Below are positions 1 through 64,000 of a stretch of DNA of 64,000 nucleotides, one piece after another. This stretch comes from Candidatus Daviesbacteria bacterium. GTDB taxonomy: Bacteria > Patescibacteriota > Microgenomatia > Daviesbacterales > UBA10151. Below the pieces are notes generated by a model. That model saw only the letters and a program-made list of their open reading frames with translations. It made no database searches and had not been told where the DNA came from. The stretch covers positions 33,078 through 97,077 of the forward strand of contig JACOXG010000010.1 in the NCBI GenBank assembly GCA_016176405.1, given 5' to 3'. How positions within the stretch are numbered: position 1 is the first letter of the stretch; every line of letters begins with the position of its first letter. Position numbers and translations under genes: made by a program.

Positions 1-701
1 GTTTTGACTATTCTCAAATGGAACTTAAGATTTTATTTTTTTATCTAAACAATGATGAAGCTAGACAATATTTGAGTGATCCAGACTGGGATGGGCATTC
101 TTGGGTGGCCACTAAAATTTGGGGGATTTCAGATAAAGATCCTAGTTTTCCAGCTTTCCGAAAATTAGCCAAGGCTATAAACTTTGGAATTATATACGGA
201 GAAGGTGATAGACTATTAGCGGCTCAACTAGGGAAGACTGTTAACGAAGCTAAGAAGTTTAGAGAAGAGTATTATGCTAAAATTCCTGGAATAAGAGATC
301 TGATTAATGGGATTCATAAAAAGGTACAGACTAGAGGATATGTTTTCAATTACTTTGGACGGAGATATTATGCAGACCAAGACAGAGAATATGTTTTATT
401 AAATTATTTAATCCAAGGAACGAGCGCTGATTTAATTAAAAATAGAATGGTGGCGATTGATAATGATTTAGAATTAAGGTCTATTGGACTAAAGCTAATC
501 TTACAAATTCATGATGAACTAATTTTTGAATGTCCAAAAGATAAGATTGATTATTCAGTTAAACTAGTTAAACAGATTCTAGAATTTCCAGTTCTAAAGG
601 TTCCATTGGCCTCTAAAGCATATATTCACTATCCTAGTTTGGCTAGTAAATTTGATTATGGATTAAATTGGAGAGATAATGCTGGACTTTCAATCAATTG
701 A
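1..701 (+). CDS. DNA polymerase, family A (PolA-like), C-terminal part; the 5' end lies upstream of the window
   Basis: Frame is open from nt 3. Pol A motif B 'RKLAKAINFGIIYG' and motif C 'LQIHDELIFE' are present. Confidence 0.8.
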   Translation, partial: FDYSQMELKILFFYLNNDEARQYLSDPDWDGHSWVATKIWGISDKDPSFPAFRKLAKAINFGIIYGEGDRLLAAQLGKTVNEAKKFREEYYAKIPGIRDLINGIHKKVQTRGYVFNYFGRRYYADQDREYVLLNYLIQGTSADLIKNRMVAIDNDLELRSIGLKLILQIHDELIFECPKDKIDYSVKLVKQILEFPVLKVPLASKAYIHYPSLASKFDYGLNWRDNAGLSIN

Positions 702-1566
702 TTCTGCCTATACTGAGATATTAAACATCTTAGATAAAGACGGATTTTTAAATAAGAGACGAAATGGAGAAGTAAAAGAATGCTATCATTTAATGATGTG
801 TTTGTCTAATCCAAGACACAGAGTAATTCAAAATTCAAGCAGAAAGATAAGTCTATCAATGTTAGTCGGAGAATTTTTTTGGATTTTGTTTGGTAGAGAT
901 GATTTGGATTTTATATCCTTCTATAATTCAAAAATGATTGAATACTCCGATAATGGAAAGTCTTTATTTGGGGCATATGGAAAGCGTTTGACTAGTCAAT
1001 GGTCTGGAGTTATAGAAAGAATCTTATCTGATAAACTAACTAGACAGGCAGTATTACCGATTATAGATAAAAGTGACTCTACGGCTATGACTAAAGATTT
1101 TCCATGTAATAATCTTCTTCATTTTTGGAGTCAAGACGGCACTAGTCTAAATTTAACCGTGTATATTAGATCTCAGGATATGTTTTTAGGATTTCCGTAT
1201 GATGTTTTTCATTGGACAATGTTTTTAGAGAACATGGCTATGACTTGTAATATGAGACTTGGGAAATACTATCATATAATGCAAAATTGTCATTATTACA
1301 TTAAAGACTATGAAAAAGTTCAGTTGATAAAACAAGCTAATAGTTTTGTTAGTTTACCAATGAACTCTATATTAGAAAGTTGTTTTGATAAGTCTGTAGA
1401 AAATAGACTAATAGAATCAGAATCAAAAACTCGGCAGAACGGGGTTTATGTAAACTTATTCGATGAAAAGTCAATTTGGTCAGACTTTATAAAAATAGTT
1501 CAGCATAGAAAAAGCAATAAAAAAGTTTCTTTATTTGATGGAGCTTTAACTAATGTCTATAGATAG
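679..1566 (+). CDS. ThyA-fold pyrimidine hydroxymethylase, predicted dCMP hydroxymethylase
   Basis: Aligns to thymidylate synthase: 'EFFWILFG' ~ 'ELLWFLQG', and 'FPCNNLLHFW..YIRSQDMFLGFPYDVFHW' ~ 'APCHAFFQFY..YQRSCDVFLGLPFNIASY'. The catalytic Cys is kept, and the base-specificity Asn (E. coli N177) is replaced by Asp, as in T4 gp42. Confidence 0.65.
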   Translation: MLDFQSIDSAYTEILNILDKDGFLNKRRNGEVKECYHLMMCLSNPRHRVIQNSSRKISLSMLVGEFFWILFGRDDLDFISFYNSKMIEYSDNGKSLFGAYGKRLTSQWSGVIERILSDKLTRQAVLPIIDKSDSTAMTKDFPCNNLLHFWSQDGTSLNLTVYIRSQDMFLGFPYDVFHWTMFLENMAMTCNMRLGKYYHIMQNCHYYIKDYEKVQLIKQANSFVSLPMNSILESCFDKSVENRLIESESKTRQNGVYVNLFDEKSIWSDFIKIVQHRKSNKKVSLFDGALTNVYR

Positions 1567-1897
1567 ATTATTCAAAGATCAAGTTAGATTTACAGATAAG
1601 ATCATTAATGATTTAAGTGTGAATGTATCTAAAACTGAGTTAATAAAAGAATATTTGCTGTCTTTGCATGATGAACTATCAGAAATTCTTCATTGCACAA
1701 ATTGGAAATGGCATAGAGAAGATTACGGATCAGACATAGACTATGAGAATTTATATGTGGAATTAATAGACACACAAAAGTTTTTATGGGGGCTGATGCA
1801 TATTTGTGGAATGGACATAAATAAGTTTGAAGAAGTGTATGATAAGAAAAGTAAAATTGTAGAAGAGCGTTTAATGAAATTGAAAGGGAAACAATAG
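1553..1897 (+). CDS. MazG-like / all-alpha NTP pyrophosphohydrolase (possible dCTPase/dUTPase role)
   Basis: Small acidic helical protein with E/D-rich motifs ('LHDELSEIL', 'YVELIDTQ'). It sits between the hydroxymethylase and ThyX. Confidence 0.35.
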   Translation: MSIDRLFKDQVRFTDKIINDLSVNVSKTELIKEYLLSLHDELSEILHCTNWKWHREDYGSDIDYENLYVELIDTQKFLWGLMHICGMDINKFEEVYDKKSKIVEERLMKLKGKQ

Positions 1898-2680
1898 TTG
1901 AGTCAATTAATTCTACCTAAGGTATTCATCATAGGAGAGTCTAAGATTGATTCTGTTGGTTTGCAACAATTATTAAACCATTTGAGTGTTCCTGCATGGA
2001 AATCAGATGCTGACACCGATGTAGAAAAACTTCTGGAAGTCTATGGAAGGGCTTGCTATAAGTCATTTGATGTTATTCTAAATCCTAATTTAACTCGTGT
2101 AAGAAAGCACAATGATGAATACATAAAGAACATTATAGAAAAAGGAGACGGTAGTGTATTAGAACATGGTATGATTAATTTCTTTTTTGCTGATGTGAGT
2201 AGAGTTTTTACCCATGAGTTAGTTAGGCATCGTGTCGGAACAGCCATAAGTCAAGAGAGCTTAAGATTTGTTAGATTGACAGATTTGAACTGGTACGCCC
2301 CAATTTGTATTCAAGAGGATGTTCAGGCTATGGAGATTTTTTCAAGGACACTCAATAGTTTAAGTCAACTTCAAAAAGACTTGGCAGACCTATATAATAT
2401 AGATAACATGTCTTTTGAGAAGAAAAAGGAATTAACTTCAGCTTTTAGACGTCTTGCCCCTGATGGGTTAGCTACAAATATCGGGTGGTCTGCAAATATT
2501 AGAACAATTAGACATGTATTGGAGATGAGGACTAATCCCTCAGCTGAGGAAGAAATCCGATTAGTCTTTTCTCAAGTAGGAAAACTAATGAGGGAAAGAT
2601 ATAAGACGTTGTTTGATGACTATGAGACCGAGATTGTTAATGGAATTGATTGGTACAAAACTAAACATAGAAAAGTATAA
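1898..2680 (+). CDS. thyX: Flavin-dependent thymidylate synthase ThyX
   Basis: ThyX signature 'HELVRHRVGTAISQESLRFV' (RHR..S..S.R). TTG start with an upstream GGGAA RBS-like sequence. Confidence 0.8.
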   Translation: MSQLILPKVFIIGESKIDSVGLQQLLNHLSVPAWKSDADTDVEKLLEVYGRACYKSFDVILNPNLTRVRKHNDEYIKNIIEKGDGSVLEHGMINFFFADVSRVFTHELVRHRVGTAISQESLRFVRLTDLNWYAPICIQEDVQAMEIFSRTLNSLSQLQKDLADLYNIDNMSFEKKKELTSAFRRLAPDGLATNIGWSANIRTIRHVLEMRTNPSAEEEIRLVFSQVGKLMRERYKTLFDDYETEIVNGIDWYKTKHRKV

Positions 2681-2692
2681 GGAGATCTAGAA

Positions 2693-2923
2693 TTGCAAGA
2701 GCCATTAAGTTTTGAAAAAATAATTACTGACTGTAGAGAGAAGCTGACTAAACTTCAAGCCACACTCGAGAGTGTACATCAAATAATATTGACCATATCT
2801 CAGTCTTATTACTGGACTCCTGAATGGCAAGCCAAAGAGAAACGAGCAGACGAGGATGCTCGGGCTGGAAGGTCAAAACAGTTCAAATCTGCCGAAGAAT
2901 TGATCAGGGAGTTGAAGTCATAG
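2693..2923 (+). CDS. hypothetical protein
   Basis: ORF in the co-directional gene array. Confidence 0.3.
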   Translation: MQEPLSFEKIITDCREKLTKLQATLESVHQIILTISQSYYWTPEWQAKEKRADEDARAGRSKQFKSAEELIRELKS

Positions 2924-3083
2924 TCTATGCCCGAGTGGACATTGGGGAGCTCAGATGGCTTCAAGGCTGATTATAAGGCAAAGCCACCGATGTTCAGCCG
3001 AGGAAATATGAATAAGGCTCAAATGATTGATGATGTAGAAGATGCTATAAGCATTCTTATATGTGCTTTATTGAGGAATAACC

Positions 3084-3563
3084 ATGGTAAATAGACCTTC
3101 ATGGGATGATTACTTCTTGGGGATTGCTAAAGTTGTAAGTAGCAGGGCTTCATGCCCTAGGGCAAGCTCAGGATGTGTTTTAGTTCTAGATAAGAGAATT
3201 TTGTCTACAGGTTATAATGGGGCTCCTGTTGGAGAAAAGACGTGTTTAGATATAGGATGTAATGTAAAAGACAGACATTGTGTCAGGGCAGTACATGGCG
3301 AAAGAAATGCCATTTTGTGGGCTGAAAAATATTTTTCAGTAAAGCAACTAAAGGAAGCGACTTTGTACGAATACTATGCAGCTCATAGCGATGAATCAGT
3401 AAAGAATTATTATCCTTCTCAAGATTCTGTAGAGTCATTAGACTTTTTTCCGTGCAAACCATGTAAAGAATTGATGTTAGATAGAAAAATCAAAGAAGTA
3501 ATTTGTCAATATGGGAATGGAATTATAAAAGTCTATAAGAACTATCATATTGGAGAAAAGTAA
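3084..3563 (+). CDS. dCMP (deoxycytidylate) deaminase
   Basis: Zinc-deaminase motifs 'VHGERNAI' (H-x-E) and 'PCKPC'. Confidence 0.7.
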   Translation: MVNRPSWDDYFLGIAKVVSSRASCPRASSGCVLVLDKRILSTGYNGAPVGEKTCLDIGCNVKDRHCVRAVHGERNAILWAEKYFSVKQLKEATLYEYYAAHSDESVKNYYPSQDSVESLDFFPCKPCKELMLDRKIKEVICQYGNGIIKVYKNYHIGEK

Positions 3564-3707
3564 AATGGGAAATATTCAAGATTTATCTATTTATGATCCA
3601 GATATTTGGCTTAAGATGTGTGTGACTTTAAAGATTGAGCTGCCAGACGAGGTTTGGAAAAAGTATATAGATGGCCTATATCCTAGTTTATTTTTTAGGG
3701 GGTAGAA

Positions 3708-3911
3708 ATGTCGCAAGCTTATAAGTGTGATATGTGTAAATGTTTATTTGATTATAGACCAACAAGAGAATTAGAGTTTTCAGAGCATTACGGGCCAGAG
3801 CCTGATGCTAAGAGAGTTCATGCAATAGCTGAAATGAGAGGTGATTATTGTAGAGATTGCTTAGCGGAGATTTTAAGAAATAAGATAAATTATTTGGGAA
3901 GACAAAAATGA
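3708..3911 (+). CDS. hypothetical Cys-rich small protein
   Basis: Contains 'CDMCKC' and 'CRDC' pairs. Confidence 0.3.
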   Translation: MSQAYKCDMCKCLFDYRPTRELEFSEHYGPEPDAKRVHAIAEMRGDYCRDCLAEILRNKINYLGRQK

Positions 3912-3975
3912 AAGAAAAGATTGGTAAAAAGCTAAATTTTGACCCATTATTCGGAGAAGACGGGGAGTAAATAAA

Positions 3976-4188
3976 TTGGCAAAAATTTCTCAGCAACTTT
4001 CTTTTACATTTAGAATCGGGGTAGATCAAAAAGGTCAATTTGCCAAAGTCACAGTACAAATTGATGAAATAGATACAGAATTACCAATAAAGGAGCAATT
4101 AGAGAAAGTTGATGGCGCTCTAGATAAAGTCTGGGCATACATAAAGAAGAAAGTTGATGCCCAGATAGATGAAGTATTAGATAATTGA
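3976..4188 (+). CDS. hypothetical protein
   Basis: ORF only. Confidence 0.3.
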   Translation: MAKISQQLSFTFRIGVDQKGQFAKVTVQIDEIDTELPIKEQLEKVDGALDKVWAYIKKKVDAQIDEVLDN

Positions 4189-5004
4189 ATGAAATCTTAT
4201 TCTTTGTTAAATATAACTGGGAATAAGAGAAGCATAGCAGACCAAATTTTTTCTATTTTACCATTAGATTGTTCAGGATTAACTTATGTTGATCCATTTT
4301 TTGGGTCTGGAGGAGCATATTTCAATGTCTCAAGAAATTTTTTAAGCTATGAGTGTTCTGATTTATTTCCGCTTATTATAAATTTTATATGCCAAGATTT
4401 TTCAAATGAAATTTTAAGCGATTATTATAACAAAGTAACACAAAAATGGGACTTCCATAATAAAGATGCTTATTATAATTTTAGAGAATTTTGGAATGAA
4501 AATAGAGAAAAAGGTCCTAGAATTAAATATATAGGTTTTATGCTTTTAGCGGGAGCATGTATTAATGGTCTATATAGATTTGGCCCAAATGGTTTTAATC
4601 AGTCGTATGGAAATAGGATAATGAAGAAAGAACAACTTTTAGACTATAAGAAACATATTAAGTCTAATAGTAGTTTTTCAATAAAGAATTTTTTAGACAT
4701 AGTCCCGTCTAAAACTTCAGTATTGTATTTAGACCCCCCATATTCTGATACAGGGGCTTTAACTCAAATGTTTGGATTTTGGGAATTGGGTTTGGCGCAA
4801 GATTTAAATCTTATAAGACTAATTAAGTCTCAAGATGAGTGTAACGGTAAGTTTATTCTTAGCACTATTAAAAATTCTTTTTTACATAATGAATTAAAAG
4901 ACACATTTAGAAATATTGACATAAAGAAAACTTATAAAGTAAGTGTAGGAAAGCATTTAGCTTCGTCTCATGAAGAAATTATAGTTACAAATCTAGGAGA
5001 TTAA
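4189..5004 (+). CDS. DNA N6-adenine methyltransferase (Dam-like)
   Basis: SAM motif 'VDPFFGSGGAYFN' and catalytic 'LYLDPPYSDTG' (DPPY). Confidence 0.8.
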   Translation: MKSYSLLNITGNKRSIADQIFSILPLDCSGLTYVDPFFGSGGAYFNVSRNFLSYECSDLFPLIINFICQDFSNEILSDYYNKVTQKWDFHNKDAYYNFREFWNENREKGPRIKYIGFMLLAGACINGLYRFGPNGFNQSYGNRIMKKEQLLDYKKHIKSNSSFSIKNFLDIVPSKTSVLYLDPPYSDTGALTQMFGFWELGLAQDLNLIRLIKSQDECNGKFILSTIKNSFLHNELKDTFRNIDIKKTYKVSVGKHLASSHEEIIVTNLGD

Positions 5005-5006
5005 TC

Positions 5007-5942
5007 TTGTCGAAGAAGAATGATTCAATAGAAGAATTGCTAAAAAACGGCTTAATGAAATATGGCTCCGATAAGAGTTTGTTATTCGATAGGGTAGCAT
5101 TTGGGATAGAGTCGTTAGACAAGCTAGTAGGCGGCGGGATACCTAAAAAGAGAATGTCATTGTTTACTGGCCCCCCAAGTTCAGGGAAATCATATTTAGC
5201 ATCACAAGCTGTAGTTAGTGAACAAAAGAATGGTGGAGTAGCAGCTTGGATAGATACGGAGTTATCTTGGGATCCAGTTTGGATGGAAAGATGTGGGGTT
5301 GATATTGATAAAATTTATTTAGTTCAGCCGACAACAGGAGAAGAAGCATTTGATACGATTAAAGTGTTAATGAATGAAAAAGTAGGAGTTATTGTTCTAG
5401 ACAGTATTGCAGGAATAGTCCCGACAGCGGTGCAAGAAGAAGATTTTTCATACAATCCTGTAGCATGGCAGGCTAGGTTTGTTAATCAATCTATTCCTAA
5501 ACTATTTCCTTCATTAAAGAACGGGTCAGCCTTAATCGTAATAAATCAAGTCCGTTCTAGTCTTGGGCCCGTGTCATTAGATAATATGCCAGGAGGAGTG
5601 GCACAGCAATTCTTTGCACATTTCATATTGCAGATTAGGCGAGAAGGCTGGATAGAAGATGCTGATAAAAACAAGATGGGGTTTGACATAAAAATAAGTT
5701 GTAAGAAAAGTAAGGTTGGAGGACAGCCGTATCAATCTTGCACAGTCCCATTTAGACTAGAAGGTGGGATTGATCTTTTGGAAACTGTCATCAGAGAAGC
5801 ATTAGACAAAGGTATAATAGAACAAGCTAGGGCTTGGTTTAAATGGGGAGATCTTAAAGTGATTGGGATGAAAGGAGTTAAAGAATATTTGATAAATAAT
5901 CCAGATAAAAAATTAGAGTTGGAAAGTTTAATCAAAGAATAG
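5007..5942 (+). CDS. RecA-family recombinase / ATPase (UvsX/Sak4/RadA-like)
   Basis: Walker A 'GPPSSGKS' and Walker B-like 'IVLDSIAGIV'. Length about 311 aa. Confidence 0.65.
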   Translation: MSKKNDSIEELLKNGLMKYGSDKSLLFDRVAFGIESLDKLVGGGIPKKRMSLFTGPPSSGKSYLASQAVVSEQKNGGVAAWIDTELSWDPVWMERCGVDIDKIYLVQPTTGEEAFDTIKVLMNEKVGVIVLDSIAGIVPTAVQEEDFSYNPVAWQARFVNQSIPKLFPSLKNGSALIVINQVRSSLGPVSLDNMPGGVAQQFFAHFILQIRREGWIEDADKNKMGFDIKISCKKSKVGGQPYQSCTVPFRLEGGIDLLETVIREALDKGIIEQARAWFKWGDLKVIGMKGVKEYLINNPDKKLELESLIKE

Positions 5943-6130
5943 AATTAAATATGACTTGTCAATCTTGTAGTGGAAAGCTTACAGCGGTTAAGTCACTGCT
6001 GGAATCTAATGATTTTACTGCAGTAGTTTTCTATAAAAGAATTGATAATAATAATAAGTATCCAATATATTGGTGGTATGATTGCTATTTGTGGGGCAGT
6101 TATTTGGACAATAATTGGGAGTTTATATAA

Positions 6131-6457
6131 ATGAATGGAAAAGGCTGGGTATTAAAATCTGCTGTCATGGAAGCTACTAAGTCATTACCTTTAAGAGGAT
6201 GGATAGAAAGTCAGCCATATAAGAATTCAATTCCATGTATAGTCCAGCCAGGAAAGAAAACAACTAGATTAATTAAAGAAAATGAAATGGCAGTAGAGAT
6301 TATGCCTACTTGGGGGAAGTGTGTGTTAGTTGTGCCAAGAGAAGCTGTAGATATAGAGGTTCATTTAAAATCAGTGTCTATTCCATATAATCTATATTTA
6401 GAAGTGTCAAGATATGTTGGATTGGGGAAGTGTATAGGTGACAAAAGAGGTGGATGA
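6131..6457 (+). CDS. hypothetical protein
   Basis: ORF only. Confidence 0.3.
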   Translation: MNGKGWVLKSAVMEATKSLPLRGWIESQPYKNSIPCIVQPGKKTTRLIKENEMAVEIMPTWGKCVLVVPREAVDIEVHLKSVSIPYNLYLEVSRYVGLGKCIGDKRGG

Positions 6458-6541
6458 ATAGATGATAGAGATTGTAATAATAACGTGTCTGGGTTTTACG
6501 GTAGGCGTGCTTTTGAGTAAGTTAGCTAGCACTAAATATAA

Positions 6542-6844
6542 ATGATAGCTAAAGACCATACCAAGCAAGAAAATCTTATTGCTGATGTATTATCAAATCT
6601 TGGAATTAGATATGTGCAACAATACAATATAGGTCAATATACCGTAGATTTATTTTTGCCAGAATTAAATTATGTGATTGAGGCAGACGGAGTGTACGGT
6701 CATTTTAAGAAGGGAGATATAAAAAGAGACTTTATATTAGTATCAGACTTTGGAATAGACAAGGTAATTCATACTACTGAGAATACATATGCGGATATTC
6801 TTAAAAGGATAAAAGAAGAATGCCTGGAATTAGAAGACTCTTAG
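6542..6844 (+). CDS. DUF559/Vsr-like endonuclease-domain protein (free-standing homing-endonuclease-like)
   Basis: 'YTVDLFLPELNYVIEADGVYGHF' matches the DUF559 core pattern (D.F.P....IE.DG..H). Confidence 0.45.
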   Translation: MIAKDHTKQENLIADVLSNLGIRYVQQYNIGQYTVDLFLPELNYVIEADGVYGHFKKGDIKRDFILVSDFGIDKVIHTTENTYADILKRIKEECLELEDS

Positions 6845-7548
6845 GAGAAATATCTTCCAAACTAGTAAAAGAAGCAACCCCAAAAGATTCGTGGCTGATA
6901 AAAAAATTAGATGATTCTTTAGCAGCAATTCCTAATAGGCAATCTAGTGGGGGGGTATTTTATCCTTCTTCATTGGGGAGTAAGTGCGATAGATTTCTCT
7001 ATTATCATTATAGAGGTCTAATTCCACAAGAGCCAATTAGTGCAAAATTAAGAAGAATTTTTGATCATGGTAATGTTACTCAGGATAGGTATCAAAAATA
7101 TTTTGAAAAATTACGAGTTTTAATTTCTTGTGAGTTACAATTAAAATATTCTAATCCGCCAATTTCAGGTAGAGCAGATTTTATTCTTCAATATGCTGAT
7201 GAAGAAGGAAAGAAAGACCCAATAACAGGTATTATTAGATACACATTTGAAAATTATATTTTGGAGTTTAAGACAATAAATGATACTGGCTTTAAGAAAT
7301 TAACAAAAGCAACCCCAGACCACGAAGCACAGTTACAATGCTATTTGAACATAGCAAATTTAACTAAGGGCGGGGTACTATATGAGAATAAAGATAATCA
7401 GGATTTGAAGCTATTTTCAACAGAACGGAATGTTGAATGGTGGAATACTATACTGGATAGGTGCAGAAAAGTAATGAATTTGCAAATTCCTCCAGAAATT
7501 GTTGAGCCACATGATAAGTATTGTAAATGCTTGTTAGTGAAAGGATAA
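6820..7548 (+). CDS. PD-(D/E)xK nuclease, Cas4/RecB-nuclease-like
   Basis: 'GRADFI' (D), 'YILEFKT' (ExK), 'AQLQCYL' (QxxxY), plus N- and C-terminal Cys residues. Confidence 0.5.
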   Translation: MPGIRRLLGEISSKLVKEATPKDSWLIKKLDDSLAAIPNRQSSGGVFYPSSLGSKCDRFLYYHYRGLIPQEPISAKLRRIFDHGNVTQDRYQKYFEKLRVLISCELQLKYSNPPISGRADFILQYADEEGKKDPITGIIRYTFENYILEFKTINDTGFKKLTKATPDHEAQLQCYLNIANLTKGGVLYENKDNQDLKLFSTERNVEWWNTILDRCRKVMNLQIPPEIVEPHDKYCKCLLVKG

Positions 7549-7549
7549 G

Positions 7550-7837
7550 ATGTCTAAAAAGTACACTATTGAATATTCTGTTGATATAGAGACATTGACA
7601 GAACGCGTAGTTATATTTTGTCGGGATGGTGCAGATATTTATGTTGCTTCACCGATGAGTTTTACTAAGATAGATGAGGCAGAGAGAATCATTCCTACAT
7701 TAGAGGCTCGACTTGGGGAATTAGAAGGGCTTAAAAGAAAATTAACATCTAATTCAGAAGCATTAGAAGCAGAGTTAAAAGCCACTAAGTATCATCTTGA
7801 AGATATACGAAAATTGTTGGATTTGAAAAATGGGTAA
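7550..7837 (+). CDS. hypothetical protein
   Basis: ORF only. Confidence 0.3.
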   Translation: MSKKYTIEYSVDIETLTERVVIFCRDGADIYVASPMSFTKIDEAERIIPTLEARLGELEGLKRKLTSNSEALEAELKATKYHLEDIRKLLDLKNG

Positions 7838-8483
7838 TGATAAACTTTTACCTAACCAAGTCTATGTAGTAGACAAAAATACAAAGGCGAAATGGATTTA
7901 TGATATAGATCCAGAAGACTTTGACTTGATTGCTACTCGTGGCGTGAGAGATGAGTATGGAAATATAACCTTAGAAACTCCATATTTAGCTGCATTGAAA
8001 TATTGGACAGTAGAGAAAGCAATGAATACAGCTGACTTGTATGTAAAGGATTTAAATGTTCCGTCTATTGATATAAAGATAAAGGAAAAGCCTCCAGTAG
8101 ATTTATCTCAATTGCACAATAGCACTAATGACCAATTAGCAGAATATCTAGCATTTTTTGGGGGTTATCGAGCATATTTGGAGACCCAGTTATCTTATGT
8201 AGAGGCAAAGAAAGGTATATTAGAATCTTCATTTGAAGAGGGGCTTTCTAAGATGTTTTATACTCTTGGGGATAAGTATAAAGATAGCAAAAAGCCATTG
8301 AAAGAAGCAATGCATGGAGAAAGTATGCAAATGAATCCATCATTGAAAAAGATAAAGCAAACTCTAATAGAGACGGAGGCTATATATAATAGAATACGTG
8401 GACTTAGAGATTCATACAAGGTGGCATGGGATACAGTTAGTAGAGTAATAGCATTAAGACTGGGGTCTAAGGAAGGAGTATAA
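7830..8483 (+). CDS. hypothetical protein
   Basis: ORF only. Confidence 0.3.
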   Translation: MGNDKLLPNQVYVVDKNTKAKWIYDIDPEDFDLIATRGVRDEYGNITLETPYLAALKYWTVEKAMNTADLYVKDLNVPSIDIKIKEKPPVDLSQLHNSTNDQLAEYLAFFGGYRAYLETQLSYVEAKKGILESSFEEGLSKMFYTLGDKYKDSKKPLKEAMHGESMQMNPSLKKIKQTLIETEAIYNRIRGLRDSYKVAWDTVSRVIALRLGSKEGV

Positions 8484-8755
8484 GTATTTATATGACTGAG
8501 GATGGGAGCGGCAAGAATTATAGACTTTATGAAGATCTTTTAATTGCAATTGATAGGTATCTTCCAGAAGATAGTAATATTTTACCGGCAGATATTGTTG
8601 ATATAATTTTGCCTACCATTAAGAAGTCTATTGAAATTCTAGGATATTTTACATCTTGATCATGTGAGGATAGAGGAGGAGAAAAAATGAATGTTAGTTC
8701 CTCTTTCAAAAACTCTAATCGAGAAATTTGAAGATTATACCAATGGGTAGTTTTT

Positions 8756-9013
8756 ATGAATAAGCATAGGTCTTTTCTCAAAGATAGTAAATTAGTAAAT
8801 AACTGGTACTGTCCAAAATGTACAGTCTATGTGGATGTAAGACGGTATAAAGAATCAGCAAGAAATAACATGATTCTTTATGAAAGAAATGACTGTGAAA
8901 AATGCGGTATGACGCTGTATGAACTTATGCCATCATATTATTGTGTTAAATGCGGTAAGCTAGAAGTTCTAAATTCTGATTTTCTGTGCAAAGGATGTGT
9001 GACAAATGGATAA
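8756..9013 (+). CDS. zinc-ribbon protein (multiple CxxC)
   Basis: CPKC..CEKC..CVKC..CKGC. Confidence 0.35.
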   Translation: MNKHRSFLKDSKLVNNWYCPKCTVYVDVRRYKESARNNMILYERNDCEKCGMTLYELMPSYYCVKCGKLEVLNSDFLCKGCVTNG

Positions 9014-9132
9014 AGAAAATTTGTTTGAAGTTGAGGATTTAATTTCATACATTGAGCTTGCCTGTGGGGCATTAAGATATGCTCAAATGCAATCAAATCA
9101 AGCTTTATGGGAAAGTATTTTGGATGACATAA

Positions 9133-9660
9133 TTGGTTCAGCTAACCAATTGCAAGAGGCTGGACTTGAAGAAAGAGAGTAATTATTACATAGGCGTAGA
9201 CTGTAGCTCCAAAAGCATTCATTGCGTTAGTCTAAATGATAGTGCGAAGATAGCTTTCATAGCCTCATTTAAAACTGATAAAGAGGGTTTAGATGAGCGC
9301 ATGTATATGTTATATGATGATCTAATAAAGTTCGTTGAAGATAATTTATACATATTTAAGCATAAGGTTATTGTAGTAGTAGAAAATTCCATTTATATTC
9401 AGAATGTGAGAGCAACAATTGGCATATCTCAAACGGTAGCAGCATCAAAGCTTGTGTTTAACAAATTTGGGGCTGCTGTTTTTGGGATTGACAATAAGTC
9501 CTGGAAAAAGGACGTATTAGCTTCTGGTAAGGCAGAGAAAAGCTTGATAAAAAAATTTGCTCTTACAAAATGGCCAGATGATTTAAATGAAACAATGGAT
9601 CAAGACTTTTTCGATGCAGCCTGTATAGCATATTACGGTTTTAGTAAGTTTGGTAAATAG
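9133..9660 (+). CDS. RuvC-like Holliday junction resolvase
   Basis: 'YYIGVDCSSKS' (Asp 1), 'VVVENSIYIQN' (Glu) and 'DAACIAYYG' (Asp) resemble the RuvC catalytic residues. The true start may be the TTG near 9163. Confidence 0.55.
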   Translation: MVQLTNCKRLDLKKESNYYIGVDCSSKSIHCVSLNDSAKIAFIASFKTDKEGLDERMYMLYDDLIKFVEDNLYIFKHKVIVVVENSIYIQNVRATIGISQTVAASKLVFNKFGAAVFGIDNKSWKKDVLASGKAEKSLIKKFALTKWPDDLNETMDQDFFDAACIAYYGFSKFGK

Positions 9661-9663
9661 GCG

Positions 9664-10815
9664 ATGACTAGAATATTTATAACTTCAAAAGAATCAACAC
9701 AGGCCCCGACTTTAGAGTCAGAAAATATTAAGCCAGTGATGATTGATATTTTTTCTCATAGACTGACGTCGTATAATGCATTTAATATGCAAAGAGCTCT
9801 TGCTATTGAAGATTTAGTGCGTAAATATAATAAATCTATTCATACAACAGAAGTTGTTTTGAGTCCTACTAATGAGATTAAATTTAATGATATTAATATA
9901 GTGAAACATGGGGCGGCAATTTATGCAGAGGATTTGCAGGGGTCGTCTATGATAAATTGCTTAATTTTTAAGAACCTAGAAGTTATTTCTATTAGTTTTG
10001 ATATATATAGATTAACTAGCGCCGTTCGCTCAATAAGCATTACACATGTTGGAAAAAGAGATGAATGTCTTAAGTCTATTTTAGAATATTTTAATAGTTT
10101 AGGGTTTTCTACTGATTCTGGAAAAGATAATAAGACCACTGTCATATATGGATTTCCTGGGGAAAGAGGTCCCAGAACAGTGGCCAGGGATTTTATTAAA
10201 TTACCATTTAAAGATATTAGAAAAAACTATTCAATGGAGACTCAAAGTAAGATTGGTGTCTTGATTGCTCAATTAGCTGATGCCGCTGTAAAAAGTGGGA
10301 TTGTTATTTTCAATGGGCCAGTTGGCACTGGGAAAAGCTATTTAATCAGATCATTATTGTCAGATTTATCAAGTCGTCAAAGCATTGTTTTGTCTCCCCC
10401 CGAATATTTTCTAAATGATATTGGAATGATGCAATCAGTAATAGCTGAGTACCCCAAGTCATTTGTAATTTTGGAAGACTTGGGAGAAATGTTAGCTATT
10501 GATGGCAGCGCTAGAAGTGCTAGTATTACATCAAATTTATTGAACGCCACCTCAGGTCTCCTATCTTTACTGTCAGATACAATTTTTATTCTTACTTTCA
10601 ATCATGACATAGGAAAGCTTAATCCTGCATTTTTGAGACCTGGGAGGTGTTTGGGAAAAATTGAAATTGGAAATTTGTCACTTGATTATGCTCAAACTTT
10701 GACTAAAGTAAAGTTAGTTAGACAATCTTATTCTTTAGCTGAAATATATGAAATTAATCGTACAGGAAAGGATATTGAAAATTTTTCTGATAAGGCTTTA
10801 GGACTTAAAAGATGA
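9664..10815 (+). CDS. P-loop/AAA-like ATPase
   Basis: Walker A 'NGPVGTGKSY' and Walker B 'FVILEDLGE'. Confidence 0.5.
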   Translation: MTRIFITSKESTQAPTLESENIKPVMIDIFSHRLTSYNAFNMQRALAIEDLVRKYNKSIHTTEVVLSPTNEIKFNDINIVKHGAAIYAEDLQGSSMINCLIFKNLEVISISFDIYRLTSAVRSISITHVGKRDECLKSILEYFNSLGFSTDSGKDNKTTVIYGFPGERGPRTVARDFIKLPFKDIRKNYSMETQSKIGVLIAQLADAAVKSGIVIFNGPVGTGKSYLIRSLLSDLSSRQSIVLSPPEYFLNDIGMMQSVIAEYPKSFVILEDLGEMLAIDGSARSASITSNLLNATSGLLSLLSDTIFILTFNHDIGKLNPAFLRPGRCLGKIEIGNLSLDYAQTLTKVKLVRQSYSLAEIYEINRTGKDIENFSDKALGLKR

Positions 10816-11243
10816 AAACATGGTATTTATCATATAATAATAAAGACGAGTTTGAAATTAATATTGGGACAAAAAGTTTAATCTTGACATTTTTATCTGA
10901 TATAATAGATTTTATAAATCATAATGTTTTAAAGTATGTCCCGATGGTGCCATTTCCAATTATTCATTGGGGAAATTGGATTTGTGAAAACAAAAGGATA
11001 CATTTTCACATGTCATATAATTGGTATGGATGGAGCATTGGAGATATATTGTGTATGACTTTAGAAGGCTATTTGTTTAATAAGTCATTGGACAATGAGA
11101 GACAGATACTTAGTTTTAGTGTATCAGAGGAAGACTTAGCTAAATTTTATGGGAGAGATGCTGATTTTATTCAGGAGTGCAAAGAAAATGATAGAAACTA
11201 TGTCCCCAACAAGTTTGGAAGTGCAAAAGAAAATAACAAATAG
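10812..11243 (+). CDS. hypothetical protein
   Basis: ORF only. Confidence 0.3.
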   Translation: MKTWYLSYNNKDEFEINIGTKSLILTFLSDIIDFINHNVLKYVPMVPFPIIHWGNWICENKRIHFHMSYNWYGWSIGDILCMTLEGYLFNKSLDNERQILSFSVSEEDLAKFYGRDADFIQECKENDRNYVPNKFGSAKENNK

Positions 11244-11414
11244 TTGTGTAGTGCCTGAGTGCACCAGCAGACAAAGCAGGTCGAACAATAAAGTAGGATT
11301 ATGTTTTAGGCACGCAGAATGGTTATACTTTTTGCTATGGGCTTTACCTAGAATTACATTAGAAAAACAAGCAGAATCAGGTTTGTGGACTCCTGAGAAG
11401 AAAGGATAGGAAAT

Positions 11415-12902
11415 ATGTATCAAGTCATCGGGAAAAATTATATAAATGGTCAATGGGTGGAGCTCAAGAATCATTTTTATTCATTAAATCCGTCTAATAC
11501 AAATGAAGATATCGGGATTTTTCCTCAGTCTGTATATTCTGAAGTAGATTTAGCTGTTGAGGCTGCAAAAGATGCCTTTAGATCTTGGAAAAGTTTGTCT
11601 AGAATTAATAGGGCGGAGTATTTTAATGCATTTGTAAAAAATGTGGAGAAAAATTTTGATGAACTTGTGCATTTAATGTGTAGGGAAAGCGGAAAACAAA
11701 TAAATGAATGCAAAGCTGATGTAATTGAAGGGATTCATATGGCTCAATATAACTTTGGTAGAGCAAGGATGCCATATGGAGAAGTAATGGCATCAGAAAT
11801 TGCTAGTAAGGATGCATTTATGTTGCGAAAACCAAAAGGGGTAATCGCAGCAATAACTCCTTGGAATTTTCCGTTTGCTATTCCTTTATGGTTAATTATT
11901 CCATCTTTGCTAGAAGGAAACACTGTTGTATTCAAACCGTCAGAAGACACTCCTGCTGTAGGAGAATTTTTAGTTAAAATGTTTGATGAAGTTAGTTTAC
12001 CCCCAGGAGTATTAAATCTAGTTCAGGGAGATGGGGGGACTGGATGGGATTTAGTTACAAATACTGATATTAAGGTAGTGTTATTTACTGGCTCCTATGC
12101 TGTTGGGTCTAAAATTAGGAAAGAATGTGCTGGTTCTATAGACAAAATGGCAGTGTGCGAGATGGGCGGGAAAAACGCTATTATTGTGTTGGAAGATGCA
12201 GATTTGGATTTAGCAGTAAATGCATGCATTTTAAGTGCCTTCAAAACTGCTGGTCAAAGATGTGTATCTGCTTCCAGATTGATAGTTCATAGGTCTATTT
12301 TGAAAGAATTTGAGGATAAATTTGTAAATAAGGCTAAAAATTTAATAGTTGGGGATCCTCTTGATTCAAGCACCTTTATGGGGCCAGTAATAAATCTAGA
12401 GGCTATTAATAAAATTTTGTCTTATAATGATATGGCTCGGAAAGAGGGTGTTGAAATATTATTAAATGGTTCCAGACTTGTAGAAGGGAAATATTGGGAT
12501 GGGTATTTCATGTCTCCATTTGTATATGAAACGGAAAATAGATTTTCTAAAGTCTTGAAGGAAGAGGTGTTTGGGCCTCATGTGGCTATTATCCCATTTG
12601 ATACATTAGAAGATGCAGTCAGTCTATATAATAGTACTGATTATGGTTTTGCATTAGCTGTAATATCTAATGATTATCGTAAGATTAAATATTTACAGCA
12701 GAATTGTGATTTTGGAGTGGGATATGTAAATCTTCCCAGCATAGGCGCAGAAGTTCATTTGCCATTTGGTGGTACAAAGAAGAGTGGTTCTGGGATGCCT
12801 TCAGCCTCTGCTTTAATTGATGCTGTAACACACAGAGTAGCCTGGACTGTTAACTATGCAGATGAAATTCAATTAGCCCAAGGATTAAATGCAAAGGTAT
12901 GA
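11415..12902 (+). CDS. NAD(P)-dependent aldehyde dehydrogenase
   Basis: ALDH Glu motif 'EMGGKNAII', Cys motif 'GQRCVSASR', NAD-binding 'FTGS..VG'. 495 aa. Confidence 0.85.
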   Translation: MYQVIGKNYINGQWVELKNHFYSLNPSNTNEDIGIFPQSVYSEVDLAVEAAKDAFRSWKSLSRINRAEYFNAFVKNVEKNFDELVHLMCRESGKQINECKADVIEGIHMAQYNFGRARMPYGEVMASEIASKDAFMLRKPKGVIAAITPWNFPFAIPLWLIIPSLLEGNTVVFKPSEDTPAVGEFLVKMFDEVSLPPGVLNLVQGDGGTGWDLVTNTDIKVVLFTGSYAVGSKIRKECAGSIDKMAVCEMGGKNAIIVLEDADLDLAVNACILSAFKTAGQRCVSASRLIVHRSILKEFEDKFVNKAKNLIVGDPLDSSTFMGPVINLEAINKILSYNDMARKEGVEILLNGSRLVEGKYWDGYFMSPFVYETENRFSKVLKEEVFGPHVAIIPFDTLEDAVSLYNSTDYGFALAVISNDYRKIKYLQQNCDFGVGYVNLPSIGAEVHLPFGGTKKSGSGMPSASALIDAVTHRVAWTVNYADEIQLAQGLNAKV

Positions 12903-12945
12903 AATGGATTTGTAGTAGTAGATTTATAGAACCGGAAGTATTTTA

Positions 12946-13182
12946 ATGATATGGCAAGATATTGTAATAATGATTGGCCAAGTCTTATTTTCAATTTCGT
13001 TAATTCCAATTTTGCGGGCTAAAACTAAGCCTCCAAAGTTTACGTGTTTTTTAACAGCCAGTATTTTAGGCAGTTTCTTTATAACATTTGGGACATTGTC
13101 TTTATGGATGTCAATGTTTTCATGTCTCCTAAATGGAACTTTATGGTGTTGGATAGGATTACAGAAAGGCATAAGAATATGA
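12946..13182 (+). CDS. small hydrophobic membrane protein
   Basis: Two to three predicted TM helices. Overlaps the next gene by ATGA. Confidence 0.35.
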   Translation: MIWQDIVIMIGQVLFSISLIPILRAKTKPPKFTCFLTASILGSFFITFGTLSLWMSMFSCLLNGTLWCWIGLQKGIRI

Positions 13183-13736
13183 ATATAGCTATAGATATTG
13201 AAGGGACTGTTGCTGATGTGCACGAAGCATTTTTACAATGGTTTAATACTAAGTATGACACTAATTTTACGATTAAAGATATTGACAATTGGAATATAGC
13301 AAAGACAAAATTAGGAATAACAACATCAGAGTTTATTGAATCTCTTAGAAAGCTATGGAAACAACAATGCACTATGACTTTGACAGATAGTAATATCCCA
13401 AAGATAATTGATAGGTTAATAGATTCAGGGCATAGAATTTATTTTGTGACTGCTCATTATGAGGTCGCGCCACAAATTATTGATTGGATTAATAAGAATA
13501 GACTAAAACATTCGGGCTTCATGGCTGTAAAGAATACAGAAGTAAAGAAGATTCTTTCATTTGATTTATTTATTGATGATTGCCCATTATTAGTGGAATC
13601 TTTAGGGCACCGACTTTTTTTATATAATAGACCATATAATACAAATACAAAAGCTATTAATCGTTTTACTGATTTTTCAGAATTAACTAATCGAATAAAC
13701 ATGTGGCCAAGGAGGGGAGAGAATGAAAGCTTGTAA
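13179..13736 (+). CDS. HAD-family 5'(3')-deoxyribonucleotidase (NT5C-like)
   Basis: 'IAIDIEGTVADV' (DxDxT/V..D motif I) and 'LFIDDCP'. Start taken at the internal ATG at 13179. Confidence 0.55.
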   Translation: MNIAIDIEGTVADVHEAFLQWFNTKYDTNFTIKDIDNWNIAKTKLGITTSEFIESLRKLWKQQCTMTLTDSNIPKIIDRLIDSGHRIYFVTAHYEVAPQIIDWINKNRLKHSGFMAVKNTEVKKILSFDLFIDDCPLLVESLGHRLFLYNRPYNTNTKAINRFTDFSELTNRINMWPRRGENESL

Positions 13737-14118
13737 GACTGAGATAAATATTAGCTGTGAGTGCTCAGGAGATAGTTGTTCATTGAAGGCATTGGAATCC
13801 TATCGAAAATTCATTTGGTGTGATGCTGTAGATTGTGTTTGGAATATGAATCCCTTACCCTTTAAGAAATATGTTCAAGTTAATGATAATTTTAAGTCCT
13901 TGCCTAATGATAATGTCAAGGGATTATGCACCAGGCAAGAAATTAGATTAACAGCTAGAGAAGTTGAGACATTGCGTGTTAAACATAAATTAGCAGGTTG
14001 TGCAGTTCGAAGTGATAAAAGAATAACAGGTCATATGGATTGGGGAAAGTTTCCTGAAGGGGGGAACATCCCAGATCCAGTTGATCCTGCTATTGGTGGT
14101 TCTGAGTTATTAGGATAG
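13723..14118 (+). CDS. hypothetical protein
   Basis: ORF only. Confidence 0.3.
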   Translation: MKACKTEINISCECSGDSCSLKALESYRKFIWCDAVDCVWNMNPLPFKKYVQVNDNFKSLPNDNVKGLCTRQEIRLTAREVETLRVKHKLAGCAVRSDKRITGHMDWGKFPEGGNIPDPVDPAIGGSELLG

Positions 14119-14119
14119 T

Positions 14120-14632
14120 ATGTCTGACGATTACACAGAAGATCAAAGAAAATTCGCTTTAGATTTATACCTAGACGGCATGACAGCCGTGAAAATTGCT
14201 CGTAGGTTTTCTAGTGAGTATAATTCTTTGATTAGGGCATCAACAATTACTCAATGGATCAATAAATATGAATGGAAGAATATTAGAGCAGAATTGCGTA
14301 ATCAAGCTATTGCAGAAATAATGCAAAGAAACAAAAGCTCTCTTATTAAGACTTCTGAAGAGCATGCTAAGACATACCGAAAATTGTGGAAAAAGGGGGA
14401 GGAAGCCCTAGAAAGAGAAAAAAGTCCTGCTAAAATTCTTGACCCAAGCGATGCTATAAAAGCAATAGATGCGGGAATACAGGGAGAGAGGAAAGTAATT
14501 TTAGGCATTGTTAATATGAAATTTGTTCAGGATGTCTTAGGGGTAATTGTAGAAGAAGTTAACGATCAAACTGTATTAAACAAAATAGCTATTAGGCTGA
14601 AAAAACTAGCTTCAGAAATGATGGAAGGTTAA
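14120..14632 (+). CDS. putative terminase small subunit (HTH protein)
   Basis: Immediately upstream of the large terminase. N-terminal HTH-like 'LDGMTAVKIARRF'. Confidence 0.4.
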   Translation: MSDDYTEDQRKFALDLYLDGMTAVKIARRFSSEYNSLIRASTITQWINKYEWKNIRAELRNQAIAEIMQRNKSSLIKTSEEHAKTYRKLWKKGEEALEREKSPAKILDPSDAIKAIDAGIQGERKVILGIVNMKFVQDVLGVIVEEVNDQTVLNKIAIRLKKLASEMMEG

Positions 14633-14637
14633 AGAAA

Positions 14638-14853
14638 GTGAGAGTCACTGATTTGGATTTAGAACAATTTATTGCACAGTGCAAGTCTTGTAAGGATACT
14701 TTTGTAATTGATTATGTTAAGAGATATAAATATTTTGAAAGTCAATTAGCTTTTACAGTAAGAGATGGTCAATTTAGACATAGATGTGGTGGATTGATTA
14801 GGATTTTTACAAGTGTCCCAATCTCTTTTGACATACAAACAAGCACTAACTAA
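14638..14853 (+). CDS. hypothetical protein
   Basis: ORF only. Confidence 0.25.
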   Translation: MRVTDLDLEQFIAQCKSCKDTFVIDYVKRYKYFESQLAFTVRDGQFRHRCGGLIRIFTSVPISFDIQTSTN

Positions 14854-16438
14854 TCTAGCTGATAGTTTATTAACTAGAGACGAAAAGTCCATCAAAATAG
14901 GTGGATTTTATGAATTTGTAAGGGATATTTGGTCTAAAAGTTATGAGCATCCTGAGCGTTTCAAGATGTTCCACATCGAAGTAATATGCCATGATGTAGA
15001 AGAAGCATTAGCTACTGGTAAAAATTATGTTTGTGTTCTTCCTCGAGGGTTTTTAAAGTCAACGGTGCCTGGATATGCTTTTTGTATTTGGCGTTTATTG
15101 AAAATGGGAAATTCAGACAGTACAATTCTTTATACATCATTTTCAGATGGGATGAGTCAATACCATATATCTGAAATGAAGAAACATATAAGGCGTAATC
15201 CAATTCTTTCTGAATGGATGATAGACAGGAGTCCAAATGCTGACTTTTCATTTAGATATTCTGTAAATGGATTCCAAAAGAATATTTTACATGGTGGGGT
15301 TTTGTCATTCAAAAGAGGGACCCACGTAGATGGGGCAGTGGTGGCGGATGATCTCTTACAGGACCCAGATAATCCAGCCAGGCCTACAGAGATATTAAAG
15401 GTTGAAGAATTTTTCTTTTCAGAGACAATGTATATTCCTAATCCAGGAGTGCCAGTCTTTGTATTAGGGACTCCCTTATTACCGGACGATCTATTATCAA
15501 AGCTTAAAAAAGATGATCGTTTTTTGTATCGTTTTATGCCGGCCTTAGACCCAATTCCAGGAAGAAGAGTTTTAGCCCCAGAAATTAGAGATGAAGCCCA
15601 GTTGTTAAGAGAAAAAGCTGCAAGACCTCACGCTTTTGCAGCAGAAATGATGCTATCTCCTATGTCTTCTGTGAAGGGATATTTTACTGATACTGATATT
15701 AGTAGATGTGAAAATAAAGATTTAGCATCATTTGATCCATACAAAGAATGGGATTTTAACAGTGAGTTTACAGTTGCTGGGTTTGATGTGGGAAAAAAGA
15801 GGCACCCCTCTCATCTAGCTGTTTATGCAAGTAAAGGAGGTGTACTGAAACAAGTTCATCAAGTATTTCTAGATGGATGGGATTATAATATTCAAAAAGA
15901 ATATTTAAATACAGTAGCCAAAAATTTTGCTCTTGATGTAGGATACTATGACAGCACCAGAGGAGAATTAGACGATAGGGGGCTAGATTCTAGGTGGAAG
16001 TCATTAAATTTTACCTTGAAAGACAAGAGAAAAATGGCCCAGGTGTTTGAAGAATTTGTTCAATCAGGAAATTTATCTCTTATTGTTGATGAACGTCAAA
16101 AATCGCAAATATTGGCAGTGGATAATGACTTAGATGCAGCAGAGAGTCCGCTCGGGCATGGAGATTCATTTTGGTCTAATGCTTTAGCATTATTAGCATA
16201 CAAAGACAAGACAACAGTTGGGACGCAAGATGTTGGAAATGTTCAGGATATATTTGGAAACGATAAGACTAAAGAAAATATTAATTTTAAAGAATTTGTG
16301 CAACCAATAAATTTAGGCACAGGATGCCCTAATTGTAAAGAATTTGTAGGCTGGATAGAAGAAAGAAAATTATGCTTGATTTGCCAGCATAGATGTAATG
16401 ATAATTGTATTCATACTGGAGAGAAAAATGGGGGCTAA
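14813..16438 (+). CDS. terminase large subunit
   Basis: ATPase Walker A-like 'VLPRGFLKST' and Walker B 'VVADDLLQD'. C-terminal RNaseH-like nuclease 'GFDVGKKRHPSHLAVY'. Confidence 0.8.
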   Translation: MSQSLLTYKQALTNLADSLLTRDEKSIKIGGFYEFVRDIWSKSYEHPERFKMFHIEVICHDVEEALATGKNYVCVLPRGFLKSTVPGYAFCIWRLLKMGNSDSTILYTSFSDGMSQYHISEMKKHIRRNPILSEWMIDRSPNADFSFRYSVNGFQKNILHGGVLSFKRGTHVDGAVVADDLLQDPDNPARPTEILKVEEFFFSETMYIPNPGVPVFVLGTPLLPDDLLSKLKKDDRFLYRFMPALDPIPGRRVLAPEIRDEAQLLREKAARPHAFAAEMMLSPMSSVKGYFTDTDISRCENKDLASFDPYKEWDFNSEFTVAGFDVGKKRHPSHLAVYASKGGVLKQVHQVFLDGWDYNIQKEYLNTVAKNFALDVGYYDSTRGELDDRGLDSRWKSLNFTLKDKRKMAQVFEEFVQSGNLSLIVDERQKSQILAVDNDLDAAESPLGHGDSFWSNALALLAYKDKTTVGTQDVGNVQDIFGNDKTKENINFKEFVQPINLGTGCPNCKEFVGWIEERKLCLICQHRCNDNCIHTGEKNGG

Positions 16439-18671
16439 TTTAACACCACAAGCAAAATATATTTTAGAGCAAAGATATTTAAGACGAGATGAGAATGGAG
16501 ACATTATTGAAACTCCAGAACAATTGTTTGAACGAGTGGCAAGGGCAGTCTCTAATGGAGAGCCAATAGAGAGTGACAGACAAATATATTTTCAAAGATT
16601 TTATGACTTAATGACTTCATTGAAATTTTTGCCTAATTCTCCTACATTGGTAAATGCTGGAGTAGAAGGAAAAGGTTGCCTAAGCGCATGTTTTGTTTGC
16701 TCCCCCGAAGAAGACACGATGGAGTCAATTTTACAAACACAGAAAGATTGGGGGATGATAGAGAAATGGGGTGGCGGAGTAGGAATAGGCTTAAGCATTA
16801 TTAGGCCAAAAGGTGACAGAATCAGTACCACTCACGGAAAGGCATTAGGGCCAGTAGCAATAATGCATATGTTGTCTACAAATGCAAAGCATATAACACA
16901 GGGCAGCTTTCGTCTCGGGGCCCATATGGCTCAATTAGCTGTTTCTCACAATGATATTTTTGAGTTTATCCACTGTAAAGACAAAGATGATACATTAGAG
17001 AATTTCAATATTAGTGTACAGATAACTGATGAGTTTATGCAGGCCTTAGAAAAAGGGGAGGACTGGCATTTAGTGAATTCTAAAAACAATGAAGTAATGC
17101 AGACAATTCCAGCCAAACAATTATGGCAGGAAATATGCGGGTCTGCTTGGAAAACAGGAGATCCAGGAGTAGTATTCATAGACCGGGTATGGGAAACAGC
17201 CCCAAATCCACAATTAGGGGGGATTCAGACGAGCAATCCCTGCGGGGAGGAATTTCTTGAAAATTACTCAAATTGTTGTCTCGGTTCCATAGATTTAAGT
17301 AAATTTGTTATTGAGGGAAAGTTTGACTTTGAGGATTTTGATAGAGTAGTTTATTTAGCAATTAGATTTTTAAATGATGTAATTGAAGTTAATACATTCC
17401 CAATTCCCCATTTACGTGAAATGAACTTGAAGACTAGGCGTATTGGTTTGGGAGTAATGGGGTTTGCCGATGCATTGATAAAATTAGGGCTGCCATATGA
17501 CAGCGAAGCTGCATTAGGAATGGCTAGATTGATAGGAAAAAAACTAAAAAATTCAGCATGGTTAGAATCTTTTAGATTGGCTGATGAAAGAGGGGCATAT
17601 TCTGAGTATAAAAATTCTAGCCTCAAGTATGAATTTAAAAATAAGCCAGTTAGAAATTCTAGTGTCATAACCATAGCTCCTACAGGCACGATTTCGAGAT
17701 TGGCTAATTGTTCCAGCGGCATAGAGCCGTGTTTTGATTTAGCTTATTGGTCTAATATTTTATGGACAGATCATGATGGGAAAAGCACTAAATTTCTTGA
17801 TGTCCCATCTAGTGTGAAAGACGTACTAGAACGAGATTGGGGGGCGGAGAAAGTTAATGAAATTTTAATAGCTATTGCTAATAATCCAGAGAAAACCCGA
17901 GCAATTCTGAAAGCATATTATGGAATTAATGCAGACATATTTAGAACAGCAATGGAAATATCTCCTGAATGGCATGTAAAAATGCAGGCGGCATGGCAGG
18001 AGAATGTAACAAATTCTGTATCCAAGACAATAAATCTTCCAGAAGATGCTACTGTAAATGATGTATCCGAGGCTTTTAAATTAGCTTGGGAATTGAAGTG
18101 CAAAGCTGTGACTGTATATAGGGACAAATCAAAGTCTATGCAAGTATTAAATAAGGCAGAAGGACTTAGTGAATTAGTAAAAGTTATAGACAATATAAAG
18201 CTAGTTGTCAAAGACAGGCCTGCGGTAATGACTGGAGTTACTGAAAAAGTAAAGACTGGGCACGGAAATGCTTATGTAACAATCAATTTTGAAGGTACAG
18301 ACCCATTTGAATTATTTACTACGTTGGGGAAAGCTGGGGGCTGTGACTCGGCAAATTTAGAAGCAATATCTAGATTAGTATCATTAGCTTTTAGATATGG
18401 AATTGATACAAAAGAAGTAATTGCACAGCTAAAAGGCATTACTTGCTGCCCAGTATGGAATGAAGGCACAATGATAAAATCAACGGCAGATGGAATAGCA
18501 TATGCAATATCTAAAAATGTATTAAAAGAGGATGAAATAAGTTATAATAATAAAATAGGTGGGTCTATAGAGAAAAATGGGCATTTAGTATGCATACAGT
18601 GTGGAGGAGAATTGATTCGTAAAGAAGGTTGCATTGTTTGTAAAGATTGCTCTTGGACTCGTTGTGAGTAA
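16428..18671 (+). CDS. nrdJ: ribonucleotide reductase, class II (adenosylcobalamin-dependent, NrdJ-like), with C-terminal zinc ribbon
   Basis: 'SNPCGEEF' active-site motif and 'CIQCGGE..CIVCKDC' ribbon. Start chosen at the ATG at 16428 preceded by GGAGAG. Confidence 0.85.
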   Translation: MGANLTPQAKYILEQRYLRRDENGDIIETPEQLFERVARAVSNGEPIESDRQIYFQRFYDLMTSLKFLPNSPTLVNAGVEGKGCLSACFVCSPEEDTMESILQTQKDWGMIEKWGGGVGIGLSIIRPKGDRISTTHGKALGPVAIMHMLSTNAKHITQGSFRLGAHMAQLAVSHNDIFEFIHCKDKDDTLENFNISVQITDEFMQALEKGEDWHLVNSKNNEVMQTIPAKQLWQEICGSAWKTGDPGVVFIDRVWETAPNPQLGGIQTSNPCGEEFLENYSNCCLGSIDLSKFVIEGKFDFEDFDRVVYLAIRFLNDVIEVNTFPIPHLREMNLKTRRIGLGVMGFADALIKLGLPYDSEAALGMARLIGKKLKNSAWLESFRLADERGAYSEYKNSSLKYEFKNKPVRNSSVITIAPTGTISRLANCSSGIEPCFDLAYWSNILWTDHDGKSTKFLDVPSSVKDVLERDWGAEKVNEILIAIANNPEKTRAILKAYYGINADIFRTAMEISPEWHVKMQAAWQENVTNSVSKTINLPEDATVNDVSEAFKLAWELKCKAVTVYRDKSKSMQVLNKAEGLSELVKVIDNIKLVVKDRPAVMTGVTEKVKTGHGNAYVTINFEGTDPFELFTTLGKAGGCDSANLEAISRLVSLAFRYGIDTKEVIAQLKGITCCPVWNEGTMIKSTADGIAYAISKNVLKEDEISYNNKIGGSIEKNGHLVCIQCGGELIRKEGCIVCKDCSWTRCE

Positions 18672-18682
18672 AAGGAGATGAA

Positions 18683-18949
18683 ATGGACGGATTACAAATA
18701 GGTAGAATAGTTCATTATGTATTATGGCCTCATGAAACAAATCATGGTTTTCCAGAACATAAGGCAGCTATAATAACTAATCTTTTTGGCAATGATGGTC
18801 TAGCTAATTTAACTGTTTTTATGGATTGGTCAAATGATAAAAAAGACTCTCCTGGAGATGCTATGAGTGGCCCATTATGTTGGGCAACTTCCAGACCATA
18901 TAGTGAAGAGCCAAAACCTGGAACTTGGCATTGGCCAGAGAAAGTGTAG
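18683..18949 (+). CDS. hypothetical protein
   Basis: ORF only. Confidence 0.3.
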   Translation: MDGLQIGRIVHYVLWPHETNHGFPEHKAAIITNLFGNDGLANLTVFMDWSNDKKDSPGDAMSGPLCWATSRPYSEEPKPGTWHWPEKV

Positions 18950-18958
18950 AGGAGATAT

Positions 18959-19465
18959 ATGCCAATAGGAGATAATTTAAGTCGGGTAGACCAGCAATAT
19001 ATAGCAAAAAAAGATGATAAGAATACTTGGCGTATTTTGAATTTGTGGCACCCAGAATTAAAGAATTTATCCTCTGGTGAAGATGATGTTCCAGACAATC
19101 ATCCTGCGGTAACTATATTGACAGAGGGGGCATTTTTGGCTCTAGTAAAATCAGCAGTACAGGAAGGGGTAATTCAAAATGCTGTAATGTCTGCTGAAGT
19201 GGCACATGATAATTGTGTTAAAGGGAAAGACCTTGATATATTGTATGATAAAATAGGTAGGGCTGAGGTTGAAATAAATTTTCTTACTAAAAGTGTAACA
19301 GAAAAATCTGCGGCTATTAAATTATTGGAGGATGAAAATTCATTATTAAAACAAGAAAAGCCTAGATCAGAAGCATTTGAGACTACAAAGTTAGTGGTAG
19401 ACTCTCTAGTACGATTAGCCGGGATGAGTAATTTAAAAGATAAGGATGAAAGGAATAAGACTTAA
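18959..19465 (+). CDS. hypothetical protein
   Basis: ORF only. Confidence 0.3.
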   Translation: MPIGDNLSRVDQQYIAKKDDKNTWRILNLWHPELKNLSSGEDDVPDNHPAVTILTEGAFLALVKSAVQEGVIQNAVMSAEVAHDNCVKGKDLDILYDKIGRAEVEINFLTKSVTEKSAAIKLLEDENSLLKQEKPRSEAFETTKLVVDSLVRLAGMSNLKDKDERNKT

Positions 19466-19479
19466 TATAGAGAAATAAT

Positions 19480-21399
19480 TTGAAAATATCAGAATATCTT
19501 CCAGAGTTACCTGGTCTAATGCAGCAAGAGCAAAGATTAACTTCTCTTGCTGATCAATTGTCTCTAATAAAAGCTGATTCAGATACATATCGTGCCCCGT
19601 CCCTTGGCCTCGATACAATTATAAATACCTGGCTTAGAAATCAGTTAGTATATCGCCAAAATATGATGACTGATTTAATGAGAATTTCTAAAACTATAGA
19701 AGAAATACGAGCGCCGATTCATCATATAACTGCCGAAGTATTTCGTAGGGGTATTTCATGGAAGCCAAAATTCGCTGTTAAGTGCCAGGAATGCCAGACA
19801 GAATATAATGATGTCATGAAAGAATGTCCTAAATGTCATTCTACAGACCTAATATCTCCAGATGAAGGACAGAAGAAAAAATTAGAAAGTTTTCTTATTG
19901 ACTGTAACATATTTGATAATAGTTTAGAAGAAGTTTTAAGACAGTTTAATTATGACTTAAATGCACTTGATGATGCATTCCTGTATCTCGTTAAAGAATA
20001 CATGGCTGCTGAAGACGGAAAAATTAGATCTAAAGTAATCGAAGTGAGGCGATTGGATCCAGCCTTTATGGAGTTTGATTTAGATCCACAAGGTCTTCCT
20101 AAGAATAAGTCATTTCTTTGTTATATTCATAGAGATATAAATGTAGCCACAACTCCTGGGGCTTGTATTGAATGTGGCAGAACATTAGTCCCAGCAATGT
20201 ATAAATACTATCACAGAAATAAGCCGATGTATTTGCTTGATACTGAAGTGATACATTCTTCAAAATTTGACCCGAGCGAAACTTACGGTTGGAGCCCCAT
20301 ATTAACTATTTTTGAAAAGGCAATGACTATTATCGGCATGGATCGTAATATGTATCGTTATTTCTTTGAGCGCAAAATGCCTGCAGGGATGATAATGGTG
20401 TTTACGGATAACCCAGAGAGTCTTATAAAAGAACGGGCAGAGTTAGCCTTAAAGACTAGACAAGACCCAAATTATATTCCAATGGTTGCTGTATCGTCTA
20501 AAGGAAATCGTGGAAGAGTGGACTTTGTAAAGTTATTTCATACATTACAAGAAATGGACTATATGCCTGTAAGAAATGAAATAAGAGAGAGAATAGCATC
20601 TATGTGGGGAGTTACCCCAGCTTGGCAAGGTGCCCCAGATGCATTTGGTGGTATTTCAAATCAGACACAACAATTAACAGTGATGTCTCGTGTAGTAGAA
20701 ACAGATCAGAGATTATTTCACGATAAAGTTTTTCCTAGAATTATGGATTCATTTGGAATAACTGATTGGGAGTTAGAGCTTCCCATACCAGAAGAGAAAG
20801 CAGAAGCTACCAGAATTTCATTTGCTCAGCAAAAAATTAGTGCAGCAAATATGCTTCTCCAAATGGGCTTTGATGTAAAGGCTAAATCTCAGGAAGTCGG
20901 ATTAATTGATATTGATTTTGTAGTATCTGGTGAAGCAAAGAAGATAGATTATAGTTCAATGATGGGTGGAGGACAAGGGGGACTAGGTGGAATGGGGGGA
21001 GAAGGACTGCCAGGAGGGATTCCTGGATTAGAATTACCTGAAGAAGAGCAACCAAGTCAAAACCAATCACAGCAATACCCTGAACAAGGTTTGAGACTAA
21101 TGGAAAAAGCACACGGATGGGCAGACCAGATATTAAAAGCTGGATATTTTCCGATGATAAAACAAGTAAATCCAGTTGGGCCTGTGATTTGGTTTACTCA
21201 AAATAATACTGATTATGTGGCTAAGTTTGATAATAATATTTTGAAGGATATAAGTAAGGCAATCTTTCCCCGACTTCATGCACATGACGGTCGTCCTCCT
21301 CATGATCCAAATATTCCCCATAATACAGTAGATAGAAAATTACAGAGTGACAGCAAGATTTTCGAAGCAGAAGAGCCAGACGAAGTTGATAATGAATAG
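19480..21399 (+). CDS. putative portal protein (with zinc-ribbon insert and Gly-rich C-terminal segment)
   Basis: Size and position after the terminase. 'GGGQGGLGGMGGEGLPGG' low-complexity tail. Start is uncertain (TTG). Confidence 0.45.
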   Translation: MKISEYLPELPGLMQQEQRLTSLADQLSLIKADSDTYRAPSLGLDTIINTWLRNQLVYRQNMMTDLMRISKTIEEIRAPIHHITAEVFRRGISWKPKFAVKCQECQTEYNDVMKECPKCHSTDLISPDEGQKKKLESFLIDCNIFDNSLEEVLRQFNYDLNALDDAFLYLVKEYMAAEDGKIRSKVIEVRRLDPAFMEFDLDPQGLPKNKSFLCYIHRDINVATTPGACIECGRTLVPAMYKYYHRNKPMYLLDTEVIHSSKFDPSETYGWSPILTIFEKAMTIIGMDRNMYRYFFERKMPAGMIMVFTDNPESLIKERAELALKTRQDPNYIPMVAVSSKGNRGRVDFVKLFHTLQEMDYMPVRNEIRERIASMWGVTPAWQGAPDAFGGISNQTQQLTVMSRVVETDQRLFHDKVFPRIMDSFGITDWELELPIPEEKAEATRISFAQQKISAANMLLQMGFDVKAKSQEVGLIDIDFVVSGEAKKIDYSSMMGGGQGGLGGMGGEGLPGGIPGLELPEEEQPSQNQSQQYPEQGLRLMEKAHGWADQILKAGYFPMIKQVNPVGPVIWFTQNNTDYVAKFDNNILKDISKAIFPRLHAHDGRPPHDPNIPHNTVDRKLQSDSKIFEAEEPDEVDNE

Positions 21400-22375
21400 T
21401 TGTGAATGTGGTTGTGGTATAGAGTGTAAGAAGAGATTTGTTCATAATCATCAGAAAAGGAATGTTCATTTATCTGTTGAACACAAAATAAAACTTAGGT
21501 TGGCTGGATTGGGAAGAAAACAGTCTAAAGAGACAATTGAGAAGAGAGTTGCTAAGATAAGAGGAATAGCATGTTCTGAAAATACTAAAAGCAAAATTAG
21601 CGAGACATTAAAGAAATATGAAATTACTAAGGTTCATCGGGATGCTCTTTCTAAGTCTAAATATGGGAGGGTATTGAGCGAAGAGCATAAAAATGCTATT
21701 AGATTAAATCGTCCAGATTTTTCAGGTAATAAACATCCGATGTATGGCAAGCATCACTCAGAATCTACTAGAATTAAAATGTCTTTGTCTCAAAAAGGAA
21801 AGAAACATTTATATGCATATAAGTTTTCAGAAAAAGATAAAGTTAAAATATCTATAGCTAGAAAAAGTAAGAAATTATCGGAGCATCATATTGAAGCACT
21901 GAAAAAGTCTTGGAATAACCCAGAAGTAGCAGCTAGAAGATTATTTAGTATTTTAAGAAGTAATTTTAATAGACCCAATAAATCAGAAACAAGGTTGTCT
22001 TTACTTTTATCAGATTTAAATACAGACTTTAAATATGTTGGCAACGGAAGTTTTATTATTGATCATAAAAATCCAGACTTTGTAAATAAAGAATCTAAGA
22101 AAATAATTGAGTTACAAGGTTGTTACTGGCATGGCTGCAAAATTTGTTTCCCAAATTCTAAGAAATCAAATAATTTTCCAGATCGTCAACAAATTTTTAA
22201 ACCTGCTGGATATGATTCAATAGAAATCTGGGAGCATGAATTGAAGAGTCCAGAAGTAGTAATTAGCAAAGTTAAGGATTTTAATAGTTTAGATGAAATT
22301 GAAAAGGCATGTAAAGAACAGGAAAGAATATCTTTAATGAGCATTGCTTTACATGACAGAAAAATTAAAGATTAA
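21392..22375 (+). CDS. homing endonuclease: zinc-finger N-terminus, NUMOD3 repeats, C-terminal Vsr/DUF559-like nuclease
   Basis: Repeated 'G..HSEETK.KIS.S.KGK'-like NUMOD3 units ('YGKHHSESTRIKMSLSQKGKK', 'SEEHKNAIRLN', 'SEHHIEALKKSW'). C-terminal 'PDF..IIELQGCYWHGC' resembles the Vsr core 'FVDGCFWHGH'. Confidence 0.6.
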   Translation: MNSCECGCGIECKKRFVHNHQKRNVHLSVEHKIKLRLAGLGRKQSKETIEKRVAKIRGIACSENTKSKISETLKKYEITKVHRDALSKSKYGRVLSEEHKNAIRLNRPDFSGNKHPMYGKHHSESTRIKMSLSQKGKKHLYAYKFSEKDKVKISIARKSKKLSEHHIEALKKSWNNPEVAARRLFSILRSNFNRPNKSETRLSLLLSDLNTDFKYVGNGSFIIDHKNPDFVNKESKKIIELQGCYWHGCKICFPNSKKSNNFPDRQQIFKPAGYDSIEIWEHELKSPEVVISKVKDFNSLDEIEKACKEQERISLMSIALHDRKIKD

Positions 22376-24392
22376 CTCGTCTGTGTTTGAGGTTGATCTA
22401 GCCTTTACTCCGTTTAAACAATTTGTCGGTCTCTCACAACACCAGGATTTAAAAGCTAATTCTGGTATGCTTTTTATTTATCCTAGTAGTAAGCAAAGAA
22501 TTTTTAATACGTTGCAAATGAAATTTCCTATTGATTTTGTCTGGATAATGCATGATGGAAGAATTTCTAGTATAACAGAAAACGTACCTCCAGAAAAACA
22601 GCAAGTGGAGTCTATTAGTCCAGCAAAATATATTTTAGAATTAAATGCTGGAGAAGTTAAAAAGAACAACATAAAAGTTGGAGATATGGTAGAGAACTTA
22701 CCCGATGATTCAGATATTGTACTTAGGAAAAGCAATGATTTCATTCATTTACAGGACTATAAATCAACTGGGAATTTAACCGAAGTAAAGACAGACCATC
22801 CATATCTTCGTAGGAAAAGGTCATATGGACTTAAGTTGCCGTCATTGTCTAAGGTTAATAGTTCATTAAGTCAAATATTCAAAGAATGGGTGGAAAAACA
22901 ACCTCGTCCAGGTCTAGTCCCAAAAAGTGGTAATTGGAAATATCCATATAGATGGATTAGACCAAGTAAGATTGAAGAAGTAAAAGATAGGTCAAATGAT
23001 AATTTTCAAAAAATAGACAGGTTTAGAAGTGCATTATCTAGAAGAAAGTCAATAGAATCTATGGACGATGAAGAGGCCATAGACAAGAATCTGGACACAT
23101 TTCATTTATTATTAGAAAACTTAGGGGCCTCGAAAAAAGAACTTGATGCTTCTGATGATTCATTACTTTCTTATTATTCATGGAAATTTGAGGAAAGATC
23201 ATTAGGGGCTGCCATGCTTAGATATGGTATTGCAGTTAGTTTAGGAAAGGATCCAATTGTAGAATTGAAGGACTATGGCATTTCTGATAGCATTATTAAA
23301 AAAATCGGGCAAGACAAAGATTATGTAAAGTTGACTACACAAATTCTACAAAAAATAACGTCATTATATATGAAAAATAAGTATGGTGATACAGTTCATT
23401 TATATAGAGGTATTCCAAAGGGAGAAAAAGTTAAGACTGTAAATGTATTATCCTACACGACAGACCCTACTGTAGCAGCTCGTTTTGCGGGGAAGGATGG
23501 GAGTATTATAGGGGAAGATATTTCAACTGATCAAATTTGGGCAGCAGATGAAATATTTTATCCAAGGGCAGAAAGTGAAGTTATTGTAGGTCTAAAAAAC
23601 AATTCAATAAATAAGCAATTAAACGGAACAGTGTATACATCAGAAGATGTATCAAGCTCAGTGGCTGATAAATGGGCCCCATTAAATCCGGATTGGAAGA
23701 ATTATGCGAAGAGAAAGACTTCCCCCAATAAGATTTTAGATGAATGGCTTGAAAAACAGAATGCAGACTTGGTCCCTAAAAAAGTCCCAATTCATTTGCA
23801 AACAGGTAAAGTTGTTTCGGGCATTAGGTGGGTTAAGCCAGAAAAATTTGAAGGAGAGACTCAGAAAGCTTTATCATTTGATGATGCTTCAGAGGCAAAT
23901 AAATGGAGAGACAAAATTAGAGGGTCTAAAATGGGGTCTGAAGAAAGAGCTACTTTACGAGATTATATAGGATTCGGAAATACGATGACAAATACATATT
24001 TACGACAAGGGTATAAAAAGAATCCATTACTTTTAAATAAAATCTCAGCCTTAGATTCTCTTATTCAAAAAACAACTATTCCTAATGATGTGATTGTTTA
24101 TAGAGGGACAGAGAATTTAGATTTATCCATTGGGGATATATTTATAGATAAAGGGTTTTTGTCTACTACATTAACATCTAATATGGCGCGTCTTTTTGTT
24201 ACAAATAAAGGTGCCTTATTTAAAATTCATGTAAAGGCAGGGACTCCCGTAACTTTAGGGCAAGACAAAGAGCTAGAATTGATTTTTGGTCGCGAATCAA
24301 AGTTTATAGTAAAAGATAAATATTCTCCTCCTCCGGACCCATATTTTCGAGGCAGATATACAATATATGAATTAGATATGGTGTCTTCTTAA
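22344..24392 (+). CDS. multidomain protein: DUF192 domain followed by two ADP-ribosyltransferase (R-S-E class) domains, each preceded by the conserved N-module
   Basis: DUF192 'GMLFIYP..FPIDFVWIMHDGRI'. ART1 'HLYRG..SYTT..ESEVIV'. ART2 'VYRG..LSTTL..ELELIF'. N-modules at about 22881-22980 and 23738-23850. Confidence 0.55.
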   Translation: MLYMTEKLKINSSVFEVDLAFTPFKQFVGLSQHQDLKANSGMLFIYPSSKQRIFNTLQMKFPIDFVWIMHDGRISSITENVPPEKQQVESISPAKYILELNAGEVKKNNIKVGDMVENLPDDSDIVLRKSNDFIHLQDYKSTGNLTEVKTDHPYLRRKRSYGLKLPSLSKVNSSLSQIFKEWVEKQPRPGLVPKSGNWKYPYRWIRPSKIEEVKDRSNDNFQKIDRFRSALSRRKSIESMDDEEAIDKNLDTFHLLLENLGASKKELDASDDSLLSYYSWKFEERSLGAAMLRYGIAVSLGKDPIVELKDYGISDSIIKKIGQDKDYVKLTTQILQKITSLYMKNKYGDTVHLYRGIPKGEKVKTVNVLSYTTDPTVAARFAGKDGSIIGEDISTDQIWAADEIFYPRAESEVIVGLKNNSINKQLNGTVYTSEDVSSSVADKWAPLNPDWKNYAKRKTSPNKILDEWLEKQNADLVPKKVPIHLQTGKVVSGIRWVKPEKFEGETQKALSFDDASEANKWRDKIRGSKMGSEERATLRDYIGFGNTMTNTYLRQGYKKNPLLLNKISALDSLIQKTTIPNDVIVYRGTENLDLSIGDIFIDKGFLSTTLTSNMARLFVTNKGALFKIHVKAGTPVTLGQDKELELIFGRESKFIVKDKYSPPPDPYFRGRYTIYELDMVSS

Positions 24393-24393
24393 A

Positions 24394-25353
24394 ATGCAAG
24401 ATCGATACATTTGGAATAAGGGTGATATAGTTCTTTTGGATAAAGAATCTGAATTTGAAAAACAATTTAATATTCCATGTCCTGTAGGTTATCATGAACA
24501 TGCAAATATCCAAGGCTGCCATCCAATGTCTCAGCACCATAGGTTTGAGCATAGAGCCGTAGGGGCAGGCTCTGGAAAAGAGGCAGCAGAATATACATTC
24601 CAAAGACCAGAATCAGAAGAAGAGGAAGAGCAATTAACAGATATTACAATACCTGCAATAGCAAATGCACATGGTATTAGTTTAAGTGCATTGTGGGAAA
24701 ATCTTAAAAATCTATATGGGAAGAAATTAGAAGAGCAAAAATATCAAGAGCAGAAATATACACAAGAAGGAAAGCTGCTCACTTATTCTCCAATTCATCT
24801 AACCCCCAGTCAAATATACACAGCTCATTTTTTGGCAGAGAAAATAAAGAGACGCCAACTTTCAAGGCCAGGAAAAGTAGTATCGATAAAGCCAGCAGCC
24901 GTGGCTAAAGTAATGTTAAAGCAATTCCCATGGATCCAAAAATCTTTTGATTTAGAAATTAGAAAATCATTAGGGGATGACATTAAGCTATCTGTAAAAG
25001 CAATTATAGAGGACGAAGCAGGAAGATTGTTGATATTGAAAGATAGATATTCTGATTTTTGGGACCTTCCGGGTGGGCATGTAGCAGATGGAGAGTCATT
25101 ACATGATGCTCTTGTTAGAGAAGTAAAAGAGGAAACAAATTTAGATGTTATTGGTGCAGAAGAATTATTTACTAGAGAATTAACATTGGGGAAAGAGACA
25201 AAACCAGTTGTATTTTATAAAACCGGTGCGGAAGGAATAGTTCATTTATCTAAAGAGCATAATAATTTTAGGTGGATAAATCAAGAGCATTTTGACGAGT
25301 ATAATCTTGGAGTTTTCTCTGGCATAATTCATGAGTACTTTACTACAAAATAA
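24394..25353 (+). CDS. Nudix hydrolase
   Basis: Nudix box 'GGHVADGESLHDALVREVKEETNL'. Confidence 0.7.
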   Translation: MQDRYIWNKGDIVLLDKESEFEKQFNIPCPVGYHEHANIQGCHPMSQHHRFEHRAVGAGSGKEAAEYTFQRPESEEEEEQLTDITIPAIANAHGISLSALWENLKNLYGKKLEEQKYQEQKYTQEGKLLTYSPIHLTPSQIYTAHFLAEKIKRRQLSRPGKVVSIKPAAVAKVMLKQFPWIQKSFDLEIRKSLGDDIKLSVKAIIEDEAGRLLILKDRYSDFWDLPGGHVADGESLHDALVREVKEETNLDVIGAEELFTRELTLGKETKPVVFYKTGAEGIVHLSKEHNNFRWINQEHFDEYNLGVFSGIIHEYFTTK

Positions 25354-26218
25354 GCTAGCCGATTGGCTTGAAAAACAAGCTATTGATAGATCTAGACTTG
25401 TGCCAAAAAAAGTTCCTATCCATTTACAAACAGGTAGGACGATAGAAGGAATAAGATGGATCAACCCTGATGCTGAAAGTACTAATGAATTAACTGATTT
25501 GGCTAGTAAGGCTAATACTTTAAAATATGACAAGGGAGATCGTGATGCAGAAGATACGATTATGGATTGGGCGGAGAAAAATAACGTTAATCCAGAAAAA
25601 ATGATTCAAGCTTGGACTTTGATAACTTCAACTTGGGGAAAGGGGGACCCAAAGGCTACACAAGGAGGCAAAGAATACGTAGCAATTCGTTCAGCGGCTT
25701 ATTCACTATTAAATATAGATGGGTATCAAGATGAAAAGAAATATTTTGTTGAGACAAGAAAAGTACAAGAAAAAATATTTAATAAAGAGTGGGAATTAGG
25801 TAAATCTATAGCTAAATATTTTATTCCATTATATATAATATCCCAAAAAGCTCTTAATAAATCTATGGCCCCAGATAAGACAATTACAGTATATAGAGGT
25901 GTTGGGGGAAAATTTGCTGTAGATATCATTAATTCAATAGAAAGGGGAGAAAAAGAATTTGAAATTCCAAATAGCGGGATTTCTAGCTGGGCTTTAAATA
26001 GAGAGACAGCCTCTATGTATGCTTCATCTTCTGGATTTCCACAAGAGAAAGCACGAAACGGAGTAGTTTTATCAAAAAAAATTTTGGTAAAAGATATTTT
26101 TTTGTACCCAGAAGGTATTTATAAGCATTCTTCTTCTGAACCAGATGAAGTCTTAGTCTTTGGGGCTGCTGTCAATAAATTTTCTAAGGATGAAATTAGC
26201 CAGGAATTAACATGGTAA
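25331..26218 (+). CDS. ADP-ribosyltransferase (R-S-E class) with N-terminal conserved module
   Basis: 'ADWLEKQ..LVPKKVPIHLQTGRTIEGIRWINP' module. ART motifs 'VYRG', 'ISSW', 'EPDEVLV'. Confidence 0.5.
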   Translation: MSTLLQNKLADWLEKQAIDRSRLVPKKVPIHLQTGRTIEGIRWINPDAESTNELTDLASKANTLKYDKGDRDAEDTIMDWAEKNNVNPEKMIQAWTLITSTWGKGDPKATQGGKEYVAIRSAAYSLLNIDGYQDEKKYFVETRKVQEKIFNKEWELGKSIAKYFIPLYIISQKALNKSMAPDKTITVYRGVGGKFAVDIINSIERGEKEFEIPNSGISSWALNRETASMYASSSGFPQEKARNGVVLSKKILVKDIFLYPEGIYKHSSSEPDEVLVFGAAVNKFSKDEISQELTW

Positions 26219-29200
26219 TTTTTTCTAATATTGATTTTGACTTAGAAAATAGTTTTTGGATTAATCAAAAAAAGTTCAATTTAATTAAAAAAATATCTAT
26301 TTGCAAAGAATGCAACAGTGACTGTGATTGTATAAAAGGACAATCATGTGAGTGCAAACATAACTGCATGTGCCCCAATATTTTAGTAGAAGATAGTCTA
26401 GATGATGATTTTATATTAGACAAAACCTTTTTTCAAAATGAATTTCTAGAAAAAGCTGTAATTTCGACTCCTACTGATAAAGAAGGGAAGTTTGATGCTA
26501 CTAAAGTCCCAATAGGCGCGAGTGTTTGGATAACTATTGGGAATCCTGAGTCTCCTTTACATGGTCGTCATGTCATGATAACAAAAAGACCTGATGGTCT
26601 TATGGCAATTACGGGTGGGGCGGGTGTTGACAAAGAAACAGCTGCACGCAGACATCTTATTTTAACTGGAACTCCTAGAAAAACAAAGAGAGATGATGAA
26701 TTAGAAGAAATAGTTGATGAGGCAAAGAAATATAATGAGCCCCTATTAGTAGAGAGAAAGCAGTTACAGAGAGAAGCAATAGAAGAAATCAAAGTTGCTG
26801 CTGATGATATGAAAAAAGCATTTGGGCTTTCAGATATGAATAAGAAAACAATGCTAGAAAAGAAAGATGAAATACAAAATTATGTTGAATCAATCCTTGG
26901 GGAGGATGAAAAGGGACAAGCAAAACGTCTTACAGACACAGTGGCAAGGCATCTAGTATTAGCAGAACGCAAAATTTCAGAGCATATACAAAGAGACAGA
27001 GAAGTAATATTTGCTAAAATAGGAAAGAGAATTACTAGATTTTCAGAAGAAGAATTACCAAAGGCGCTGGAAGAAGTAAATGATTCTATTCAAAACTATT
27101 CTTCTTCTGTTATAAATTTGCCTGATTTAAGTGATTTAAAAGGTCTTTCTTCCCTACAGCAAGAGTTAGTCATTGCTAATTACTTTGATAAACAGGCAAA
27201 TGATTTCTTTAGCGCAGAAAAAATAGACCATATTGAAAAGAAAGATGTCCCACAGATTACTTTGGGAGAAACGGTAAAGCCGTTAGAGATTAGATCTTCC
27301 GAAGAATTACATAATGCTATAGATAAAGTAAAGCATTATTGGGAGACAAGATCAAAGGCAGAAGAAATAACATCTAGCCTAAAAAGAATTCCGTTAAAGC
27401 CGTCAAGTAGCAGCACTATTGCTGAACTACGAAATGACTTAAAAGGCATGAATATAGAAATGGATTTCGATGAAATAGTAGATAAGGCTGAACAGAATTT
27501 AGTTAGATGGCAAACTAATAATTCAGCCTTAGCTTTTTATGATGCAGTGGGAGACTATTGGAATGATGATACAAGCCTGTCAGAGCAATTAACAAATAAA
27601 GATAAATTTGATTCTACAATGCAGTTCCATATAAGCTCTGGGGCTGCTACAGCATTAGCTTCATTGTCAAAAGAATATCTTGGGACAAGACTTGATACAT
27701 TGCGATTAATAAATACCGCTAATTTGGAGTCAGCTGTTGCAATTACTGCGCTTGAAATCAGGCAGAAGTTCGCTAAAGATCCAAAAGCATATGATGAAGC
27801 ACTAGTAAAAATAAAAGACTTTAATGCTAAGAATCAGATAGACACTGAGAAAATTGCTCTAGATAGACATGCTACGTTAAAAACACAGTATGATGAGATT
27901 CAAAAACAAAAGTCTACTGGAGAGCTATTAGATAAGATTAGAATTTCAAACTTAGAGTTGGAGAATATAGTAGAGCAAAAGAGAAATCTAGGCTCTGCAT
28001 TAGGTTCATTGCAAGCATCAGCAACATTCTATGATTATTTAACTAAATTCAAGACAGCTAAAGATGATATTGTTCAGATAAATGTTGGTAATAATATAAA
28101 TGATGCCAATGATATGGTAGATAGGCTAAGACTTCGCAAAGGTTATGAAGTGGATACATCTGATCCAGACAACATTAGAATAAAGGCTGGTTTGTCTTCA
28201 TTTGAAAAGTTCGTTAATGAAGAGAAGGATATAAAGTCCAAGGCTGACCAATATGATAAGCTAAAGACAAGCATGGATGGAATTATAGAAGATGAAGATG
28301 GGAGGTTAGTAGCAGATAAATATGATGTTCCTGGGTGGAAAAATGAATACATAGATGAACAAGGCAATACCCAGCAATATAAATGGAGAGTAGAGCAAAG
28401 GAATGATATAAATTGGCTCCTTGATGCTACTAGAAGCACTCAGGAAAATCCTTTAGGGGAGGGTGGGGGATTAGTCACACGAGTAGTAGGCGCAGGAAAG
28501 ACAAATACTGCATTGGGGTTCTTTGCCAACAAGATAAATGATAATAAAGACTATAAAGGATTAGTAGTAGTTCCAAAAGGTAGAGCGCAACAATGGGTAG
28601 ACGAGGCAAAGAAGTTTACTGACTTGAATATTGAGTTAATTCCAGATGGTACAGCTAAAGACAGGGTAGATGAAATATTGTCTAAAAGTAAGCCAGGAAC
28701 TATATATGTCACAGGACATAGAGAAGCAGCCCGTTCTCATTTAACATTAGAAGCTTTACAAACCAGCAAAGAATTTTCGGATAAGAAATTCCATGGATTA
28801 GTAATTGATGAGCCACAAGAATTGCAAGCAAGGGGTCAAAGTGGAAATATAGGAGAACTTGGCAAAAGACTAATGCATCTACCAATGCAGCATAGAGTAG
28901 GTTTAACAGCAACTCCAGCTAGAAGAAATCCACTTGAGGTATATGATTTAATAAAGTGGACAAGCGGGGCAAAAGATATAGGAGATAAAGCATCATTCAA
29001 GAGAGTATTCTCAGGATTTGGTAGTGGGACAAATGCCCAAGATACTGCTATTAGAAAATTATATTTCAATACAATTCAGCCATATATTAGTGGTGATAGG
29101 ATAACAACCCCTAATTTTAAGGTAAAACAAGAATCCATAAATTTTAATCGTACTTCCACTCAAATTGCTAAACAAAAAGAAATAGAGTCTCAAAGTGCCG

Positions 29201-29868
29201 CATATATAGAAAGGCGAAAGAACGAAATTGTAAGAGAAGTGCAAGCAAATCCAGCACACCCTCTTAGGAGACTAATAAATTGGCAATTTTCAGCCCCTAG
29301 AAAAGCCGTAGAAATGGCAAGAACTGAAGTAGAGAACATGCATAGGGATAATATGGATGATGGGGATTATAGGAATAATTCAAAGCTTATGAAGTTCAAG
29401 GAAAGCTTTGAGAAAGACCCAAAGAAGAAGCGTGTTCTTTTTATAGATTCTAGAACACAGCGTGTATCTTTGATGGAGATGTTTAAGGATATTGGGTTAA
29501 AGCCTAACCAAATCAAAAATATTGCTGCTACAACGACAGCAATTACGGGTGAAGAAATGGCAAATAGAGTAAAAGATTTTAAAACAAACAAAGATATTCC
29601 AATTATCTTGATTGATACTAAAAGTTCTAGCGGGTATAATTTGCAAGCAGGGGACGTTCTTGATGTGCTTGGGACCCCCCAGGATGCGAGCGTGTATCTC
29701 CAAGCTCAGGGGAGACTGGCTAGAATGCCTAGAAAGGGAGATGTAGAAATAGCTACATATAAGTATAATGATAATCCTATCGAGCAAGCTAAATGGAATC
29801 AACTTGAAGCCCAACTAAAAATTTTAAGAGCAAGCTCTCCAGGATTATTCCCAACACAAAATGAATAA
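26212..29868 (+). CDS. large (1218 aa) multidomain protein: Cys-rich N-terminus, coiled-coil middle, C-terminal SF2 helicase-like ATPase
   Basis: Walker A 'VVGAGKTNTALG' and Walker B 'LVIDEPQELQ'. Helicase-C-like 'ILIDTKSSSGYNLQAGDVLD'. N-terminal 'CKECNSDCDCIKGQSCECKHNCMC'. Confidence 0.5.
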   Translation: MVIFSNIDFDLENSFWINQKKFNLIKKISICKECNSDCDCIKGQSCECKHNCMCPNILVEDSLDDDFILDKTFFQNEFLEKAVISTPTDKEGKFDATKVPIGASVWITIGNPESPLHGRHVMITKRPDGLMAITGGAGVDKETAARRHLILTGTPRKTKRDDELEEIVDEAKKYNEPLLVERKQLQREAIEEIKVAADDMKKAFGLSDMNKKTMLEKKDEIQNYVESILGEDEKGQAKRLTDTVARHLVLAERKISEHIQRDREVIFAKIGKRITRFSEEELPKALEEVNDSIQNYSSSVINLPDLSDLKGLSSLQQELVIANYFDKQANDFFSAEKIDHIEKKDVPQITLGETVKPLEIRSSEELHNAIDKVKHYWETRSKAEEITSSLKRIPLKPSSSSTIAELRNDLKGMNIEMDFDEIVDKAEQNLVRWQTNNSALAFYDAVGDYWNDDTSLSEQLTNKDKFDSTMQFHISSGAATALASLSKEYLGTRLDTLRLINTANLESAVAITALEIRQKFAKDPKAYDEALVKIKDFNAKNQIDTEKIALDRHATLKTQYDEIQKQKSTGELLDKIRISNLELENIVEQKRNLGSALGSLQASATFYDYLTKFKTAKDDIVQINVGNNINDANDMVDRLRLRKGYEVDTSDPDNIRIKAGLSSFEKFVNEEKDIKSKADQYDKLKTSMDGIIEDEDGRLVADKYDVPGWKNEYIDEQGNTQQYKWRVEQRNDINWLLDATRSTQENPLGEGGGLVTRVVGAGKTNTALGFFANKINDNKDYKGLVVVPKGRAQQWVDEAKKFTDLNIELIPDGTAKDRVDEILSKSKPGTIYVTGHREAARSHLTLEALQTSKEFSDKKFHGLVIDEPQELQARGQSGNIGELGKRLMHLPMQHRVGLTATPARRNPLEVYDLIKWTSGAKDIGDKASFKRVFSGFGSGTNAQDTAIRKLYFNTIQPYISGDRITTPNFKVKQESINFNRTSTQIAKQKEIESQSAAYIERRKNEIVREVQANPAHPLRRLINWQFSAPRKAVEMARTEVENMHRDNMDDGDYRNNSKLMKFKESFEKDPKKKRVLFIDSRTQRVSLMEMFKDIGLKPNQIKNIAATTTAITGEEMANRVKDFKTNKDIPIILIDTKSSSGYNLQAGDVLDVLGTPQDASVYLQAQGRLARMPRKGDVEIATYKYNDNPIEQAKWNQLEAQLKILRASSPGLFPTQNE

Positions 29869-30619
29869 GTTAGATTTATTAAAGGACTTTTTAGAGAAAC
29901 AACAGCTTGGGCTTGTCCCAAAGAAAGTTCCTGTTCACTTACAAACTGGTAAGGTTACTGAGGCAATCAGATGGGTAAAACCTCAGCACGATACAGATTT
30001 ACGAGAAATTGACAGACTGAAGAAGATTTCAGATAAGCATGAATTAATGTATGAGTTAGAAAAAGCATCAAATAATGTTTTGCAAGCTTTTATGCATGAT
30101 AATCGCGACATTATAAGACATGTTGTGGCGGCATATATTTTGAAAGATTCTGTAGGAAAAGTTTTTGACGGGGATATTATTTTTCATGGAAATTTAATAG
30201 GGGAAGATATTGACATTCCTTATGAATATAATATATCTGACAAAAGTCTAAATTTGGAGTATGTCAAAGTACATAAAGCTCTTACTAGGCAGATTTTAGA
30301 TATTGCTTTTCCAGACACAAATATATTTGTGTTATATCGTGGGACAAGCGAAATAAAAGATATAGACAAATTAGCTAATGGTGATAGAATCAAAATTACC
30401 CAGAATCCGATTAGTAGCTGGACATTAAAGAAAAGTGTGGCCCGAAACTTTGCTTTGGAGGCTGGGGCTAACGGAAAATTGCTTAAAACAATTGTAAATA
30501 AAGATGAAATCTGGTCAACATTTGCGACACATGCCTATAAGGGCAATGAAACAGAAATACTATTAATAAACAGAAAGGGAGGTAGGGAAGTAGAGAATAT
30601 AGGTATTTACAGTGAATAA
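29861..30619 (+). CDS. ADP-ribosyltransferase (R-S-E class) with N-terminal conserved module
   Basis: 'KDFLEKQQLGLVPKKVPVHLQTGKVTEAIRWVKP' module. ART motifs 'LYRG', 'ISSW', 'ETEILL'. Confidence 0.5.
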   Translation: MNKLDLLKDFLEKQQLGLVPKKVPVHLQTGKVTEAIRWVKPQHDTDLREIDRLKKISDKHELMYELEKASNNVLQAFMHDNRDIIRHVVAAYILKDSVGKVFDGDIIFHGNLIGEDIDIPYEYNISDKSLNLEYVKVHKALTRQILDIAFPDTNIFVLYRGTSEIKDIDKLANGDRIKITQNPISSWTLKKSVARNFALEAGANGKLLKTIVNKDEIWSTFATHAYKGNETEILLINRKGGREVENIGIYSE

Positions 30620-30920
30620 GCAACTCATCAATTTAGACAATTCAATAGAGAATTCAGACTGGATAAAAAAGATTAAAGATAATATCGGTCTTGAAAAGCA
30701 ATCAGAAAAATCGTCCCCTAGTGAACTTGATGCATTAAGTATGTCAATAGATGTATCTACAAGGAAATATCTATTGGAATTGCTTGACTATAAAAAGCAG
30801 ATTAAAGAACAACTAAAGAATTCTGATAATGATGTATTGTATCAGCGACAGTTAAAGGACGCATTGGAAATCATAGATAATAATATAAATCGCATAAGGT
30901 TTGATGGAATACTAGATTAA
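30612..30920 (+). CDS. hypothetical protein
   Basis: ORF only. Confidence 0.3.
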   Translation: MNKQLINLDNSIENSDWIKKIKDNIGLEKQSEKSSPSELDALSMSIDVSTRKYLLELLDYKKQIKEQLKNSDNDVLYQRQLKDALEIIDNNINRIRFDGILD

Positions 30921-31447
30921 TGCCAGTCAATATTGAAAAACAGCAAGGCTTAAAGATTCCACACAAGGTATGGGTGTATCCAAAGACTGGCGGGAAGCCG
31001 TTTATGACCACAAGGTGGAGGAATATTCCTGTAAATTATTATACTGGAGATCTTAAATTCGTTGATAGCAAAGAATATACAGGAGACTTACAGAATGTAT
31101 ATAAGCAATGGATAAAGTTTCTGCAAGGCTACCAAGGGCAATATAGAAAAATGCTTCCAGTAATTGCACTGCAAGAAATATTATCCAAAAATAGCAATGG
31201 TCTATTAGCTGTGTCTCATAATAGAATAGTAGGAATAGCGACATATACTAAAGACAATCAGATTTCTATAATAAGTTCTTCCCTATTTGAGATGGATACC
31301 CCAATAGAATCATTTCTGGTTAGTTCTTTGAAACAAGAATTGAAAAATAGAAATATATTAGTTGATGAGCCAGATGCTATGTCAGATTCAGAGAATAATT
31401 TTGATGATTTTGTGGATTCTGTGCATTTTGTAGATGGAAATGAATAA
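30920..31447 (+). CDS. hypothetical protein carrying a diverged copy of the N-module
   Basis: 'NIEKQQGLKIPHKVWVYPKTGGKPFMTTRWRNIP'. Confidence 0.35.
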   Translation: MPVNIEKQQGLKIPHKVWVYPKTGGKPFMTTRWRNIPVNYYTGDLKFVDSKEYTGDLQNVYKQWIKFLQGYQGQYRKMLPVIALQEILSKNSNGLLAVSHNRIVGIATYTKDNQISIISSSLFEMDTPIESFLVSSLKQELKNRNILVDEPDAMSDSENNFDDFVDSVHFVDGNE

Positions 31448-33617
31448 ACTAGATTTATTAAATGATTTTCTAGAAAAGGCTCGTGTCTATCTTCAGCCTG
31501 GAGAAAAGCCTCCTGAGAATGTTCAAGTTTATCAAGGAAAGAGAGGGGGCAAGTACTATCTTTCTAGGACTGGGCTTGCTGAGAAATGGTACTCAAAGCC
31601 AAAACAAAAGTTTGGCGCATTAGCAGAACAAGATTATCCTACACTAGAGTCTAGGAAACAAGTGTTATTAACATTTGTTCCGCCAATGTATAGAGATAAG
31701 AAAGTTACTTTTAATCCAAAATTATTAAAATCTTCAAATCCTAAAATGCTGTCTGCTGCCAAAGAATGGCTGGTGAAGTGGGTGGCAAAAGACGGTAAAG
31801 AGCAGGTAGCCTATTCACAGAATCACCAAGAAAAGAGTGACATAGAAAAATGGAATCGAATGAAAGTAATGTCTAAAAAGCTACCTTTGATTAGGAAGCT
31901 ATATAATAGTCTATTAGATAGCAAAGAGGAGTCAGATAGAGCTATTGGGGCTATTATTTCATTGTTAGATATTACAGGCTTTAGAATAGGAAAAGAGCAA
32001 TATGCTGAAGAGCATGGTACTTATGGCATTTCTTCCCTTCGCTGCAGCCAAGTTAGATTATTGCCAGACAGCAAAATAGAACTTAATTTCATTGGCAAGA
32101 AAGGAGTCGAGTTCAAAGGAGAAAGATTTATAGTCCCAAATAAAGTTTATAATTTCTTGTCTAGATGCAAATTAAGCTCAAAGAGAATGGATAAGATATT
32201 TCCTGTAGATGAAGGCGATGTATATAAAGTATTATCAGACTTTGGTGTGAGCGCTAAGGATTTCAGGACATATCATGCCAATAGACTATTATTTTCCGAA
32301 TTGATTTCCGGCCCCCAATATAAAGGCAATGAAATAAAGAGAGAAAATAGAGTAAAAGAAATAATAAAGGAAATAGCAGAAAGATTGGGGCATAATTGGA
32401 CTACGTCAAGAAAAGCCTATATGAATCCGTTTATTGTCAGAGCATATTTAGATAAGGAAGATTTATCCGAATTTGGGGCTATTTATAAAGAGGACATCGA
32501 TTTAGAAAAGTCTTATGCTTCTGATAAATGCATGGAATGTAAGATGTCTCCTGTTATTGAACTATTGTGGGCAGAAGGGATGGCTCATGCATGGTTTTGT
32601 GATAAGCACTATAAAGAATTCAAAAAAGAGCACTCAGATGATATATCTTCAGAGCGGGAATTAAAATGGGGAGTTGCCTCAAAACATTGGAAGAACGGGG
32701 TGCCAACAAAAGAGGATGCATTAAAACTAGAAAAAAATGATGCTTATCCCTTAAATCCTGATTCAGAAGAGATGTATAAATGGATTGATGATAATTTAAT
32801 TAAATCAGGATTAGTAATTGGAGGAAAGCAGCCACAAGGAGCAAAGACAATAGGGAGACAAATAGAGCAGAGATTGTATTCTACATTGCAAGTAGCTATT
32901 GACAAGTATTTGTCTAGTTTAACTGGAACTGAGCCAAAAACAGAGGTAATTGAAGGACTGATAGAAGTACTGAAAAAGTGGAAAGAAGTAAATGGCCCAG
33001 TAGCAGATGAAGCATTTGAGAAATTATTTAAGGCAGGATTCCAAGCTGGGACAATGTCAGCTGGAAGAATGGGCACATATGATAAGTTAGCAATGGATAT
33101 AATAAAGAATGGAAAATATAGAATAGGAGAGAGAATAGTCTTATTCGCAGATGATGTAGTAAAGGACTTTGCCAAGATAATTACTAAAGCATATACACCA
33201 GAGGGAATATTTTCATTACAGTCATTAGTCAAGGAGATGAATGAAGCTGTACCAAGTAAGAGAAGCGATTTGGAAAGAATAAGCAGGACTGAAACTTCGA
33301 ATATTAGCAATCTAGGCCGAATTTTTGGCTGGGGAGATGACAAGTATAAATATTTTTATAATTATATCTGGAACAGTAGTCCCGATACAAGACGTAGGGA
33401 AATGAAAAAGATGCGCAGTGAATGGTCGCCTTTGACATTCGATGAAGCTCTGTATCTTTGGACACATAATAAACAGCAATTATCTAATGGGAAGTGGCAA
33501 AATGGAAATATAAATTGTCGTTGTAGTTTGTCTCGAACGCCAAGAGAGGATGAGTATAAAGGAAATAGATTTGAAGGACAGCCAATTTTTGAAAAGACTT
33601 TGGACTTTAGTTTCTAA
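31434..33617 (+). CDS. type IB DNA topoisomerase domain fused to a putative Mu F/SPP1 gp7-like head-morphogenesis region; N-terminal conserved module
   Basis: TopIB blocks: 'GFRIGKEQY' (~ 'LRAGNEKE'), 'GISSLRCSQVRL' (~ 'GCCSLRVEHI'), 'FRTYHAN' (~ 'FRTYNAS'), and catalytic-Tyr block 'TSRKAYMNPFI' (~ 'TSKLNYLDPRI'). The C-terminal 'ISRTETSNISN' recalls the Mu F family RTE motif. N-terminus 'MNKLDLLNDFLEKA'. Confidence 0.65.
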   Translation: MEMNKLDLLNDFLEKARVYLQPGEKPPENVQVYQGKRGGKYYLSRTGLAEKWYSKPKQKFGALAEQDYPTLESRKQVLLTFVPPMYRDKKVTFNPKLLKSSNPKMLSAAKEWLVKWVAKDGKEQVAYSQNHQEKSDIEKWNRMKVMSKKLPLIRKLYNSLLDSKEESDRAIGAIISLLDITGFRIGKEQYAEEHGTYGISSLRCSQVRLLPDSKIELNFIGKKGVEFKGERFIVPNKVYNFLSRCKLSSKRMDKIFPVDEGDVYKVLSDFGVSAKDFRTYHANRLLFSELISGPQYKGNEIKRENRVKEIIKEIAERLGHNWTTSRKAYMNPFIVRAYLDKEDLSEFGAIYKEDIDLEKSYASDKCMECKMSPVIELLWAEGMAHAWFCDKHYKEFKKEHSDDISSERELKWGVASKHWKNGVPTKEDALKLEKNDAYPLNPDSEEMYKWIDDNLIKSGLVIGGKQPQGAKTIGRQIEQRLYSTLQVAIDKYLSSLTGTEPKTEVIEGLIEVLKKWKEVNGPVADEAFEKLFKAGFQAGTMSAGRMGTYDKLAMDIIKNGKYRIGERIVLFADDVVKDFAKIITKAYTPEGIFSLQSLVKEMNEAVPSKRSDLERISRTETSNISNLGRIFGWGDDKYKYFYNYIWNSSPDTRRREMKKMRSEWSPLTFDEALYLWTHNKQQLSNGKWQNGNINCRCSLSRTPREDEYKGNRFEGQPIFEKTLDFSF

Positions 33618-33631
33618 GGAGCATAAGCATA

Positions 33632-34978
33632 GTGTTATCATTTGAAAATGTAAGTGAAGAAGTAAAGAAAATAATAGGAGAATGGAGAAAAAAAGGGGTA
33701 ACACAAGATACAATTGTCCAATGGGTCAAGGAGAACATAAGGCCAGAAATTAGTAGAGATGCAATTAGAAAAGTTATTATGGATTATGATGCAGGAATAG
33801 TAAATTCTCCTATTTCTATTTCAGACCAGGTAAAACAAGATATACAGATTAAATCTAGAGAGGCTGAGGCTAATTATTATAAAAGACTTTACAATGAGTC
33901 TATCAAGGAAGCGGCAGAATTTGAGAAAATCATACAAGTAGCAAAGGAAATAACAAATGCTATTCCTGCCGTAAAGGTTCATTATGCTAAGCCTCAAATA
34001 TTAGCCACTTCTCCCCAATCTGTAGTAGCCCCATTATGTGATACTCATATTGGGGAAAAAGTTGACCTGGCCCAAATGGCTGGCTTAAATGAATATAACA
34101 TGGATATTTTCAATAGACGTCTCTATGGTTGGTCAGACCAAGTTGTGAATCTCGTGCAGTTAAGAAAGAAATATGTAGATGTCCCTAAATTATATGTCCC
34201 AATGCTTGGAGATATGATTTCAGGGGATATACATTTAGAATTGACGAGGACTAATCTTGATAATGTAATGGGGCAGATGATTCGTGGGGCTAATTTGATT
34301 GCTCAGGCATTAGTAAATTTATCCCAGCATTTTGATGAAGTCAATGTTCCTTGTGTAGTTGGAAATCACGGTAGAATGACAATAAAACCTCCAGCAAAGG
34401 ATAAATTTGTTGATTGGGACTATTTATTATTCCAATGGGCAGCGGCTTTTTGTAGAAATCAAAAGAATATCAAATTTGAAATTCCTAGAAGCTTTATGCA
34501 CGTCTTTAGTGTAGAAGGGAAGAATGTCCTAATAATGCACGGTGATTCAATAAAGATGTGGCAATCAATCCCAGCCTATGGGATTATTAGGGCTATTAGC
34601 CAACTAAGACAGACATTGCAATTCAGACGTGGTCTTGAAGAAGACATAGAGAAATTAGTCAAGTCAGAAGGCAAGTCTTCTTCTAGTTTTGTGTCTTTGT
34701 TAGCTTCATATTTTGATACAGTTTTGATAGGACATTTTCATACAGTTAGTGAATTTGATATAGGGACAGGAGAAGCATATGTTTGTGGTTGCGTAAAAGG
34801 GGCAGATGAATATGCTTTTGGACGATTGCATCAAGCTAGCAAGCCAAAGCAAATTTTACTATATGCTCATCCCAAGTATGGGTTTATTAGCAAAGATATT
34901 ATTTTCTTAGATAAGTATGATAAGGCTGAAAGAAGTTTTGTAGATTCATTACCAGATGTGTGGGCTGAAAAGATATAA
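33632..34978 (+). CDS. calcineurin-like metallophosphoesterase
   Basis: 'CDTHIG' (DxH), 'LGDMISGD' (GD), 'VVGNHGRM' (GNH), 'MHGD', 'GHFHT' (GHxH). Confidence 0.65.
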   Translation: MLSFENVSEEVKKIIGEWRKKGVTQDTIVQWVKENIRPEISRDAIRKVIMDYDAGIVNSPISISDQVKQDIQIKSREAEANYYKRLYNESIKEAAEFEKIIQVAKEITNAIPAVKVHYAKPQILATSPQSVVAPLCDTHIGEKVDLAQMAGLNEYNMDIFNRRLYGWSDQVVNLVQLRKKYVDVPKLYVPMLGDMISGDIHLELTRTNLDNVMGQMIRGANLIAQALVNLSQHFDEVNVPCVVGNHGRMTIKPPAKDKFVDWDYLLFQWAAAFCRNQKNIKFEIPRSFMHVFSVEGKNVLIMHGDSIKMWQSIPAYGIIRAISQLRQTLQFRRGLEEDIEKLVKSEGKSSSSFVSLLASYFDTVLIGHFHTVSEFDIGTGEAYVCGCVKGADEYAFGRLHQASKPKQILLYAHPKYGFISKDIIFLDKYDKAERSFVDSLPDVWAEKI

Positions 34979-35011
34979 ATCTATAGCAAAAAGATTTATA
35001 ATAATTAGTAT

Positions 35012-35209
35012 ATGCAGCGAAATAATGAGATTCTAGACAGTACATATAGTCTATTAAGTGAGGCTAAGAATGCATTGTTTATGTCATTCAAAAACTTAGA
35101 CAGAAGAAATTTATCTGTTGTATGTGAATGTTTGTATAGAGCAGAGACATTAATAGAGCAAGCAAGAGAGAAATTAGAGGAGGATAATAACGATGATACA
35201 GACAAGTAA
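35012..35209 (+). CDS. hypothetical protein
   Basis: ORF only. Confidence 0.25.
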   Translation: MQRNNEILDSTYSLLSEAKNALFMSFKNLDRRNLSVVCECLYRAETLIEQAREKLEEDNNDDTDK

Positions 35210-35384
35210 TGATCTTAGGCAAGCTGCAATGGATTTATTAAAAGATATTCATAATGAAGCATTGTTAACAGATGTATCAATATACGAGAATAACATAGAA
35301 GAGGCCATATGTAGTTTATATAGGCTGTCTGCCTTTGCTGAAGCTGCAGCAGATTATCTGAAACAAGAACATGATAAAGTATAA
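35193..35384 (+). CDS. hypothetical protein
   Basis: ORF only. Confidence 0.25.
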   Translation: MIQTSNDLRQAAMDLLKDIHNEALLTDVSIYENNIEEAICSLYRLSAFAEAAADYLKQEHDKV

Positions 35385-35574
35385 GAAAGAAACAATAGAA
35401 CAAGATGTCATTGATGACATATTGTGTGACTTATGCCAAAATACTACTAGGAAATCCTATAATTTTGAATATGCTAAAATTATTTCCGATTGGGGATATG
35501 AATCCAAAAAAGATAGAGAAGTATGGAACTATATTCTGTGTGAAGATTGTGCAGATAAATTGATAGATTTTTGA
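35371..35574 (+). CDS. hypothetical CxxC protein
   Basis: 'CDLC..CEDC'. Confidence 0.3.
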   Translation: MIKYKKETIEQDVIDDILCDLCQNTTRKSYNFEYAKIISDWGYESKKDREVWNYILCEDCADKLIDF

Positions 35575-35587
35575 AGTTAAGATAAAA

Positions 35588-36895
35588 ATGCCAATTAGTA
35601 GATCTCAGTTAAACCAGTTAATTTACAAAGCTATCGTGCAAGGTATCCAGCGCAATGGAGACAGAATTTTTAATCAGTCCCAGCAAACTTCTGAATGTTT
35701 TGTACCTGTGGACACGGGCATGTTAAAAAAGTCGGGATATGTGAAGCAACTTTCTAACGGCGTAGAAATTGGCTATATTGCCCCATATGCATGTATTCCA
35801 TACTTGAAACGACAAAAAATAAGGCTTTCTAATGGGGCCCAATTGAATTTAACCAAGCTTAGAATTGGAGATCTAATTGATGATGGATTTGGAAATTCAA
35901 GAGAAGTTATAGCTATTAAAAAGCAACCAAAACAAAAATATAGAATTTTAGAAATTGTTACTGAATCTGGAAAAAAGATTTTGGTAACTGATAATCATAA
36001 AATTTCTATGGGAGGTGATGATTTCAGAGAAGCAAAAAATTTGATTATTGGAGACTCTATTGGTATTGATGATAAATGGGTTAATTCTGTAATAGAGTGT
36101 AAAGTCTGTCATAAAAAAATGAAAGCTATTTCTATTACACATTGTAAAACTCATAGTTTAACTCAAAATGACTACAAGAAATTATATGGGCCTCTAAAAA
36201 ATTGGAAAAGAATTGGCTATAGATCTTGGAATAAGGGACTTAATAAGTTTTCTGATGCTAGAATAGCAAAATATGCTGAAAAATTAATCGAAAATACATC
36301 ATTTAAAAAACCTGAAGTAAAAGAAAAAATGAAGCTAAATCATTGGAGTAAAAGAGGAGGTAAGTCCTGGAATATTGTTAAACGAGTTTATGTTAAATGT
36401 GGGAGTAAAGAATGTAAAAATCTAGTCAAAATATTACTAACTCAAGAAGAATATTATAGGAAACATAAAACATTTTGTTCAAAACTATGCGAATCTAATT
36501 GGAGAGCAATTAGATATTCTGGAGAAGGAAATCCAAGATTTGGAACAAAATGTTCAGCAAAAGGTACTTCTAGGGGCGGCTTTAGAGAAGATCTAGGACA
36601 TTATGTTAGAAGTAGCTGGGAAGCTAATTTTGCTAGGCTGTTAAAATATTCTAATATATCATATTATTATGAAGCTAAACGATTTGACTTGAAAGATGGA
36701 AGAACTTATTGCCCAGATTTTTTAATTCCGTCTCTTAATTGTTATTTAGAACTTAAGGGATATGACGGAGATAATAGATTTGAAAAAGCCAAACAAATTT
36801 ATAGTCAATTGAATTTTATTAAGATTGATGGAAATGTATATAAAGATTTAGAAACTATGTTTAGTAATGTTATTCCATTGTGGGAATATAGATGA
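35588..36895 (+). CDS. N-extein (HK97 gp10-like 'VPVDTGMLKKS' protein) plus intein N-terminal region (blocks A, B) with embedded PD-(D/E)xK/Vsr-like homing-endonuclease domain
   Basis: Intein block A 'CIPYL' begins at Cys69 (nt 35792). Block B is 'VTDNHKI'. Endonuclease-like 'PDFLIPSLNCYLELKGYDGDN'. Confidence 0.55.
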   Translation: MPISRSQLNQLIYKAIVQGIQRNGDRIFNQSQQTSECFVPVDTGMLKKSGYVKQLSNGVEIGYIAPYACIPYLKRQKIRLSNGAQLNLTKLRIGDLIDDGFGNSREVIAIKKQPKQKYRILEIVTESGKKILVTDNHKISMGGDDFREAKNLIIGDSIGIDDKWVNSVIECKVCHKKMKAISITHCKTHSLTQNDYKKLYGPLKNWKRIGYRSWNKGLNKFSDARIAKYAEKLIENTSFKKPEVKEKMKLNHWSKRGGKSWNIVKRVYVKCGSKECKNLVKILLTQEEYYRKHKTFCSKLCESNWRAIRYSGEGNPRFGTKCSAKGTSRGGFREDLGHYVRSSWEANFARLLKYSNISYYYEAKRFDLKDGRTYCPDFLIPSLNCYLELKGYDGDNRFEKAKQIYSQLNFIKIDGNVYKDLETMFSNVIPLWEYR

Positions 36896-37323
36896 TCACT
36901 GAAAAGATTGTTTCAATCAGAGAATTAGTCCCAAAAAGAGCTACTAAAATTCCAGAAGTTTTTGATATACAAACTTCTGGAGGCGGGACTTTTATTCTGA
37001 ATGGTATTATTGTTCATAATTCAGATGTCGAATTTGGAAAACCTGTACGTCCAATTACGGAAACCCAGGAAGTTTTCGTTAGACGATTTAAGCGTAAAGA
37101 TGGAGTTATTGTAAAAGCTCATACAAAGAAATACATTAATAAAAGACTTATTGGCTTTAGACCAAAATTAAGCAAGTTTGAGAGAGGTGAAAAGATATTT
37201 AGAGTAATAAGTGAAGAGAAAGAGCAAACTGGACAGCACTATTTGGGTCGGGCGTTCCAAAAAGAAATTAAAGAGCTCCCAAAGGACATTGAATTTTTTT
37301 TACGGGAATTAGAGAGGAAATAA
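36892..37323 (+). CDS. intein C-terminal fragment (blocks F/G, 43 aa) plus C-extein
   Basis: 'VFDIQTSGGGTFILNGIIVHN|S'. Overlaps the previous ORF by ATGA and is in a different frame. Confidence 0.5.
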   Translation: MITEKIVSIRELVPKRATKIPEVFDIQTSGGGTFILNGIIVHNSDVEFGKPVRPITETQEVFVRRFKRKDGVIVKAHTKKYINKRLIGFRPKLSKFERGEKIFRVISEEKEQTGQHYLGRAFQKEIKELPKDIEFFLRELERK

Positions 37324-37328
37324 AGAAA

Positions 37329-37526
37329 ATGAAATTGTTATATGGAATTGTAAAGATTAATGAAAAGGGTGAAACTATTTCTCCATCATTTGCATGTTTT
37401 AATGATGAAAAATTTGCTAAAGAAGCATTAGATACGTACTACCAAGACGATTTGGGAATTCAGTTTGTAGAATTTTATGACTCAATCGATGATTTTAAAA
37501 TTCGAAATAAAATAGTTGATGCATAG
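37329..37526 (+). CDS. hypothetical protein
   Basis: ORF only. Confidence 0.3.
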   Translation: MKLLYGIVKINEKGETISPSFACFNDEKFAKEALDTYYQDDLGIQFVEFYDSIDDFKIRNKIVDA

Positions 37527-37558
37527 AAAGGAAATAGAATTTAAGGGAGAAAGATACG

Positions 37559-37762
37559 ATGGCTAATAATGATATTAAAGTAACACCAGATCAGCAATAT
37601 ATTTATGATAGATTTTCTAAATGTATAGGGCAACTTCTGCTCTATATTGAAAGTGCTGTTCCTGGTGAGATGCAATGCAAGTCGTTGAAGAAATTAGTGG
37701 AGAATAGGGTTTATCAGACTAGAGATGAGCTTATAGCTAGATTTGGTGAGGTGAAAGAATAG
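37559..37762 (+). CDS. hypothetical protein
   Basis: ORF only. Confidence 0.3.
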   Translation: MANNDIKVTPDQQYIYDRFSKCIGQLLLYIESAVPGEMQCKSLKKLVENRVYQTRDELIARFGEVKE

Positions 37763-38386
37763 ATGATGAACAATAATTTTATGGGCGGAGAATTGCTACT
37801 CCCAAAACCATTTGAATTAAGACACTCTCAGTCTATACATGCATATTTAGCTAGGGAGCGAATAGTATTTATGTACGGAGCTATTGTAGGCTATCCCCAA
37901 AGAATGGATATATTCAATGCCTCCCAAATTGCTGATACTCTTTTGGTGTTGAATAGAATGGATAAGACCAAACCTATTTGGCTAGTTATTGATAGTGAAG
38001 GAGGCTTTGTAAATGATGGTTTAGGTATATATGATGTTATTAAAACTATAGAAGCTCCTGTATATACAGTAGGAAGATCTTGTTTTAGTATGGCAGCTGT
38101 GCTATTGACTGTTGGAGAAAAAGGGCACAGGTATTTGTACCCTCATTCTAAGGTGATGCTTCATCTTCCACAAGGAAGTTCATCAGGAGATTCTGAGGAA
38201 GTAAAGATTCAAGCAAAGGAGCTAGATAAAGTTAAGGATGTCTTAGTTGACATATTAATAGAAAATGGAGTAACAAAACCACGAGCTAGGATACTGAAAG
38301 ATATAAACAGAGAGCACTGGATGGATACACAAGAAGCAATTGCTTATGGCTTGGCAGACAAAGTTTTGATTAAGGGGCTGCTGTAA
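37763..38386 (+). CDS. ClpP-like serine protease (S14 family)
   Basis: Aligns to ClpP: 'IDSEGGFV' (~ SPGG), catalytic Ser 'GRSCFSMAAV', His 'MLHLPQG', and a C-terminal Asp. Confidence 0.75.
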   Translation: MMNNNFMGGELLLPKPFELRHSQSIHAYLARERIVFMYGAIVGYPQRMDIFNASQIADTLLVLNRMDKTKPIWLVIDSEGGFVNDGLGIYDVIKTIEAPVYTVGRSCFSMAAVLLTVGEKGHRYLYPHSKVMLHLPQGSSSGDSEEVKIQAKELDKVKDVLVDILIENGVTKPRARILKDINREHWMDTQEAIAYGLADKVLIKGLL

Positions 38387-38513
38387 TAGAATGTATTTAA
38401 CTTGTCAAATGTGCGGGCATAAGTCTCATATATCAACTTGGACACGCATATCTGATCAGACATTTTCGTGCCCAAAATGCGGGGCTTATAAATATTTCTT
38501 AGGTAAATAAGCA

Positions 38514-40403
38514 ATGATAAATGAATTCACATTTCTTCGAGTATATAAAGACATAGCATATCAAAAAGCATCAGAAACTGATGTTAATATGTTATACAAT
38601 GATTTGTCTAGTGATATTGGAGACAAGCCAGAATTCAATAAGTGGTTTGAGAATAAATATCCGATAAAGCTAGATAAGATTATTTCTATTGATGCTATTG
38701 CTCATGAGATTCATGCTAATGGAGATTCCGTATTACAGAAAATTTATCCTGGGGCTGACATAGATATATTTAAGTCGGAACTCGATAGACTGGCAGGTAT
38801 GGAAAATACAAATGATGTCAGAAAACTAAATAGGGGATTCTTTACAACTTTACTTAGTGACGGAGACTTGATATTTCTTGAAAAGCAACAAGTCGGAAGA
38901 ACGATAAAGGATGATATATTCCCAGCAATAGAAGAATATAAGAAACTATATGATGCTGGAATAGGGTCTAAGGGAGAATTGCTGACATTAGATAGATATT
39001 ATAGGGGGCAAAATAAGAAATACCATGATGATGTAATTAGCAAGGGGCTTGATAAAGACGAGAATGAGCCAATGGTTATTGGTGGCCCCGCATCATTAGA
39101 AATGGTTGATAAGGAAGGACATCTAATCACAGCTAAAGCTCTTGATGCAGCATTTTATAAGTTTATGAATCAATTTAGAACTCGTGATATAAACTTAGCC
39201 CATACGGATGTTCAAATTGGCTGGCCATTGCCTGCATATATAACAAAAAATGGTAGCGTATTCCAGTCTGGCGTAGATGATAAGGGGCTATGGGTTATAT
39301 CAGAATTAAGGGACGACAATAAGATAGCAAATAGGGTTGCAGAGCAAATAAAAGCAGGAGTATTTAAATCATATTCTATAGCTGGGAGCGCATCAAAAAC
39401 ACAGAATGTGCAGAAAGGGGCACAGAATTATACGCAAGTAGATGAACTTTCCCTACAAGAAATTACAATTTGTTTACCTTTCGGGTCAAAAATTTGGACT
39501 TTGGTAGGGCTAAAAAATATTGAAGACATAAAAGTCGGCGAATTTGTACTTACCCATAAAAGTAGATTTAAGCCTGTAGTTAAGACCTTTAAAAGATTTA
39601 CAGATGAAGAAATAGTAGTCTTAAAAACAGATTTTGGTAATGTTTTAAAGGCTACTAAGGAGCATCCGGTTCTAGTCAGAGAAGAGTTTGATGGACAGGT
39701 TAATAAAAATTGGGTTCCAATAAAGAATTTAATCCCAAGTAATGAAGTGTATGTGTATGATAGTTTGCATAAAAATTCGGTCTTTACAGAAGTTTGGATT
39801 AAAGAAATTAGTGTAGAAAATTATAAAGGGTATGTGTATAATTTAGCAGTAGAAGAAGATAATTCATATACTACGGAGGCTTGTGTAGTGCATAATTGCG
39901 AAAAAGGAATGAATCAAGGAGCACATTTTGATATATTGAAGGGAGAGAAAATGGCCTTAGATGAAATATTTAAAGGAGATTGGGACAAATATGCCGATTA
40001 TGGCAGTGGATATTATTACAAGTTTATAAAAGAAAATCCAGAGTTCGACACTAAAGAATTTCAAGAATATGTAATAGTACATAATAAAGCTGACAGAGAC
40101 TCTGGAGAATTGGGAGATATAGCCAATTTTGAAATTGATAGATTAGCCAATGAATTTGGTTCTAAAAACTTACAAAAGGGTATAGATATTACAAAGGAGT
40201 ATAAGGATATGAATGCATTTGATGCTCTACGAAAGTTCTTGGAAAAGGATGCTGATGATAGACAAAAGGCTCATAGAGAGCTTCTAGACAAGTATGGTTT
40301 TCCAGAAGATGGTGAATACAAAAATGTTCGGGAAGATAAGGATGATGAGATTTATCATTATGAACCGTGGACCGCTAATACCTCTGGGAGAATTAAAGAA
40401 TAA
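38514..40403 (+). CDS. HK97-type prohead protease (U35/S78-like) interrupted by a mini-intein
   Basis: Protease core 'GGPASLEMVDKEGHLITAKALD..LAHTDVQIGWP..KGLWVISEL..KAGVFKSYSIAG'. The intein runs 39471..39896. Confidence 0.6.
   Translation: MINEFTFLRVYKDIAYQKASETDVNMLYNDLSSDIGDKPEFNKWFENKYPIKLDKIISIDAIAHEIHANGDSVLQKIYPGADIDIFKSELDRLAGMENTNDVRKLNRGFFTTLLSDGDLIFLEKQQVGRTIKDDIFPAIEEYKKLYDAGIGSKGELLTLDRYYRGQNKKYHDDVISKGLDKDENEPMVIGGPASLEMVDKEGHLITAKALDAAFYKFMNQFRTRDINLAHTDVQIGWPLPAYITKNGSVFQSGVDDKGLWVISELRDDNKIANRVAEQIKAGVFKSYSIAGSASKTQNVQKGAQNYTQVDELSLQEITICLPFGSKIWTLVGLKNIEDIKVGEFVLTHKSRFKPVVKTFKRFTDEEIVVLKTDFGNVLKATKEHPVLVREEFDGQVNKNWVPIKNLIPSNEVYVYDSLHKNSVFTEVWIKEISVENYKGYVYNLAVEEDNSYTTEACVVHNCEKGMNQGAHFDILKGEKMALDEIFKGDWDKYADYGSGYYYKFIKENPEFDTKEFQEYVIVHNKADRDSGELGDIANFEIDRLANEFGSKNLQKGIDITKEYKDMNAFDALRKFLEKDADDRQKAHRELLDKYGFPEDGEYKNVREDKDDEIYHYEPWTANTSGRIKE
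39471..39896 (+). other. mini-intein (142 aa, no endonuclease domain) inside the prohead protease gene
   Basis: Block A 'CLPFG', block B 'TKEH', blocks F/G 'VYNLAVEEDNSYTTEACVVHN' followed by Cys+1. Length 426 nt, in frame. Confidence 0.65.
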
Positions 40404-40408
40404 AGCTT

Positions 40409-40591
40409 ATGTTTCATATAGAAGTTGACAAAGAAGTAGATATTGCATATGTTACGTTTAACCATAATAAGGCAGAGTCTACGGAAGAAATAACGAATGA
40501 CATTATTGTGAACATAGATAAGGATGGAAATCCAGTAGGCCTGGAAATTATGAATTTTAGCTATCACGGAAGCCAAAAAGAGAATGATTGA
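40409..40591 (+). CDS. hypothetical protein
   Basis: ORF only. Confidence 0.25.
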   Translation: MFHIEVDKEVDIAYVTFNHNKAESTEEITNDIIVNIDKDGNPVGLEIMNFSYHGSQKEND

Positions 40592-40626
40592 ACATCCCAG
40601 GAAATTGTAGATAGAAAAGGAGACAT

Positions 40627-40830
40627 ATGTTTAAAGATGAAAATACTTCATTTGGTAGCACAATGATTAAAATCGAGAGTGTTAAAGCTTTGATTAAGGA
40701 AATCCATGATGAAATAGCTTTATCTATATATAGTGAAGCAGATAATATAAAATATATGAAGGATAGACTGCGGATAGTTTCTGCCTTTGCCAATGGGGCA
40801 GTAGAAATGTTAGAGAAGGAATACAAATAA
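40627..40830 (+). CDS. hypothetical protein
   Basis: ORF only. Confidence 0.3.
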   Translation: MFKDENTSFGSTMIKIESVKALIKEIHDEIALSIYSEADNIKYMKDRLRIVSAFANGAVEMLEKEYK

Positions 40831-40897
40831 ATTAAAACGAAGAAGGAAAAACCTAAGCCAAAGCCAAAAAAGTAAAACTAAATAAAGTATCTATGAT

Positions 40898-40945
40898 ATT
40901 AGTCTGGAGAGAGAAATCTTTTCAGACTAATATTCTTTTTTCTTT
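40898..40945 (+). terminator. rho-independent terminator
   Basis: 9-bp perfect inverted repeat ATTAGTCTG..CAGACTAAT with a 16-nt loop, followed by a T-rich run 'ATTCTTTTTTCTTTTTC'. Confidence 0.6.
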
Positions 40946-40966
40946 TTCTTTCAATATAATATAATA
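40944..40966 (+). promoter_or_regulatory. copy of the conserved phage promoter cassette (TTTCTTTCAATATAATATAAT)
   Basis: Same motif as at 42604, 52425 and 54850. Includes a TATAAT -10 element. Confidence 0.5.
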
Positions 40967-40971
40967 TATGT

Positions 40972-41634
40972 ATGGATATAAAAATGGTTTTGTCTTCAAT
41001 GCTTCTTATAACTGCCTGTTCTTCTGTGCAGCCGATGTATCAAGATTCAGAAAAAATAGTGTACAACTATTCAGAGGTAGTAGTTCCCCCAGTTATTTCT
41101 AAAAAGACTGAGGAGACTATTAAGACTATGCCTATTCCAACTCCCGAACCAGCCCCTATCTTAATGCCAGAGCTCGCTCCAGTAAATTATGATTTCTATA
41201 AAAAGCCAATTTTAGAGAGTGTAGATGAAGCAATACAGCTAAAAATATCTCCATTTAATGATGAAGTATCTGAACCATTACAATTTAAGCTTGGTGGAAG
41301 TGTTAGTAAAGATTACTTGGAGATACAGAATAAGAGTAACGCAAGCCTATACTTTGTGGCAATCAGAATAAATACAATAAATCAAATCTATAAGAAAGAC
41401 GGGGTCTACAAACCAATTCAAGAAATCAAACCTGGAGAAAGAATCAAAGTTTCTCTAGGGGATTTTGTTGGATTTAATTCAAGTGAAAAAATATCTTCCT
41501 TAATTCTTAGCTTTAGTGTCCATGAGATAAACAATTCAGTGCCAAAAGGAATGTATAATCATTATGTAAAGTCATTTCAAAAGAGTTTAGATTGGGACAA
41601 AGATATTCAATCTATAGAATATGTATCAAAATAG
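40972..41634 (+). CDS. lipoprotein (signal peptide plus lipobox)
   Basis: 'MDIKMVLSSMLLITAC' has a basic n-region, a hydrophobic core and lipobox I-T-A-C. Confidence 0.5.
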   Translation: MDIKMVLSSMLLITACSSVQPMYQDSEKIVYNYSEVVVPPVISKKTEETIKTMPIPTPEPAPILMPELAPVNYDFYKKPILESVDEAIQLKISPFNDEVSEPLQFKLGGSVSKDYLEIQNKSNASLYFVAIRINTINQIYKKDGVYKPIQEIKPGERIKVSLGDFVGFNSSEKISSLILSFSVHEINNSVPKGMYNHYVKSFQKSLDWDKDIQSIEYVSK

Positions 41635-41662
41635 AGGGAAGTTTTTTGGGAAATAATTTCTA

Positions 41663-42604
41663 ATGATTCATGTAAGATATGCCCCAAGCCCTACGGGAGA
41701 TCCTCATGTAGGAAATTTGCACACAGCTCTATTTAATTGGTTGTTTGTAAAACATTTTGGGGGGAAATTTACATTAAGGATTGATGATACAGACACTAAT
41801 CGAAATGTGCCAGATGGATTAGATAAAATTTTAGATAGTTTGGCGTATCTGGGGATGGATTTTAATGATGGCCCATTTTTTGCTTCTGATAGTTTAGACA
41901 GTCATAGATATGCCGCTGATAAGCTTGTTAATTCAGATAATGCATATTACTGTAATTGTACCAATGATGCTTTAAGGATTGCTAGAGAGTTCGCTGTCAG
42001 TAACAGAAAGGCATATAAATATAATAACCATTGTCGTGACTTAGGGCTTCGTAAAACAACGGATTCAGTTATCCGTTTTAAAATGCCATTGGATGGTGTC
42101 ACAAAATTTCATGATATGATTTATGGGGATATATGTTTTGATAATAGTCTGTTAGAGGATTTTGTAATTATGAAGTCTAATGGTTATCCTACATATCATT
42201 TAGCTACCGTTATTGATGATAATAGAATGAATATTACTCATGTTATGAGAGCCAATGATTGGATTTCAAGCACTCCAAAACATATCTGTATTTATAATGC
42301 ATTGGATTATGTATTACCTAATTTTGTTCATTTGCCATTAATTTTAGACAAGGATAGAAAAAAATTGAGTAAACGTTCTGGAGATGCTACATCAATTCTT
42401 TGGTATAGGGATAATGGTTATTATCCTGATGCCATGATTAATTTCTTGGCTTTACTTGGTTGGTCATTGGACGATAAAACAACAATTATTTCTAGAGCAG
42501 ATTTGATTAAATACTTTAGTCTAGACCGAGTTAGAAAATCGAGTTCCATATTTGATACTAACAAATTAGATTGGATTAACAAAAAGTATTCAAACATGCG
42601 ATAA
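41663..42604 (+). CDS. truncated class I glutamyl-tRNA synthetase paralog (GluQRS/YadB-like catalytic domain)
   Basis: 'RYAPSPTGDPHVGNLHTALFNWLF..FTLRIDDTDTNR' (HIGH region, ~ GluRS '[31 protein letters not shown]'). KMSKS is 'KLSKRSG'. At 313 aa it lacks the anticodon-binding domain. Confidence 0.65.
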   Translation: MIHVRYAPSPTGDPHVGNLHTALFNWLFVKHFGGKFTLRIDDTDTNRNVPDGLDKILDSLAYLGMDFNDGPFFASDSLDSHRYAADKLVNSDNAYYCNCTNDALRIAREFAVSNRKAYKYNNHCRDLGLRKTTDSVIRFKMPLDGVTKFHDMIYGDICFDNSLLEDFVIMKSNGYPTYHLATVIDDNRMNITHVMRANDWISSTPKHICIYNALDYVLPNFVHLPLILDKDRKKLSKRSGDATSILWYRDNGYYPDAMINFLALLGWSLDDKTTIISRADLIKYFSLDRVRKSSSIFDTNKLDWINKKYSNMR

Positions 42605-42633
42605 AAACATTTTCTTTCAATATAATATAATAT
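42604..42633 (+). promoter_or_regulatory. conserved phage promoter cassette AAAAACATTTTCTTTCAATATAATATAAT
   Basis: Near-identical to the copies at 52425 and 54850. Followed by 'GAAGGAGG' and the ATG at 42667. Confidence 0.55.
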
Positions 42634-42666
42634 CTGTATAGGGAATTTAGAAGGAGGCTTCAATAG

Positions 42667-42879
42667 ATGGCTATCAAATATGTTCCAGGTGAATGGTTGG
42701 AGGCTTGTGTAGATTCCCATTATCCTGGAACTAGACATAAGGGTTGCCCAGCAACAGCTATTGCCACATGGCTTCGACGTAGGGGGTATGTGGTAACTGT
42801 TCAACGGACAGCTATCAAAACAATGGCTCCTGGTGACTTGGTATGGGAGGCTCAAGTAGTATGGGAGGATAGGCATTAG
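42667..42879 (+). CDS. hypothetical protein (locally elevated GC)
   Basis: ORF downstream of the promoter cassette with a strong RBS. Roughly 47% GC against an approximately 35% background. Confidence 0.4.
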   Translation: MAIKYVPGEWLEACVDSHYPGTRHKGCPATAIATWLRRRGYVVTVQRTAIKTMAPGDLVWEAQVVWEDRH

Positions 42880-43045
42880 AAATGGAGACTAGCAAGGACA
42901 GAGTTTTAAGGAAGCTAGGTTTAGAGAAATATGCTCGTTGGGACCGTAAAGATTATAATGATTGCTCAGCATGTCTTAGATGGGTTATGCATACGGAAAT
43001 TGAGCACAATCAGGCAGTAGAAAGGAATAGGAGGTCCAGCTACTA

Positions 43046-43246
43046 ATGCAAGCAGGAGTTAAGAAGCCAAAAGTAAAGTTAACTGGAACAGACGGAAATG
43101 TCTTTGCCCTAGCTGGTTTGGTAAATAGGGCCTTAAGAAAAGCTGGACAAGAAGATAAAGCCAAAGAGTTTTCTTCTAAGCTATTTAAGTGTGGGAGTTA
43201 TGGAGAAGCACTTAATTTAATGTCTGAATATGTAGAAGTATCTTAG
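43046..43246 (+). CDS. hypothetical protein
   Basis: ORF only. Confidence 0.3.
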   Translation: MQAGVKKPKVKLTGTDGNVFALAGLVNRALRKAGQEDKAKEFSSKLFKCGSYGEALNLMSEYVEVS

Positions 43247-43261
43247 AAAGGAGATTGTAAA

Positions 43262-43549
43262 TTGGCTACTTCAATATGCAGAATGTGCGGATCTAAGGCA
43301 GAGGTCGAGACTTTTTATGCCTATGATTCTCATGCTGCGGGCTGCAAGGATTGCTTGAAGAAAATTAGTGATAGAGTAACAAAATTGTTGCATGGAATGA
43401 GAACAGAGAATAATGTATTCTATAGTCATGATAACTTGACAATATCAATTGAGAACAATGATTCTTCTGTGATGCCAAAGACAGAAGAGTTAGAATGGGT
43501 TTACTCAATTTCGGCTCCAGATGATGAAAATTTATTGAGCTATAAATGA
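43262..43549 (+). CDS. zinc-ribbon protein
   Basis: 'CRMCGS..CKDC'. Confidence 0.3.
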   Translation: MATSICRMCGSKAEVETFYAYDSHAAGCKDCLKKISDRVTKLLHGMRTENNVFYSHDNLTISIENNDSSVMPKTEELEWVYSISAPDDENLLSYK

Positions 43550-43900
43550 GAATAAAGCCCACTATAATACTTGATCTAGACCACAAATGCTGGTGTAAAG
43601 ACTATTCATTAAGAATGTCTTTTCCCTCATGCCCTTGTGAATATTGTGAAGAGCATGAAGTTATAATAAATAAAAAACTTTGTTGTGAGTGTCATAATTA
43701 GAAAGGAATAAATAAAATGGTTGTTGCTGATACAAGATCTCTTTTCTCGAAAAGTATGGTATAATGCAGATTCTAGAATTGTATGTAACTATAAGGAGGT
43801 CTTATTGTTGATAGAATTTCTAGATTTACATGAAGCAGAGTTTACAATGGAAAGAACATGGCTTGGAAAGTTCATAGTTAGAGCCCCAAAGATGTAATCA

Positions 43901-44260
43901 ATGAGAATATTAGTTTGCGGGGACAGAAATTGGGTTGATAAGCTACTAATCAAAAGCGTATTAAGACAATTACTTAGTAAAAATTCTATAGACTATATAA
44001 TAGAAGGAGAGGCAAGAGGGGCAGATAGTTTGGCTAGAGAATGCGCCGAGGAGTTGGGAATTAAGGTATTGAAATTTCCAGCGGATTGGAAAAAGTATGG
44101 TAAAGCTGCTGGTCCTATTAGAAATCAACAAATGTTAAAAGAAGGAAAGCCAGATTTAGTATTAGCCTTTCATGATAACCTTCAAAATAGTAAGGGCACA
44201 GCAAATATGATAAAAATATCCAAAAAGGCAGGAATAGAAACTGAAGTCTATCATCATTAA
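43901..44260 (+). CDS. SLOG-family Rossmann protein (DUF2493-like)
   Basis: 'ILVCGDRNW..EGEARGADSLARECA..GKAAGPIRNQQML' pattern. Confidence 0.5.
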   Translation: MRILVCGDRNWVDKLLIKSVLRQLLSKNSIDYIIEGEARGADSLARECAEELGIKVLKFPADWKKYGKAAGPIRNQQMLKEGKPDLVLAFHDNLQNSKGTANMIKISKKAGIETEVYHH

Positions 44261-44296
44261 AAATCTATATAATCTAAATAGAAGGAGAAAAGTAAA

Positions 44297-44737
44297 ATGA
44301 GTGCTGATAATTACATTGAAGTTGTAGAAAAGGAAAAAGGCAAATTGTATGTTGGGTATATGCAATTTGCTAGTGATGAAAGAGCAGCCGAGCATCAAGA
44401 TTTGGAAGAGTTTCGTTGCACAACTTTAGAAGAAGCTATGGACAAGGCTTCTCAAATTTGGACAGCATATGGCATAACATATGTTCCATATGAGGAGCTG
44501 AACCATAAGGAGACTGTTAACTCTCAAGATAGGGAATGGTATAGCGCAGAAAGTTCTGCTCAAGACCATGTCTATGGAAAAGATTATTATGGAGACCCTG
44601 AATGCTCTGTATGTCATCAATGGGGAGAAGGATTTACTACAGAGTGCCCGAAAGTAGACATGAGGGAGGTTGTAGAGGATTTAATTAGTAAGCATAGACT
44701 AGATTATGTAAGTGGAGGATGGGTATTTAAGCTATGA
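44297..44737 (+). CDS. hypothetical protein
   Basis: Preceded by the TATATAATCTAAATAGAAGGAGAAAAG cassette. Confidence 0.35.
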   Translation: MSADNYIEVVEKEKGKLYVGYMQFASDERAAEHQDLEEFRCTTLEEAMDKASQIWTAYGITYVPYEELNHKETVNSQDREWYSAESSAQDHVYGKDYYGDPECSVCHQWGEGFTTECPKVDMREVVEDLISKHRLDYVSGGWVFKL

Positions 44738-45000
44738 AGAAAGCAGTAAAAGTTCTTAGTGTGTCTAATGGAATTGATAGTTTTTTGGAGGAATTGAATC
44801 GAATGGATAAGGAAGAGCTAGAAGTTTTTAAGAGACAAGTATTGAATGACTTTAAGGCAGATTTATTGAATAAGATAAATGATTATCAATATGGGTTGAC
44901 TGAGAAGAAACCTATTTCTGATGAAGAATCTGTTTCCAGAACTGCATTTATAGATGGATTAGAAGTAGTCAAACATTTTATTAGAGACGGGCATGCATAG
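44734..45000 (+). CDS. hypothetical protein
   Basis: ORF only. Confidence 0.3.
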   Translation: MKKAVKVLSVSNGIDSFLEELNRMDKEELEVFKRQVLNDFKADLLNKINDYQYGLTEKKPISDEESVSRTAFIDGLEVVKHFIRDGHA

Positions 45001-45017
45001 AAAAGGAGAATAAAGAA

Positions 45018-46025
45018 TTGCCAGCCGAATTATTTGGGGAAAGATTCTATTCAAATCGAGCACCAGCATGGCATAATTTGGGATTAGTGTTAGATACTCC
45101 AATGAGTGCAGTAGAAGCTTTTAGGAGAGTCGGTTCATATACAGTGCATTTAGATGATTTAGTTACAGAGGATGCACATGACTTAAAGAAGAAATTGATT
45201 GTTAGAGACTCTACAGTAGATGATCAGAAATTAGTTGTGTTTGGAATTGTTGATTCTGACTATAATGTAATTCAACCAGAAGCAATATGTAGAGTATGGG
45301 ATGAATTTATCATAGACCCAGTAGAGACATTAGGGGTATTAAGAGAAGGTAGATTAGTATTTGTAACTACGCAGCTCGAATCCTTTTCCTTGAACAAAGA
45401 AGACGACGTAGATAATTATTTGATTCTTGTTCACTCTCTAACTGCTGCCCCAACAAAGGTAATGGTCAGTCCAGTCAGGGTTGTGTGCCAAAATACCTTG
45501 ACACTAGCAGAAGGAAAGGCAAGCAAAGCCTATAAGTTTAAGCATACTATTTCTGAGACAGAGAGAATTGGTGAGAGGCTAGTAGAACTACATAATAAAT
45601 CTAAGAATCAAATCATATCTATTAAGGAAGCATTTGAAATGCTTACAAAATTCAAAGTTGGAAAGGAAACACTTGATGCAGTTTTGGATAATGCGTATCC
45701 ATTTCCAGTAGAGCCAGACAATCCTACTGAAGAGGAATTAGGGGATTTCGAGAAAAAGAGGTCAATAGTAACAAGTAGGAGAAATGCTATAAATTCTTTA
45801 TTCAATGGTGATGCTACTGGAGGAAATTTACAAACGGCGAAAGGGACCGCCTGGGGACTCTATAATTCCATCACAGAATTTGAAAGTTTTAGAAGTGGGT
45901 ATAAAGACGAGGCCATAGGTTATGATTCTTTATTGGGGGGTAGGGCAAGAACAAAAGCAATAGCATATAAAACTCTCATGTCATTGGCTAGAAAAGAAGT
46001 AAAAGGAGATTTGGTAGTAATATAA
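45018..46025 (+). CDS. hypothetical protein (335 aa)
   Basis: ORF only. Confidence 0.3.
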   Translation: MPAELFGERFYSNRAPAWHNLGLVLDTPMSAVEAFRRVGSYTVHLDDLVTEDAHDLKKKLIVRDSTVDDQKLVVFGIVDSDYNVIQPEAICRVWDEFIIDPVETLGVLREGRLVFVTTQLESFSLNKEDDVDNYLILVHSLTAAPTKVMVSPVRVVCQNTLTLAEGKASKAYKFKHTISETERIGERLVELHNKSKNQIISIKEAFEMLTKFKVGKETLDAVLDNAYPFPVEPDNPTEEELGDFEKKRSIVTSRRNAINSLFNGDATGGNLQTAKGTAWGLYNSITEFESFRSGYKDEAIGYDSLLGGRARTKAIAYKTLMSLARKEVKGDLVVI

Positions 46026-46186
46026 ATATATGTCTGCGCTGCTTGAGGATGGTGAAGGCAGATATCCCAACCTCCTGGGAAGATTGATCCCCTGACAACG
46101 CCTAGTAGTAGACCCAAAAATCTACACTCCCAAGCAGCGTATTGTAAGAATATAGAATCTAAAGTGGGGGGGAAGAGAGAATGCAT

Positions 46187-46260
46187 TGTGGATTAGTATA
46201 ATGGTAGTACATCAGGTTTTGACCCTGAGAATTTTGGTTCGAATCCAGAATCCACAGCCA
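46187..46260 (+). tRNA. tRNA-Gln (anticodon UUG), CCA encoded
   Basis: Hand-folded cloverleaf: 7-bp acceptor stem TGTGGAT/ATCCACA with U1-A72, discriminator G73, U8, D-loop GG, anticodon loop 'TTTTGAC' (UUG), T-arm TTTGG-TTCGAAT-CCAGA, 3' CCA. 74 nt. Confidence 0.8.
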
Positions 46261-46363
46261 TATGGATTAATGCCATAGAAGTCCAATTAGCATTTTTCAT
46301 TGTTTTTATTTTTGGGTTAGCGCTATTACTATTAGTATTAGGGCTTATAGAAATTCTTAAAAG

Positions 46364-46399
46364 TTGAATATAATATCTAAATAAGGAGAAAAGATTAAG
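46364..46399 (+). promoter_or_regulatory. promoter/RBS cassette variant (TTGAATATAATATCTAAATAAGGAGAAAAG)
   Basis: Shares 'TATAAT..CTAAATA.AAGGAGAAAAG' with the cassette at 44262-44296. Confidence 0.4.
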
Positions 46400-47173
46400 A
46401 TGAGTGGAGTAAAAGGAATGCATAAATATCATAGTCAATACATTTTTGCTGCAAAGCTAAATAAGGCAGTCAGAGCAGGTAGATTTGCTGAGCTAATCAA
46501 GACAAAGACCCTTGAGCAAATAGCAGCATTAGAAAGTCCTCCGATTAGTAGAGAAAGAGTCCGACAGATTTTAGCTTCATTTGGAATTAGCTCTAGTAGG
46601 ATGAAAGGTTCTTCCAAAACTATTTGTAAAATTTGCGGGAAATTAAACAGGTCTTATTCTACTAATATTCATAAATCATGTATGTCAGAATATACAAGAC
46701 AAGAAAGACAAGAGCAAGCTGTATTGCATAATGTTAAATGCACATATTGCAATAATTTGATTGTTAATCGTAACCATGAAACTAGAACTGGACTTAATAA
46801 GCATGCACTAATATATACCCATTTTTTCTGCAATAATAGCTGTCAAGGGAAATGGATGGCTATAATTAATGGAAATGGAAAATTTAGTTTAAAAGTCCCT
46901 TGTTTAAATTGCCATGATCTTTTTAAGTTTGTACAAAATACAGAAGGCTTTAAAGTTTTTTGCTCTATAAGCTGCAATAGTAGTTATAGATTAGGCAAAT
47001 ATGCTTCTGAGACTAGGCACAGTATTTCAGAGCATAGAAAGAAAATTGAGTATACATATTTAGTTCAAAAAGTTAAATCCTTGAAAGAGGATAATAATAA
47101 ATTTGGATTAAAGCCTTATGGGGTAAAACAGCTTCAGAAGTATGCAAATAGACTCTTGAATTGGAGTAATTGA
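46400..47173 (+). CDS. putative transcription regulator: sigma-70 region-4-like HTH plus multiple zinc fingers
   Basis: 'TLEQIAALESPPISRERVRQIL' resembles sigma region 4.2. Several CxxC/CxxH pairs lie downstream. Confidence 0.4.
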   Translation: MSGVKGMHKYHSQYIFAAKLNKAVRAGRFAELIKTKTLEQIAALESPPISRERVRQILASFGISSSRMKGSSKTICKICGKLNRSYSTNIHKSCMSEYTRQERQEQAVLHNVKCTYCNNLIVNRNHETRTGLNKHALIYTHFFCNNSCQGKWMAIINGNGKFSLKVPCLNCHDLFKFVQNTEGFKVFCSISCNSSYRLGKYASETRHSISEHRKKIEYTYLVQKVKSLKEDNNKFGLKPYGVKQLQKYANRLLNWSN

Positions 47174-47389
47174 ATGGGAAATAGAGAGCTAGAGCTTTTG
47201 AGAATGATAGCTTCAACCGATTTGGAAAGAGATGATGATCGGCGCCTTACCATGAAAGACAAAAGATCATTGAGGAGAATGTATCTTAATAAACTAATTA
47301 TGGCTGAGCCTGTTTTGTGGGAAGAAGGGCAACCATATGACAAGCTAATGGGATTAACTGAGAAAGGTAAATTATTTATAGATGGATAA
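47174..47389 (+). CDS. hypothetical protein
   Basis: ORF only. Confidence 0.3.
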   Translation: MGNRELELLRMIASTDLERDDDRRLTMKDKRSLRRMYLNKLIMAEPVLWEEGQPYDKLMGLTEKGKLFIDG

Positions 47390-47606
47390 TCTTGAAGTTT
47401 TAACTTCGTCCGCAGTTTGTTGTAGCAAGGAAATGGATAGATTAACTGATGAAGTAGATATAGGAGTTGGGATTCAGACATTTACATACGGATTTGAATG
47501 TTCTGAGTGTAGCAGGATGCTGCCTGCATGTTTTCATTGTGGAATACCTGAAGATGGCAGGCAGCATTGGACAGGGTGTTTAAGTTTGAAGGAGATAAAT
47601 GATTAA
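47382..47606 (+). CDS. hypothetical Cys-rich protein
   Basis: ORF only. Confidence 0.3.
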   Translation: MDNLEVLTSSAVCCSKEMDRLTDEVDIGVGIQTFTYGFECSECSRMLPACFHCGIPEDGRQHWTGCLSLKEIND

Positions 47607-47716
47607 AGAAGTTTGGGAAACACCCGATAGAAAACATTTTGTCAATAAGGAAGAGGCTGAGCGACATGATACATATTTATCTAATTTAGCTAAGCTAAAT
47701 AAGTTTTATCATTTAA

Positions 47717-47956
47717 ATGACGATGAAGGAGATACATGGTATTTTGTTAAGACAGAGGGATGAAGTAGCAAATATACAAGAAATAGCTGAGAGAGTGTTT
47801 CCTAGACTTAGTTATTTATCGGAGGGGGAGTGCTCTCCTGTGTGGCTTAATTTTCATACAGAATCTGGAGATCGAGATTATACATACATTAGAATTATGC
47901 AAGGGGCTACATTGAGAAAATTTGTGGAAGCATTTGATTATGAAGGAATAAAATGA
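47717..47956 (+). CDS. hypothetical protein
   Basis: ORF only. Confidence 0.3.
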   Translation: MTMKEIHGILLRQRDEVANIQEIAERVFPRLSYLSEGECSPVWLNFHTESGDRDYTYIRIMQGATLRKFVEAFDYEGIK

Positions 47957-48153
47957 CAAAAGATGAGTTTTTGAAGCGTTATCATGTATACCAAGTCTCT
48001 ACTAAAGAAGAAGCTGAAAAAGAAATCGAGCAGATGGAAATTGTTAAAGATTGCATTATTGTTCCAGTTGGATTTGAAGGTTTAGGTTGGTGCTTAATGC
48101 TGAAAACGGCAGCTGATTATTTAGGTGAACTGGGAATAGCTGCAAATAGATAA
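47953..48153 (+). CDS. hypothetical protein
   Basis: ORF only. Confidence 0.3.
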   Translation: MTKDEFLKRYHVYQVSTKEEAEKEIEQMEIVKDCIIVPVGFEGLGWCLMLKTAADYLGELGIAANR

Positions 48154-48154
48154 G

Positions 48155-49726
48155 ATGAAAACAATATTATTTAAAGACAAAGCAAGAAAAGAACTTTTTG
48201 AAGGCATTAAAGTTCTATATGATGCTGTAAAATTCACTTTAGGCCCAAAAGGTAGAAATGCTGTTTTGCAAATGAGAACTGGCTATCCAAATATTTGTAG
48301 TGATGGGGCGACAATACTAAAGGACTTGTCATTACCAGACAGAGCACAAAATGCGGGGATGCAAATAGTAAAAGAAGCATCACAAAAGACCAATGATGCT
48401 GTAGGAGATGGGACTACTACATCAACAGTTTTAGCCTATTGGCTAGTATATGAGGCTTTCAAAGCCTTAGAGGCAGGACATTCTCCGTTAGACATTAGAA
48501 ATGGAATTGAACACGCATTAAAGCTAGTGAAATATGACTTATCTAAAATGTCTGTTCCAGTTAATAGTACACTACAAATCCAGCAAATTGCAGCCTTGGC
48601 TTCTCATGATGAAGAAATGGGGCAAATGGTAGCTGATGTATTAGCGAGAGTTGGATTAAAGGGGACTGTAGTTGTAGAGGAAGCCAAAGTTTTAAAAGAT
48701 ATAGTTGAATATGTAGATGGTATGCAGATTGATAGGGGATATTTAACGGAAAACTTTGCTGCTTTATATAATCAGAATGAAGTAACATTAGACAATCCAT
48801 ATATTTTAATTACAGAGCAGCCTATTTCAAATCCAAATGATATGGCAGCAGTTCTAGATAAAGTAGTGCAGAGTGGGAAACAGAACTTATTAGTAATAGC
48901 CGAAGATGTTATTGGCCATGCTTTGTCAACGCTGTTAGTTAATGTGCAGAAGAGGACAGTAAATAGTCTAGCAATTAGAGCGCCAGCAATTGAATTTCGT
49001 AGGACTGATATGCTAGAAGATATTGCAGTATTTACTGGTGGGGTAATGATTTCTAAGGCTTCTGGTAGAAGTATTAAGAATATTGAATTGTCAGATTTAG
49101 GCAGAGCAGGCAGAGTAATATCAACTAGAGATATAACAACTATAATTGGGGGCAAGGGAGAAAAGCAGAAAATACAAAATAGAATTAGTCAAATAAGGGA
49201 TGCGGACAGTAGAGAGAAGTCGCAATTCGACAAGGATTTGTATAAGGATCGTATTGCACACTTGTCTAGTGGTATAGCAGTAATCAAAGTGGGTGGAATA
49301 TCTGATGTAGATGTCCGAGAACGAAAAAGTAGAGTAGATGATGCTCTTGGCGCAACAAAGGCTGCAATGGAAGAAGGCATAGTTCCTGGCGGTGGAGTAG
49401 CATTGATACAAGCTTGTTCTCTATTAGATAATTTAAGACTAACAAATACACAGGATAGCCTTGGAGTTAAAGTATTCTACAATGCATTACAGCATCCATT
49501 ATGGTTAATTGCAGATAATTCAGGATATAATAACGGGGAATATGTTATAGAAGTAGTAAAGAAAAAGCAGACTGGTTATGATGCTTTTACAGGAGAATTT
49601 TGTGATGCAATAGAGAGAGGGATAGTAGACCCTACAAAGGTTGTTCGAGTAGCATTGGAAAACGCAGTTAGTGTTGCTTTTATATTGTTGACTACAGAAG
49701 CAGTTGTAGCAATCAAGGAGGAATAA
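48155..49726 (+). CDS. GroEL-like chaperonin (Cpn60 family)
   Basis: 'AVKFTLGPKGRNAVL', 'DAVGDGTTTSTVLA' and 'VPGGGVALIQA' match GroEL signature blocks. Confidence 0.8.
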   Translation: MKTILFKDKARKELFEGIKVLYDAVKFTLGPKGRNAVLQMRTGYPNICSDGATILKDLSLPDRAQNAGMQIVKEASQKTNDAVGDGTTTSTVLAYWLVYEAFKALEAGHSPLDIRNGIEHALKLVKYDLSKMSVPVNSTLQIQQIAALASHDEEMGQMVADVLARVGLKGTVVVEEAKVLKDIVEYVDGMQIDRGYLTENFAALYNQNEVTLDNPYILITEQPISNPNDMAAVLDKVVQSGKQNLLVIAEDVIGHALSTLLVNVQKRTVNSLAIRAPAIEFRRTDMLEDIAVFTGGVMISKASGRSIKNIELSDLGRAGRVISTRDITTIIGGKGEKQKIQNRISQIRDADSREKSQFDKDLYKDRIAHLSSGIAVIKVGGISDVDVRERKSRVDDALGATKAAMEEGIVPGGGVALIQACSLLDNLRLTNTQDSLGVKVFYNALQHPLWLIADNSGYNNGEYVIEVVKKKQTGYDAFTGEFCDAIERGIVDPTKVVRVALENAVSVAFILLTTEAVVAIKEE

Positions 49727-49728
49727 CA

Positions 49729-50343
49729 ATGGAATATCCAAAAATAGAAACATTATTTGATAGGGATAAAGACACATTTAAGGTTGATACAAGTAAATGG
49801 AGACTCCCAGAATTTGAGTATCTTCAAAATAATGAATGGCTTGTAACAGAAAAAATAGATGGGACAAATATACGAGTTATGTGGGATGGACAAAAAGTAG
49901 TGTTTGGTGGTAGAACTGACAATGCCAATCTATCAGCTTCTTTGGTAACTAGACTCCAAGAATTGTTCCCAGTAGAAAAATTCCAACTAAATTATCCTAA
50001 TGTATCCATGACTTTATATGGAGAGGGATACGGGGCAGGAATTCAAAAGGGTGGTGGAAATTATCTTCCAGATGGGAAGGATTTTATTTTGTTTGATGTG
50101 CTAATAAAGGACTATTGGCTATTGCAAGATGATATGAATGGCATAGCATCTAAACTGCAAATTAAGACTGTGCCATTTTTAGGGAAATATAATTTGAATG
50201 TTGTTACAAATATGGTGAAGTTAGGATTAGTTTCTACTTTTGGGTCATTTAAAGCTGAAGGTGTGGTAGTGAAGACTCCAGTTGGTCTATATTCTAGGTA
50301 CAATCAAAGACTTGTCGGGAAGTTAAAAGCGACAGATTTATAA
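49729..50343 (+). CDS. ATP-dependent RNA/DNA ligase-family nucleotidyltransferase (minimal Rnl-like)
   Basis: Motif I 'KIDGTN', motif III 'TLYGEGYG', motif IV 'FILFDV', motif V 'EGVVVK'. Confidence 0.55.
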   Translation: MEYPKIETLFDRDKDTFKVDTSKWRLPEFEYLQNNEWLVTEKIDGTNIRVMWDGQKVVFGGRTDNANLSASLVTRLQELFPVEKFQLNYPNVSMTLYGEGYGAGIQKGGGNYLPDGKDFILFDVLIKDYWLLQDDMNGIASKLQIKTVPFLGKYNLNVVTNMVKLGLVSTFGSFKAEGVVVKTPVGLYSRYNQRLVGKLKATDL

Positions 50344-50409
50344 TGACAATAAAGGAGTTGGAATGAACGACTTATTGAAGTATCTCAATAGCCCTAGAAA
50401 TATAAGGGA

Positions 50410-51066
50410 ATGGTTACTGCTTTGGATTCCTATCTGGTTATTATGTATTGGGATTGGTTTATCAATAGCATCAGTTTTGAGACATTTGCTATGACAATTG
50501 AACAAACAGTGTCTGAAATGTGGGGCAAGGATTATCAATTATTTGGATTAAATGACCCGTTCAATCCGAATAATTTTGTAGAAGGATTTCTTTGTACAAG
50601 AGCAGCTAATGATTATGGTTCGTTGATGATTTCAAAGGTCAATGGAACCAAATGCCCCCAACTAATTCAAGGGACTCCAAAACTACATTATCCATTTGAT
50701 AAAAATGGTAATTGGAATTTTCCGTCTGCTAGAAAAATTCTAGTCTATGAAAAGCTTGATGGAACAAATGTTGTTCAGTATGTCTATGGAGATAAAAAAC
50801 AGACATATACTTCGTATAAGACAAGACTAAGGCCGTTTCTTTCTGATGGTCGTTTTGGAGATTTCTTTGGTATGTGGCAAGATATGTTGAAGAAATATCC
50901 AAATATCAATAAGATCGCAGAGACAGGAGTAGCATATAGTTTTGAGCTGTATGGATATTTGAATCGTCATTTGATTGAATATTCTGTAGGTTTGGATTGC
51001 GCTTTATTGTTCATTAGATACCATTCAATATATCCACCAACTAAATTTGACATTTTTTCGCAGTAA
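50410..51066 (+). CDS. second ligase-like nucleotidyltransferase (motif I 'KLDGTN'), possibly truncated or frameshifted at its 3' end
   Basis: 'YEKLDGTNVVQY' and 'SFELYG'. A 35-codon continuation lies in another frame at 51069-51176. Confidence 0.4.
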   Translation: MVTALDSYLVIMYWDWFINSISFETFAMTIEQTVSEMWGKDYQLFGLNDPFNPNNFVEGFLCTRAANDYGSLMISKVNGTKCPQLIQGTPKLHYPFDKNGNWNFPSARKILVYEKLDGTNVVQYVYGDKKQTYTSYKTRLRPFLSDGRFGDFFGMWQDMLKKYPNINKIAETGVAYSFELYGYLNRHLIEYSVGLDCALLFIRYHSIYPPTKFDIFSQ

Positions 51067-51194
51067 AGATTTTCCTGTCCCAGTCTGCAAATTATTAACT
51101 AAGATAGACAAAGACTATGTTTGGAATTATGGTGAACAAAAGAAAGTGATGTCTTCTAAGCTAAAAGAGTAATGGATTTAAGCTAAGGTTAGAG

Positions 51195-51803
51195 ATGATG
51201 GACGAGAAGAATAGACAAGCAATAATAGATTATTTTAGACAAATTCGTCCTAGAAGAACTATAGCTAGAATTCAAGTTCAGGGGACATTTATTGCGTGTG
51301 AATTTGACAATGGAACTCGTTGGGAAGTTCGATCAGCTGATATTCCAATAGATTATTCTAGCAGGGACTTAGAAGTAATTGATTTAGCATATTCAGAAAA
51401 AATTTCTCCTGGTGATTTTGCTGATGCTATGGAGAATCTATCTTGGAAGCAATTAAATGAATTTAAGAGATATTGGGAGAATCAATATCCAACTTTAAAA
51501 ATTGACATTAATTCCAAAATTACAAATGAGACAGAATTGTTTCAGTCTACAGTATGTAAATTTTTAAATATTTCATTAGAAGAATTTATGGCTCAGTATG
51601 GAAAAAAGAAGACCGAAGCTATGATCGAAGGGGTCGGAGCCTGGAAACCACTAAAAAATGATGAAGCATTTGAATCAATGTATACAATGGAGCCTAAGTG
51701 GGAGAAACCTATAGGTTGGACACAAAGGGCTAAGAAAGAGATGACAGAGGAAGAGAATATTGAAATTGTAGATAACCAGAAGCGTAAAATCATTCTAGAT
51801 TAG
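51195..51803 (+). CDS. hypothetical protein with shared C-terminal tag (..VDNQKRKIILD)
   Basis: C-terminal peptide shared with 60227..60781 and four others. Confidence 0.4.
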   Translation: MMDEKNRQAIIDYFRQIRPRRTIARIQVQGTFIACEFDNGTRWEVRSADIPIDYSSRDLEVIDLAYSEKISPGDFADAMENLSWKQLNEFKRYWENQYPTLKIDINSKITNETELFQSTVCKFLNISLEEFMAQYGKKKTEAMIEGVGAWKPLKNDEAFESMYTMEPKWEKPIGWTQRAKKEMTEEENIEIVDNQKRKIILD

Positions 51804-51836
51804 AGCGCTCTCAAAAAAGAATATAATATATGTAGA

Positions 51837-52355
51837 ATGGCAATTCTCAAAATAGTAATTCTCTCGGCAACACTGGCATTCTTAGCCCAGTTTGTAGCTG
51901 TAGGGTCTCCTAATTTTGTAGAAGTGAATGAGTCGGCATTGGTTTTACTACGAGATCGCTATCCAACTATGTTTGAACTAGTTATGTATAATGTTATAGA
52001 GAACATAGAATGGACATCCGATGCTGACCAGATACCAGGCTGGAAAGTCGGTGCAGATTATATCATGTTGCCAGATGATGGCAATGCAGATATTGTTATG
52101 GCAGGAAGGTTGGCACATGAAGCTATGCATATCTTGCTCTGGAAAAACTGTATTCAGCCTGGTGGTGCATGGGGCGAGGAGTTTGCCATTTATCAGGAGA
52201 CAGTCACGCTAAGAAAATTAAATCGTTTTGGTGAATATAATGGAGTTGAAGATTATATTCAGTCACTACAGAAAGCCATTGGCACACACGGTAAAGGGAC
52301 AGAGATAGTATCTCTACCCGCATATTGTGAAGGTGGAATTGCATTAGTTAAATAA
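51837..52355 (+). CDS. secreted HExxH zinc metallopeptidase-like protein
   Basis: N-terminal signal peptide 'MAILKIVILSATLAFLAQFVAVG' and 'LAHEAMHILLW' (HExxH). Confidence 0.45.
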   Translation: MAILKIVILSATLAFLAQFVAVGSPNFVEVNESALVLLRDRYPTMFELVMYNVIENIEWTSDADQIPGWKVGADYIMLPDDGNADIVMAGRLAHEAMHILLWKNCIQPGGAWGEEFAIYQETVTLRKLNRFGEYNGVEDYIQSLQKAIGTHGKGTEIVSLPAYCEGGIALVK

Positions 52356-52393
52356 GTTTTAAGGAAGATGCTATTAGAACTATCTAATTGTTT

Positions 52394-52424
52394 GCCTCTA
52401 GTAAAAATTTAAAATACTGGAGGC
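52394..52424 (+). terminator. hairpin (candidate terminator) immediately upstream of the promoter cassette
   Basis: GCCTCTAGTA / TACTGGAGGC is a 10-bp stem with one G-U, extendable by TTT/AAA. T-rich sequence follows after the cassette begins. Confidence 0.4.
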
Positions 52425-52454
52425 AAAAACATTTTCTTTCAATATAATATAATT
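52425..52454 (+). promoter_or_regulatory. conserved phage promoter cassette
   Basis: AAAAACATTTTCTTTCAATATAATATAATT. Confidence 0.55.
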
Positions 52455-52462
52455 AATCTATC

Positions 52463-52648
52463 TTGAAAGGGGAGAAAAGAAAAGTGCAGTTAACTAAAGT
52501 AGTGTATCCATACAACCCATATCAGTATGAATGTCAGTATTGCTCCCGAAGATTAGGTCATTCTCAGAAAGTTCATGACACAGTAGTATCAAAGAACAAC
52601 TATTATTCTCTTGTAATTGATAGGGTAATGAGAAGGAAGTGGGCATAA
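52463..52648 (+). CDS. small hypothetical protein (start more likely the GTG at 52484)
   Basis: Downstream of the promoter cassette. 'CQYCSRRLGH'. Confidence 0.35.
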   Translation: MKGEKRKVQLTKVVYPYNPYQYECQYCSRRLGHSQKVHDTVVSKNNYYSLVIDRVMRRKWA

Positions 52649-52926
52649 TAAGGAGAATGTATCCGATGCTTCAGTATGAGGTAATAGCAGAGTTTAGGTC
52701 AAAGACTAAGCCTGGGAAATGTTACATAGTTAAGAAAAGATTAGACACCGGAATGCTAACTTGCAATTGCCCAGCTTGGATTTTCAATAAATATGAGGAT
52801 AGAACTTGCTATCATACATTAAAGTTAATGGCAAGTGGGGCATTGCAGTCACAGCAGCAAAATCAAGTTATTGATAGAATTGAGGCTGTCAATTCAGGAA
52901 GGAGAGTATTGATACTAGATGAGTAA
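52639..52926 (+). CDS. SWIM-type zinc-finger protein
   Basis: 'CNCPAWIFNKYEDRTCYH' fits CxCx(n)CxH. Confidence 0.35.
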   Translation: MGIIRRMYPMLQYEVIAEFRSKTKPGKCYIVKKRLDTGMLTCNCPAWIFNKYEDRTCYHTLKLMASGALQSQQQNQVIDRIEAVNSGRRVLILDE

Positions 52927-53119
52927 AAAGACGAGTTTTGAGGTTATAATGAAACGAAGCCATTACACAAGTTATTTTATTGAGGTCGAAACAGAAGAGG
53001 ATGCTGAAGTCTTAGTAAAAGATGGTAACGGGACGTTTGGGGCTGATTGGGAAAGCCTGGAGGAAGAAGTGTATGCGGTGCTCTGTCCCCCAAAATCTTT
53101 TTCTTCAAATAAATTATAA
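52919..53119 (+). CDS. hypothetical protein
   Basis: ORF only. Confidence 0.3.
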   Translation: MSKKTSFEVIMKRSHYTSYFIEVETEEDAEVLVKDGNGTFGADWESLEEEVYAVLCPPKSFSSNKL

Positions 53120-53289
53120 TTATATTATCTTAAATAGGGGGGTTTTATGAGAAAAGGCAAATGTTATATTTGTGGAAAAATATCTAAGTTATATCTTGAT
53201 TATGGCGGACCAGGAAAAGTAAAAGGCTATTGTCTAAAATGCTCAAATAAAAATAGAAATCTAGCCTAAAATTAGCTTTAAAAATAATA

Positions 53290-54849
53290 GTGGAGAATAG
53301 AAAAGTGACAAATAAGTTCCAGTCTACTTTAGCCGCATATAATAAGGCGTCATATGCCTTGATATATTGCAAGACACCAGAAGAGCTAAGGGCAACACAA
53401 TCAATTCAAAAACTTTCTTTTGAGCTTGGCAGAACATTTGGTTTATGGTCTGTGACTAAGGGATGGAGACTTTTCGGTAATAAGACTAAATTTGGGCAGG
53501 TTACTGAAGTTTTTGATATTACTGACCCAGTCGAGGCTATGAAGAAAGTATCCACTTTTCCAAAAGGGGCTGGTATCTATGTGCTAATCAATTTCCACCC
53601 ATTCATGAAAAGCCCAGAGGCAATTCAGCTATTGAAAGATACAGCCGAAACTTGTCGAGAGGATAATGTCACTCTTGTATTTGTGTCCAATGTAATGGAA
53701 ATTCCAACAGAGCTCTCTAGGGATTTCACTCAGCTAGATTTTTCATTGCCAGATGAAGAGGAGCTTGAGAGCAGACTAAATGAGATAGCCAAAAATGCCC
53801 CTACTGTGAAATTGCCTGCTGACGTCTCTCCGTTAATAGACGCGGGCAAAGGGATGACAGGATCAGAATATTCTGATGCCCTTGCAAGTATGTTGGTAAA
53901 GGAGAAGAAATATAATCCTTCAAGTGTTCTATTGGAAAAAGTGAAAATCCTTGAGAAGGCATCTATTAGATACTACAATTCAAGTCTGAATCTAAATGAT
54001 GTTGGTGGACTTGAGAACTTGAAGAAGTGGGCAGTATCCGTTAAGCCAACATTTGGAACAAAGGCAAAGACTGCTGGAGTAAAGCCGCCAAAGGGAGTAT
54101 TGTTAGTTGGAGTTCCTGGCTGCGGAAAGAGCTATGTTATGAAGGCTATGTCTTCGGCTTGGGGAATTCCATTGCTATGGGGAGATATATCAGCAGCATA
54201 TTCTAAGTTTCTTGGGGAGACAGAGGAGCGAATGAAATATATGTTTGAGGTGTCCAGAATAATGTCTCCTTGTATATTGGGAATTGATGAATTGGAAAAG
54301 AGCATTGCTGGATATGAAGGTGGGGGGCAAACAAGTGGGGGTGTCCCAAATAGAGTGCTAGGAATTATGTTGACAGAGATGCAAGAGTCTGACTCATCAG
54401 TAGTAATAGTAGCCACAGCAAATGAAGCATGGAAGCTGCCTGCCCCGCTTGTCAGAAGGTTCGATGAAGTATTCTTTGTAGACCTCCCTAGTGACCCAGA
54501 GAGGAAGGACATATTTAAGATTCATTTGGCAAAGGTAAAAGCCAGCAATGATATGGATATAGAGCATCTATCAAAAATAACAGAAGGATTCTCTGGGGCT
54601 GAAATAGAGAAGGTATGTCGAAAGGCTCAAATTGCAGCCTTCGGAATGAACCAGAAGATTAGCCAGAACTATGTTGTTACAGCAGTGAATGGGATAGTCC
54701 CAGTCAGTACGTCAATGGCTGAAGAAGTAACAGCTATTAGAAAGTGGGCAGAGGCAAGAGCGGTGCCAGCATCAAAGATTCAGGCATATGATATTACTAA
54801 GGGTAGACGGGCACTTGATCTTAGCGATGGCCCAACAATTATGGCATAG
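53290..54849 (+). CDS. AAA+ ATPase (classic AAA clade) with the C-terminal tag ..RRALDLS 8 aa before its end
   Basis: Walker A 'GVPGCGKSY', Walker B 'ILGIDELEKS', SRH 'LPAPLVRRFDEVFFVDLP'. Confidence 0.75.
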   Translation: MENRKVTNKFQSTLAAYNKASYALIYCKTPEELRATQSIQKLSFELGRTFGLWSVTKGWRLFGNKTKFGQVTEVFDITDPVEAMKKVSTFPKGAGIYVLINFHPFMKSPEAIQLLKDTAETCREDNVTLVFVSNVMEIPTELSRDFTQLDFSLPDEEELESRLNEIAKNAPTVKLPADVSPLIDAGKGMTGSEYSDALASMLVKEKKYNPSSVLLEKVKILEKASIRYYNSSLNLNDVGGLENLKKWAVSVKPTFGTKAKTAGVKPPKGVLLVGVPGCGKSYVMKAMSSAWGIPLLWGDISAAYSKFLGETEERMKYMFEVSRIMSPCILGIDELEKSIAGYEGGGQTSGGVPNRVLGIMLTEMQESDSSVVIVATANEAWKLPAPLVRRFDEVFFVDLPSDPERKDIFKIHLAKVKASNDMDIEHLSKITEGFSGAEIEKVCRKAQIAAFGMNQKISQNYVVTAVNGIVPVSTSMAEEVTAIRKWAEARAVPASKIQAYDITKGRRALDLSDGPTIMA

Positions 54850-54879
54850 AAAAACATTTTCTTTCAATATAATATAATT
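54850..54879 (+). promoter_or_regulatory. conserved phage promoter cassette
   Basis: AAAAACATTTTCTTTCAATATAATATAATT. Confidence 0.55.
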
Positions 54880-54908
54880 TAAATGTCAAGGGAGCGAAGG
54901 AGAGACAA

Positions 54909-55088
54909 ATGGTAAATAGAGACGAGAAATTAGCCCATATTTTTAGCCAGCTTTTGAAATTAGGGGATAGTAATCTGGATTGGGCATTGTCAGAAGTTCA
55001 AAAAATTATTGACAAGCAAAGTATGGATGCTTGGGATGCTGAAACAGATGAAGGATTTAAGCCACCTCTGAGTTTAACAAATTAGAAA
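54909..55088 (+). CDS. small hypothetical protein (59 aa, below the ORF-track cutoff)
   Basis: ATG 31 nt downstream of the promoter cassette, preceded by AAGGAG. Hand-translated as MVNRDEKLAHIFSQ...SLTN. Confidence 0.4.
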
Positions 55089-55119
55089 GCCTAAGAAAAG
55101 CATAATAGGAGAATAGAAA

Positions 55120-55974
55120 ATGTTAGAAAAGATTTGGAAAGATGGTGTTGCACTATCAGTAGATGTTCGGCTTTGGGGAGGGGATGCAGCGCTTGACCCA
55201 GAAGATGTAGGTTTGAGTAGTGTTGATGTACCTCAGGATTTATTCCAAATGGGCAGAAAGAGACTAGTCCCAAAGCTAAGCATGTCTAATCTCGTGGCAT
55301 ATAGGATGAAGACCAGGAATGTATTATTCAGGTACAGTTTTCCAATGCCATTTGGGGATACGTGGTTTGTCCCTTGGACGAATGTGAAGGAAGTAGTAGA
55401 TTGGTTAAAGGAGACACAATCACAGTTCTATAAGGATACAGATAAATTTTTATCTGAGTATGATACTCTGAGAGAGTCCTTTTTGGCAGAGCATGAACAA
55501 TACAGGAAAGTGTTAGAGCCTTTCTATCCATCACAGAAAAGACTTTCAAATAAGTTTTATTTCAAATACAGTCTTTTTGAACTGTCTGTTCCTCGGACTG
55601 GGGTGCTATCAGCAGAAGATGCACAGAGAGTAGACCAGGAGACAGATAATTTTTTGAAGCAAGTTACTACTCAATTGAGACAACAAGCAGGAGATGCAGC
55701 TTCAAAGTTAGCTGCTACTCTTGAAAAGGATTCAGCCACAAAGGCCAGCTTAAAGTCTGCTCAAAACATGGTGGAAAGATTTAAGAGCTTGAACTTTGTC
55801 AAAGACACAAAGATGGAGAATGCTTTGAATCTTTTGAATGCTGCTCTTTCAGTTGGCCTTGATAATCCAGAGCTAGTGGAAGCAGCAAAAGGAGTTGTGG
55901 TAGAGGCAAGAGTTAATGGTAACACAGTCAATGAGATTGTAGGAAGTTATAAGAGAGCGTTAGATTTAAGTTAA
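55120..55974 (+). CDS. hypothetical protein with C-terminal tag (..SYKRALDLS)
   Basis: Shared C-terminal peptide. Confidence 0.4.
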   Translation: MLEKIWKDGVALSVDVRLWGGDAALDPEDVGLSSVDVPQDLFQMGRKRLVPKLSMSNLVAYRMKTRNVLFRYSFPMPFGDTWFVPWTNVKEVVDWLKETQSQFYKDTDKFLSEYDTLRESFLAEHEQYRKVLEPFYPSQKRLSNKFYFKYSLFELSVPRTGVLSAEDAQRVDQETDNFLKQVTTQLRQQAGDAASKLAATLEKDSATKASLKSAQNMVERFKSLNFVKDTKMENALNLLNAALSVGLDNPELVEAAKGVVVEARVNGNTVNEIVGSYKRALDLS

Positions 55975-55986
55975 GGAAGGCATGAG

Positions 55987-56244
55987 ATGGCAAAGTATGA
56001 ATTATATGACCCAGAGAATAATAAAGAAGAAGAAATGCTTTTTGATGCAGAAGAAGAAATGGACTCATGTTTAGAGGAGTTAAAGGATGACTTGAGGGAA
56101 ATAGTAGATGCTTTTAACTTTAAGTTTAATGATTGGAAGGAAAAGCATAGAAAGTTGGGGGCTAGTGATACAGCAGTAAAAGAGAGCGTTCATATAAAAG
56201 TTAAGAGTATTTTTAGCAATAATCTGGGAAGGATTGACATCTAG
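55987..56244 (+). CDS. hypothetical acidic protein
   Basis: ORF only. Confidence 0.3.
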   Translation: MAKYELYDPENNKEEEMLFDAEEEMDSCLEELKDDLREIVDAFNFKFNDWKEKHRKLGASDTAVKESVHIKVKSIFSNNLGRIDI

Positions 56245-56260
56245 AAAGGAGTATAAATAA

Positions 56261-56566
56261 GTGCCTTGTGATTTGAGGATAAGAGTTAGAGCCTATGATA
56301 TGAACAGACTATATGACATCTGTTCAAGGATGGGACTACAGGTAACAAAGACATCTGGATACGTTCACATAAATGGTAGAGGGATAAATAAGGTCTATAA
56401 GGAGAATGACCTTCTTAATATGACTGATGCTGAGTTACAGTCAGGGCTTGGAAAAGCTATCCAAGAGTATTCCAAGCAGAAAACTTTAGAGGCTCTTAGG
56501 AAACAAGGACTAAAATTTCAGCAGAAGCAAGTAGAAGGGCGCATAGAGATAGTGGTGGAGAATTAA
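56261..56566 (+). CDS. hypothetical protein
   Basis: ORF only. Confidence 0.3.
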   Translation: MPCDLRIRVRAYDMNRLYDICSRMGLQVTKTSGYVHINGRGINKVYKENDLLNMTDAELQSGLGKAIQEYSKQKTLEALRKQGLKFQQKQVEGRIEIVVEN

Positions 56567-56713
56567 ACATGAAGTATGAAGTTATTGGAACTGTTTATGA
56601 GACTTGGGAAGAAGCTATTGAAGCAGAGTCCGCAGAAGAGGCTGAAAATCTAGCAGTTAGAAAAATTCAGCATGAATATACAATGTTTCATGTGAAGTAG
56701 TGAGGAAAGTTGA

Positions 56714-56896
56714 ATGAAATACAAAATTATTATCTATCCTGATGGGGGAGTAGAAGCTCAAGATCCTTCTGGCAGAGCAGTGTCTAAGAGTATGCCATGG
56801 CTAATAAAAGCTCTAGGAGAAATAGGAGAAGAGAAGCATCTATCAGGAAGTCATACTCATACAGAGAAGGAATCAATAGAAATTCAGAATGGCTAA
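56714..56896 (+). CDS. hypothetical protein
   Basis: ORF only. Confidence 0.25.
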   Translation: MKYKIIIYPDGGVEAQDPSGRAVSKSMPWLIKALGEIGEEKHLSGSHTHTEKESIEIQNG

Positions 56897-56919
56897 ATAT
56901 AGTCTAAAATAGATTTGTC

Positions 56920-57243
56920 ATGAGAAAAGGAATTCAAATGAAAGAAGTCGTGGAGGATGAGACCATGGAAGAGGTTGGGCTGCTTGTAACAACAGCATAC
57001 AAAGGGGTATTTTTTGGGTATGGCATCTTTTCGGATGCTGCCCAGATTACATTGAAGCGTGCCAGAATGTGTATCTATTGGCCAACAGGAGAAAAGGGAG
57101 TAATGGGATTAGCACTCGTAGGGCCGCTCCCAGGGGCTAAAATTGGGCCTGCTGTGCCATCCTTGATTTTGCGGGATGTAACTGCTGTCGTTATATGTAC
57201 GTCTAGTGCTATTGAGAAGTGGGAGAAGCCACCGTTATGGTAA
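56920..57243 (+). CDS. hypothetical protein
   Basis: ORF only. Confidence 0.3.
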   Translation: MRKGIQMKEVVEDETMEEVGLLVTTAYKGVFFGYGIFSDAAQITLKRARMCIYWPTGEKGVMGLALVGPLPGAKIGPAVPSLILRDVTAVVICTSSAIEKWEKPPLW

Positions 57244-57914
57244 CATTAGCTAATGTTATTAATGGCCCTAGCTATGGCTATGGCTATGGCTATGGCGATG
57301 GCTCTGGCTATGGCTATGGCTATGGCGATGGTTCTGGTTATGGCTCTGGCTATGGCTCTGGCTATGGCTATGGCTATGGCTCTGGTTATGGCTATGGCTA
57401 TGGCGATGGCTCTGGCTATGGCTATGGCTATGGCGATGGTTCTGGCTATGGCTCTGGCTCTGGCTCTGGCGATGGCTATGGCTCTGGCTCTAGCTATGGC
57501 TATGGCTATGGCTATGGCTATGGCTCTAGCTATGGCTCTGGCTCTGGCTCTGGCGATGGCTATGGCTCTGGCTCTGGCTATGGCTCTGGCTATGGCTCTG
57601 GCTCTGGCTATGGCTATGGCTCTGGCTATGGCTATGGCTATGGCTATGGCTATGGCGATGGTTGCTTTGATTACATTCGGACACTGCAGGAGACAGGACT
57701 GCTTACAACTAATTTCATTTTTGCCTTGCCAACAGAGATGCAGAAAAAGTTGAAGCTATTAAAATTAGTTACCCCAAATTCATTGCAAGAAAAAAAGAGA
57801 TCAGTTAAAACTGAATTAGATAAGTATAATTTGAATATTTCTACATCTTTAAAAGAAGACTATTCAACCAATATAATATTCAATAGCGGGAAAAGAAAGA
57901 TAGACTTATCTTAG
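57219..57914 (+). CDS. Gly/Tyr-rich tandem-repeat protein (GYGYGYGDGS)n with a globular C-terminal region and C-terminal tag (..NIIFNSGKRKIDLS)
   Basis: About 130 aa made of G-Y-G/S-D repeats. The last 18 aa are nearly identical to the end of 57936..58718. Confidence 0.5.
   Translation: MGEATVMVTLANVINGPSYGYGYGYGDGSGYGYGYGDGSGYGSGYGSGYGYGYGSGYGYGYGDGSGYGYGYGDGSGYGSGSGSGDGYGSGSSYGYGYGYGYGSSYGSGSGSGDGYGSGSGYGSGYGSGSGYGYGSGYGYGYGYGYGDGCFDYIRTLQETGLLTTNFIFALPTEMQKKLKLLKLVTPNSLQEKKRSVKTELDKYNLNISTSLKEDYSTNIIFNSGKRKIDLS
57268..57662 (+). repeat. imperfect hexanucleotide tandem repeat (GGCTATGGCTATGGCGATGGCTCTGGC units)
   Basis: Repeated GGCTMT/GGCGAT units. This is the coding repeat inside the Gly/Tyr-rich protein gene. 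Confidence 0.8.
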
Positions 57915-57935
57915 AATATCTATCAGGAGAGGGCA

Positions 57936-58718
57936 ATGAGATCTATTTGGGACAAAACAGTTTGTATCGGTTCTGGCACTACTCCAGCTAAGATCTATAA
58001 TTTTTTTGACTATGGGGGAGATTTTAAAGAAGGAAAGTGTTTTGACTGTGGAAAAATTTTTAGACTAAATTATATCAGTGGCTTAGTGAGACAGCATTTT
58101 ATAAATACGGGGCCAATTGAATATCGCGATAATTGGGGGCCAGAATTTGCAAAAGAATACTTGAAGAGCATTCGTTTCAAAAAAGAAAGACAAGTGATAA
58201 AAAGTGCAGTTAAAGCACAGAGAGCTGCTGAAGAGAGGGGAAGAAAGCAAAAACAAGAAAATGATAATATTGTAGATAATATTAAATCTCAGATGTCATT
58301 AAAAGAATTTATAGTTCAATATGGCAATAAGCCTGTTCCTAGTTTATTTATAGACAAATGGGTCCCCAAGATTGGAGACAGAGTAAAAGTAATTGGGTCA
58401 TTTAAGGATTGCGGGGGGAGGGTGGCTAGTCATGATTGCCATTTACGTAAAATGATAGGTAGAGTAGGAGAAATAACTTCTCTAAACTTAATATACGAAA
58501 ATCATAATATTGGTGTTAAATTTGGTTATGGAGATGACATATCTGTCGGACATTATTCTGGCTTAGAGATAAAGCCAATTTTTAGCTCATCCCAAAAAGA
58601 AAAGGGGTCTATTGCATCAAGGCTGAAGAATTTTGATTTGAATGTATTTTTAAAAGAAGAAGATTATTCAGGCAATATAATATTTAACAGCGGCAAGAGA
58701 AAAATAGATCTGTCTTAA
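57936..58718 (+). CDS. hypothetical protein with C-terminal tag (..NIIFNSGKRKIDLS)
   Basis: Shared C-terminal peptide. Confidence 0.4.
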   Translation: MRSIWDKTVCIGSGTTPAKIYNFFDYGGDFKEGKCFDCGKIFRLNYISGLVRQHFINTGPIEYRDNWGPEFAKEYLKSIRFKKERQVIKSAVKAQRAAEERGRKQKQENDNIVDNIKSQMSLKEFIVQYGNKPVPSLFIDKWVPKIGDRVKVIGSFKDCGGRVASHDCHLRKMIGRVGEITSLNLIYENHNIGVKFGYGDDISVGHYSGLEIKPIFSSSQKEKGSIASRLKNFDLNVFLKEEDYSGNIIFNSGKRKIDLS

Positions 58719-58732
58719 AAAAAGGAAAAGTT

Positions 58733-59194
58733 ATGCATTATTATACTGTTAGTCTAGTTGGAGGGGAAGAGTATAGTCCAGTAATCATAGCAATTCTGAA
58801 TAAGATCCCTTATTTTGATAGTGTGGTAGAGGCAATGGCACGAGGACTCTTTGCAAAATGGTTAAGCAATCCTAATAGAACTATACAAGGTTTTCCTGGT
58901 CATGATCATGACATAAATATTAAAATAGCAGAACAACTTGCTAAAGAATATGGTGGGGATGTCATTGAATTTGAAGAAGAATATGAATGGGAGTATTTCA
59001 CGGCACATAGTTTTAAATATCCAGCATTAGCAAAAGCTCAAGATGAACCATTTAAAGAAAACTTGAAGCCAGTCTTTCCTCATTACTTTGGAAAAGATTT
59101 AGAGACTAAATTATTCAATGCATTAGTAGAAGCATACAAAGTAGAATTAGAAAAGGAGAAAGAAAAGAAGACACATGAGAAAACAGGTTTATAG
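58733..59194 (+). CDS. hypothetical protein
   Basis: ORF only. Confidence 0.3.
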   Translation: MHYYTVSLVGGEEYSPVIIAILNKIPYFDSVVEAMARGLFAKWLSNPNRTIQGFPGHDHDINIKIAEQLAKEYGGDVIEFEEEYEWEYFTAHSFKYPALAKAQDEPFKENLKPVFPHYFGKDLETKLFNALVEAYKVELEKEKEKKTHEKTGL

Positions 59195-59492
59195 TTGGCA
59201 TGATGTGTCAGATGAAGAGATAGAAAAAATTTATGGTTCCTTATATACTTTATTTGAAGAAATAGTCCCAGTTGACTGTGATTATGATAATGTCATAGAT
59301 ATGAAATTGATAGATAGACGTAAATTTGAACCGATGCATTTTTTCAAGCAGCCACATTTAGCCAAAGATTATTCTAATATGGAGGACTGTCTGAACATTG
59401 CTAATATAAATATTCATCAAGCAGTAGAAAAATGGCAGACATTGTATAGAATTAAGAAAGATTTAGAAAAGGAGAAAAGTGAATCTAGATAG
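59175..59492 (+). CDS. hypothetical protein
   Basis: ORF only. Confidence 0.3.
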   Translation: MRKQVYSWHDVSDEEIEKIYGSLYTLFEEIVPVDCDYDNVIDMKLIDRRKFEPMHFFKQPHLAKDYSNMEDCLNIANINIHQAVEKWQTLYRIKKDLEKEKSESR

Positions 59493-59841
59493 ACGAGAGA
59501 AGCATGTTCTAAATGAGCTAAGGGAGACATATAATATTCCAGTTGCTCAGTTGCTAGGAAAACTAAACTCAAAAGAAGCCTCAGTAATTTATGCAGAGCT
59601 AAAAGGGGACGATTCAATATCCTGTCATGTGCTAAGTTTAGATGGTTTTATTTGTGGAGGAGTTTCTTCTTGTTCCCCTAATGATAAATATAGCTATGCA
59701 ATAGGAAGAATGATAGCATTTGCAGACGCTGCGGTGAATTATTCAAACAATGTAGTAGGAAGGAGTAAATATCATCTTACAAGTAAGCAATTGGAAAGCA
59801 TAGCAAGAGGAAATACTTTATCTAGCAATATAATAGAATAA
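59479..59841 (+). CDS. hypothetical protein
   Basis: ORF only. Confidence 0.3.
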   Translation: MNLDRREKHVLNELRETYNIPVAQLLGKLNSKEASVIYAELKGDDSISCHVLSLDGFICGGVSSCSPNDKYSYAIGRMIAFADAAVNYSNNVVGRSKYHLTSKQLESIARGNTLSSNIIE

Positions 59842-59849
59842 GAGTACAT

Positions 59850-60070
59850 GCTTGGTGGCAGAAAGAACCGATTGCGTCAATCCACATCGTAGTAATGGTC
59901 TGGTAGTGTGGAAGTGTCAGACACTCCCAGGTAGGGGCGGGCAATGCAGCTTTGTAGCGGCAAGGATGTGTCTGCTGAGACCTGGGCCAAGCATTATGCT
60001 GCTTCCAAGATCTACTTCATTCTGGCTGTCAGTAGGTAAAGGATTGATAGACTTCTTCGGTGGAAAAATG
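59850..60070 (+). ncRNA. candidate structured non-coding RNA (GC-rich island)
   Basis: About 50% GC in a roughly 35% GC genome. The track ORF here (59852..60133) has an implausible, low-complexity translation. Perfect complementary 7-mers CAGACAC/GTGTCTG and CCCAGGT/ACCTGGG sit in a crossing (pseudoknot-like) order, plus a hairpin TCCACAT..GTGTGGA. Confidence 0.3.
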
Positions 60071-60226
60071 GACTATAATGATTCCGATGATATAGAGATC
60101 AATTATTCAAAGCCTATTGGAACGTGGGGATGAATTTCAAAATAATTTGTTCAGTATAAAGCTATTAACAAAAGATGATTTATTTGCAATGGAAGATTTT
60201 GCAGCTTATTTAATGAGATAACTCAA

Positions 60227-60781
60227 ATGGAACGATTTAAAATAGGGGATTTAGTTCAGGTCTATGCTTTATGCAAAATTGTAGTACATGAACCGCCTTT
60301 CTTAGGAAAAACTGGTAGAATATCCCAAATAAGCAGATTTGAGGGACACAACATTAGTGTTATATTTGATGACATTAAATATCCTTGTGTGTATGATCAA
60401 AATGAGATACAATTAGTTGATGCTAATGAATGGATACCAAAAGTTGGAAATCTTGTTAAAGTTGTAAATGTTTGTAAAGCTATATCAATTATGGCTCATC
60501 GATGCCACGACAAAGATATTTTGCAACAGGTTGGTATAATTGAAAATATAAATGATATAGAAATACTTAATCATCGTATTCTTATTAGGTTTAAGAACAA
60601 TAAACTTCTATACGGCCATTATTCTAAAGCAGAATTAGAACTTGTAAACACATGGTTAGACCAGAACAAACGAAAGCCATGGATAGAAGAAATACAGAAT
60701 ACATTGGTGGACATGAAAAAGAAACAAGAAGACCAATTCTTAATTATTGACAATCAGAAAAGACGAATAGACTTAGACTAA
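60227..60781 (+). CDS. hypothetical protein with C-terminal tag (..IIDNQKRRIDLD)
   Basis: Shared C-terminal peptide. Confidence 0.4.
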   Translation: MERFKIGDLVQVYALCKIVVHEPPFLGKTGRISQISRFEGHNISVIFDDIKYPCVYDQNEIQLVDANEWIPKVGNLVKVVNVCKAISIMAHRCHDKDILQQVGIIENINDIEILNHRILIRFKNNKLLYGHYSKAELELVNTWLDQNKRKPWIEEIQNTLVDMKKKQEDQFLIIDNQKRRIDLD

Positions 60782-60786
60782 ATAAA

Positions 60787-61083
60787 ATGCAGACATTAAT
60801 TTTAAAAGTCCTAGTTGGATCTAAAGCTCATGGTCTTGCTAACAAAGACAGTGATACAGATTATAGGGGAGTTTTTGTAGAATCAACATCTGAAATTCTG
60901 GCAATGAAGAAATTAACTATTAAAAAAGTTGAGCCAAATCTTTATGAAATATCAAATTTTGCTTCATATAAAACAGTGACTTTATTTGCCACAGCAGAAG
61001 AATTAGAAGAACTTCATCAAGCATTAGAAAATATAAGTTGTTTGGATGAGAATTGTTCTTGTTATATTAAAGCTATGTCTTGA
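60787..61083 (+). CDS. hypothetical protein
   Basis: ORF only. Confidence 0.3.
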   Translation: MQTLILKVLVGSKAHGLANKDSDTDYRGVFVESTSEILAMKKLTIKKVEPNLYEISNFASYKTVTLFATAEELEELHQALENISCLDENCSCYIKAMS

Positions 61084-61116
61084 TACAAAGATATTTGGGG
61101 AGATTGGTATAGAGCA

Positions 61117-61317
61117 ATGAAAGATTCTGTAGGAAAATGCATTAAGTGTAATAAGCATGGAGATCTTGGAAATGGTCTTTGTGTAAGATGCTGGGACAGG
61201 TCTTTAGGGGATGCTTTGGGGCATTACTATTCCTATGAAAAGTGGGACAAGAAAATGAAGGTTAAATTTCTGTCTGTGCAAGAAGTATCAGATCCAAAGG
61301 ACAAAGGGATTTTATAA
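61117..61317 (+). CDS. zinc-ribbon protein
   Basis: 'CIKCNKHGDLGNGLCVRC'. Confidence 0.3.
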   Translation: MKDSVGKCIKCNKHGDLGNGLCVRCWDRSLGDALGHYYSYEKWDKKMKVKFLSVQEVSDPKDKGIL

Positions 61318-61319
61318 AA

Positions 61320-61523
61320 ATGTTTATATGCCAAGCAAGGTCTAAAAATAAATTCTGTGACAAACCAGCTAATTGGAGAGCAGAATGGTCTGATATAGAA
61401 TTGTTTGTCTGCGATGAAGATAGACTATATGTCAGAGAAGTGTATAAAGGAGATAGTAAATTAGACAGAACGGGAATATTTTGGACATCAGATTTAGGGA
61501 CTACCGAATATGAAGATTACTAA
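61320..61523 (+). CDS. hypothetical protein
   Basis: ORF only. Confidence 0.3.
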   Translation: MFICQARSKNKFCDKPANWRAEWSDIELFVCDEDRLYVREVYKGDSKLDRTGIFWTSDLGTTEYEDY

Positions 61524-61544
61524 AAGGCTTAGTGGATAATTTTT

Positions 61545-61727
61545 ATGAGCAATTTTATTGCCCTTTATTTTGCAATTGGACTAATTGTATTTGCTCTTGT
61601 TTATACAGGAATTGAAATTAACAATGAAACGCATCGACTCGGAGATTTATTGTCTGTTATTTTTTGGCCAATTATTTTAGTTGTAGCAATAGGAATAAGG
61701 GTACATAATGAAAAGAATTCTAGATGA
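61545..61727 (+). CDS. small two-TM membrane protein (holin-like size class)
   Basis: Hydrophobic stretches 'FIALYFAIGLIVFALVYTG' and 'IFWPIILVVAIGI'. Confidence 0.35.
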   Translation: MSNFIALYFAIGLIVFALVYTGIEINNETHRLGDLLSVIFWPIILVVAIGIRVHNEKNSR

Positions 61728-62157
61728 AATAAAATACTTCATTCAGCGTGGAAGAAGAGGCTGGTCAGATAGAGATATTTGGGATTTTGAGAGCTATCTT
61801 CACAAGATTCTAGCTGGAGGATTAACATACTTAGCCAAATCGGAAAATGGGCATCCATGCAGATTAATTATCTTGGAGGGGCAAGAAGAATGGACTCCCG
61901 ATAATTGTTCAAATTGCCACTGTGCTGAAAATTGGGACAAAGAATTAAGAGATAATGCAGAGAAATTCAGAAAATTGTGTGCTGAAAATGAAGGCGAATT
62001 CTTTAAAGAAGCTGATGAAATATATTTTAATGGTATAACAGATAATAATCAAGATGAGTGGGGAAGATTAGTTAAAAAAGGCTTTGAAGAAAAAAATAAA
62101 ATATGCAAAGAAGCATGGGAATGGCTAAAAGAGAATCATTGGTTATTGTGGGACTAG
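61708..62157 (+). CDS. hypothetical protein
   Basis: ORF only. Confidence 0.3.
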   Translation: MKRILDEIKYFIQRGRRGWSDRDIWDFESYLHKILAGGLTYLAKSENGHPCRLIILEGQEEWTPDNCSNCHCAENWDKELRDNAEKFRKLCAENEGEFFKEADEIYFNGITDNNQDEWGRLVKKGFEEKNKICKEAWEWLKENHWLLWD

Positions 62158-62317
62158 AAAGGATGAGGTATAATGTCACATCCAATAACAGACCATAAGA
62201 CCATAGAAGAGGTAATAACTCACAGTGTTAGTTGAGAAGATATGGATGGGTGGTTATTAGTTGGGCCAATTGAAGATAACAAGATAGAAGTGATTGTCCA
62301 ATGGAAAAATGTAGGCG

Positions 62318-62557
62318 ATGAATATAAATCTAGAAATAATCAAAGATAACTTTAGAGTAGAAGTCTATTGGTCTAATGATTATGCATCTGCGCATTTTAA
62401 TGAAAATGAGGCAAAGGGGCTTGCTAGGTATATAGAGAGCCTAAAAGACATAAAAGCTGTAGTTGTTTGGGATACACATTATAAATGCCCAAATTGCAAA
62501 ATGAGGGCGGTTAAGAAAGAAGACTTAGTAAATTGCTGCGAGGAGAATGTAGAATGA
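62318..62557 (+). CDS. hypothetical Cys-rich protein
   Basis: ORF only. Confidence 0.3.
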   Translation: MNINLEIIKDNFRVEVYWSNDYASAHFNENEAKGLARYIESLKDIKAVVVWDTHYKCPNCKMRAVKKEDLVNCCEENVE

Positions 62558-62877
62558 AAGAACTATTTAAAATTTTTGATGAATATAAGGGCCATGATGT
62601 AGAACTCAGTGTGATGTTAACAATGCTTTTCTTACTAATTTTAGGCTCAGTAAGTGTTGTTATGGCGATTCTTATAGGCACCCCATTCTTATTCTTTGTG
62701 GTTGGGGCTGTCTGGTTAGTCTGGTTCACAATATACCAGTTTGTAAAAAAGTATCAGATGAAAAACATAGACCCCAGCTGTCCTTCTCAAACGGATTTTA
62801 CAGGCGATTCTAGATGTCCTCCTCAAGTAGATTACACATTGGGGGAAGAAGCTGCGATCAAGAAAAGGGAGAGATAA
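62533..62877 (+). CDS. membrane protein (two TM helices)
   Basis: 'LSVMLTMLFLLILGSVSVVMAILIG' and 'FLFFVVGAVWLVWFTIY'. Confidence 0.35.
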   Translation: MLRGECRMKELFKIFDEYKGHDVELSVMLTMLFLLILGSVSVVMAILIGTPFLFFVVGAVWLVWFTIYQFVKKYQMKNIDPSCPSQTDFTGDSRCPPQVDYTLGEEAAIKKRER

Positions 62878-62879
62878 GA

Positions 62880-64000
62880 ATGTCTAACTTAAGAATTTGG
62901 GGAAGAGATATAGACCAAAATACAATGCTACAAGTAGAGATGACTGCAAGATTGTCTATCTTGAAAAATCATCCTGTAGCATTAATGCCAGATGCACATC
63001 TAGGAACTGGAGCAACAGTAGGAAGTGTTATAGCTACTGAAAATGCAATTGTCCCAGCTGCAGTCGGCGTGGATCTGGGCTGTGGGATGGTTGCTGTAGA
63101 GACAGATCTAAAGGCTAGTGATTTGCCAGATGATTTGCAACCATTAGTACATCAATTTAGTAGGTCAATTCCTGCGGGAGTGGGAAGAAGAAGAAATAGA
63201 GGGCAATCTATTGGACTAGAGGATAAATATGCTGTAAGAGAAGTGGCTGATTGGATGTTAAAAAATCCTTGCGATTTAGGCGGTTTAAAAACTACTGCCT
63301 TTTCTCAGCTTGGGACATTAGGGTCAGGAAATCATTTTGTAGAAGTCTGTCTAGACGAGAATGATATTGTATGGACAGTACTGCATTCTGGCTCCAGGGG
63401 AGTTGGAAATCAGCTTGCTAATAAACATATCAAACTAGCAAAGAAGCAAGAACTAGCATTAGAAGATAAGGATTTAGCATACTTTCTTGAAGGGACAAAT
63501 GAATTCAAGAATTATATTTCTGATATGCTTTGGGCGCAAAAATATGCATTGAAGAATAGAATGATTATGATGTCAATAGCCCTAATGAATTTGTTCCAGT
63601 TTGTAGGAAAGGGGAAAGTGATGATGGAGATAAATTGCCATCATAACTTTGCTCAGCAAGAATTGCATGACGGGAAATTATTGTGGATAACACGCAAAGG
63701 CGCAATAAAAGCAGATAAGGGAGATTTTGGGGTAATCCCTGGTAGTATGGGAACAAAGTCATACATTGTGCAAGGGCTAGGGAATCCTGATTCATACAAT
63801 TCAGCAAGTCATGGCGCTGGGAGAAGAATGAGTAGAGGACAAGCAAAGAGAGAATTAACACAAGAGTCACTAAATGTAGCCATGGAAGGAAAGGCCTGGA
63901 ATAATGATGCTAAAGGTTTATTAGATGAGCATCCAGCAGCATATAAAGACATAGACCAAGTAATGGAAGATCAGAAGGACTTGGTCGAGATCTTACATGT
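62880..64000 (+). CDS. rtcB: RtcB RNA 3'-phosphate ligase (3' end beyond the window)
   Basis: Hand translation from the ATG at 62880 stays open to the window end. RtcB signatures present: 'ALMPDAHLGTGA', 'GSGNHFVE', 'NCHHNF', 'SHGAGR'. Not in the ORF track because no stop falls inside the window. Confidence 0.85.
   Translation, partial: MSNLRIWGRDIDQNTMLQVEMTARLSILKNHPVALMPDAHLGTGATVGSVIATENAIVPAAVGVDLGCGMVAVETDLKASDLPDDLQPLVHQFSRSIPAGVGRRRNRGQSIGLEDKYAVREVADWMLKNPCDLGGLKTTAFSQLGTLGSGNHFVEVCLDENDIVWTVLHSGSRGVGNQLANKHIKLAKKQELALEDKDLAYFLEGTNEFKNYISDMLWAQKYALKNRMIMMSIALMNLFQFVGKGKVMMEINCHHNFAQQELHDGKLLWITRKGAIKADKGDFGVIPGSMGTKSYIVQGLGNPDSYNSASHGAGRRMSRGQAKRELTQESLNVAMEGKAWNNDAKGLLDEHPAAYKDIDQVMEDQKDLVEILH

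Follow-up and report, generated by a model that had tools for sequence, protein, structure and literature searches.

Why a phage genome that encodes ThyX should also carry a ThyA-fold gene is the question raised by the start of the window (the whole 64,000-nucleotide stretch of DNA analysed). The first-pass annotation had proposed a cytosine-specific hydroxymethylase in a module with ThyX, a dCMP deaminase, a MazG-like NTPase and a Dam methylase, and DNA containing 5-hydroxymethylcytosine (5hmC) or a derivative. All five genes were found where it had placed them, on the + strand, behind the end of a DNA polymerase gene:

1 to 701, + strand: 3' part of a family-A DNA polymerase gene (Pfam DNA_pol_A, 1e-41)
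679 to 1566, + strand: predicted dCMP 5-hydroxymethylase (5hmdCMP synthase), from PF00303, profile comparison, AF2/Foldseek and diagnostic residues
1553 to 1897, + strand: 114-aa all-alpha NTP pyrophosphatase of the dimeric dUTPase/dCTPase family (phrog_173; PF08761 orthologs)
1898 to 2680, + strand: flavin-dependent thymidylate synthase ThyX (Pfam Thy1, 1e-33)
[quoted passage not shown]
4189 to 5004, + strand: Dam-family N6-adenine DNA methyltransferase (Pfam PF02086, MethyltransfD12, 1e-24)

The genes for the polymerase (PolA), the thymidylate synthase (TS) homolog, the NTPase and ThyX are translationally coupled. The polymerase gene begins upstream of the window (654 aa when complete, exo domain included; L001 8059-10023) and its last 23 nt are shared with the start of the TS homolog; a ribosome-binding site, GGAG, stands ahead of the ATG of ORF 679-1566, and the start of the NTPase gene overlaps its stop by 14 nt.

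The product of ORF 679-1566 matches Pfam Thymidylat_synt (PF00303, 7e-20), but the NCBIfam TS equivalogs all score far under their cut-offs (e.g., 65 versus 327), which, together with the separately encoded ThyX, argues that it is not an ordinary TS. The annotation of ThyX itself holds: it reaches 88.7 bits against TIGR02170 (cut-off, 87.9), matches ThyX in the PDB at 1e-25 and keeps the RHR...SQxSxRF motif except for a one-residue insertion, and it would supply dTMP without depending on the ThyA-fold enzyme. Compared with the PDB, the family profile of ORF 679-1566 found MilA at 6.5e-59 and the best TS at 1e-34, and pairwise scores were 149 bits for gp319 of phage G (which has Asp at the specificity position), 100 for the ViI-type dUMP hydroxymethylase (Asn), 95.5 for MilA (Asp), 68 for E. 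coli ThyA and 26 for T4 gp42. The best Foldseek matches of the AF2 model (pLDDT, 95.2) were all MilA (TM, 0.86; rmsd, 2.2 A; 295 columns) and cover the whole protein, C-terminal helical domain included; TS reached a TM of 0.63 to 0.67, and the 5hodCMP mono-oxygenase 9iqc reached 0.61. The product is thus predicted to belong to a clade with MilA, the ViI hydroxymethylase and phage G gp319, whose characterised members hydroxymethylate and in which residue 177 follows the choice of C or U.

Of the residues that carry specificity, read by rules drawn from PMC13326640, PMC8670742 and PMC5175136 and with E. coli numbering as the reference, all but Arg122 lie in two short blocks:

1096 to 1110, + strand: Asp140 (E. 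coli Leu143), Phe, Pro, catalytic Cys143 (Cys146) and Asn144 (His147), from alignments including a 173-sequence MAFFT alignment
1168 to 1203, + strand: Arg164-Ser165-Gln-Asp167 and on to Asp175, from HMMER and MAFFT alignments and the translation

Positions 1042-1221 translate as RQAVLPIIDKSDSTAMTKDFPCNNLLHFWSQDGTSLNLTVYIRSQDMFLGFPYDVFHWTM, in which the motifs quoted in the first-pass annotation are found. The Asp175 codon is 1201-1203; in the MAFFT alignment its column holds E. coli Asn177, T4 gp42 Asp179, the Asp of MilA and the Asn of the ViI-type dUMP hydroxymethylase, and in HMMER it aligns with L. casei Asn229 and with the MilA Asp, the top-scoring TS chain in that comparison being the N229D mutant 1njc. 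With both methods in agreement and Asp present in 166/166 family members, the claimed Asn-to-Asp switch is not a misalignment. Relative to E. coli, N177D (Asp175), L143D (Asp140) and H147N (Asn144) are replacements, and D169 (Asp167), S167 (Ser165) and R126 (Arg122) are kept; the D143/D169/D177/S167/R126 combination occurs in 164/166 members. The product lacks both the Trp80 and the C-terminal lid of TS. Asp175 in place of Asn177 predicts cytosine specificity, and Asp140 favours hydroxymethyl over methyl as the group added, given that enzymes with Asp at position 143 tend to form hydroxymethyl products (PMC13326640), a correlation short of a proven determinant. According to PMC8670742, modified contigs tend to encode a residue other than His at 147, and Ser165, the deoxyribose determinant, points with Arg122 to a deoxyribo substrate. 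Four independent diagnostic residues and a full-length structural match to MilA therefore support the view that the enzyme is a cytosine-specific hydroxymethylase and not a second TS, a reading with which all the computational tests agree.

MilA, like BcmA a CMP 5-hydroxymethylase (PDB 5jnh/5b6d), is both the best profile match and the best structural match, and shares with our enzyme Asp at 177, Asp at 143 and the extra C-terminal helices. In MilA, however, Ala176 and Lys133 favour ribo-CMP, whereas Ser165 and Arg122 are as in dNMP enzymes, and MilA belongs to a nucleoside-antibiotic cluster, unlike the phage replication module here.

The description of the gene at 1553-1897 as MazG-like was right about a pyrophosphatase, which is better described as a PF08761 dimeric dUTPase/dCTPase, the family of T4 gp56. 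The protein matches phrog_173 (NTP pyrophosphohydrolase, 5e-6); it has no Pfam match above threshold, its orthologs match PF08761, and the T4 dCTPase gp56 also falls in PF08761. It matched dimeric dUTPases in the PDB at 0.006 and gp56 in hhalign at an E value of 0.0025, and ExxE...ExxD (E41, E44, E70 and D73) is invariant; the protein is a candidate dCTP/dUTP-depleting enzyme. The dCMP deaminase is as described (phrog_174, 7e-31; S. mutans dCMP deaminase in the PDB, 2e-21), with HxE and PCxxC motifs and an insertion of ~35 aa.

Profile searches found no glycosyltransferase inside the 64,000-nt window, in agreement with the first-pass annotation, and the suggested search of the rest of the genome located both a glycosyltransferase and a dNMP kinase just outside it. 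The former, a GT-B enzyme of 399 aa whose gene lies 2.2-3.4 kb ahead of the first base of the window, gives a GT4-like model (pLDDT, 92.6); it resembles generic GT4 enzymes, with no specific similarity to the T4 or phage G DNA glucosyltransferases. The latter is a dNMP-kinase/UDG-fold fusion just upstream of the window (phrog_761, 9e-8; YorR, 5.5e-5; Pfam UDG, 4e-6). A cassette of NTPase, glycosyltransferase, kinase-UDG, DNA polymerase and Asp-type TS homolog recurs in the PolB phages L012 and L013, and partly in L014, which are unrelated to the phage here (46-54% identity for the glycosyltransferase and ~50% for the kinase-UDG). L009 has an RGP-type glycosyltransferase, a kinase and a UDG.

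Fold, residues, synteny and co-occurrence are direct observations, and their best explanation, which we hold to be probable, is a folate-dependent dCMP 5-hydroxymethylase pathway comprising ORF 679-1566, the kinase-UDG, the PF08761 NTPase and the glycosyltransferase. From them we infer what the enzyme makes, which substrates the NTPase and the kinase prefer, what serves the glycosyltransferase as acceptor and what the virion DNA contains. Catalytic Cys143 would attack C6 of dCMP while Asp175 would read the N3/N4 face of cytosine, and the exocyclic methylene intermediate would be hydrated, not reduced, to 5hm-dCMP, because Asp140 stands where TS has its water-excluding Leu143, and Trp80 and the C-terminal lid are missing. 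The product would be phosphorylated by the P-loop dNMP kinase of the UDG-fold fusion and incorporated as 5hm-dCTP by PolA, with dCTP and/or dUTP probably lowered by the 114-aa pyrophosphatase; part of the dCMP pool could pass to dTMP via the deaminase and ThyX, as with T4 cd and td. After replication, the GT-B enzyme would most likely glycosylate the 5hmC hydroxyl. Considering the predicted hydroxymethylase, its helper genes and the nearby sugar transferase, the ~110-kb genome of this uncultivated phage most likely has (glycosylated) 5hmC in place of cytosine.

The T4 paradigm is well known: gp42, the gp56 dCTPase/dUTPase, the gp1 dNMP kinase, cd, td, alpha/beta-glucosyltransferases and Dam. 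Logic and parts are alike in the two phages: each has a ThyA-fold enzyme in which position 177 is Asp and position 143 acidic, an NTPase of the PF08761 family, its own dNMP kinase, a GT-B glycosyltransferase, a dCMP deaminase, a further enzyme for dTMP synthesis, and Dam nearby. In contrast to T4, the enzyme here is remote from gp42 and has the MilA-type C-terminal helical domain, ThyX would take the place of the ThyA-type td in dTMP synthesis, the kinase carries a fused UDG-fold domain, the glycosyltransferase is neither an alpha- nor a beta-GT, and the polymerase is of family A. The closest cultured-phage protein, Bacillus phage G gp319 (31% identity, 3e-38), has the same Asp signature and is clustered with gp313 (alpha-glucosyltransferase), gp315 ("thymidylate kinase"), which aligns full length with our kinase-UDG protein, and gp317 (dCMP deaminase); the two glycosyltransferases have no detectable similarity and are of different families, and we found no published data on phage G DNA composition in the literature searched.

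The gene arrangement had already been tied statistically to modified cytosine by MetaGPA, in which DNA_pol_A, dCMP deaminase, NTPases of the PRA-PH type and Asp177 TS homologs were found together specifically on cytosine-modified viral contigs (70% versus 6%) (PMC8670742, 2024 deaminase preprint). Our module has the Asp177 TS homolog, DNA_pol_A, dCMP deaminase and an all-alpha NTP pyrophosphatase in common with the contigs of Yang et al. (2021) and of the 2024 deaminase preprint, and differs in having a dUTPase_2-type NTPase and a tailoring glycosyltransferase where they have PRA-PH-type NTPases and, in some cases, carbamoyltransferases. This arrangement and the hydroxymethylase clade lend support to the proposal of 5hmC or a derivative. 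Cytosine hypermodification is a known anti-restriction strategy, which would here extend to a new lineage.

A dCMP 5-methyltransferase like that of Xanthomonas phage XP12 would instead yield 5-methyl-dCMP and 5mC DNA, and the adjacent deaminase could even yield dT from 5m-dC nucleotides. Asn177Asp by itself converts TS to a dCMP methylase (cited in PMC8670742), phage dCMP-deaminase homologs beside Asp-type TS homologs can have a preference for 5mC nucleotides (2024 deaminase preprint), and the module of the closest relative, L009, is without ThyX. We nevertheless consider this unlikely: position 143 is acidic in hydroxymethylases, as here, and hydrophobic in methyl-forming enzymes, Trp80 and the lid are gone, the nearest characterised relatives (MilA and the ViI-type enzyme) hydroxymethylate, the conserved cassette glycosyltransferase requires a hydroxyl acceptor, and the phage here does encode ThyX.

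It is less probable again that the genes form only a nucleotide-salvage or uracil-avoidance module, with the ThyA-fold gene a recent passenger of little effect or, like MilA, the CMP enzyme of secondary metabolism that matches it best in structure, acting on ribonucleotides. In L023, a syntenic relative at 45-67% aa identity, the kinase-UDG, PolA and NTPase are present and the TS homolog, ThyX, deaminase and Dam are absent from the matching sites, so that the latter four resemble indels and the dedication of the NTPase and kinase-UDG to the pathway is a matter of inference; those two may serve more generally in dUTP/uracil avoidance and as a dTMP kinase and not be devoted to hmC. Against a passenger role, the catalytic residues are all intact, the gene is coupled between PolA and the NTPase, Ser165 and Arg122 are of the deoxyribose type (Ala and Lys in MilA), and the cassette with its Asp-type TS homolog is conserved across several phage lineages.

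We give little credence to a dUMP hydroxymethylase of the kind known from ViI, SPO1 and phiW-14, with the adjacent deaminase supplying dUMP for 5-hmU or thymidine hypermodification. The ViI-type (Kuttervirus) enzymes are among the closest cultured-phage matches (31.5% identity), share the clade and Asp at 143 and likewise have a PF08761 NTPase a few genes off; they use dUMP, however, because of the Asn at the position where our family is invariably Asp, and feed a thymidine hypermodification pathway. ThyX also indicates normal dTMP synthesis, and profile searches of the window and upstream genes did not find the 5-hmU DNA kinase/aGPT-Pplase pair. A flavin-dependent 5-hydroxy-dCMP synthase (RB69 gp48, DLP3 gp80 and HY126), leading to ether-linked glycosyl-5hoC, is barely credible: such enzymes are also N177D/L143E ThyA-fold proteins paired with dNMP kinase and glycosyltransferases (PMC13326640), but their diagnostic D169N is missing, with Asp167 invariant, and the 9iqc match is far weaker than that of MilA.

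Restriction-type palindromes are underrepresented (O/E of 0.60 for GATC and 0.34 for CCGG), and this persisting avoidance counts against full hypermodification, which might make avoidance unnecessary. The Dam gene is as the first-pass annotation described (TIGR00571, 111.6 bits, slightly below the cut-off of 114.85; "LDPPYSDT," with the DPPY motif, in the translation), but it does not belong in the cytosine pathway, being a neighbouring and chemically independent adenine modification. Farther along the window lie other genes of nucleotide metabolism:

13044 to 13736, + strand: NT5C-type 5'-deoxy(pyrimidine)nucleotidase (Pfam PF06941, 4e-9)
16398 to 18671, + strand: ribonucleotide reductase, large-chain barrel plus TSCPD domain (PF02867, 4e-118; PF00317; PF12637)

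The reductase would contribute to dNDP/dNTP supply; the nucleotidase is a peripheral enzyme of the nucleotide pool.

The protein encoded by ORF 679-1566 has a thymidylate synthase (TS) fold, confirmed by AF2/Foldseek, and very probably modifies C5 of cytosine specifically instead of acting as a TS. Its gene is the first of five genes that the first-pass annotation had grouped as a cytosine-hypermodification module, every one of which was recovered at exactly the position assigned to it:

679-1566, + strand: ThyA-fold ORF (Pfam PF00303, 7e-20)
1553-1897, + strand: NTP pyrophosphatase-like ORF, 114 aa (phrog_173, 5e-6)
1898-2680, + strand: ThyX (PF02511, Thy1, 1e-33)
3084-3563, + strand: dCMP deaminase (HxE and PCxxC motifs)
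4189-5004, + strand: Dam-family methyltransferase (PF02086, 1e-24)

The stop codon of the family A DNA polymerase (PolA) gene, the ThyA-fold ORF, the NTPase ORF, and thyX abut or overlap, with GGAG ribosome-binding sites at the first two ORFs; these genes therefore form one translationally coupled block.

The catalytic framework of ThyA (in E. coli numbering, Cys146, Glu58, Tyr94, Arg166, His207, and Tyr209) is invariant, as Cys143, Glu65, Tyr100, Arg164, His205, and Tyr207. The Asn-to-Asp exchange on which the proposed dCMP specificity depends is genuine and not a product of misalignment, as three kinds of evidence agree: HMMER paired 'RSQDMFLGFPYDVFHW' of ORF 679-1566 with 'RSADIFLGVPFNIASY' of the L. 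casei enzyme and 'RANDAFRGAVSDVFSF' of MilA, the highest-scoring TS chain being the N229D mutant; a MAFFT alignment including T4 gp42 and E. coli ThyA (reference sequence identical to PDB 1aob) placed Asp175 in the column of E. coli Asn177, which is Asp in gp42 and MilA and Asn in the ViI-type dUMP hydroxymethylase; and Asp at this position was invariant in 23 word-index homologs and in the best 143 further representatives from an exhaustive HMMER search. With E. coli numbers in brackets, the full set comprises Asp140 (143), Asn144 (147), Asp167 (169), Asp175 (177), Ser165 (167), and Arg122 (126), and Asp140, Asp167, Asp175, Ser165, and Arg122 share alignment columns with their T4 gp42 counterparts. 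The combination D143/D169/D177/S167/R126 occurs in 164 of the 166 family members compared, the Ser165 position being kept in 165 and Arg122 in all 166. Residues 177 and 147 are those that best separate TS homologs on cytosine-modified viral contigs from those on unmodified ones (MetaGPA, PMC8670742), and in the T4-like and MilA enzymes that form hydroxymethyl groups Asp or Glu takes the place of Leu143 (Lee et al., NAR 2026, PMC13326640). By these residues the protein carries the complete deoxycytidylate hydroxymethylase signature and is predicted to belong to the functional class EC 2.1.2.8 (dCMP + CH2-THF -> 5hm-dCMP + THF); we consider it likely that the group added is indeed hydroxymethyl.

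The AlphaFold model (pLDDT 95.2) is consistent with this assignment. Its best structural matches in the PDB are all MilA chains (Foldseek TM 0.86, rmsd ~2.2 Å, 295 columns), and the matched columns take in an extra C-terminal helical domain; TS structures reach TM 0.63-0.67 and the 5hodCMP mono-oxygenase 9iqc 0.61. A profile of the family likewise found MilA at 6.5e-59 and the best TS at 1e-34. Pairwise BLASTP scores were 149 bits for phage G gp319, which carries the Asp, 100 for the ViI-type dUMP hydroxymethylase, which carries Asn, about 95 for MilA, and only 26 for T4 gp42, which was also missing from the best 60 PDB matches; direct kinship with gp42 is accordingly rejected. With MilA/BcmA the protein shares the ThyA core and the C-terminal five-helix domain, and the cytosine-reading Asp186 aligns with Asp175, but MilA has Ala176 and Lys133' where Ser165 and Arg122 are found here. 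With gp42 it shares Asp 177, the acidic residue 143, Asp 169, and Ser167/Arg126, but the sequences are remote. The enzyme is thus predicted to work like gp42, yet it sits in a different clade, whose characterized members are hydroxymethylases and in which the choice of base tracks residue 177.

Four other activities were weighed against dCMP hydroxymethylation, and the signature excludes each of them by the criteria of that activity itself. A 5-hydroxy-dCMP synthase of the RB69 gp48/DLP3 gp80 type would also act on cytosine, but the Asp169-to-Asn exchange that marks these newly discovered flavin-dependent enzymes (PMC13326640) is missing, and Asp167 (169) is invariant in the family. The similarity to MilA raises the possibility of a ribo-specific CMP enzyme; ribo-CMP is favored by Ala176 and Lys133', whereas dNMP enzymes carry Ser and Arg (MilA structure, PMC5175136), as does this protein in Ser165 and Arg122. 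A dUMP hydroxymethylase of the ViI/SPO1 type, the class of the second-best BLASTP match, needs Asn where Asp175 stands. A canonical TS (EC 2.1.1.45) shares the fold and the framework but does not fit Asp175, Asp140, and Asn144, the absence of Trp80, a MilA-type C terminus instead of the lid, and NCBIfam TS equivalog scores of 26-65 bits against cut-offs of 108-427; Trp83 is in addition replaced by Tyr. The earlier judgment that this is unlikely to be a second TS is borne out by residues, profile scores, and structure alike. The preferred reading therefore remains a dCMP 5-hydroxymethylase.

Among the neighboring genes, the 114-aa NTPase is of the all-alpha NTP pyrophosphatase type and keeps the ExxE...ExxD metal site intact; E41, E44, E70, and D73 are invariant in the alignment of its orthologs and align with metal-binding residues of dUTPase and gp56. 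Described earlier as MazG-like, it is probably better placed with PF08761 (dimeric dUTPase), as judged by its orthologs. The window protein itself matched no Pfam family at E<=1, its phrog_173 match being the only one; the orthologs P0025 and that of the relative L009 matched PF08761 with a best E value of 4e-6 and those of L012 and L013 at about 2e-8, and a three-ortholog profile found trypanosomatid dimeric dUTPases in the PDB at 0.006. T4 gp56, a dCTPase/dUTPase, is a PF08761 member that aligns weakly with the window NTPase (E 0.0025). A separate ThyX is present as claimed: besides the Thy1 domain, TIGR02170 is just passed (88.7 bits, cut-off 87.9), and 'RHRVGTAISQESLRF', aligned with 'RHRH-FSFSQLSQRF', contains a one-residue insertion but retains RHR...SQxSxRF. 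The deaminase is nearest to the dCMP deaminase of S. mutans. The Dam-family gene exists, with DPPY in its translation and a TIGR00571 score of 111.6 bits, slightly under the cut-off of 114.85, but its place in a cytosine module does not stand, since adenine modification is chemically unrelated to the cytosine pathway; in T4, dam likewise adjoins gene 56.

No glycosyltransferase (GT) had been recognized in the window, and our search of the window found neither a GT nor a kinase. Candidates for both were found directly upstream of PolA when genome sequence beyond the window was searched, as was suggested earlier. They lie on L001, a Logan contig piece of the same phage genome (negative numbers count upstream of window base 1):

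L001:5953-7152 (window-equivalent -3369 to -2170): GT, 399 aa, weak but consistent GT-B Pfam matches
L001:7140-8075 (window-equivalent -2182 to -1247): dNMP-kinase/UDG-fold fusion protein (kinase-UDG), 311 aa, upstream of PolA

The GT is named a glycosyltransferase by NCBI and has 33 metagenomic homologs at 40-55% identity. Its AF2 model (pLDDT 92.6) matches retaining GT4 enzymes such as MshA, BshA, and PglA, with no T4 GT in the top 50 PDB matches; against viral models it matched phage glycosyltransferases, the SP-15 GT ranking 14th and the S-TIM5 'DNA alpha-GT' 43rd. A phmmer search of PDB sequences returned nothing useful, and neither the phage G alpha-glucosyltransferase gp313 nor L009's second GT-like protein is significantly similar to it. 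In the kinase-UDG, GxDKTGKS and DRF motifs mark the N terminus as a TMPK-like P-loop kinase (phrog_761 'thymidylate kinase', 9e-8; SPbeta YorR, 5.5e-5), and the C terminus, in which GNNxPGL and HPS motifs occur, matches Pfam UDG (4e-6). The same architecture is found in L012, L013, and L014 (about 50% identity), in L023, which has a C-terminal fragment that is 60% identical, and in phage G gp315 (24% over the full length), whose annotation reads 'thymidylate kinase' and nothing more. The UDG-fold domain may act in U or hmU excision or in base recognition. We also considered the UDG-like domain as an aGPT-Pplase of thymidine hypermodification; this was rejected, since aGPT-Pplases resemble helix-hairpin-helix glycosylases (PMC8989533), whereas the domain here matches Pfam UDG and has the GNNxPGL and HPS motifs. 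On balance we lean slightly toward the final base being glycosylated.

Comparison with related contigs supports a link between these genes. L012 and L013 have the order PF08761 NTPase, GT, kinase-UDG, DNA polymerase, and ThyA-fold gene, which L014 shows in part, with GT homologs at 46-54% identity and the kinase-UDG at the level already mentioned; all three GT-homolog contexts examined are phage replication cassettes. The polymerase of L012 and L013 is of family B (PolB), and their ThyA-fold protein, though of another clade, likewise carries Asp at 177, 143, and 169. This Asp-type TS homolog is complete in L012 and L013 and partial, at the contig end, in L014. The closest relative, L009 (TS homolog 49% identical), encodes a kinase, an RGP-type GT, a UDG, and the second GT-like protein before PolA, the TS homolog, the NTPase, and the deaminase. 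In the more distant L010 and L011, a PRA-PH NTPase and a phrog_761 kinase accompany the TS homolog, joined in L011 by a deaminase. Phage G clusters its alpha-glucosyltransferase, a full-length kinase-UDG homolog, a dCMP deaminase, and gp319; a literature search on phage G DNA composition found nothing relevant. Three unrelated GT types thus accompany the same kinase and an Asp-type hydroxymethylase, as would be expected if the common acceptor were 5hmC in DNA. Independent experimental metaviromics agrees: Asp177 TS homologs colocalize with all-alpha NTPases, dCMP deaminases, and DNA_pol_A on cytosine-modified contigs (MetaGPA, PMC8670742; 2024 deaminase preprint), where 70% of deaminases lay <=3 kb from a TS homolog, versus 6% of those on unmodified contigs.

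The second GT-like protein of L009 (L009:6967-8037, 356 aa) has only a faint GT-like Pfam match. Homologs (up to 3e-44) adjoin Asp-type TS homologs in L020, L021, and L022, from MAGs of Clostridiaceae and Kineosporiaceae and from the isolate Allorhizocola rhizosphaerae, respectively. The protein is thus another conserved partner of the hydroxymethylase family.

The pairing of NTPase and hydroxymethylase is not obligatory. L023, a 71-kb contig from Hainich groundwater (ENA ERZ1292623), is syntenic with window positions 1-18000 at 45-67% amino acid identity, from the kinase-UDG through PolA, NTPase, RecA, and terminase to the ribonucleotide reductase (RNR) gene; its NTPase ortholog (50% identity) follows PolA, with no TS homolog there. 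Within the part of the contig compared, the ThyA-fold gene, ThyX, deaminase, and Dam are all absent from the corresponding positions, as is the 9.6-13.7 kb block (AAA, aldehyde dehydrogenase, NT5C). The four genes thus behave as indels, as does that block, in an otherwise conserved backbone, and the NTPase and kinase-UDG belong to a conserved replication block. It may be that these two proteins serve primarily in dUTP/uracil avoidance and dTMP phosphorylation and are co-opted for hmC where a hydroxymethylase is present.

From the observed fold, residues, and linkage we infer the product chemistry, enzyme specificities, and virion DNA composition as follows. Part of the dCMP pool would be hydroxymethylated by the enzyme of ORF 679-1566, and part would be deaminated to dUMP and then methylated by ThyX. 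The phage kinase would phosphorylate 5hm-dCMP for incorporation by PolA, with dCTP and dUTP kept low by the PF08761 NTPase, and the upstream GT would then glycosylate 5hmC in DNA. The strategy is that of T4, carried out with non-orthologous or distantly related parts, in a gene arrangement already recognized statistically in metaviromes; it involves no new principle, as the MetaGPA studies and the T-even literature already predict such modules. A bolder reading holds that the cassette of GT4-like GT, kinase-UDG, and small PF08761 NTPase, common to PolA and PolB phages, forms with the MilA/ViI-clade (not T4-type) hydroxymethylase a distinct route to a new glycosyl-5hmC in a phage of CPR bacteria, the UDG-fold domain being tethered to the kinase and policing uracil/5-hmU at the replication fork. 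We regard this as unlikely; its CPR-host element derives from the deposition of the contig in a Daviesbacteria MAG, and a scan of genome contigs found eight relatives, in assemblies of Clostridia, Halanaerobiales, and actinomycetes but in none from CPR bacteria, so that scan gives no host information.

If the T4-like pathway operates, a ~110-kb groundwater phage would have 5hmC, probably glycosylated, instead of C, its DNA would be resistant to many restriction and CRISPR nucleases, and metagenomic methods based on cytosine chemistry would be distorted. The T4 paradigm would extend to a large family, with at least 166 clusters at 50% identity that carry this signature, for which the sole annotation is 'thymidylate synthase'. 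The MilA-like dCMP hydroxymethylase, the conserved GT4-like putative DNA glycosyltransferase, and the kinase-UDG fusion are candidates for enzymology and biotechnology; of interest, too, are the size of a MilA/ViI-type clade with a dNMP signature and the deposition in a CPR bin.

Genes for a portal, a terminase-like protein, RNR, PolA, and RecA/UvsX show that the window is from a tailed-phage genome. It is AT-rich (GC ~34%), with nearly all long ORFs on the + strand, and its proteins match, at 100% identity, those named 'hypothetical' on a 109,932-bp contig that was deposited as Candidatus Daviesbacteria and is a phage genome lodged within a CPR MAG. A 93-kb Logan contig (SRR12113430_915) is a circular permutation of that NCBI contig, which implies a circle of ~109.8 kb (about 109,833 bp, allowing for an assembly overlap of 99 bp). 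The first 12 kb of the window had no nucleotide match among 50,697 phage records, and the phage is thus without a close cultured relative. Strand asymmetry is very strong and uniform over positions 1-64000 (+ strand G 21.9% versus C 13.3%, GC skew ~+0.25, A > T), essentially every gene lying on that strand.

GATC, CCGG, GGCC, CATG, and GTAC are moderately avoided in the window, which neither supports nor excludes hypermodification. GATC is the most underrepresented 4-bp palindrome (103 observed, 172 expected, z -5.3) despite the encoded Dam-family methylase; CCGG has an O/E of 0.34, and GATATC occurs 3 times against 18 expected.

Several other window genes deserve mention. Between the replication genes and the terminase-like genes lie an aldehyde dehydrogenase (11415-12902, 495 aa) and an NT5C-type 5'-deoxynucleotidase (13044-13736), which could shape pyrimidine dNMP pools. 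A NUMOD3/Vsr-like homing-endonuclease ORF (21347-22375), for which a search for contigs encoding it returned no record, precedes a 682-aa fusion (22344-24392) of an N-terminal DUF192 and a C-terminal ADP-ribosyltransferase exoenzyme-type toxin domain, followed by a NUDIX protein (24394-25353) with a 200-aa N terminus of no recognized kind. A 727-aa protein (31434-33617) has a eukaryotic-type topoisomerase IB domain (PF01028), unusual in a phage. Adjoining a ClpP-like protease (~37781-38386), a 629-aa protein (38514-40403) with weak Peptidase_S78_2 and faint intein-splicing matches may be an intein-containing head-maturation protein. A 313-aa protein (41663-42604), about the size of GluQ-RS, consists of a Glu/Gln-tRNA synthetase catalytic domain alone (PF00749), and 3.6 kb downstream of it is a single tRNA-Gln(UUG) gene (46187-46260). 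A Cpn60/GroEL-type chaperonin (523 aa) and then an RNA ligase (PF09414) occupy 48155-50343, and RlaP and RtcB follow further on (L005:3156-6403, on another Logan piece of the genome; window about 60787-64034); the RNA ligase, RlaP, and RtcB, with the chaperonin locus, suggest a phage-encoded RNA/tRNA repair set.

Follow-up and report, generated by a model that had tools for sequence, protein, structure and literature searches.

The locus described here is best compared with the polyvalent proteins (Iyer, Burroughs, Anand, de Souza and Aravind 2017; PMC5512222), whose repertoire, like that of the locus, includes ADP-ribosyltransferase (ART), SNF2 ATPase and MuF domains. Their genes likewise lie among portal and head genes, and their delivery with the DNA has been predicted. 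Autoproteolysis by the zincin domain has been proposed for them, they are scarce in archaeal elements, and the main text of that paper mentions neither linkers, boundaries, interdomain regions or short motifs nor any relevant hairpin (PMC5512222). In phage SPN3US a single motif serves one prohead protease to remove N-propeptides from the ejection proteins, the capsid protein and the portal, and its own C-propeptide too; the propeptides of T4 direct proteins to the prohead core (PMC10052503). MuF polymorphic toxins (Jamet et al. 2017; PMC5576092) join a head-associated MuF domain to an enzyme, frequently an ART toxin, and are hypothesised to be injected with the DNA. The haloarchaeal virus HCTV-1 (Druskaviridae) has a gene layout like that of the present virus, its own order being TerL, portal, large unknown proteins, MuF, a zeta-toxin protein, protease and capsid. 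Encapsulin cargo-loading peptides, which are usually C-terminal and uncleaved, are similar by analogy only, in that a short conserved peptide steers diverse enzymes inside an HK97-fold shell; they have no sequence similarity to the tag described below.

The window, a stretch of 64,000 nucleotides from a Candidatus Daviesbacteria contig (JACOXG010000010.1), contains an island in which nine of nine consecutive ORFs between the portal gene and the MuF domain carry the motif [FWY]-[LIV]-x-K-[QA], which lies either near the N-terminus (within the first 30 residues) or where two domains meet. Six products (seven tag copies) have a basic β-hairpin after the motif, of the form GLVPKKVxVxxxGKxxxxxRWV+P (type 1) or, in the TopIB-MuF protein, RVYLQP..NVQV..G.RGGKYY (type 2). 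A six-frame regex scan found [DEN][FW][LV]EK[QA] at nt 22884, 23742, 25361, 26440, 29885 and 31464, only in the island and always in real reading frames, and LVPK[KS] four times. Island and protease together (4,399 aa) contain 11 matches to the looser [LIVMF]EK[QA], a number reached by none of 2,000 shuffles, whose mean is 0.88. The strict motif [DEN][FW][LIV].K[QA] has seven matches in 22.4k aa over 72 kb, where shuffles give a mean of 0.42 and at most 3; six of the seven lie in the island and the last one in the major capsid protein. In its general form, Phi-x-K-[QAS], the motif is short and degenerate.

Features of the island and of the neighbouring head genes (positions in the window)
Feature	Position	Strand	Evidence and remarks
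Portal, upstream island boundary	19480..21399	+	phrog_18178 3.5e-47, Phage_portal
ORF1 polyprotein: DUF192, tag, ART, tag, ART	22344..24392	+	called gene start 22353, 679 aa
DUF192 domain of ORF1, aa 15-117	22386..22694	+	Pfam PF02643, 6.1e-24
Tag copy 1a of ORF1, short variant IFKEWVEKQPRPGLVPKSGNWKYPYRWIRPSK	22860..22976	+	regex and alignment
ART domain 1 of ORF1 (LYRG, LSY, ESE)	23220..23672	+	family alignments A3, A6: invariant R and E; no Pfam match
Tag copy 1b of ORF1, ILDEWLEKQNADLVPKKVPIHLQTGKVVSGIRWVKPEK	23718..23852	+	regex, alignment, profile
ART domain 2 of ORF1 (VYRG, STT, ELE)	23898..24314	+	Pfam ADPrib_exo_Tox, 1.2e-15
Nudix protein	24394..25353	+	Pfam NUDIX 7e-14; domain nt 24988-25293
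ORF3: tag (nt 25337-25480) and ART (~nt 25778-26200)	25331..26218	+	VYRG, SSW, catalytic E aligned
SNF2-type helicase, 1218 aa	26212..29868	+	Pfam SNF2-rel_dom, DEAD, ResIII, Helicase_C; core nt 28384-29727
ORF5: tag (nt 29861-29995) and ART (nt 30242-30607)	29861..30619	+	LYRG, SSW, ETE; alignment and profile
ORF6, 102 aa, helical	30612..30920	+	leader ending in GLEKQ, aa 26-30, nt 30690-30701
ORF7: diverged tag (nt 30920-31039) MPVNIEKQQGLKIPHKVWVYPKTGGKPFMTTRWRN and GNAT-like domain (nt 31052-31348)	30920..31447	+	
ORF8	31434..33617	+	type-2 tag, TopIB, Zn-ribbon-like middle region, MuF-like C-terminus
Type-2 tag of ORF8 MEMNKLDLLNDFLEKARVYLQPGEKPPENVQVYQGKRGGKYY	31434-31574	+	alignment with P0033 and HCTV-1 gp109
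TopIB of ORF8	31794-32465	+	Topoisom_I 2e-31
MuF-like C-terminus of ORF8, NCRC motif	33219-33530	+	Phage_Mu_F 6e-5, below Pfam cut-off
ClpP-family protease	37763..38386	+	Pfam CLP_protease, 1.1e-44
S78 prohead serine protease, intein-interrupted	38514..40403	+	Peptidase_S78_2, S78, Hint/intein; head maturation protease PHROGs

All ORFs of a preliminary description of this DNA were found on the + strand at the positions it gave. The module that it counted six times is present as four type-1 copies (full in the second copy of ORF1, in 25331 and in 29861, short in the first copy of ORF1, PRPGLVPKSGNWKYPYRWIRP) and in a diverged form in ORF7, and is more widespread than was reported. The ORF7 copy is clear from alignments A2 and A9 and from relatives; its profile score (E 2.6e-15) is circular, as the search profile had been built from five sequences that included ORF7. 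ORF8 was thought to share only the leading helix. Instead, it carries the second hairpin variant, which over ~50 aa matches the N-terminal ends of P0033 and HCTV-1 gp109 with 47-48% identity. The module copies are only ~67% identical in DNA, with many synonymous differences, and the conservation thus lies at the protein level and does not reflect recent duplication. The L, P and K of the hairpin are invariant and the G nearly so, so that the hairpin exceeds the surroundings of the putative cut in conservation, and helix and hairpin are 3 to 11 aa apart, depending on the copy. The proposed likeness to the L-x-E site of T4 could not be upheld: P2 is E in just 26 of 59 instances across the tag family, the capsid protein has DWLSKQ, the protease is of the S78/HK97 type with a ClpP homologue nearby, and the conserved residue of the aligned motifs is K, not E.

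The cargo is diverse. In ORF1 both the DUF192 domain and the position of the tags at the DUF192-ART-ART boundaries are as had been proposed. Alignment and modelling point to four R-S-E ADP-ribosyltransferases in the island, the number given earlier, of which the C-terminal domain of ORF1 alone passes Pfam (ADPrib_exo_Tox); the other three give weak DRAT matches and are assigned by alignment and a moderate-confidence fold model. In a 12-member family alignment these three have the invariant R (of YRG), the invariant E and a mostly conserved S. The suggested structure prediction of a module-ART pair, done for ORF5 with AF2, places a helix at residues 3-15 and the hairpin at 19-39, the best-confidence part (pLDDT ~80) of a model with a mean pLDDT of 65, and its best PDB matches by Foldseek are the ADP-ribosyltransferases C2-I (top, 5.6e-4), CDTa and iota-Ia. 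The four ART proteins are paralogues.

The Nudix protein and the helicase had been taken for interleaved accessory genes; neither these two nor ORF6 are accessories of that kind, and all three carry the motif: the Nudix leader MQDRYIWNKGDIVLLDKESEFEKQ contains EFEKQ (aa 20-24, nt 24454-24465), and the helicase, whose N-terminus is Cys-rich, has EFLEKA (aa 77-82, nt 26440-26457). ORF7, previously an unknown protein, is modelled by AF2 (pLDDT 70) with a GNAT-like cargo fold, its top Foldseek matches all being GNAT acetyltransferases. The topoisomerase assignment of ORF8 is borne out by catalytic R/K/R/H/Y residues that align to variola TopIB (2h7f). The island indeed lies between portal and MuF, as claimed, although the MuF match is a sub-threshold one. 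No HExxH motif occurs in the island.

The motif recurs in the head genes of the same virus. The major capsid protein (phrog_24667, 2.5e-12), encoded 3 kb beyond the window, has a single instance, DWLSKQ, at residues 26-31, which is where a short capsid propeptide would sit. The prohead protease ORF contains IFLEKQQVG (aa 120, nt 38874-38891), which precedes the protease domain by 60 aa and resembles DFLEKQQLG of ORF5; its C-terminal part has KFLEKD (aa 574, nt 40236-40247). Just upstream of the capsid gene, an acidic 261-aa protein contains six Phi-x-K-[QAS], scaffold enrichment being judged by eye, and the portal has a C-terminal extension of ~100 aa starting from LRLMEKAHGW (aa 541). The virus encodes two candidate processing proteases, S78 and ClpP, the ClpP homologue being the second candidate. 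Its head genes (portal and capsid protein) are closest to those of archaeal viruses, the portal to haloarchaeal virus portals. Metabolic genes are mixed among the structural ones.

An exhaustive HMM search yielded 39 further tag-bearing proteins, with the tag N-terminal or between domains of polyvalent-type proteins. Of the 50 instances outside the window, 28 begin no further than 35 aa from the N-terminus, whereas the other 22 lie inside the protein; two or three copies are present in eight proteins, and weaker extra copies are visible in some, e.g. P0010. Cargo outside the present genome comprises ART, TopIB, zincin, zeta-toxin, kinase and GNAT-like domains, the tag often being repeated at multi-domain junctions, and the proteins match ART-PolyVal, LPD1, Zeta_toxin, Peptidase_M90 and Phage_Mu_F. 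In L008, L009, L010, Bacillus phage CP-51 and Exiguobacterium phage 132 their genes adjoin those for portal, protease, scaffold and capsid. P0028 repeats the order of ORF1 (DUF192, Cys-rich region, tag, ART), and the short variant 1a is also found in P0002, P0010, P0024, P0032 and P0042. Genes that are separate in the island occur in other viruses as fusions whose parts are joined by tags, as in P0010 (GNAT-like, tag, zincin, tag, second GNAT-like, tag, TopIB) and L008 (Nudix fused to hairpin and ART). In L009 Nudix is fused to a tag and an AAA ATPase, P0008, P0010 and P0043 have the ORF7-type domain on the N-terminal side of TopIB, in one fusion, P0002 has an ORF6-like domain after its ART, behind IEKQ, and in L004 a helicase homologue lies upstream of P0010. 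In other viruses with the tag the motif appears in the head genes as well: in CP-51 IDISKA precedes the tags, the capsid N-terminus is VDALNKALSAGHE, the protease has VDEVEKALSAGYE and the scaffold is, by eye, packed with Phi-x-K-[SA]; the IMG/VR locus L009 combines the tag AEFEKA with ELAKAMSAG in the capsid and ITKAMSAG in the protease.

We consider it fairly likely that the island encodes effectors that are packaged in the virion and ejected from it, a "polyvalent protein" in unfused form whose parts the prohead protease would cleave at the motif; about nine enzymes with the shared motif would probably enter the capsid, be trimmed inside it and pass into the next host by injection. The leader of each product would end in an amphipathic helix bearing [FWY]-[LIV]-x-K-[QA], followed in six products by the hairpin 3-11 residues further on. 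During head assembly the precursors would enter the procapsid, where the S78 enzyme 38514, maybe aided by the adjacent ClpP homologue, would cleave them at the invariant K or beside it, as it would at the capsid protein N-terminus, at its own flanks and in the scaffold. Leaders would be stripped and ORF1 separated into DUF192, ART and ART, each mature enzyme retaining its own hairpin because the cut is N-terminal to it. The model leaves unexplained that the DUF192 domain and the Cys-rich leader would come free with no hairpin attached. The hairpin may hold the protein on packaged DNA or on the capsid interior until ejection, and the MuF-like C-terminus of ORF8 would tie the TopIB protein to the portal, by analogy with SPP1 gp7. 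Upon infection the enzymes would enter the host with the DNA, the ARTs modifying host proteins, the Nudix enzyme handling ADP-ribose/NAD-type nucleotides, and helicase and TopIB acting on DNA. The core of the preliminary description (a constant N-terminal module, variable cargo, the portal-MuF position and, as likely, capsid packaging with processing) agreed with every computational test that was run. The analysis shows the tag with its family and positions, the cargo domains and the motif common to capsid protein and protease; we infer that the enzymes are packaged and cleaved, at which bond this happens, what the hairpin does and which host targets there are. In the accessible literature we found no virion proteomics for CP-51 or HCTV-1.

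This arrangement contrasts in several respects with the described systems. ORF1 and ORF8 are multi-domain, relatives such as P0010 are true polyvalent proteins, and relatives share zincin peptidase, ParB-like, kinase, LPD1 and ART-PolyVal domains with that class. In the island most effectors have a gene to themselves, the ARTs are of the R-S-E type, and TopIB, DUF192 and Nudix serve as cargo; the affinity of the head genes to archaeal viruses also differs from the archaeal paucity of polyvalent proteins. With the T4 capsid targeting peptide, internal proteins and Alt and the SPN3US gp245 substrates (PMC10052503) the island shares the short N-terminal leader that ends in a (here putative) protease motif of three residues, hydrophobic-x-charged, common to ejection proteins, capsid protein, portal and protease, and an ADP-ribosyltransferase among the proteins injected or, here, predicted to be so. 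It differs in having Phi-x-K-[QA] instead of L/I-x-E or A-x-E, an S78/HK97-type protease, a hairpin behind the leader without T4 counterpart and a tag reused at internal junctions.

The same features could be read differently. Helix and hairpin might form one compact, uncut adaptor mini-domain that docks the enzymes to a common partner (portal/MuF, scaffold, capsid interior or DNA), the likeness to the capsid N-terminus and protease flanks then reflecting a shared docking surface rather than a scissile site, as with encapsulin peptides. The AF2 model, which puts both elements together in its most confident part, the better conservation of the hairpin and the Foldseek alignment of short stretches of the ORF5 model to tag-bearing CP-51/JL proteins are all in accordance with this. 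We nevertheless think it rather unlikely: a single copy per polypeptide would do for docking, yet multi-domain proteins carry one per domain, the helix-hairpin spacer is variable, and the motif occurs without hairpin exactly at leader/domain boundaries (Nudix, ORF6, protease, capsid protein and the ART/ORF6-like junction of P0002).

The preliminary description had seen a polymorphic-toxin arrangement; polyvalent proteins are a better fit to the island. Toxins of the MuF kind for inter-host competition, with the module as trafficking domain and small downstream ORFs such as ORF6 as immunity genes, would account for a constant N-terminal and a variable toxic C-terminal part, and ORF6 does overlap the end of the 29861 ART gene. 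This is a quite improbable reading, since the ARTs bear the helix-hairpin tag and not MuF, the sole MuF domain is C-terminal to a topoisomerase, the reverse of the MuF-toxin order, and the cargo includes non-toxins (Nudix, SNF2 helicase, GNAT-like, TopIB). Moreover, the other ARTs are followed by Nudix and the 1218-aa helicase instead of small immunity-like ORFs, no clear immunity gene exists in the island, and the ORF6-like domain of P0002 is fused in cis to the ART. That no integrase was seen in the window is a weak point because the window covers ~60% of the genome. Highly improbable, finally, are unpackaged early or middle host-takeover enzymes sharing a regulatory or localisation peptide, or a module merely inherited by duplication. 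The sharing is partly common descent, since the four ART proteins are paralogues, and the interspersed metabolic genes would fit; against this, the folds that bear the tag are not related to one another (ART, GNAT-like, TopIB, zincin, kinase, zeta toxin), its DNA copies have diverged, the position from portal to MuF/protease is conserved in distant viruses, and capsid protein and protease have the motif as well.

Among isolated viruses, HCTV-1 provides the closest relatives of the portal and capsid protein. No type-1 hairpin was detected in it by regex and its cargo differs, the proteins being annotated just as hypothetical or zeta toxin. Both gp109 and gp106 carry the ORF8-type tag, and gp107 gives an ART-like fold match by Foldseek.

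The window belongs to the genome of a tailed virus, about 110 kb long; its G+C content is about 34%, and every gene is on the + strand. No integrase was noticed among the ORFs scanned, which cover a part of this genome. The nine island ORFs lie among terminase, portal and head genes, with a MuF-like region inside ORF8 and the prohead protease gene downstream (table).

Positions, strands and database matches of the head-region genes and of the cargo domains of the island
Feature	Position	Strand	Match
Terminase large subunit (TerL)	14813	+	
Portal	19480-21399	+	
NUMOD3/Vsr homing endonuclease	21347-22375	+	
Nine island ORFs	22344-33617	+	
DUF192	ORF1 (22344-24392), N-terminus	+	Pfam 6e-24
ADPrib_exo_Tox	ORF1, C-terminal domain	+	Pfam 1.2e-15
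NUDIX	ORF 24394	+	Pfam 7e-14
SNF2/DEAD/ResIII/Helicase_C	ORF 26212	+	Pfam best 1e-10 (SNF2-rel_dom)
Topoisom_I	ORF8 (31434)	+	Pfam 2e-31
Phage_Mu_F	ORF8 (31434), C-terminus	+	Pfam 6e-5, under gathering score
Mre11-like exonuclease	33632	+	
Intein-split minor head protein	35588-37323	+	
ClpP homologue	37763-38386	+	1e-44
S78 prohead protease with intein	38514-40403	+	Peptidase_S78/S78_2

The peptide module that the preliminary description had noticed in several island ORFs is borne out by a six-frame scan of the window and by alignment of the copies, and it extends to further ORFs. The pattern [DEN][FW][LV]EK[QA] is confined to the island and to true reading frames, a scan of the same type gives four matches to LVPK[KS], and the copies align to the consensus x-L-x-x-[FW]-L-E-K-Q-x(3-8)-LVPKKVP[IV]HLQTGK-x(5)-IRW[VI]KP, the first copy in ORF1 being a short form (PRPGLVPKSGNWKYPYRWIRP). 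AF2 models this tag as a helix (residues 3-15) followed by a beta-hairpin (19-26 and 32-39) with a pLDDT of about 80. Since the copies are only about 67% identical at the DNA level, with synonymous changes, selection acts on the tag peptide. ORF8 was thought to share little beyond the motif; it does share it but also carries a second hairpin type of its own (RVYLQPGEKPPENVQVYQGKRGGKYY), 47-48% identical to the N-termini of the metagenomic protein P0033 and of gp109 of the haloarchaeal virus HCTV-1. In the helicase, in ORF6 (102 aa) and in the Nudix ORF the helix motif stands with no hairpin recognisable behind it, as it does, in two copies, in the prohead protease ORF. The Nudix hydrolase and the helicase, previously listed as accessory genes, are not motif-free neighbours.

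Two other leader types were also seen. The form [IV]N[LI]D-x(2-5)-N-x-DW is N-terminal in genes directly after, and overlapping, ART genes (30612-30700 and 26212-26290 of the window, 6045 and 7532 of locus L006, and the proteins P0044 and P0024), while R[FY][VI]W...D..[FL]LD is present on the Nudix ORF, P0002 and P0013. Residues 30-56 of the helicase (26299-26379) form a Cys-rich segment, CxxC...CxC...CxC, ahead of the helix motif. The segment is found again in P0028 (aa ~195-225), where it separates DUF192 from the tag, and so a zinc-binding leader is a possible reading.

The enzymatic cargo of the island was largely as described from the sequence. Both DUF192 in ORF1 and the type IB topoisomerase in ORF8 are recovered by Pfam, and the catalytic R-K-R-H-Y pentad of the latter aligns to variola TopIB 2h7f (FRIGK, GKKG, FRTY, GHN, KAY). 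The suspected Mu F-like region of ORF8 matches profile positions 18-111 of 112 and carries an NCRC motif; its score of 24.2 bits lies under the PF04233 gathering cut-off of 29.6, so that a MuF domain at this C-terminus is likely at a sub-threshold score. The four ART regions are paralogous. Across 12 aligned domains (the four of the window and eight relatives from other viruses) the YRG arginine and the second E are invariant and the serine is mostly kept, being present in all four window domains; ExE is found in three of these, ORF3 having EPDE. The proposed R-S-E assignment is firm, on sequence grounds, for the C-terminal domain of ORF1 and holds with moderate confidence for the other three, by alignment and fold: in Pfam they give DRAT matches of 0.02-0.035 or none, and a profile search of the family against the PDB returned only NarE (2kxi, E 0.027). 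The AF2 model of ORF5 (29861), a tag joined to an ART, has a mean pLDDT of just 65, with about 75-83 over the ART part, and its best Foldseek matches in the PDB are C2-I (5.6e-4), CDTa, iota-Ia and KptA/Tpt1, while in a viral structure library it matches, among others, the arginine ART of S-PM2 and a 'minor capsid protein'. An ART fold is predicted for ORF5 with moderate confidence from this model. ORF7 (30920), formerly an unknown protein, is modelled as a GNAT-like fold, again with moderate confidence, and its best structural matches are all GNAT acetyltransferases. The associations of ART with Nudix and of TopIB with a GNAT-like domain are seen repeatedly.

Word-seeded protein searches with ORF5, with a four-paralogue profile and with a 27-sequence tag profile gave almost no matches outside the genome itself. 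A full HMMER scan of the tag profile against 1.84 billion representative proteins (E<=1e-3) matched 43 proteins, 39 of them from other genomes. The 50 tag instances outside the window begin within the first 35 residues in 28 cases and are internal in 22, and at the threshold used there are eight proteins in which the tag is repeated, in two or three copies. Their cargo comprises ART, TopIB, zincin peptidase, zeta toxin, PI3/4-kinase-like, ORF7-like, DUF192, ART-PolyVal, LPD1 and MuF domains, with matches to Peptidase_M90 and Zeta_toxin among the relatives. Two fixed-gap degenerate DNA patterns run on IMG/VR yielded six further loci, all six genuine. We have observed that separate genes of the island are fused in relatives, with tags at the joins. 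P0010 reads ORF7-like domain, tag, zincin, short tag, GNAT-like domain, short tag, TopIB, and adjoins a helicase homologue; a 599-aa protein of locus L008 consists of Nudix, hairpin and ART, and an 823-aa protein of L009 of Nudix, tag and AAA ATPase.

The tag is also present in cultured viruses, type 1 in Bacillus phage CP-51 and type 2 in Haloarcula virus HCTV-1. The ORF5 tag had no tblastn match among GenBank phages; the L009 variant matched CP-51 and Exiguobacterium phage 132 with weak E-values, and the tags were confirmed by reading the proteins. In CP-51 the tag-bearing gp27, gp28 and gp30 lie immediately upstream of portal, protease, scaffold and capsid genes, and the tag genes of Exiguobacterium phage vB_EalM-132 are placed likewise. 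The third of the CP-51 proteins, gp30 (locus L014, 625-1167; 181 aa), is for the rest an extremely Lys-rich tail, a composition consistent with DNA binding in the capsid. Judged by portal and capsid protein, HCTV-1 (L017, NC_021330.1, 60000-80000) is the isolated virus most closely related to this one, and its genes share the layout seen here, running TerL, portal, 1046 aa, 675 aa, MuF, a 1210-aa zeta-toxin protein, protease and capsid. The ORF8-type tag, LEK..RVY..P..NVQV..G..GG.YY, is found on its gp109 and gp106, and gp107 gives an ART-like fold match. CP-51 gp27 and gp28 and HCTV-1 gp106, gp107 and protease have no Pfam match, and no paper containing the literal tag strings was found.

The helix motif is shared with head proteins of the same virus. 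The capsid gene lies outside the window and was reached via an 8 kb extension along a Logan contig of identical sequence. It encodes the major head protein (phrog_24667, 2.5e-12), which starts MPNDVSLQEFIAQARRGVYSGALGPDWLSKQTYF. A search of 22.4k residues for the strict motif [DEN][FW][LIV].K[QA] gives seven matches, compared with a mean of 0.42 and a maximum of 3 in shuffled sequence. Six of these are the island copies and the sole other is DWLSKQ at capsid residues 26-31, a single instance of a short motif that bears much of the weight of the argument. The protease ORF has IFLEKQQVG 60 residues ahead of the catalytic domain (FLEKQ, aa 121) and KFLEKD near the C-terminus (FLEKD, aa 575), and the acidic protein encoded directly upstream of the capsid gene, a putative scaffold, contains six loose matches. 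In CP-51, the Exiguobacterium phage and L009, Phi-x-K-A-[LM]-S-A-G is common to the capsid N-terminus and the protease tail, the scaffold is rich in Phi-x-K-[SA], and the same form precedes the tags. The portal of the window ends, after a Gly-rich stretch, in an extension about 100 aa long that begins at LRLMEKAHGW (aa 541-639; 21100-21399). Since the extension holds further Phi-x-K-[AQ] matches, the portal may be trimmed.

In SPN3US and T4 a single prohead protease has been shown experimentally to trim ejection proteins, capsid protein, portal and itself at one motif, and T4 propeptides target proteins into the prohead (PMC10052503). The pattern found here matches these cases, and by analogy we read the motif as a putative prohead-protease site and the island proteins as probable procapsid contents. 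The site would have the form Phi-x-K and not L-x-E. The preliminary description had likened LEK to the L-x-E motif of T4, yet with the conserved K taken as P1, P2 is E in just 26 of 59 family-wide instances, as against L, I or V at P3 in 48, an aromatic residue at P4 in 28 and Q or A at P1' in 39. A T4 gp21-type protease with L/I-x-E specificity does not fit this variable E and conserved K, nor the S78/S78_2 match of the protease. Autoprocessing of the island by a zincin was rejected, as none of the island ORFs contains HExxH. An origin of the module as a recombination cassette or by recent duplication is ruled out by the ~67% DNA identity with synonymous changes and by the occurrence of the tag on unrelated folds. 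The adjacent full-length ClpP homologue and S78 prohead protease are each a candidate head-processing enzyme.

If the motif is indeed a prohead-protease site, the cut would presumably fall N-terminal to the hairpin, and because multi-domain proteins have one hairpin per domain, each mature enzyme would keep its hairpin. A role of the hairpin in retention or ejection is what we infer from this, and it is the weakest step. Taken together, helix and hairpin could represent a new portable 'load, cut and keep' tag of bacterial and archaeal tailed viruses, in which the helix loads the procapsid, the prohead protease cuts at Phi-x-K-[QA], splitting polyvalent proteins into single effectors, and the hairpin holds each effector on DNA or shell until ejection. 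We put this complete scheme forward tentatively, as a possibility that has somewhat less than even prospects. The earlier observation is in any case confirmed and extended, and its interpretation appears largely right, with details corrected.

The closest functional analogue of the tag is the T4 capsid targeting sequence. As with the latter, one short motif is common to putative internal proteins, capsid protein, protease and putative scaffold of this virus; in contrast to T4, the protease is S78-type and not gp21-type, and K is conserved instead of E. For the island as a whole, the polyvalent protein is the closest concept. Polyvalent proteins contain 2-15 effector-type domains per polypeptide, with MPTase, ART, SNF2 ATPase, MuF, ParB and methylase as network hubs (Iyer et al. 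2017; PMC5512222), their genes lie among phage terminase/portal/head genes or in a conjugation locus, and their ARTs belong to the H-Y-D (Tox-ART-HYD2) clade (PMC5512222). The domain repertoire (ART, SNF2 and MuF in the window) and the head-gene context are alike, ORF1 (DUF192, ART, ART) and ORF8 (TopIB, MuF) fit the multi-domain definition, and fused forms exist among island relatives (P0010, P0008 and the L008 599-aa protein). However, the effectors of the island are mostly unfused, the remaining seven ORFs having one cargo domain each, no MPTase/zincin is present in the island ORFs, and the ARTs are R-S-E (YRG, S, E; one matches ADPrib_exo_Tox) and not H-Y-D. The island illustrates how an R-S-E ART can occur in a setting of the polyvalent type. 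The text of the polyvalent-protein paper makes no mention of a junction or tag element (PMC5512222).

The island had also been compared to a polymorphic-toxin arrangement. MuF polymorphic toxins have an N-terminal MuF, a C-terminal toxin and a small downstream immunity ORF, and are found in temperate phages and prophages (Jamet et al. 2017; PMC5576092). The island differs from them in domain order, since the MuF-like region (ORF8 aa 596-699) is C-terminal to TopIB and the ARTs are without MuF, and also with respect to immunity genes. ORF6 does follow the ART gene 29861, yet P0002 has an ORF6-like domain joined to an ART, and the other ART genes of the island are followed by the Nudix ORF or the helicase. 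In P0002 this helical domain (aa ~365-449) sits at the ART C-terminus behind IEKQ, while here it is a lone small gene; one possibility is that cleavage frees it to act as an inhibitor or immunity module.

The opening minutes of an infection are decided by injected phage proteins, which serve anti-defence, the takeover of the host and the switching of transcription and are hard to spot by sequence. If the proposed function holds, the tag would offer a rule by which injected proteins of uncultured and metagenomic viruses could be predicted from sequence, account for how polyvalent proteins are processed and dissected, and be a candidate cargo-loading peptide for putting foreign cargo into capsids. 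The packaging reading can be put to a direct test, as the tag occurs in two viruses in culture, CP-51 and HCTV-1.

Several features of the surrounding head region deserve mention. The homing endonuclease gene between portal and island overlaps both neighbours. The S78 prohead protease contains an intein at about aa 320-461 (C...HN/C), and a second intein interrupts the minor head protein, which carries an endonuclease domain and resumes in ORF 36892-37323. Cellular-type genes are unusually many among the structural genes (11415-12902, 16398-18671, 41663-42604, 48155-49726, 49729-50343, 45018-46025 and 55120-55974); the set comprises aldehyde dehydrogenase, ribonucleotide reductase, a GluRS/GlnRS catalytic-domain protein, GroEL, RNA ligase, DUF932 and DUF3150, and an RtcB gene lies just outside the window. 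Portal (19480-21399) and major capsid protein (9530-10882 of the capsid-side extension L015; extended coordinates 67161-68513) are 26-28% identical to their counterparts in the nearest viruses, namely the haloarchaeal tailed viruses HVTV-1 and HCTV-1/5 and viruses assigned to methanogens. The contig is labelled at NCBI as Candidatus Daviesbacteria, a CPR bacterium, whereas the head genes are nearest to those of archaeal viruses; the GroEL and ClpP of the window are bacterial-type.

Follow-up and report, generated by a model that had tools for sequence, protein, structure and literature searches.

A 64,000-nucleotide stretch of DNA (hereafter the window), whose contig is recorded in a Candidatus Daviesbacteria genome bin, encodes a topoisomerase IB (TopIB) joined in one open reading frame to a Mu F-like domain. 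Since a complete TopIB is fused here to a minor capsid protein of the Mu F/gp7 type, the uncultivated phage likely packages a DNA-relaxing enzyme, and it probably carries this enzyme of its own in the particle, as poxviruses do. We rate the chance that the gene product is a virion-targeted TopIB acting on DNA as infection starts at somewhat above even, roughly 55%. Packaging, relaxation activity and the target of the protein are what we infer; the fusion itself, which an earlier note written from the letters of the DNA had reported, is confirmed.

Gene model and domain architecture

The ORF reads through unbroken on the forward strand over 727 amino acids (aa), as the earlier note had described. 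Its start, however, lies more likely at the ATG at 31440 (MNKLDLL...), giving 725 aa, because it agrees with the NCBI protein MBI2020148.1, which has 725 aa, and with the ORF at 29861, whose first 27 nt are nearly identical. Assemblies from three sequencing runs gave the same 727-aa ORF beside the same neighbours, and the fusion is therefore not an assembly artefact. Together with the conserved module found within the linker, this rules out an assembly or frameshift chimera.

Five parts make up the ORF (Table 1): a module of about 40 aa at the N-terminus, a TopIB of two domains, a linker with a Cys/His module and a C-terminal domain of the Mu F/SPP1-gp7 type. All motifs that had been named beforehand were located, namely GFRIGKEQY (residues 182-190), GISSLRCSQVRL (198-209), FRTYHAN (277-283), TSRKAYMNPFI (324-334) and ISRTETS (616-622). 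The continuation of about 390 aa that the earlier note had described carries ISRTETS and resolves into a linker of about 100 aa and a Mu F-like domain of about 270 aa. The Cys/His module in this linker is 52% identical to a segment of P0009, an unrelated ligase-methyltransferase multidomain protein, and a Pfam search returned no family for it.

Table 1. Coordinates of the fusion gene, its parts and its neighbours in the window.
Feature	Position	Strand	Evidence or remark
Terminase large subunit (packaging module)	14813..16438	+	phrog_38, E=1.9e-28
Portal protein, where a Mu F/gp7-type protein would be expected to dock	19480..21399	+	phrog_18178, E=3.5e-47
DUF192 - module - ADP-ribosyltransferase protein, opens the island that lies between portal and Mu F	22344..24392	+	Pfam DUF192 6e-24, ADPrib_exo_Tox 1.2e-15
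NUDIX hydrolase gene of the island	24394..25353	+	
295-aa protein, function unknown	25331..26218	+	starts with the shared module
1218-aa protein	26212..29868	+	C-terminal SNF2/DEAD-type helicase
252-aa protein	29861..30619	+	shared module at its start; weakly ART (DRAT)-like
175-aa protein	30920..31447	+	starts with a module variant; overlaps the TopIB gene start
Whole ORF	31434..33617	+	727 aa, incl. stop codon; module - TopIB - linker with Cys/His module - Mu F-like domain
N-terminal module of ~40 aa, helix LLNDFLEKA and hairpin-like PPENVQVYQGKRGGKYY	31440..31571	+	common to neighbouring effector genes
TopIB N-terminal (DNA-binding) domain	31611..31808	+	approx. residues 60-125; pLDDT 82-91
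TopIB catalytic domain	31809..32468	+	residues ~126-345; Pfam PF01028, PDB alignments, residue mapping
Catalytic R184	31983-31985	+	residue mapping
Catalytic K222	32097-32099	+	residue mapping
Catalytic R278	32265-32267	+	residue mapping
Catalytic H320	32391-32393	+	residue mapping
Tyr329 codon, predicted active-site nucleophile	32418..32420	+	aligned with variola/vaccinia Tyr274
Small Cys/His module (C366, C369, C389, H392)	32505..32690	+	inside low-confidence linker, pLDDT <50
Mu F/SPP1 gp7-type minor capsid (head morphogenesis) domain	32766..33578	+	residues ~445-715; Pfam core 596-699
Prohead protease of S78/XkdF type, split by an intein	38514..40403	+	

The TopIB domain is complete

The Pfam family Topoisom_I (PF01028) matched residues 130-326 with an E-value of 2e-31, far above chance, and with 109.5 bits against a cutoff of 23.7. 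Using phmmer, the domain was aligned with the TopIBs of variola (6e-13) and Deinococcus (9e-13), and all five residues of the expected catalytic pentad (R184, K222, R278, H320 and Y329) found their counterparts. In variola TopIB they are in register with R130, K167, R223, H265 and Y274. The columns of R, K, R and Y do not vary across 48 long multidomain TopIB relatives, in which selection appears to act on TopIB catalysis. At the fourth catalytic position the relatives carry Asn (51 proteins) or His (39), and the clade of the target has His. Judged from its sequence, the TopIB of the target is complete and apparently intact in its catalytic residues.

The predicted structure agrees with this assignment. 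An AF2 model reached a pLDDT of 80-94 across residues 60-350, and a PDB fold search with this model returned 22 matches at E<=1e-3, every one of them a TopIB. The best was variola TopIB (TM 0.63-0.64), and since 267-283 columns align on chains of 312-314 residues, the alignment takes in both TopIB domains. Pfam Top1B_N_bact (PF21338) gave no match on the N-terminal domain of the target's TopIB. The domain had been labeled "eukaryote/poxvirus-type"; it is of the short poxvirus/bacterial type, and the eukaryotic half of that label did not hold. An identity of the catalytic domain as integrase, tyrosine recombinase or protelomerase was rejected, with Pfam giving Topoisom_I only and PDB sequence and fold searches matching TopIB only. 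The idea of a protelomerase and hairpin telomeres came from a weak TelK_muzzle match (E=0.036), and this match sits in the next gene, which encodes an exonuclease of phrog_284 (E=5.7e-46).

A divergent Mu F domain at the C-terminus

Phage_Mu_F (PF04233) scored 24.2 bits on the whole protein and 26.3 bits on its C-terminal part alone, both under the cutoff of 29.6 but with significant E-values (1.4e-5 to 6e-5), and TIGR01641 reached 19 bits, under its cutoff of 39.65. In the family formed by the C-terminal part, all 11 members matched Phage_Mu_F at E<=0.01 (best 2.6e-9), a precomputed PF04233 annotation was present on 8 of 10, and the RTE motif (R618-T619-E620 in the target) is invariant. A BFVD fold search with the Mu F model returned 86 viral matches at E<=1e-3. 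Almost all named top matches (TMq 0.4-0.6) were minor capsid or head morphogenesis proteins, and known MuF-ART and MuF-zeta-toxin fusions were included. The PDB fold search with the same model gave nothing at E<=1e-3, the best match having 0.3. Hence, the Mu F assignment of the earlier note is carried by the family, the motif and the fold, although the target's own score falls short of the cutoff, and the C-terminal part is supported as a divergent member of the Mu F/gp7 family.

The fusion gene closes an effector island in the head module

The genes for the terminase large subunit, the portal and the prohead protease all lie on the same strand as the fusion gene. The portal protein matched Pfam Phage_portal at 1.1e-5, under the family cutoff, and the intein-split prohead protease is a candidate processing enzyme for capsid-internal proteins. 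The fusion gene has the placement of a Mu F-type gene, in the head module and downstream of the portal, with an island of about 10 kb in between that holds effector-type genes (ART, NUDIX, SNF2) and is closed by the fusion gene itself. Two relatives fuse NUDIX directly to the Mu F subfamily of the target.

The N-terminal module ties the fusion protein to this island. As had been noticed before, it is shared with neighbouring genes, and we count five copies in the window; an internal copy occupies aa 463-500 of the DUF192-ADP-ribosyltransferase protein. In the AF2 model the module is predicted as a helix (residues 5-15) and short strands, with low to moderate pLDDT. Copies were picked up by a local HMM search, while an alignment of the module returned nothing at E<=1 from an index of 5.8 billion proteins because the motif is too short. 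In relatives the module serves as a delimiter between domains. In this group of phages it may flag effectors that are targeted to the capsid or processed, and would then aid the search for further cargo proteins. In the target, neither a module copy nor a recognisable cleavage delimiter separates TopIB from Mu F.

The neighbours are of host-modifying effector types (ART, SNF2, NUDIX), and they would suit a TopIB that is injected to relax or damage the host chromosome for shut-off, or that serves as a MuF-type polymorphic toxin against competitors. Chromosome damage would then come from collapsed negative supercoiling and trapped covalent complexes. Fusions of MuF to toxins are widespread (PMC5576092), and the MuF-ART and MuF-zeta-toxin proteins among the fold matches point in the same direction. 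However, the described MuF polymorphic toxins have an N-terminal MuF, a C-terminal toxin and immunity genes (Jamet et al., 2017, PMC5576092), whereas the order is reversed in the target (TopIB 60-345, Mu F 445-715), a point that also counts against the reading we prefer. No immunity-like gene was recognised downstream of the fusion gene, where the exonuclease gene follows directly, although such genes are hard to recognise. Furthermore, one to few enzyme molecules would be weak against gyrase acting on a whole chromosome, and we regard a weapon directed at the host as improbable.

The exonuclease gene immediately downstream, and the position of TopIB next to a domain associated with DNA ends, would also fit a function at the genome terminus. 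TopIB would cleave near the terminus ejected first, become trapped covalently, shield this end from exonucleases and then ligate it to a 5'-OH end, circularising the genome without host ligase. Strand-transfer chemistry is known for poxvirus TopIB, and the vaccinia enzyme gets covalently trapped on suicide substrates. Terminase cuts, however, normally give 5'-phosphate ends, which are unsuitable acceptors. The pentamer YCCTT, the target of poxvirus and bacterial TopIB, occurs 307 times in the window against 362 +/- 17 expected, with a strand bias that is due to the purine-rich coding strand, and these counts are uninformative on target sites. Joining or capping of genome ends is the least probable explanation considered here.

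TopIB is joined to virion proteins and effector domains in relatives

A related phage has the two as neighbouring genes: directly behind a TopIB-zincin gene (51% identity) comes a separate Mu F gene (47% identity). P0002 has the architecture TopIB-zincin. Pfam architectures place TopIB at the C-terminus of portal proteins in P0011, P0012 and P0013, and these fusions are independent of that in the target. The P0013 gene sits in a head module with Mu F-like, scaffold, cement and major capsid genes, while no head genes were recognisable among the neighbours of P0011. The domains found beside TopIB in the 48 long relatives were ParB_N (6), LPD1 (5), 2H phosphoesterase (4), ART-PolyVal (3), InPase (2), LPD3 (1) and ddrB-ParB (1), and SAM lyase domains likewise co-occur with TopIB there. 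P0024 appears to combine TopIB with ART, as read from the letters only, Pfam giving just Topoisom_I. One relative derives from groundwater filtered at 0.1 um.

The direct TopIB-Mu F fusion was found once among the 168 proteins retrieved. TopIB itself occurs in about 20 of 50,697 deposited phage records, where it is free-standing, and is indeed as rare in phages as the earlier note had suggested. The target could encode an ordinary topoisomerase for replication and recombination, joined to Mu F by a recent accident of gene order and without a role in the virion. This would fit the singleton fusion and the free-standing TopIBs of phiRSL1, Lu11, PaBG and other jumbo phages, which lie beside replication and recombination functions (PMC7824862), and because cultured jumbo phages carry such enzymes among metabolism genes a purely replicative role is conceivable. 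However, the adjacency of TopIB and Mu F is kept in a relative at only 47-51% identity, and TopIB has been fused independently to portal proteins, once in a demonstrable head module. Moreover, the TopIB of the target bears the N-terminal module of the neighbouring effectors, and TopIB repeatedly co-occurs with domains of polyvalent proteins. An ordinary topoisomerase is, in our view, very improbable.

A TopIB that would act as infection starts

For a virion-targeted TopIB, we propose that the Mu F domain would attach the protein to the procapsid at its portal vertex, by analogy to SPP1 gp7, and that a few TopIB copies would be enclosed beside the DNA end that leaves first. There the enzyme would clamp duplex DNA and serve as a nick-and-swivel relaxase once the DNA moves. 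TopIB works without ATP or Mg2+, and for this reason it could act as soon as movement begins. The likeliest substrate would be the phage genome arriving in the host cell. Torsional stress would be relieved, and the enzyme may set the DNA topology under which early transcription, replication or circularisation proceeds. The best reading of the protein places it, by function, among the polyvalent early effectors that phages deliver from the capsid.

Independence of cofactors would equally suit an enzyme that never reaches the host and remains tethered at the portal, through Mu F or by direct portal fusion, where it eases torsion during DNA entry and exit. SPP1 gp7 reportedly anchors DNA and controls its exit, and it is said not to be detectably co-ejected in vitro (Vinga et al., 2006), so that an enzyme tethered by Mu F may stay in the capsid as well. 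The C-terminal position of TopIB in the portal proteins P0011-P0013, and the direct passage from TopIB to Mu F in the target, are consistent with such a swivel. On the contrary, the TopIBs of relatives are accompanied by host-directed or anti-defence domains (ART, SAM lyase, InPase, NUDIX, ParB) and flanked by delimiter modules and a zincin peptidase, which fits effectors that are released and injected. It is also sterically doubtful that TopIB could clamp the densely packed DNA of a capsid. We regard a swivel confined to the capsid as unlikely.

We suggest tentatively that tailed phages of uncultivated bacteria package active TopIB by fusion to Mu F, portal or polyvalent proteins. If true, a genome-delivered "virion swivelase" would be a widespread, unrecognised phage strategy parallel to the core TopIB of poxviruses, and the first counterpart of the poxvirus virion topoisomerase in a prokaryotic virus. 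Among the known capsid-delivered proteins are modifiers of host proteins, inhibitors of restriction and enzymes that transcribe DNA, and a delivered enzyme of DNA topology would represent a new functional class. Phage TopIBs could also belong to a pool of short TopIB genes exchanged with poxviruses, mimivirus and bacteria. Why viruses bring their own swivelase could become testable in simpler systems. Small, cofactor-free and present in many architectures (Mu F, portal, polyvalent), the TopIB domain would allow quick biochemistry with recombinant protein, and site specificity, of the type exploited in TOPO cloning, is among its checkable properties.

Comparison with known systems

In the literature searched, we found no prior description of a capsid fusion of TopIB and Mu F in phages. 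The jumbo-phage TopIBs (phiRSL1 ORF108, Lu11, PaBG, NCTB) belong to the same superfamily (24-28% identity with a related probe). Unlike the target they are separate genes among those for nucleotide metabolism and replication, without Mu F or portal fusion or head-module context, and Iyer et al. (2021, PMC7824862) place them with functions in replication and recombination.

With SPP1 gp7 and phage Mu gpF, the C-terminal 270 aa of the target share the Phage_Mu_F and TIGR01641 matches, the RTE motif, the predicted fold and a gene downstream of the portal. The family scores of the target stay under the cutoffs, however, and about 10 kb of effector genes separate its portal from Mu F. Proteins gp7 and gpF have a single domain or C-terminal additions, whereas the target has an enzymatic N-terminal extension of 440 aa. 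Binding of gp7 to the portal, in 1-2 copies per capsid, has been described (PMC5576092).

MuF and portal fusions have been interpreted as capsid-delivered effectors (Iyer et al., 2017, PMC5512222), and the target likewise joins an enzyme to a domain for virion incorporation, which would by analogy suggest delivery from the capsid as the very first step of infection. Like the polyvalent proteins of the same study, it combines disparate domains in one polypeptide tied to virion packaging genes. Hallmark polyvalent domains (ART-PolyVal, LPD1/3, ddrB-ParB, SNF2, InPase, 2H and zincin peptidase) occur in its neighbours or relatives; the target phage, however, splits this set largely into separate genes, each headed by the module of about 40 aa. 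A topoisomerase as cargo domain is mentioned neither in PMC5512222, whose supplementary domain tables may list TopIB, nor in PMC5576092.

The TopIB of Deinococcus radiodurans (PDB 2f4q/3m4a; Krogh and Shuman, 2002) resembles the target in family and size (E=9e-13, TM 0.57-0.60). Bacterial enzymes of this poxvirus-like type carry Asn at the fourth catalytic position, as do many relatives of the target, whereas its own clade has His. They are stand-alone chromosomal genes, while the target is a fusion whose TopIB lacks the PF21338 match.

Poxvirus TopIB (vaccinia/variola), the best structural match, shares with the target the short two-domain layout and the R-K-R-H-Y pentad with its His in fourth place, although only about 20% of the sequence is identical. 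It is a free-standing protein of 314 aa from a eukaryotic virus, whereas that of the target comes from a tailed phage, is joined to a capsid-incorporation domain and is preceded by a phage-specific module. Poxvirus TopIB is reportedly packaged in the virion core, where it is said to support early transcription (Da Fonseca and Moss, 2003), and by analogy this is the role we propose for the TopIB of the target.

A predicted active TopIB joined to a Mu F-like capsid domain

The open reading frame of the TopIB-Mu F protein encodes 727 aa without interruption, and all motifs that the earlier note had read from it were located (GFRIGKEQY at residues 182-190, GISSLRCSQVRL at 198-209, FRTYHAN at 277-283, TSRKAYMNPFI at 324-334 and ISRTETS at 616-622). 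The second in-frame ATG, at 31440 (MNKLDLL...), is the likelier start, since an identical 725-aa NCBI protein, MBI2020148.1, begins there and the first 27 nt from this position nearly match the beginning of ORF 29861. MBI2020148.1 is labelled 'hypothetical protein' in a Candidatus Daviesbacteria genome bin, and its contig measures 109,932 bp. Assemblies of three sequencing runs (SRR12113430, SRR12113383 and SRR12113384) all contain the identical 727-aa ORF in the same gene neighbourhood, so the fusion is not an assembly artefact.

The type IB topoisomerase (TopIB) domain proposed from the sequence was recovered with Pfam Topoisom_I (PF01028; residues 130-326, E=2e-31, 109.5 bits against a gathering cutoff of 23.7 bits). 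A PDB sequence search returned type IB topoisomerases only (variola 6e-13, Deinococcus radiodurans 9e-13, Leishmania, vaccinia and one archaeal enzyme). Alignment with variola TopIB brought R184, K222, R278, H320 and Y329 of the target into register with R130, K167, R223, H265 and Y274, which we take from established numbering to be the catalytic positions. A full-length AlphaFold model (21 sequences) reached a pLDDT of 80-94 over residues ~60-350, and all 22 PDB fold matches at E<=1e-3 were TopIB. Variola TopIB ranked first (TM 0.63-0.64 normalised to the target, 267-283 aligned columns, chains of 312-314 residues), in an alignment spanning both the N-terminal and the catalytic domain, followed by the Deinococcus enzyme (TM 0.57-0.60). 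Profile, catalytic residues and fold all place the protein in the TopIB family. It had been called a eukaryote/poxvirus-type enzyme; the short poxvirus/bacterial type holds, the long eukaryotic type does not.

Four of the catalytic columns (R, K, R and Y) do not vary among 48 aligned long multidomain relatives, which argues that the domain has been kept for catalysis. At the fourth catalytic position 39 relatives carry His and 51 Asn, the clade of the target having His; Krogh and Shuman reportedly described in 2002 that both residues occur in active enzymes.

The C-terminal assignment to the Mu F/SPP1 gp7 minor capsid family held up through relatives and fold. The target's own scores remain below the curated cutoffs, both for Phage_Mu_F (24.2 bits for the whole protein and 26.3 bits for the C-terminal part alone, cutoff 29.6) and for TIGR01641 (phageSPP1_gp7; 19 bits, cutoff 39.65). 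On the other hand, all 11 sequences of the C-terminal family matched Phage_Mu_F in a profile scan (best E=2.6e-9), and the R-T-E motif (R618-T619-E620) is invariant among them. Residues 430-727 have their ten closest homologues in proteins of 290-410 aa that are 38-58% identical; eight carry a precomputed PF04233 match and two are NUDIX-MuF fusions. An AlphaFold model of this domain (pLDDT 76.5) matched 86 predicted viral structures at E<=1e-3, nearly all of the named best ones being labelled 'minor capsid protein', 'phage head morphogenesis domain' or 'head morphogenesis protein'. Known MuF-effector fusions are among them, for example a MuF-ART protein from Xanthomonas phage Xp12 and a fusion with a zeta toxin. 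In the PDB, the same model had no counterpart at E<=1e-3 (best 0.3). The protein belongs to the Mu F family transitively and by fold, and not by its own curated score.

A head module interrupted by effector-type genes

Judged from its gene content, the region around the target is a phage head module. All window genes lie on the + strand and the GC skew is uniformly positive (0.18-0.30). An island of effector-type genes of ~10 kb (22344-31447) splits the usual portal-Mu F pair, and TopIB is its last member, joined to Mu F itself. The island looks like a polyvalent protein, that is a multidomain capsid-delivered phage effector, split into separate genes. As read from the sequence, one polypeptide encoded in the head module combines a complete TopIB, its active site intact, with a Mu F-type capsid domain, and its gene lies amid effector-type genes that share a short N-terminal module.

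Features around the TopIB-Mu F gene (window positions)
Feature	Position	Strand	Match or remark
Terminase large subunit	14813..16438	+	phrog_38, 1.9e-28
Portal	19480..21399	+	phrog_18178, 3.5e-47
NUMOD3/Vsr homing endonuclease	21347..22375	+	right after portal
DUF192-module-ART	22344..24392	+	module internal, aa 463-500
NUDIX	24394..25353	+	
Module protein, 295 aa	ORF 25331	+	module N-terminal
SNF2 helicase protein, 1218 aa	26212..29868	+	Cys-rich N-terminus
ART/DRAT-like module protein, 252 aa	ORF 29861	+	module N-terminal
Two small ORFs, 102 aa and 175 aa		+	before TopIB-Mu F
TopIB-Mu F protein	31434..33617	+	module N-terminal
Exonuclease, metallophosphatase-type	33632-34978	+	immediately downstream of TopIB-Mu F; phrog_284, 5.7e-46
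Prohead protease, S78/XkdF-type	38514..40403	+	with Hint/intein insertion
Module copies	23730-23850, 25349-25470, 29873-29990, 30920-31030, 31440-31571		each directly upstream of an effector-type domain

The downstream exonuclease also gave a weak TelK_muzzle match (E=0.036), which is probably spurious given its phrog_284 assignment. ORF 35588..36895 bears intein/Hint signatures, and the next ORF, 36892..37323, looks like its continuation. Further along lie a Glu/Gln-tRNA-synthetase reduced to its catalytic domain (41663-42604, 313 aa, Pfam tRNA-synt_1c 1e-88) and, about 3.6 kb downstream of it, a tRNA-Gln(UUG) at 46187-46260. Auxiliary genes that are odd for a phage of ~110 kb encode a Cpn60/GroEL-type chaperonin (48155-49726), an aldehyde dehydrogenase (11415-12902) and a TSCPD-domain ribonucleotide reductase (16398-18671). 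Thymidylate synthase, dCMP deaminase, Dam methylase and RecA are encoded at 679-5942. A putative Gly/Tyr-rich low-complexity ORF (57219-57914, GYGYGYGDGSGYG repeats) is overlapped in another frame by an Ala/Met-rich ORF, likewise putative.

The window is phage throughout, as seen from terminase, portal and prohead protease, despite its Candidatus Daviesbacteria bin. This label comes from metagenomic binning, and the analysis covered 64 kb of a contig of 110 kb; the contig is either a phage of the Daviesbacteria lineage or a binning artefact.

The shared module and the linker

The effector module suspected from the sequence proved real, with five copies in the window. In the target it occupies the first ~40-45 residues and consists of an amphipathic helix, LLNDFLEKA ('xxFLEK'), and a hairpin-like stretch, PPENVQVYQGKRGGKYY. 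This stretch comes in two forms that align in register, 'PPxxVxVxxGKRGGxYY' and 'LVPKKVPVHLQTGKxxxxIRW'. The module is N-terminal also in ORF 30920, and no Pfam family covers its ~40 aa. A local HMM detected it also outside its building set, three times each in P0046 and P0112, twice each in P0081, P0151, P0024 and P0138, and in ART/DRAT-like genes of a related phage contig. In the nearest relative of the target, P0002, the module sits between TopIB and a zincin peptidase, and in the homologue P0024 on both sides of TopIB, ahead of an apparent C-terminal ART-like domain that was read from the sequence, Pfam reporting only Topoisom_I. From such positions, the module behaves as a delimiter between effector domains. 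Internal proteins of phage T4 carry a short N-terminal targeting sequence, after a Glu of which the prohead protease cuts; by analogy, the module may be a signal for capsid targeting, protease processing or both.

The linker (residues ~346-463) was modelled with low confidence and contains a Cys/His module, C-x2-C-x19-C-x2-H (C366, C369, C389 and H392; window 32505-32690). Residues 358-419 share 52% identity with part of P0009, a multidomain protein that carries DNA ligase and N6-adenine methyltransferase domains and is otherwise unrelated. This small, unassigned domain moves from one multidomain phage protein to another. A different, knuckle-like motif, C-x-P-G-x-H-x-H-x(3-5)-C-H (CPVGYHEHANIQGCHP), was seen at the N-terminus of the NUDIX protein (24394-24540) and upstream of TopIB in two homologues (P0025, aa 43-57; P0028, aa 29-45 and 84-100). 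It may be a further small metal-binding module of the effector set.

Relatives link TopIB to head proteins

P0002, from groundwater filtered at 0.1 um, is 51% identical to the target over residues 1-346 and has the order TopIB, module, zincin peptidase. Its adjacent downstream gene encodes a separate Mu F protein with 47% identity to target residues 445-715, and ART genes and a ClpP-type protease lie nearby. TopIB and Mu F, joined in one gene in the target and split between two adjacent genes there, are linked by this gene fusion/fission pair. In more distant relatives TopIB is found at the C-terminus of portal proteins (P0011, portal-2H phosphoesterase-TopIB; P0012, portal-TopIB; P0013, portal-DUF5661-InPase-TopIB). 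Mu F-like, scaffold, cement and major capsid genes follow P0013, and the genes around P0011 have no recognisable head-gene annotation.

An exhaustive search with residues 1-350 yielded 3,906 relatives (E<=1e-3), and some 60 of the 150 best-scoring ones span 450-2,732 aa. Partner domains of TopIB in the 48 long relatives were ParB_N (6), LPD1 (5), 2H phosphoesterase (4), ART-PolyVal (3), InPase and SAM lyase (2 each), and LPD3, ddrB-ParB and NUDIX (1 each); such domains are a hallmark of polyvalent proteins. An ordinary replicative TopIB, fused to Mu F by chance, is very improbable in light of these partners, the portal fusions and the conserved TopIB-Mu F adjacency.

Among 168 retrieved proteins, the target alone is a direct TopIB-Mu F fusion, and as a query it matched one of 50,697 deposited phage records. 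The rarity of TopIB in phages was borne out with a more typical phage TopIB probe, which matched about 20 of these records, almost all from jumbo phages, where the enzyme is a free-standing gene amid metabolic genes. Free-standing TopIB of phiRSL1, Lu11, PaBG and NCTB has been noted before (PMC7824862).

Proposed role and comparison with known systems

TopIB is independent of ATP and Mg2+, and vaccinia virions contain their own TopIB, which supports early transcription. We propose, with a probability of roughly 0.55, that the Mu F domain brings TopIB to the portal vertex, beside the genome end that exits first, where it would serve as a DNA swivelase just as infection begins, with the incoming genome as its likeliest substrate. 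SPP1 gp7 is portal-bound with 1-2 copies per capsid (PMC5576092), and fusions to MuF and portal have been interpreted as capsid-delivered effectors (PMC5512222). Alternatively, TopIB could stay in the capsid as a swivel for packaging or ejection. The portal fusions of the relatives would suit such a role, as would the behaviour of gp7, which Vinga and colleagues are said to have found in 2006 not to be co-ejected in vitro; we regard it as unlikely. An enzyme that caps or circularises ends in the manner of TOPO cloning has purely chemical plausibility and is the least probable reading.

A host-directed weapon or MuF-type toxin is improbable, since the domain order is reversed and no immunity gene is evident. 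Full-text literature searches returned no description of a phage in which TopIB is fused to a virion protein, and topoisomerases are absent as cargo from Iyer et al. (2017; PMC5512222, main article) and Jamet et al. (2017; PMC5576092). Since these searches covered article texts, the architecture may already be visible in databases, though undiscussed in the literature. With its reversed order, the target falls outside the definition of MuF polymorphic toxins, whereas it fits the concept of polyvalent, capsid-delivered effectors.
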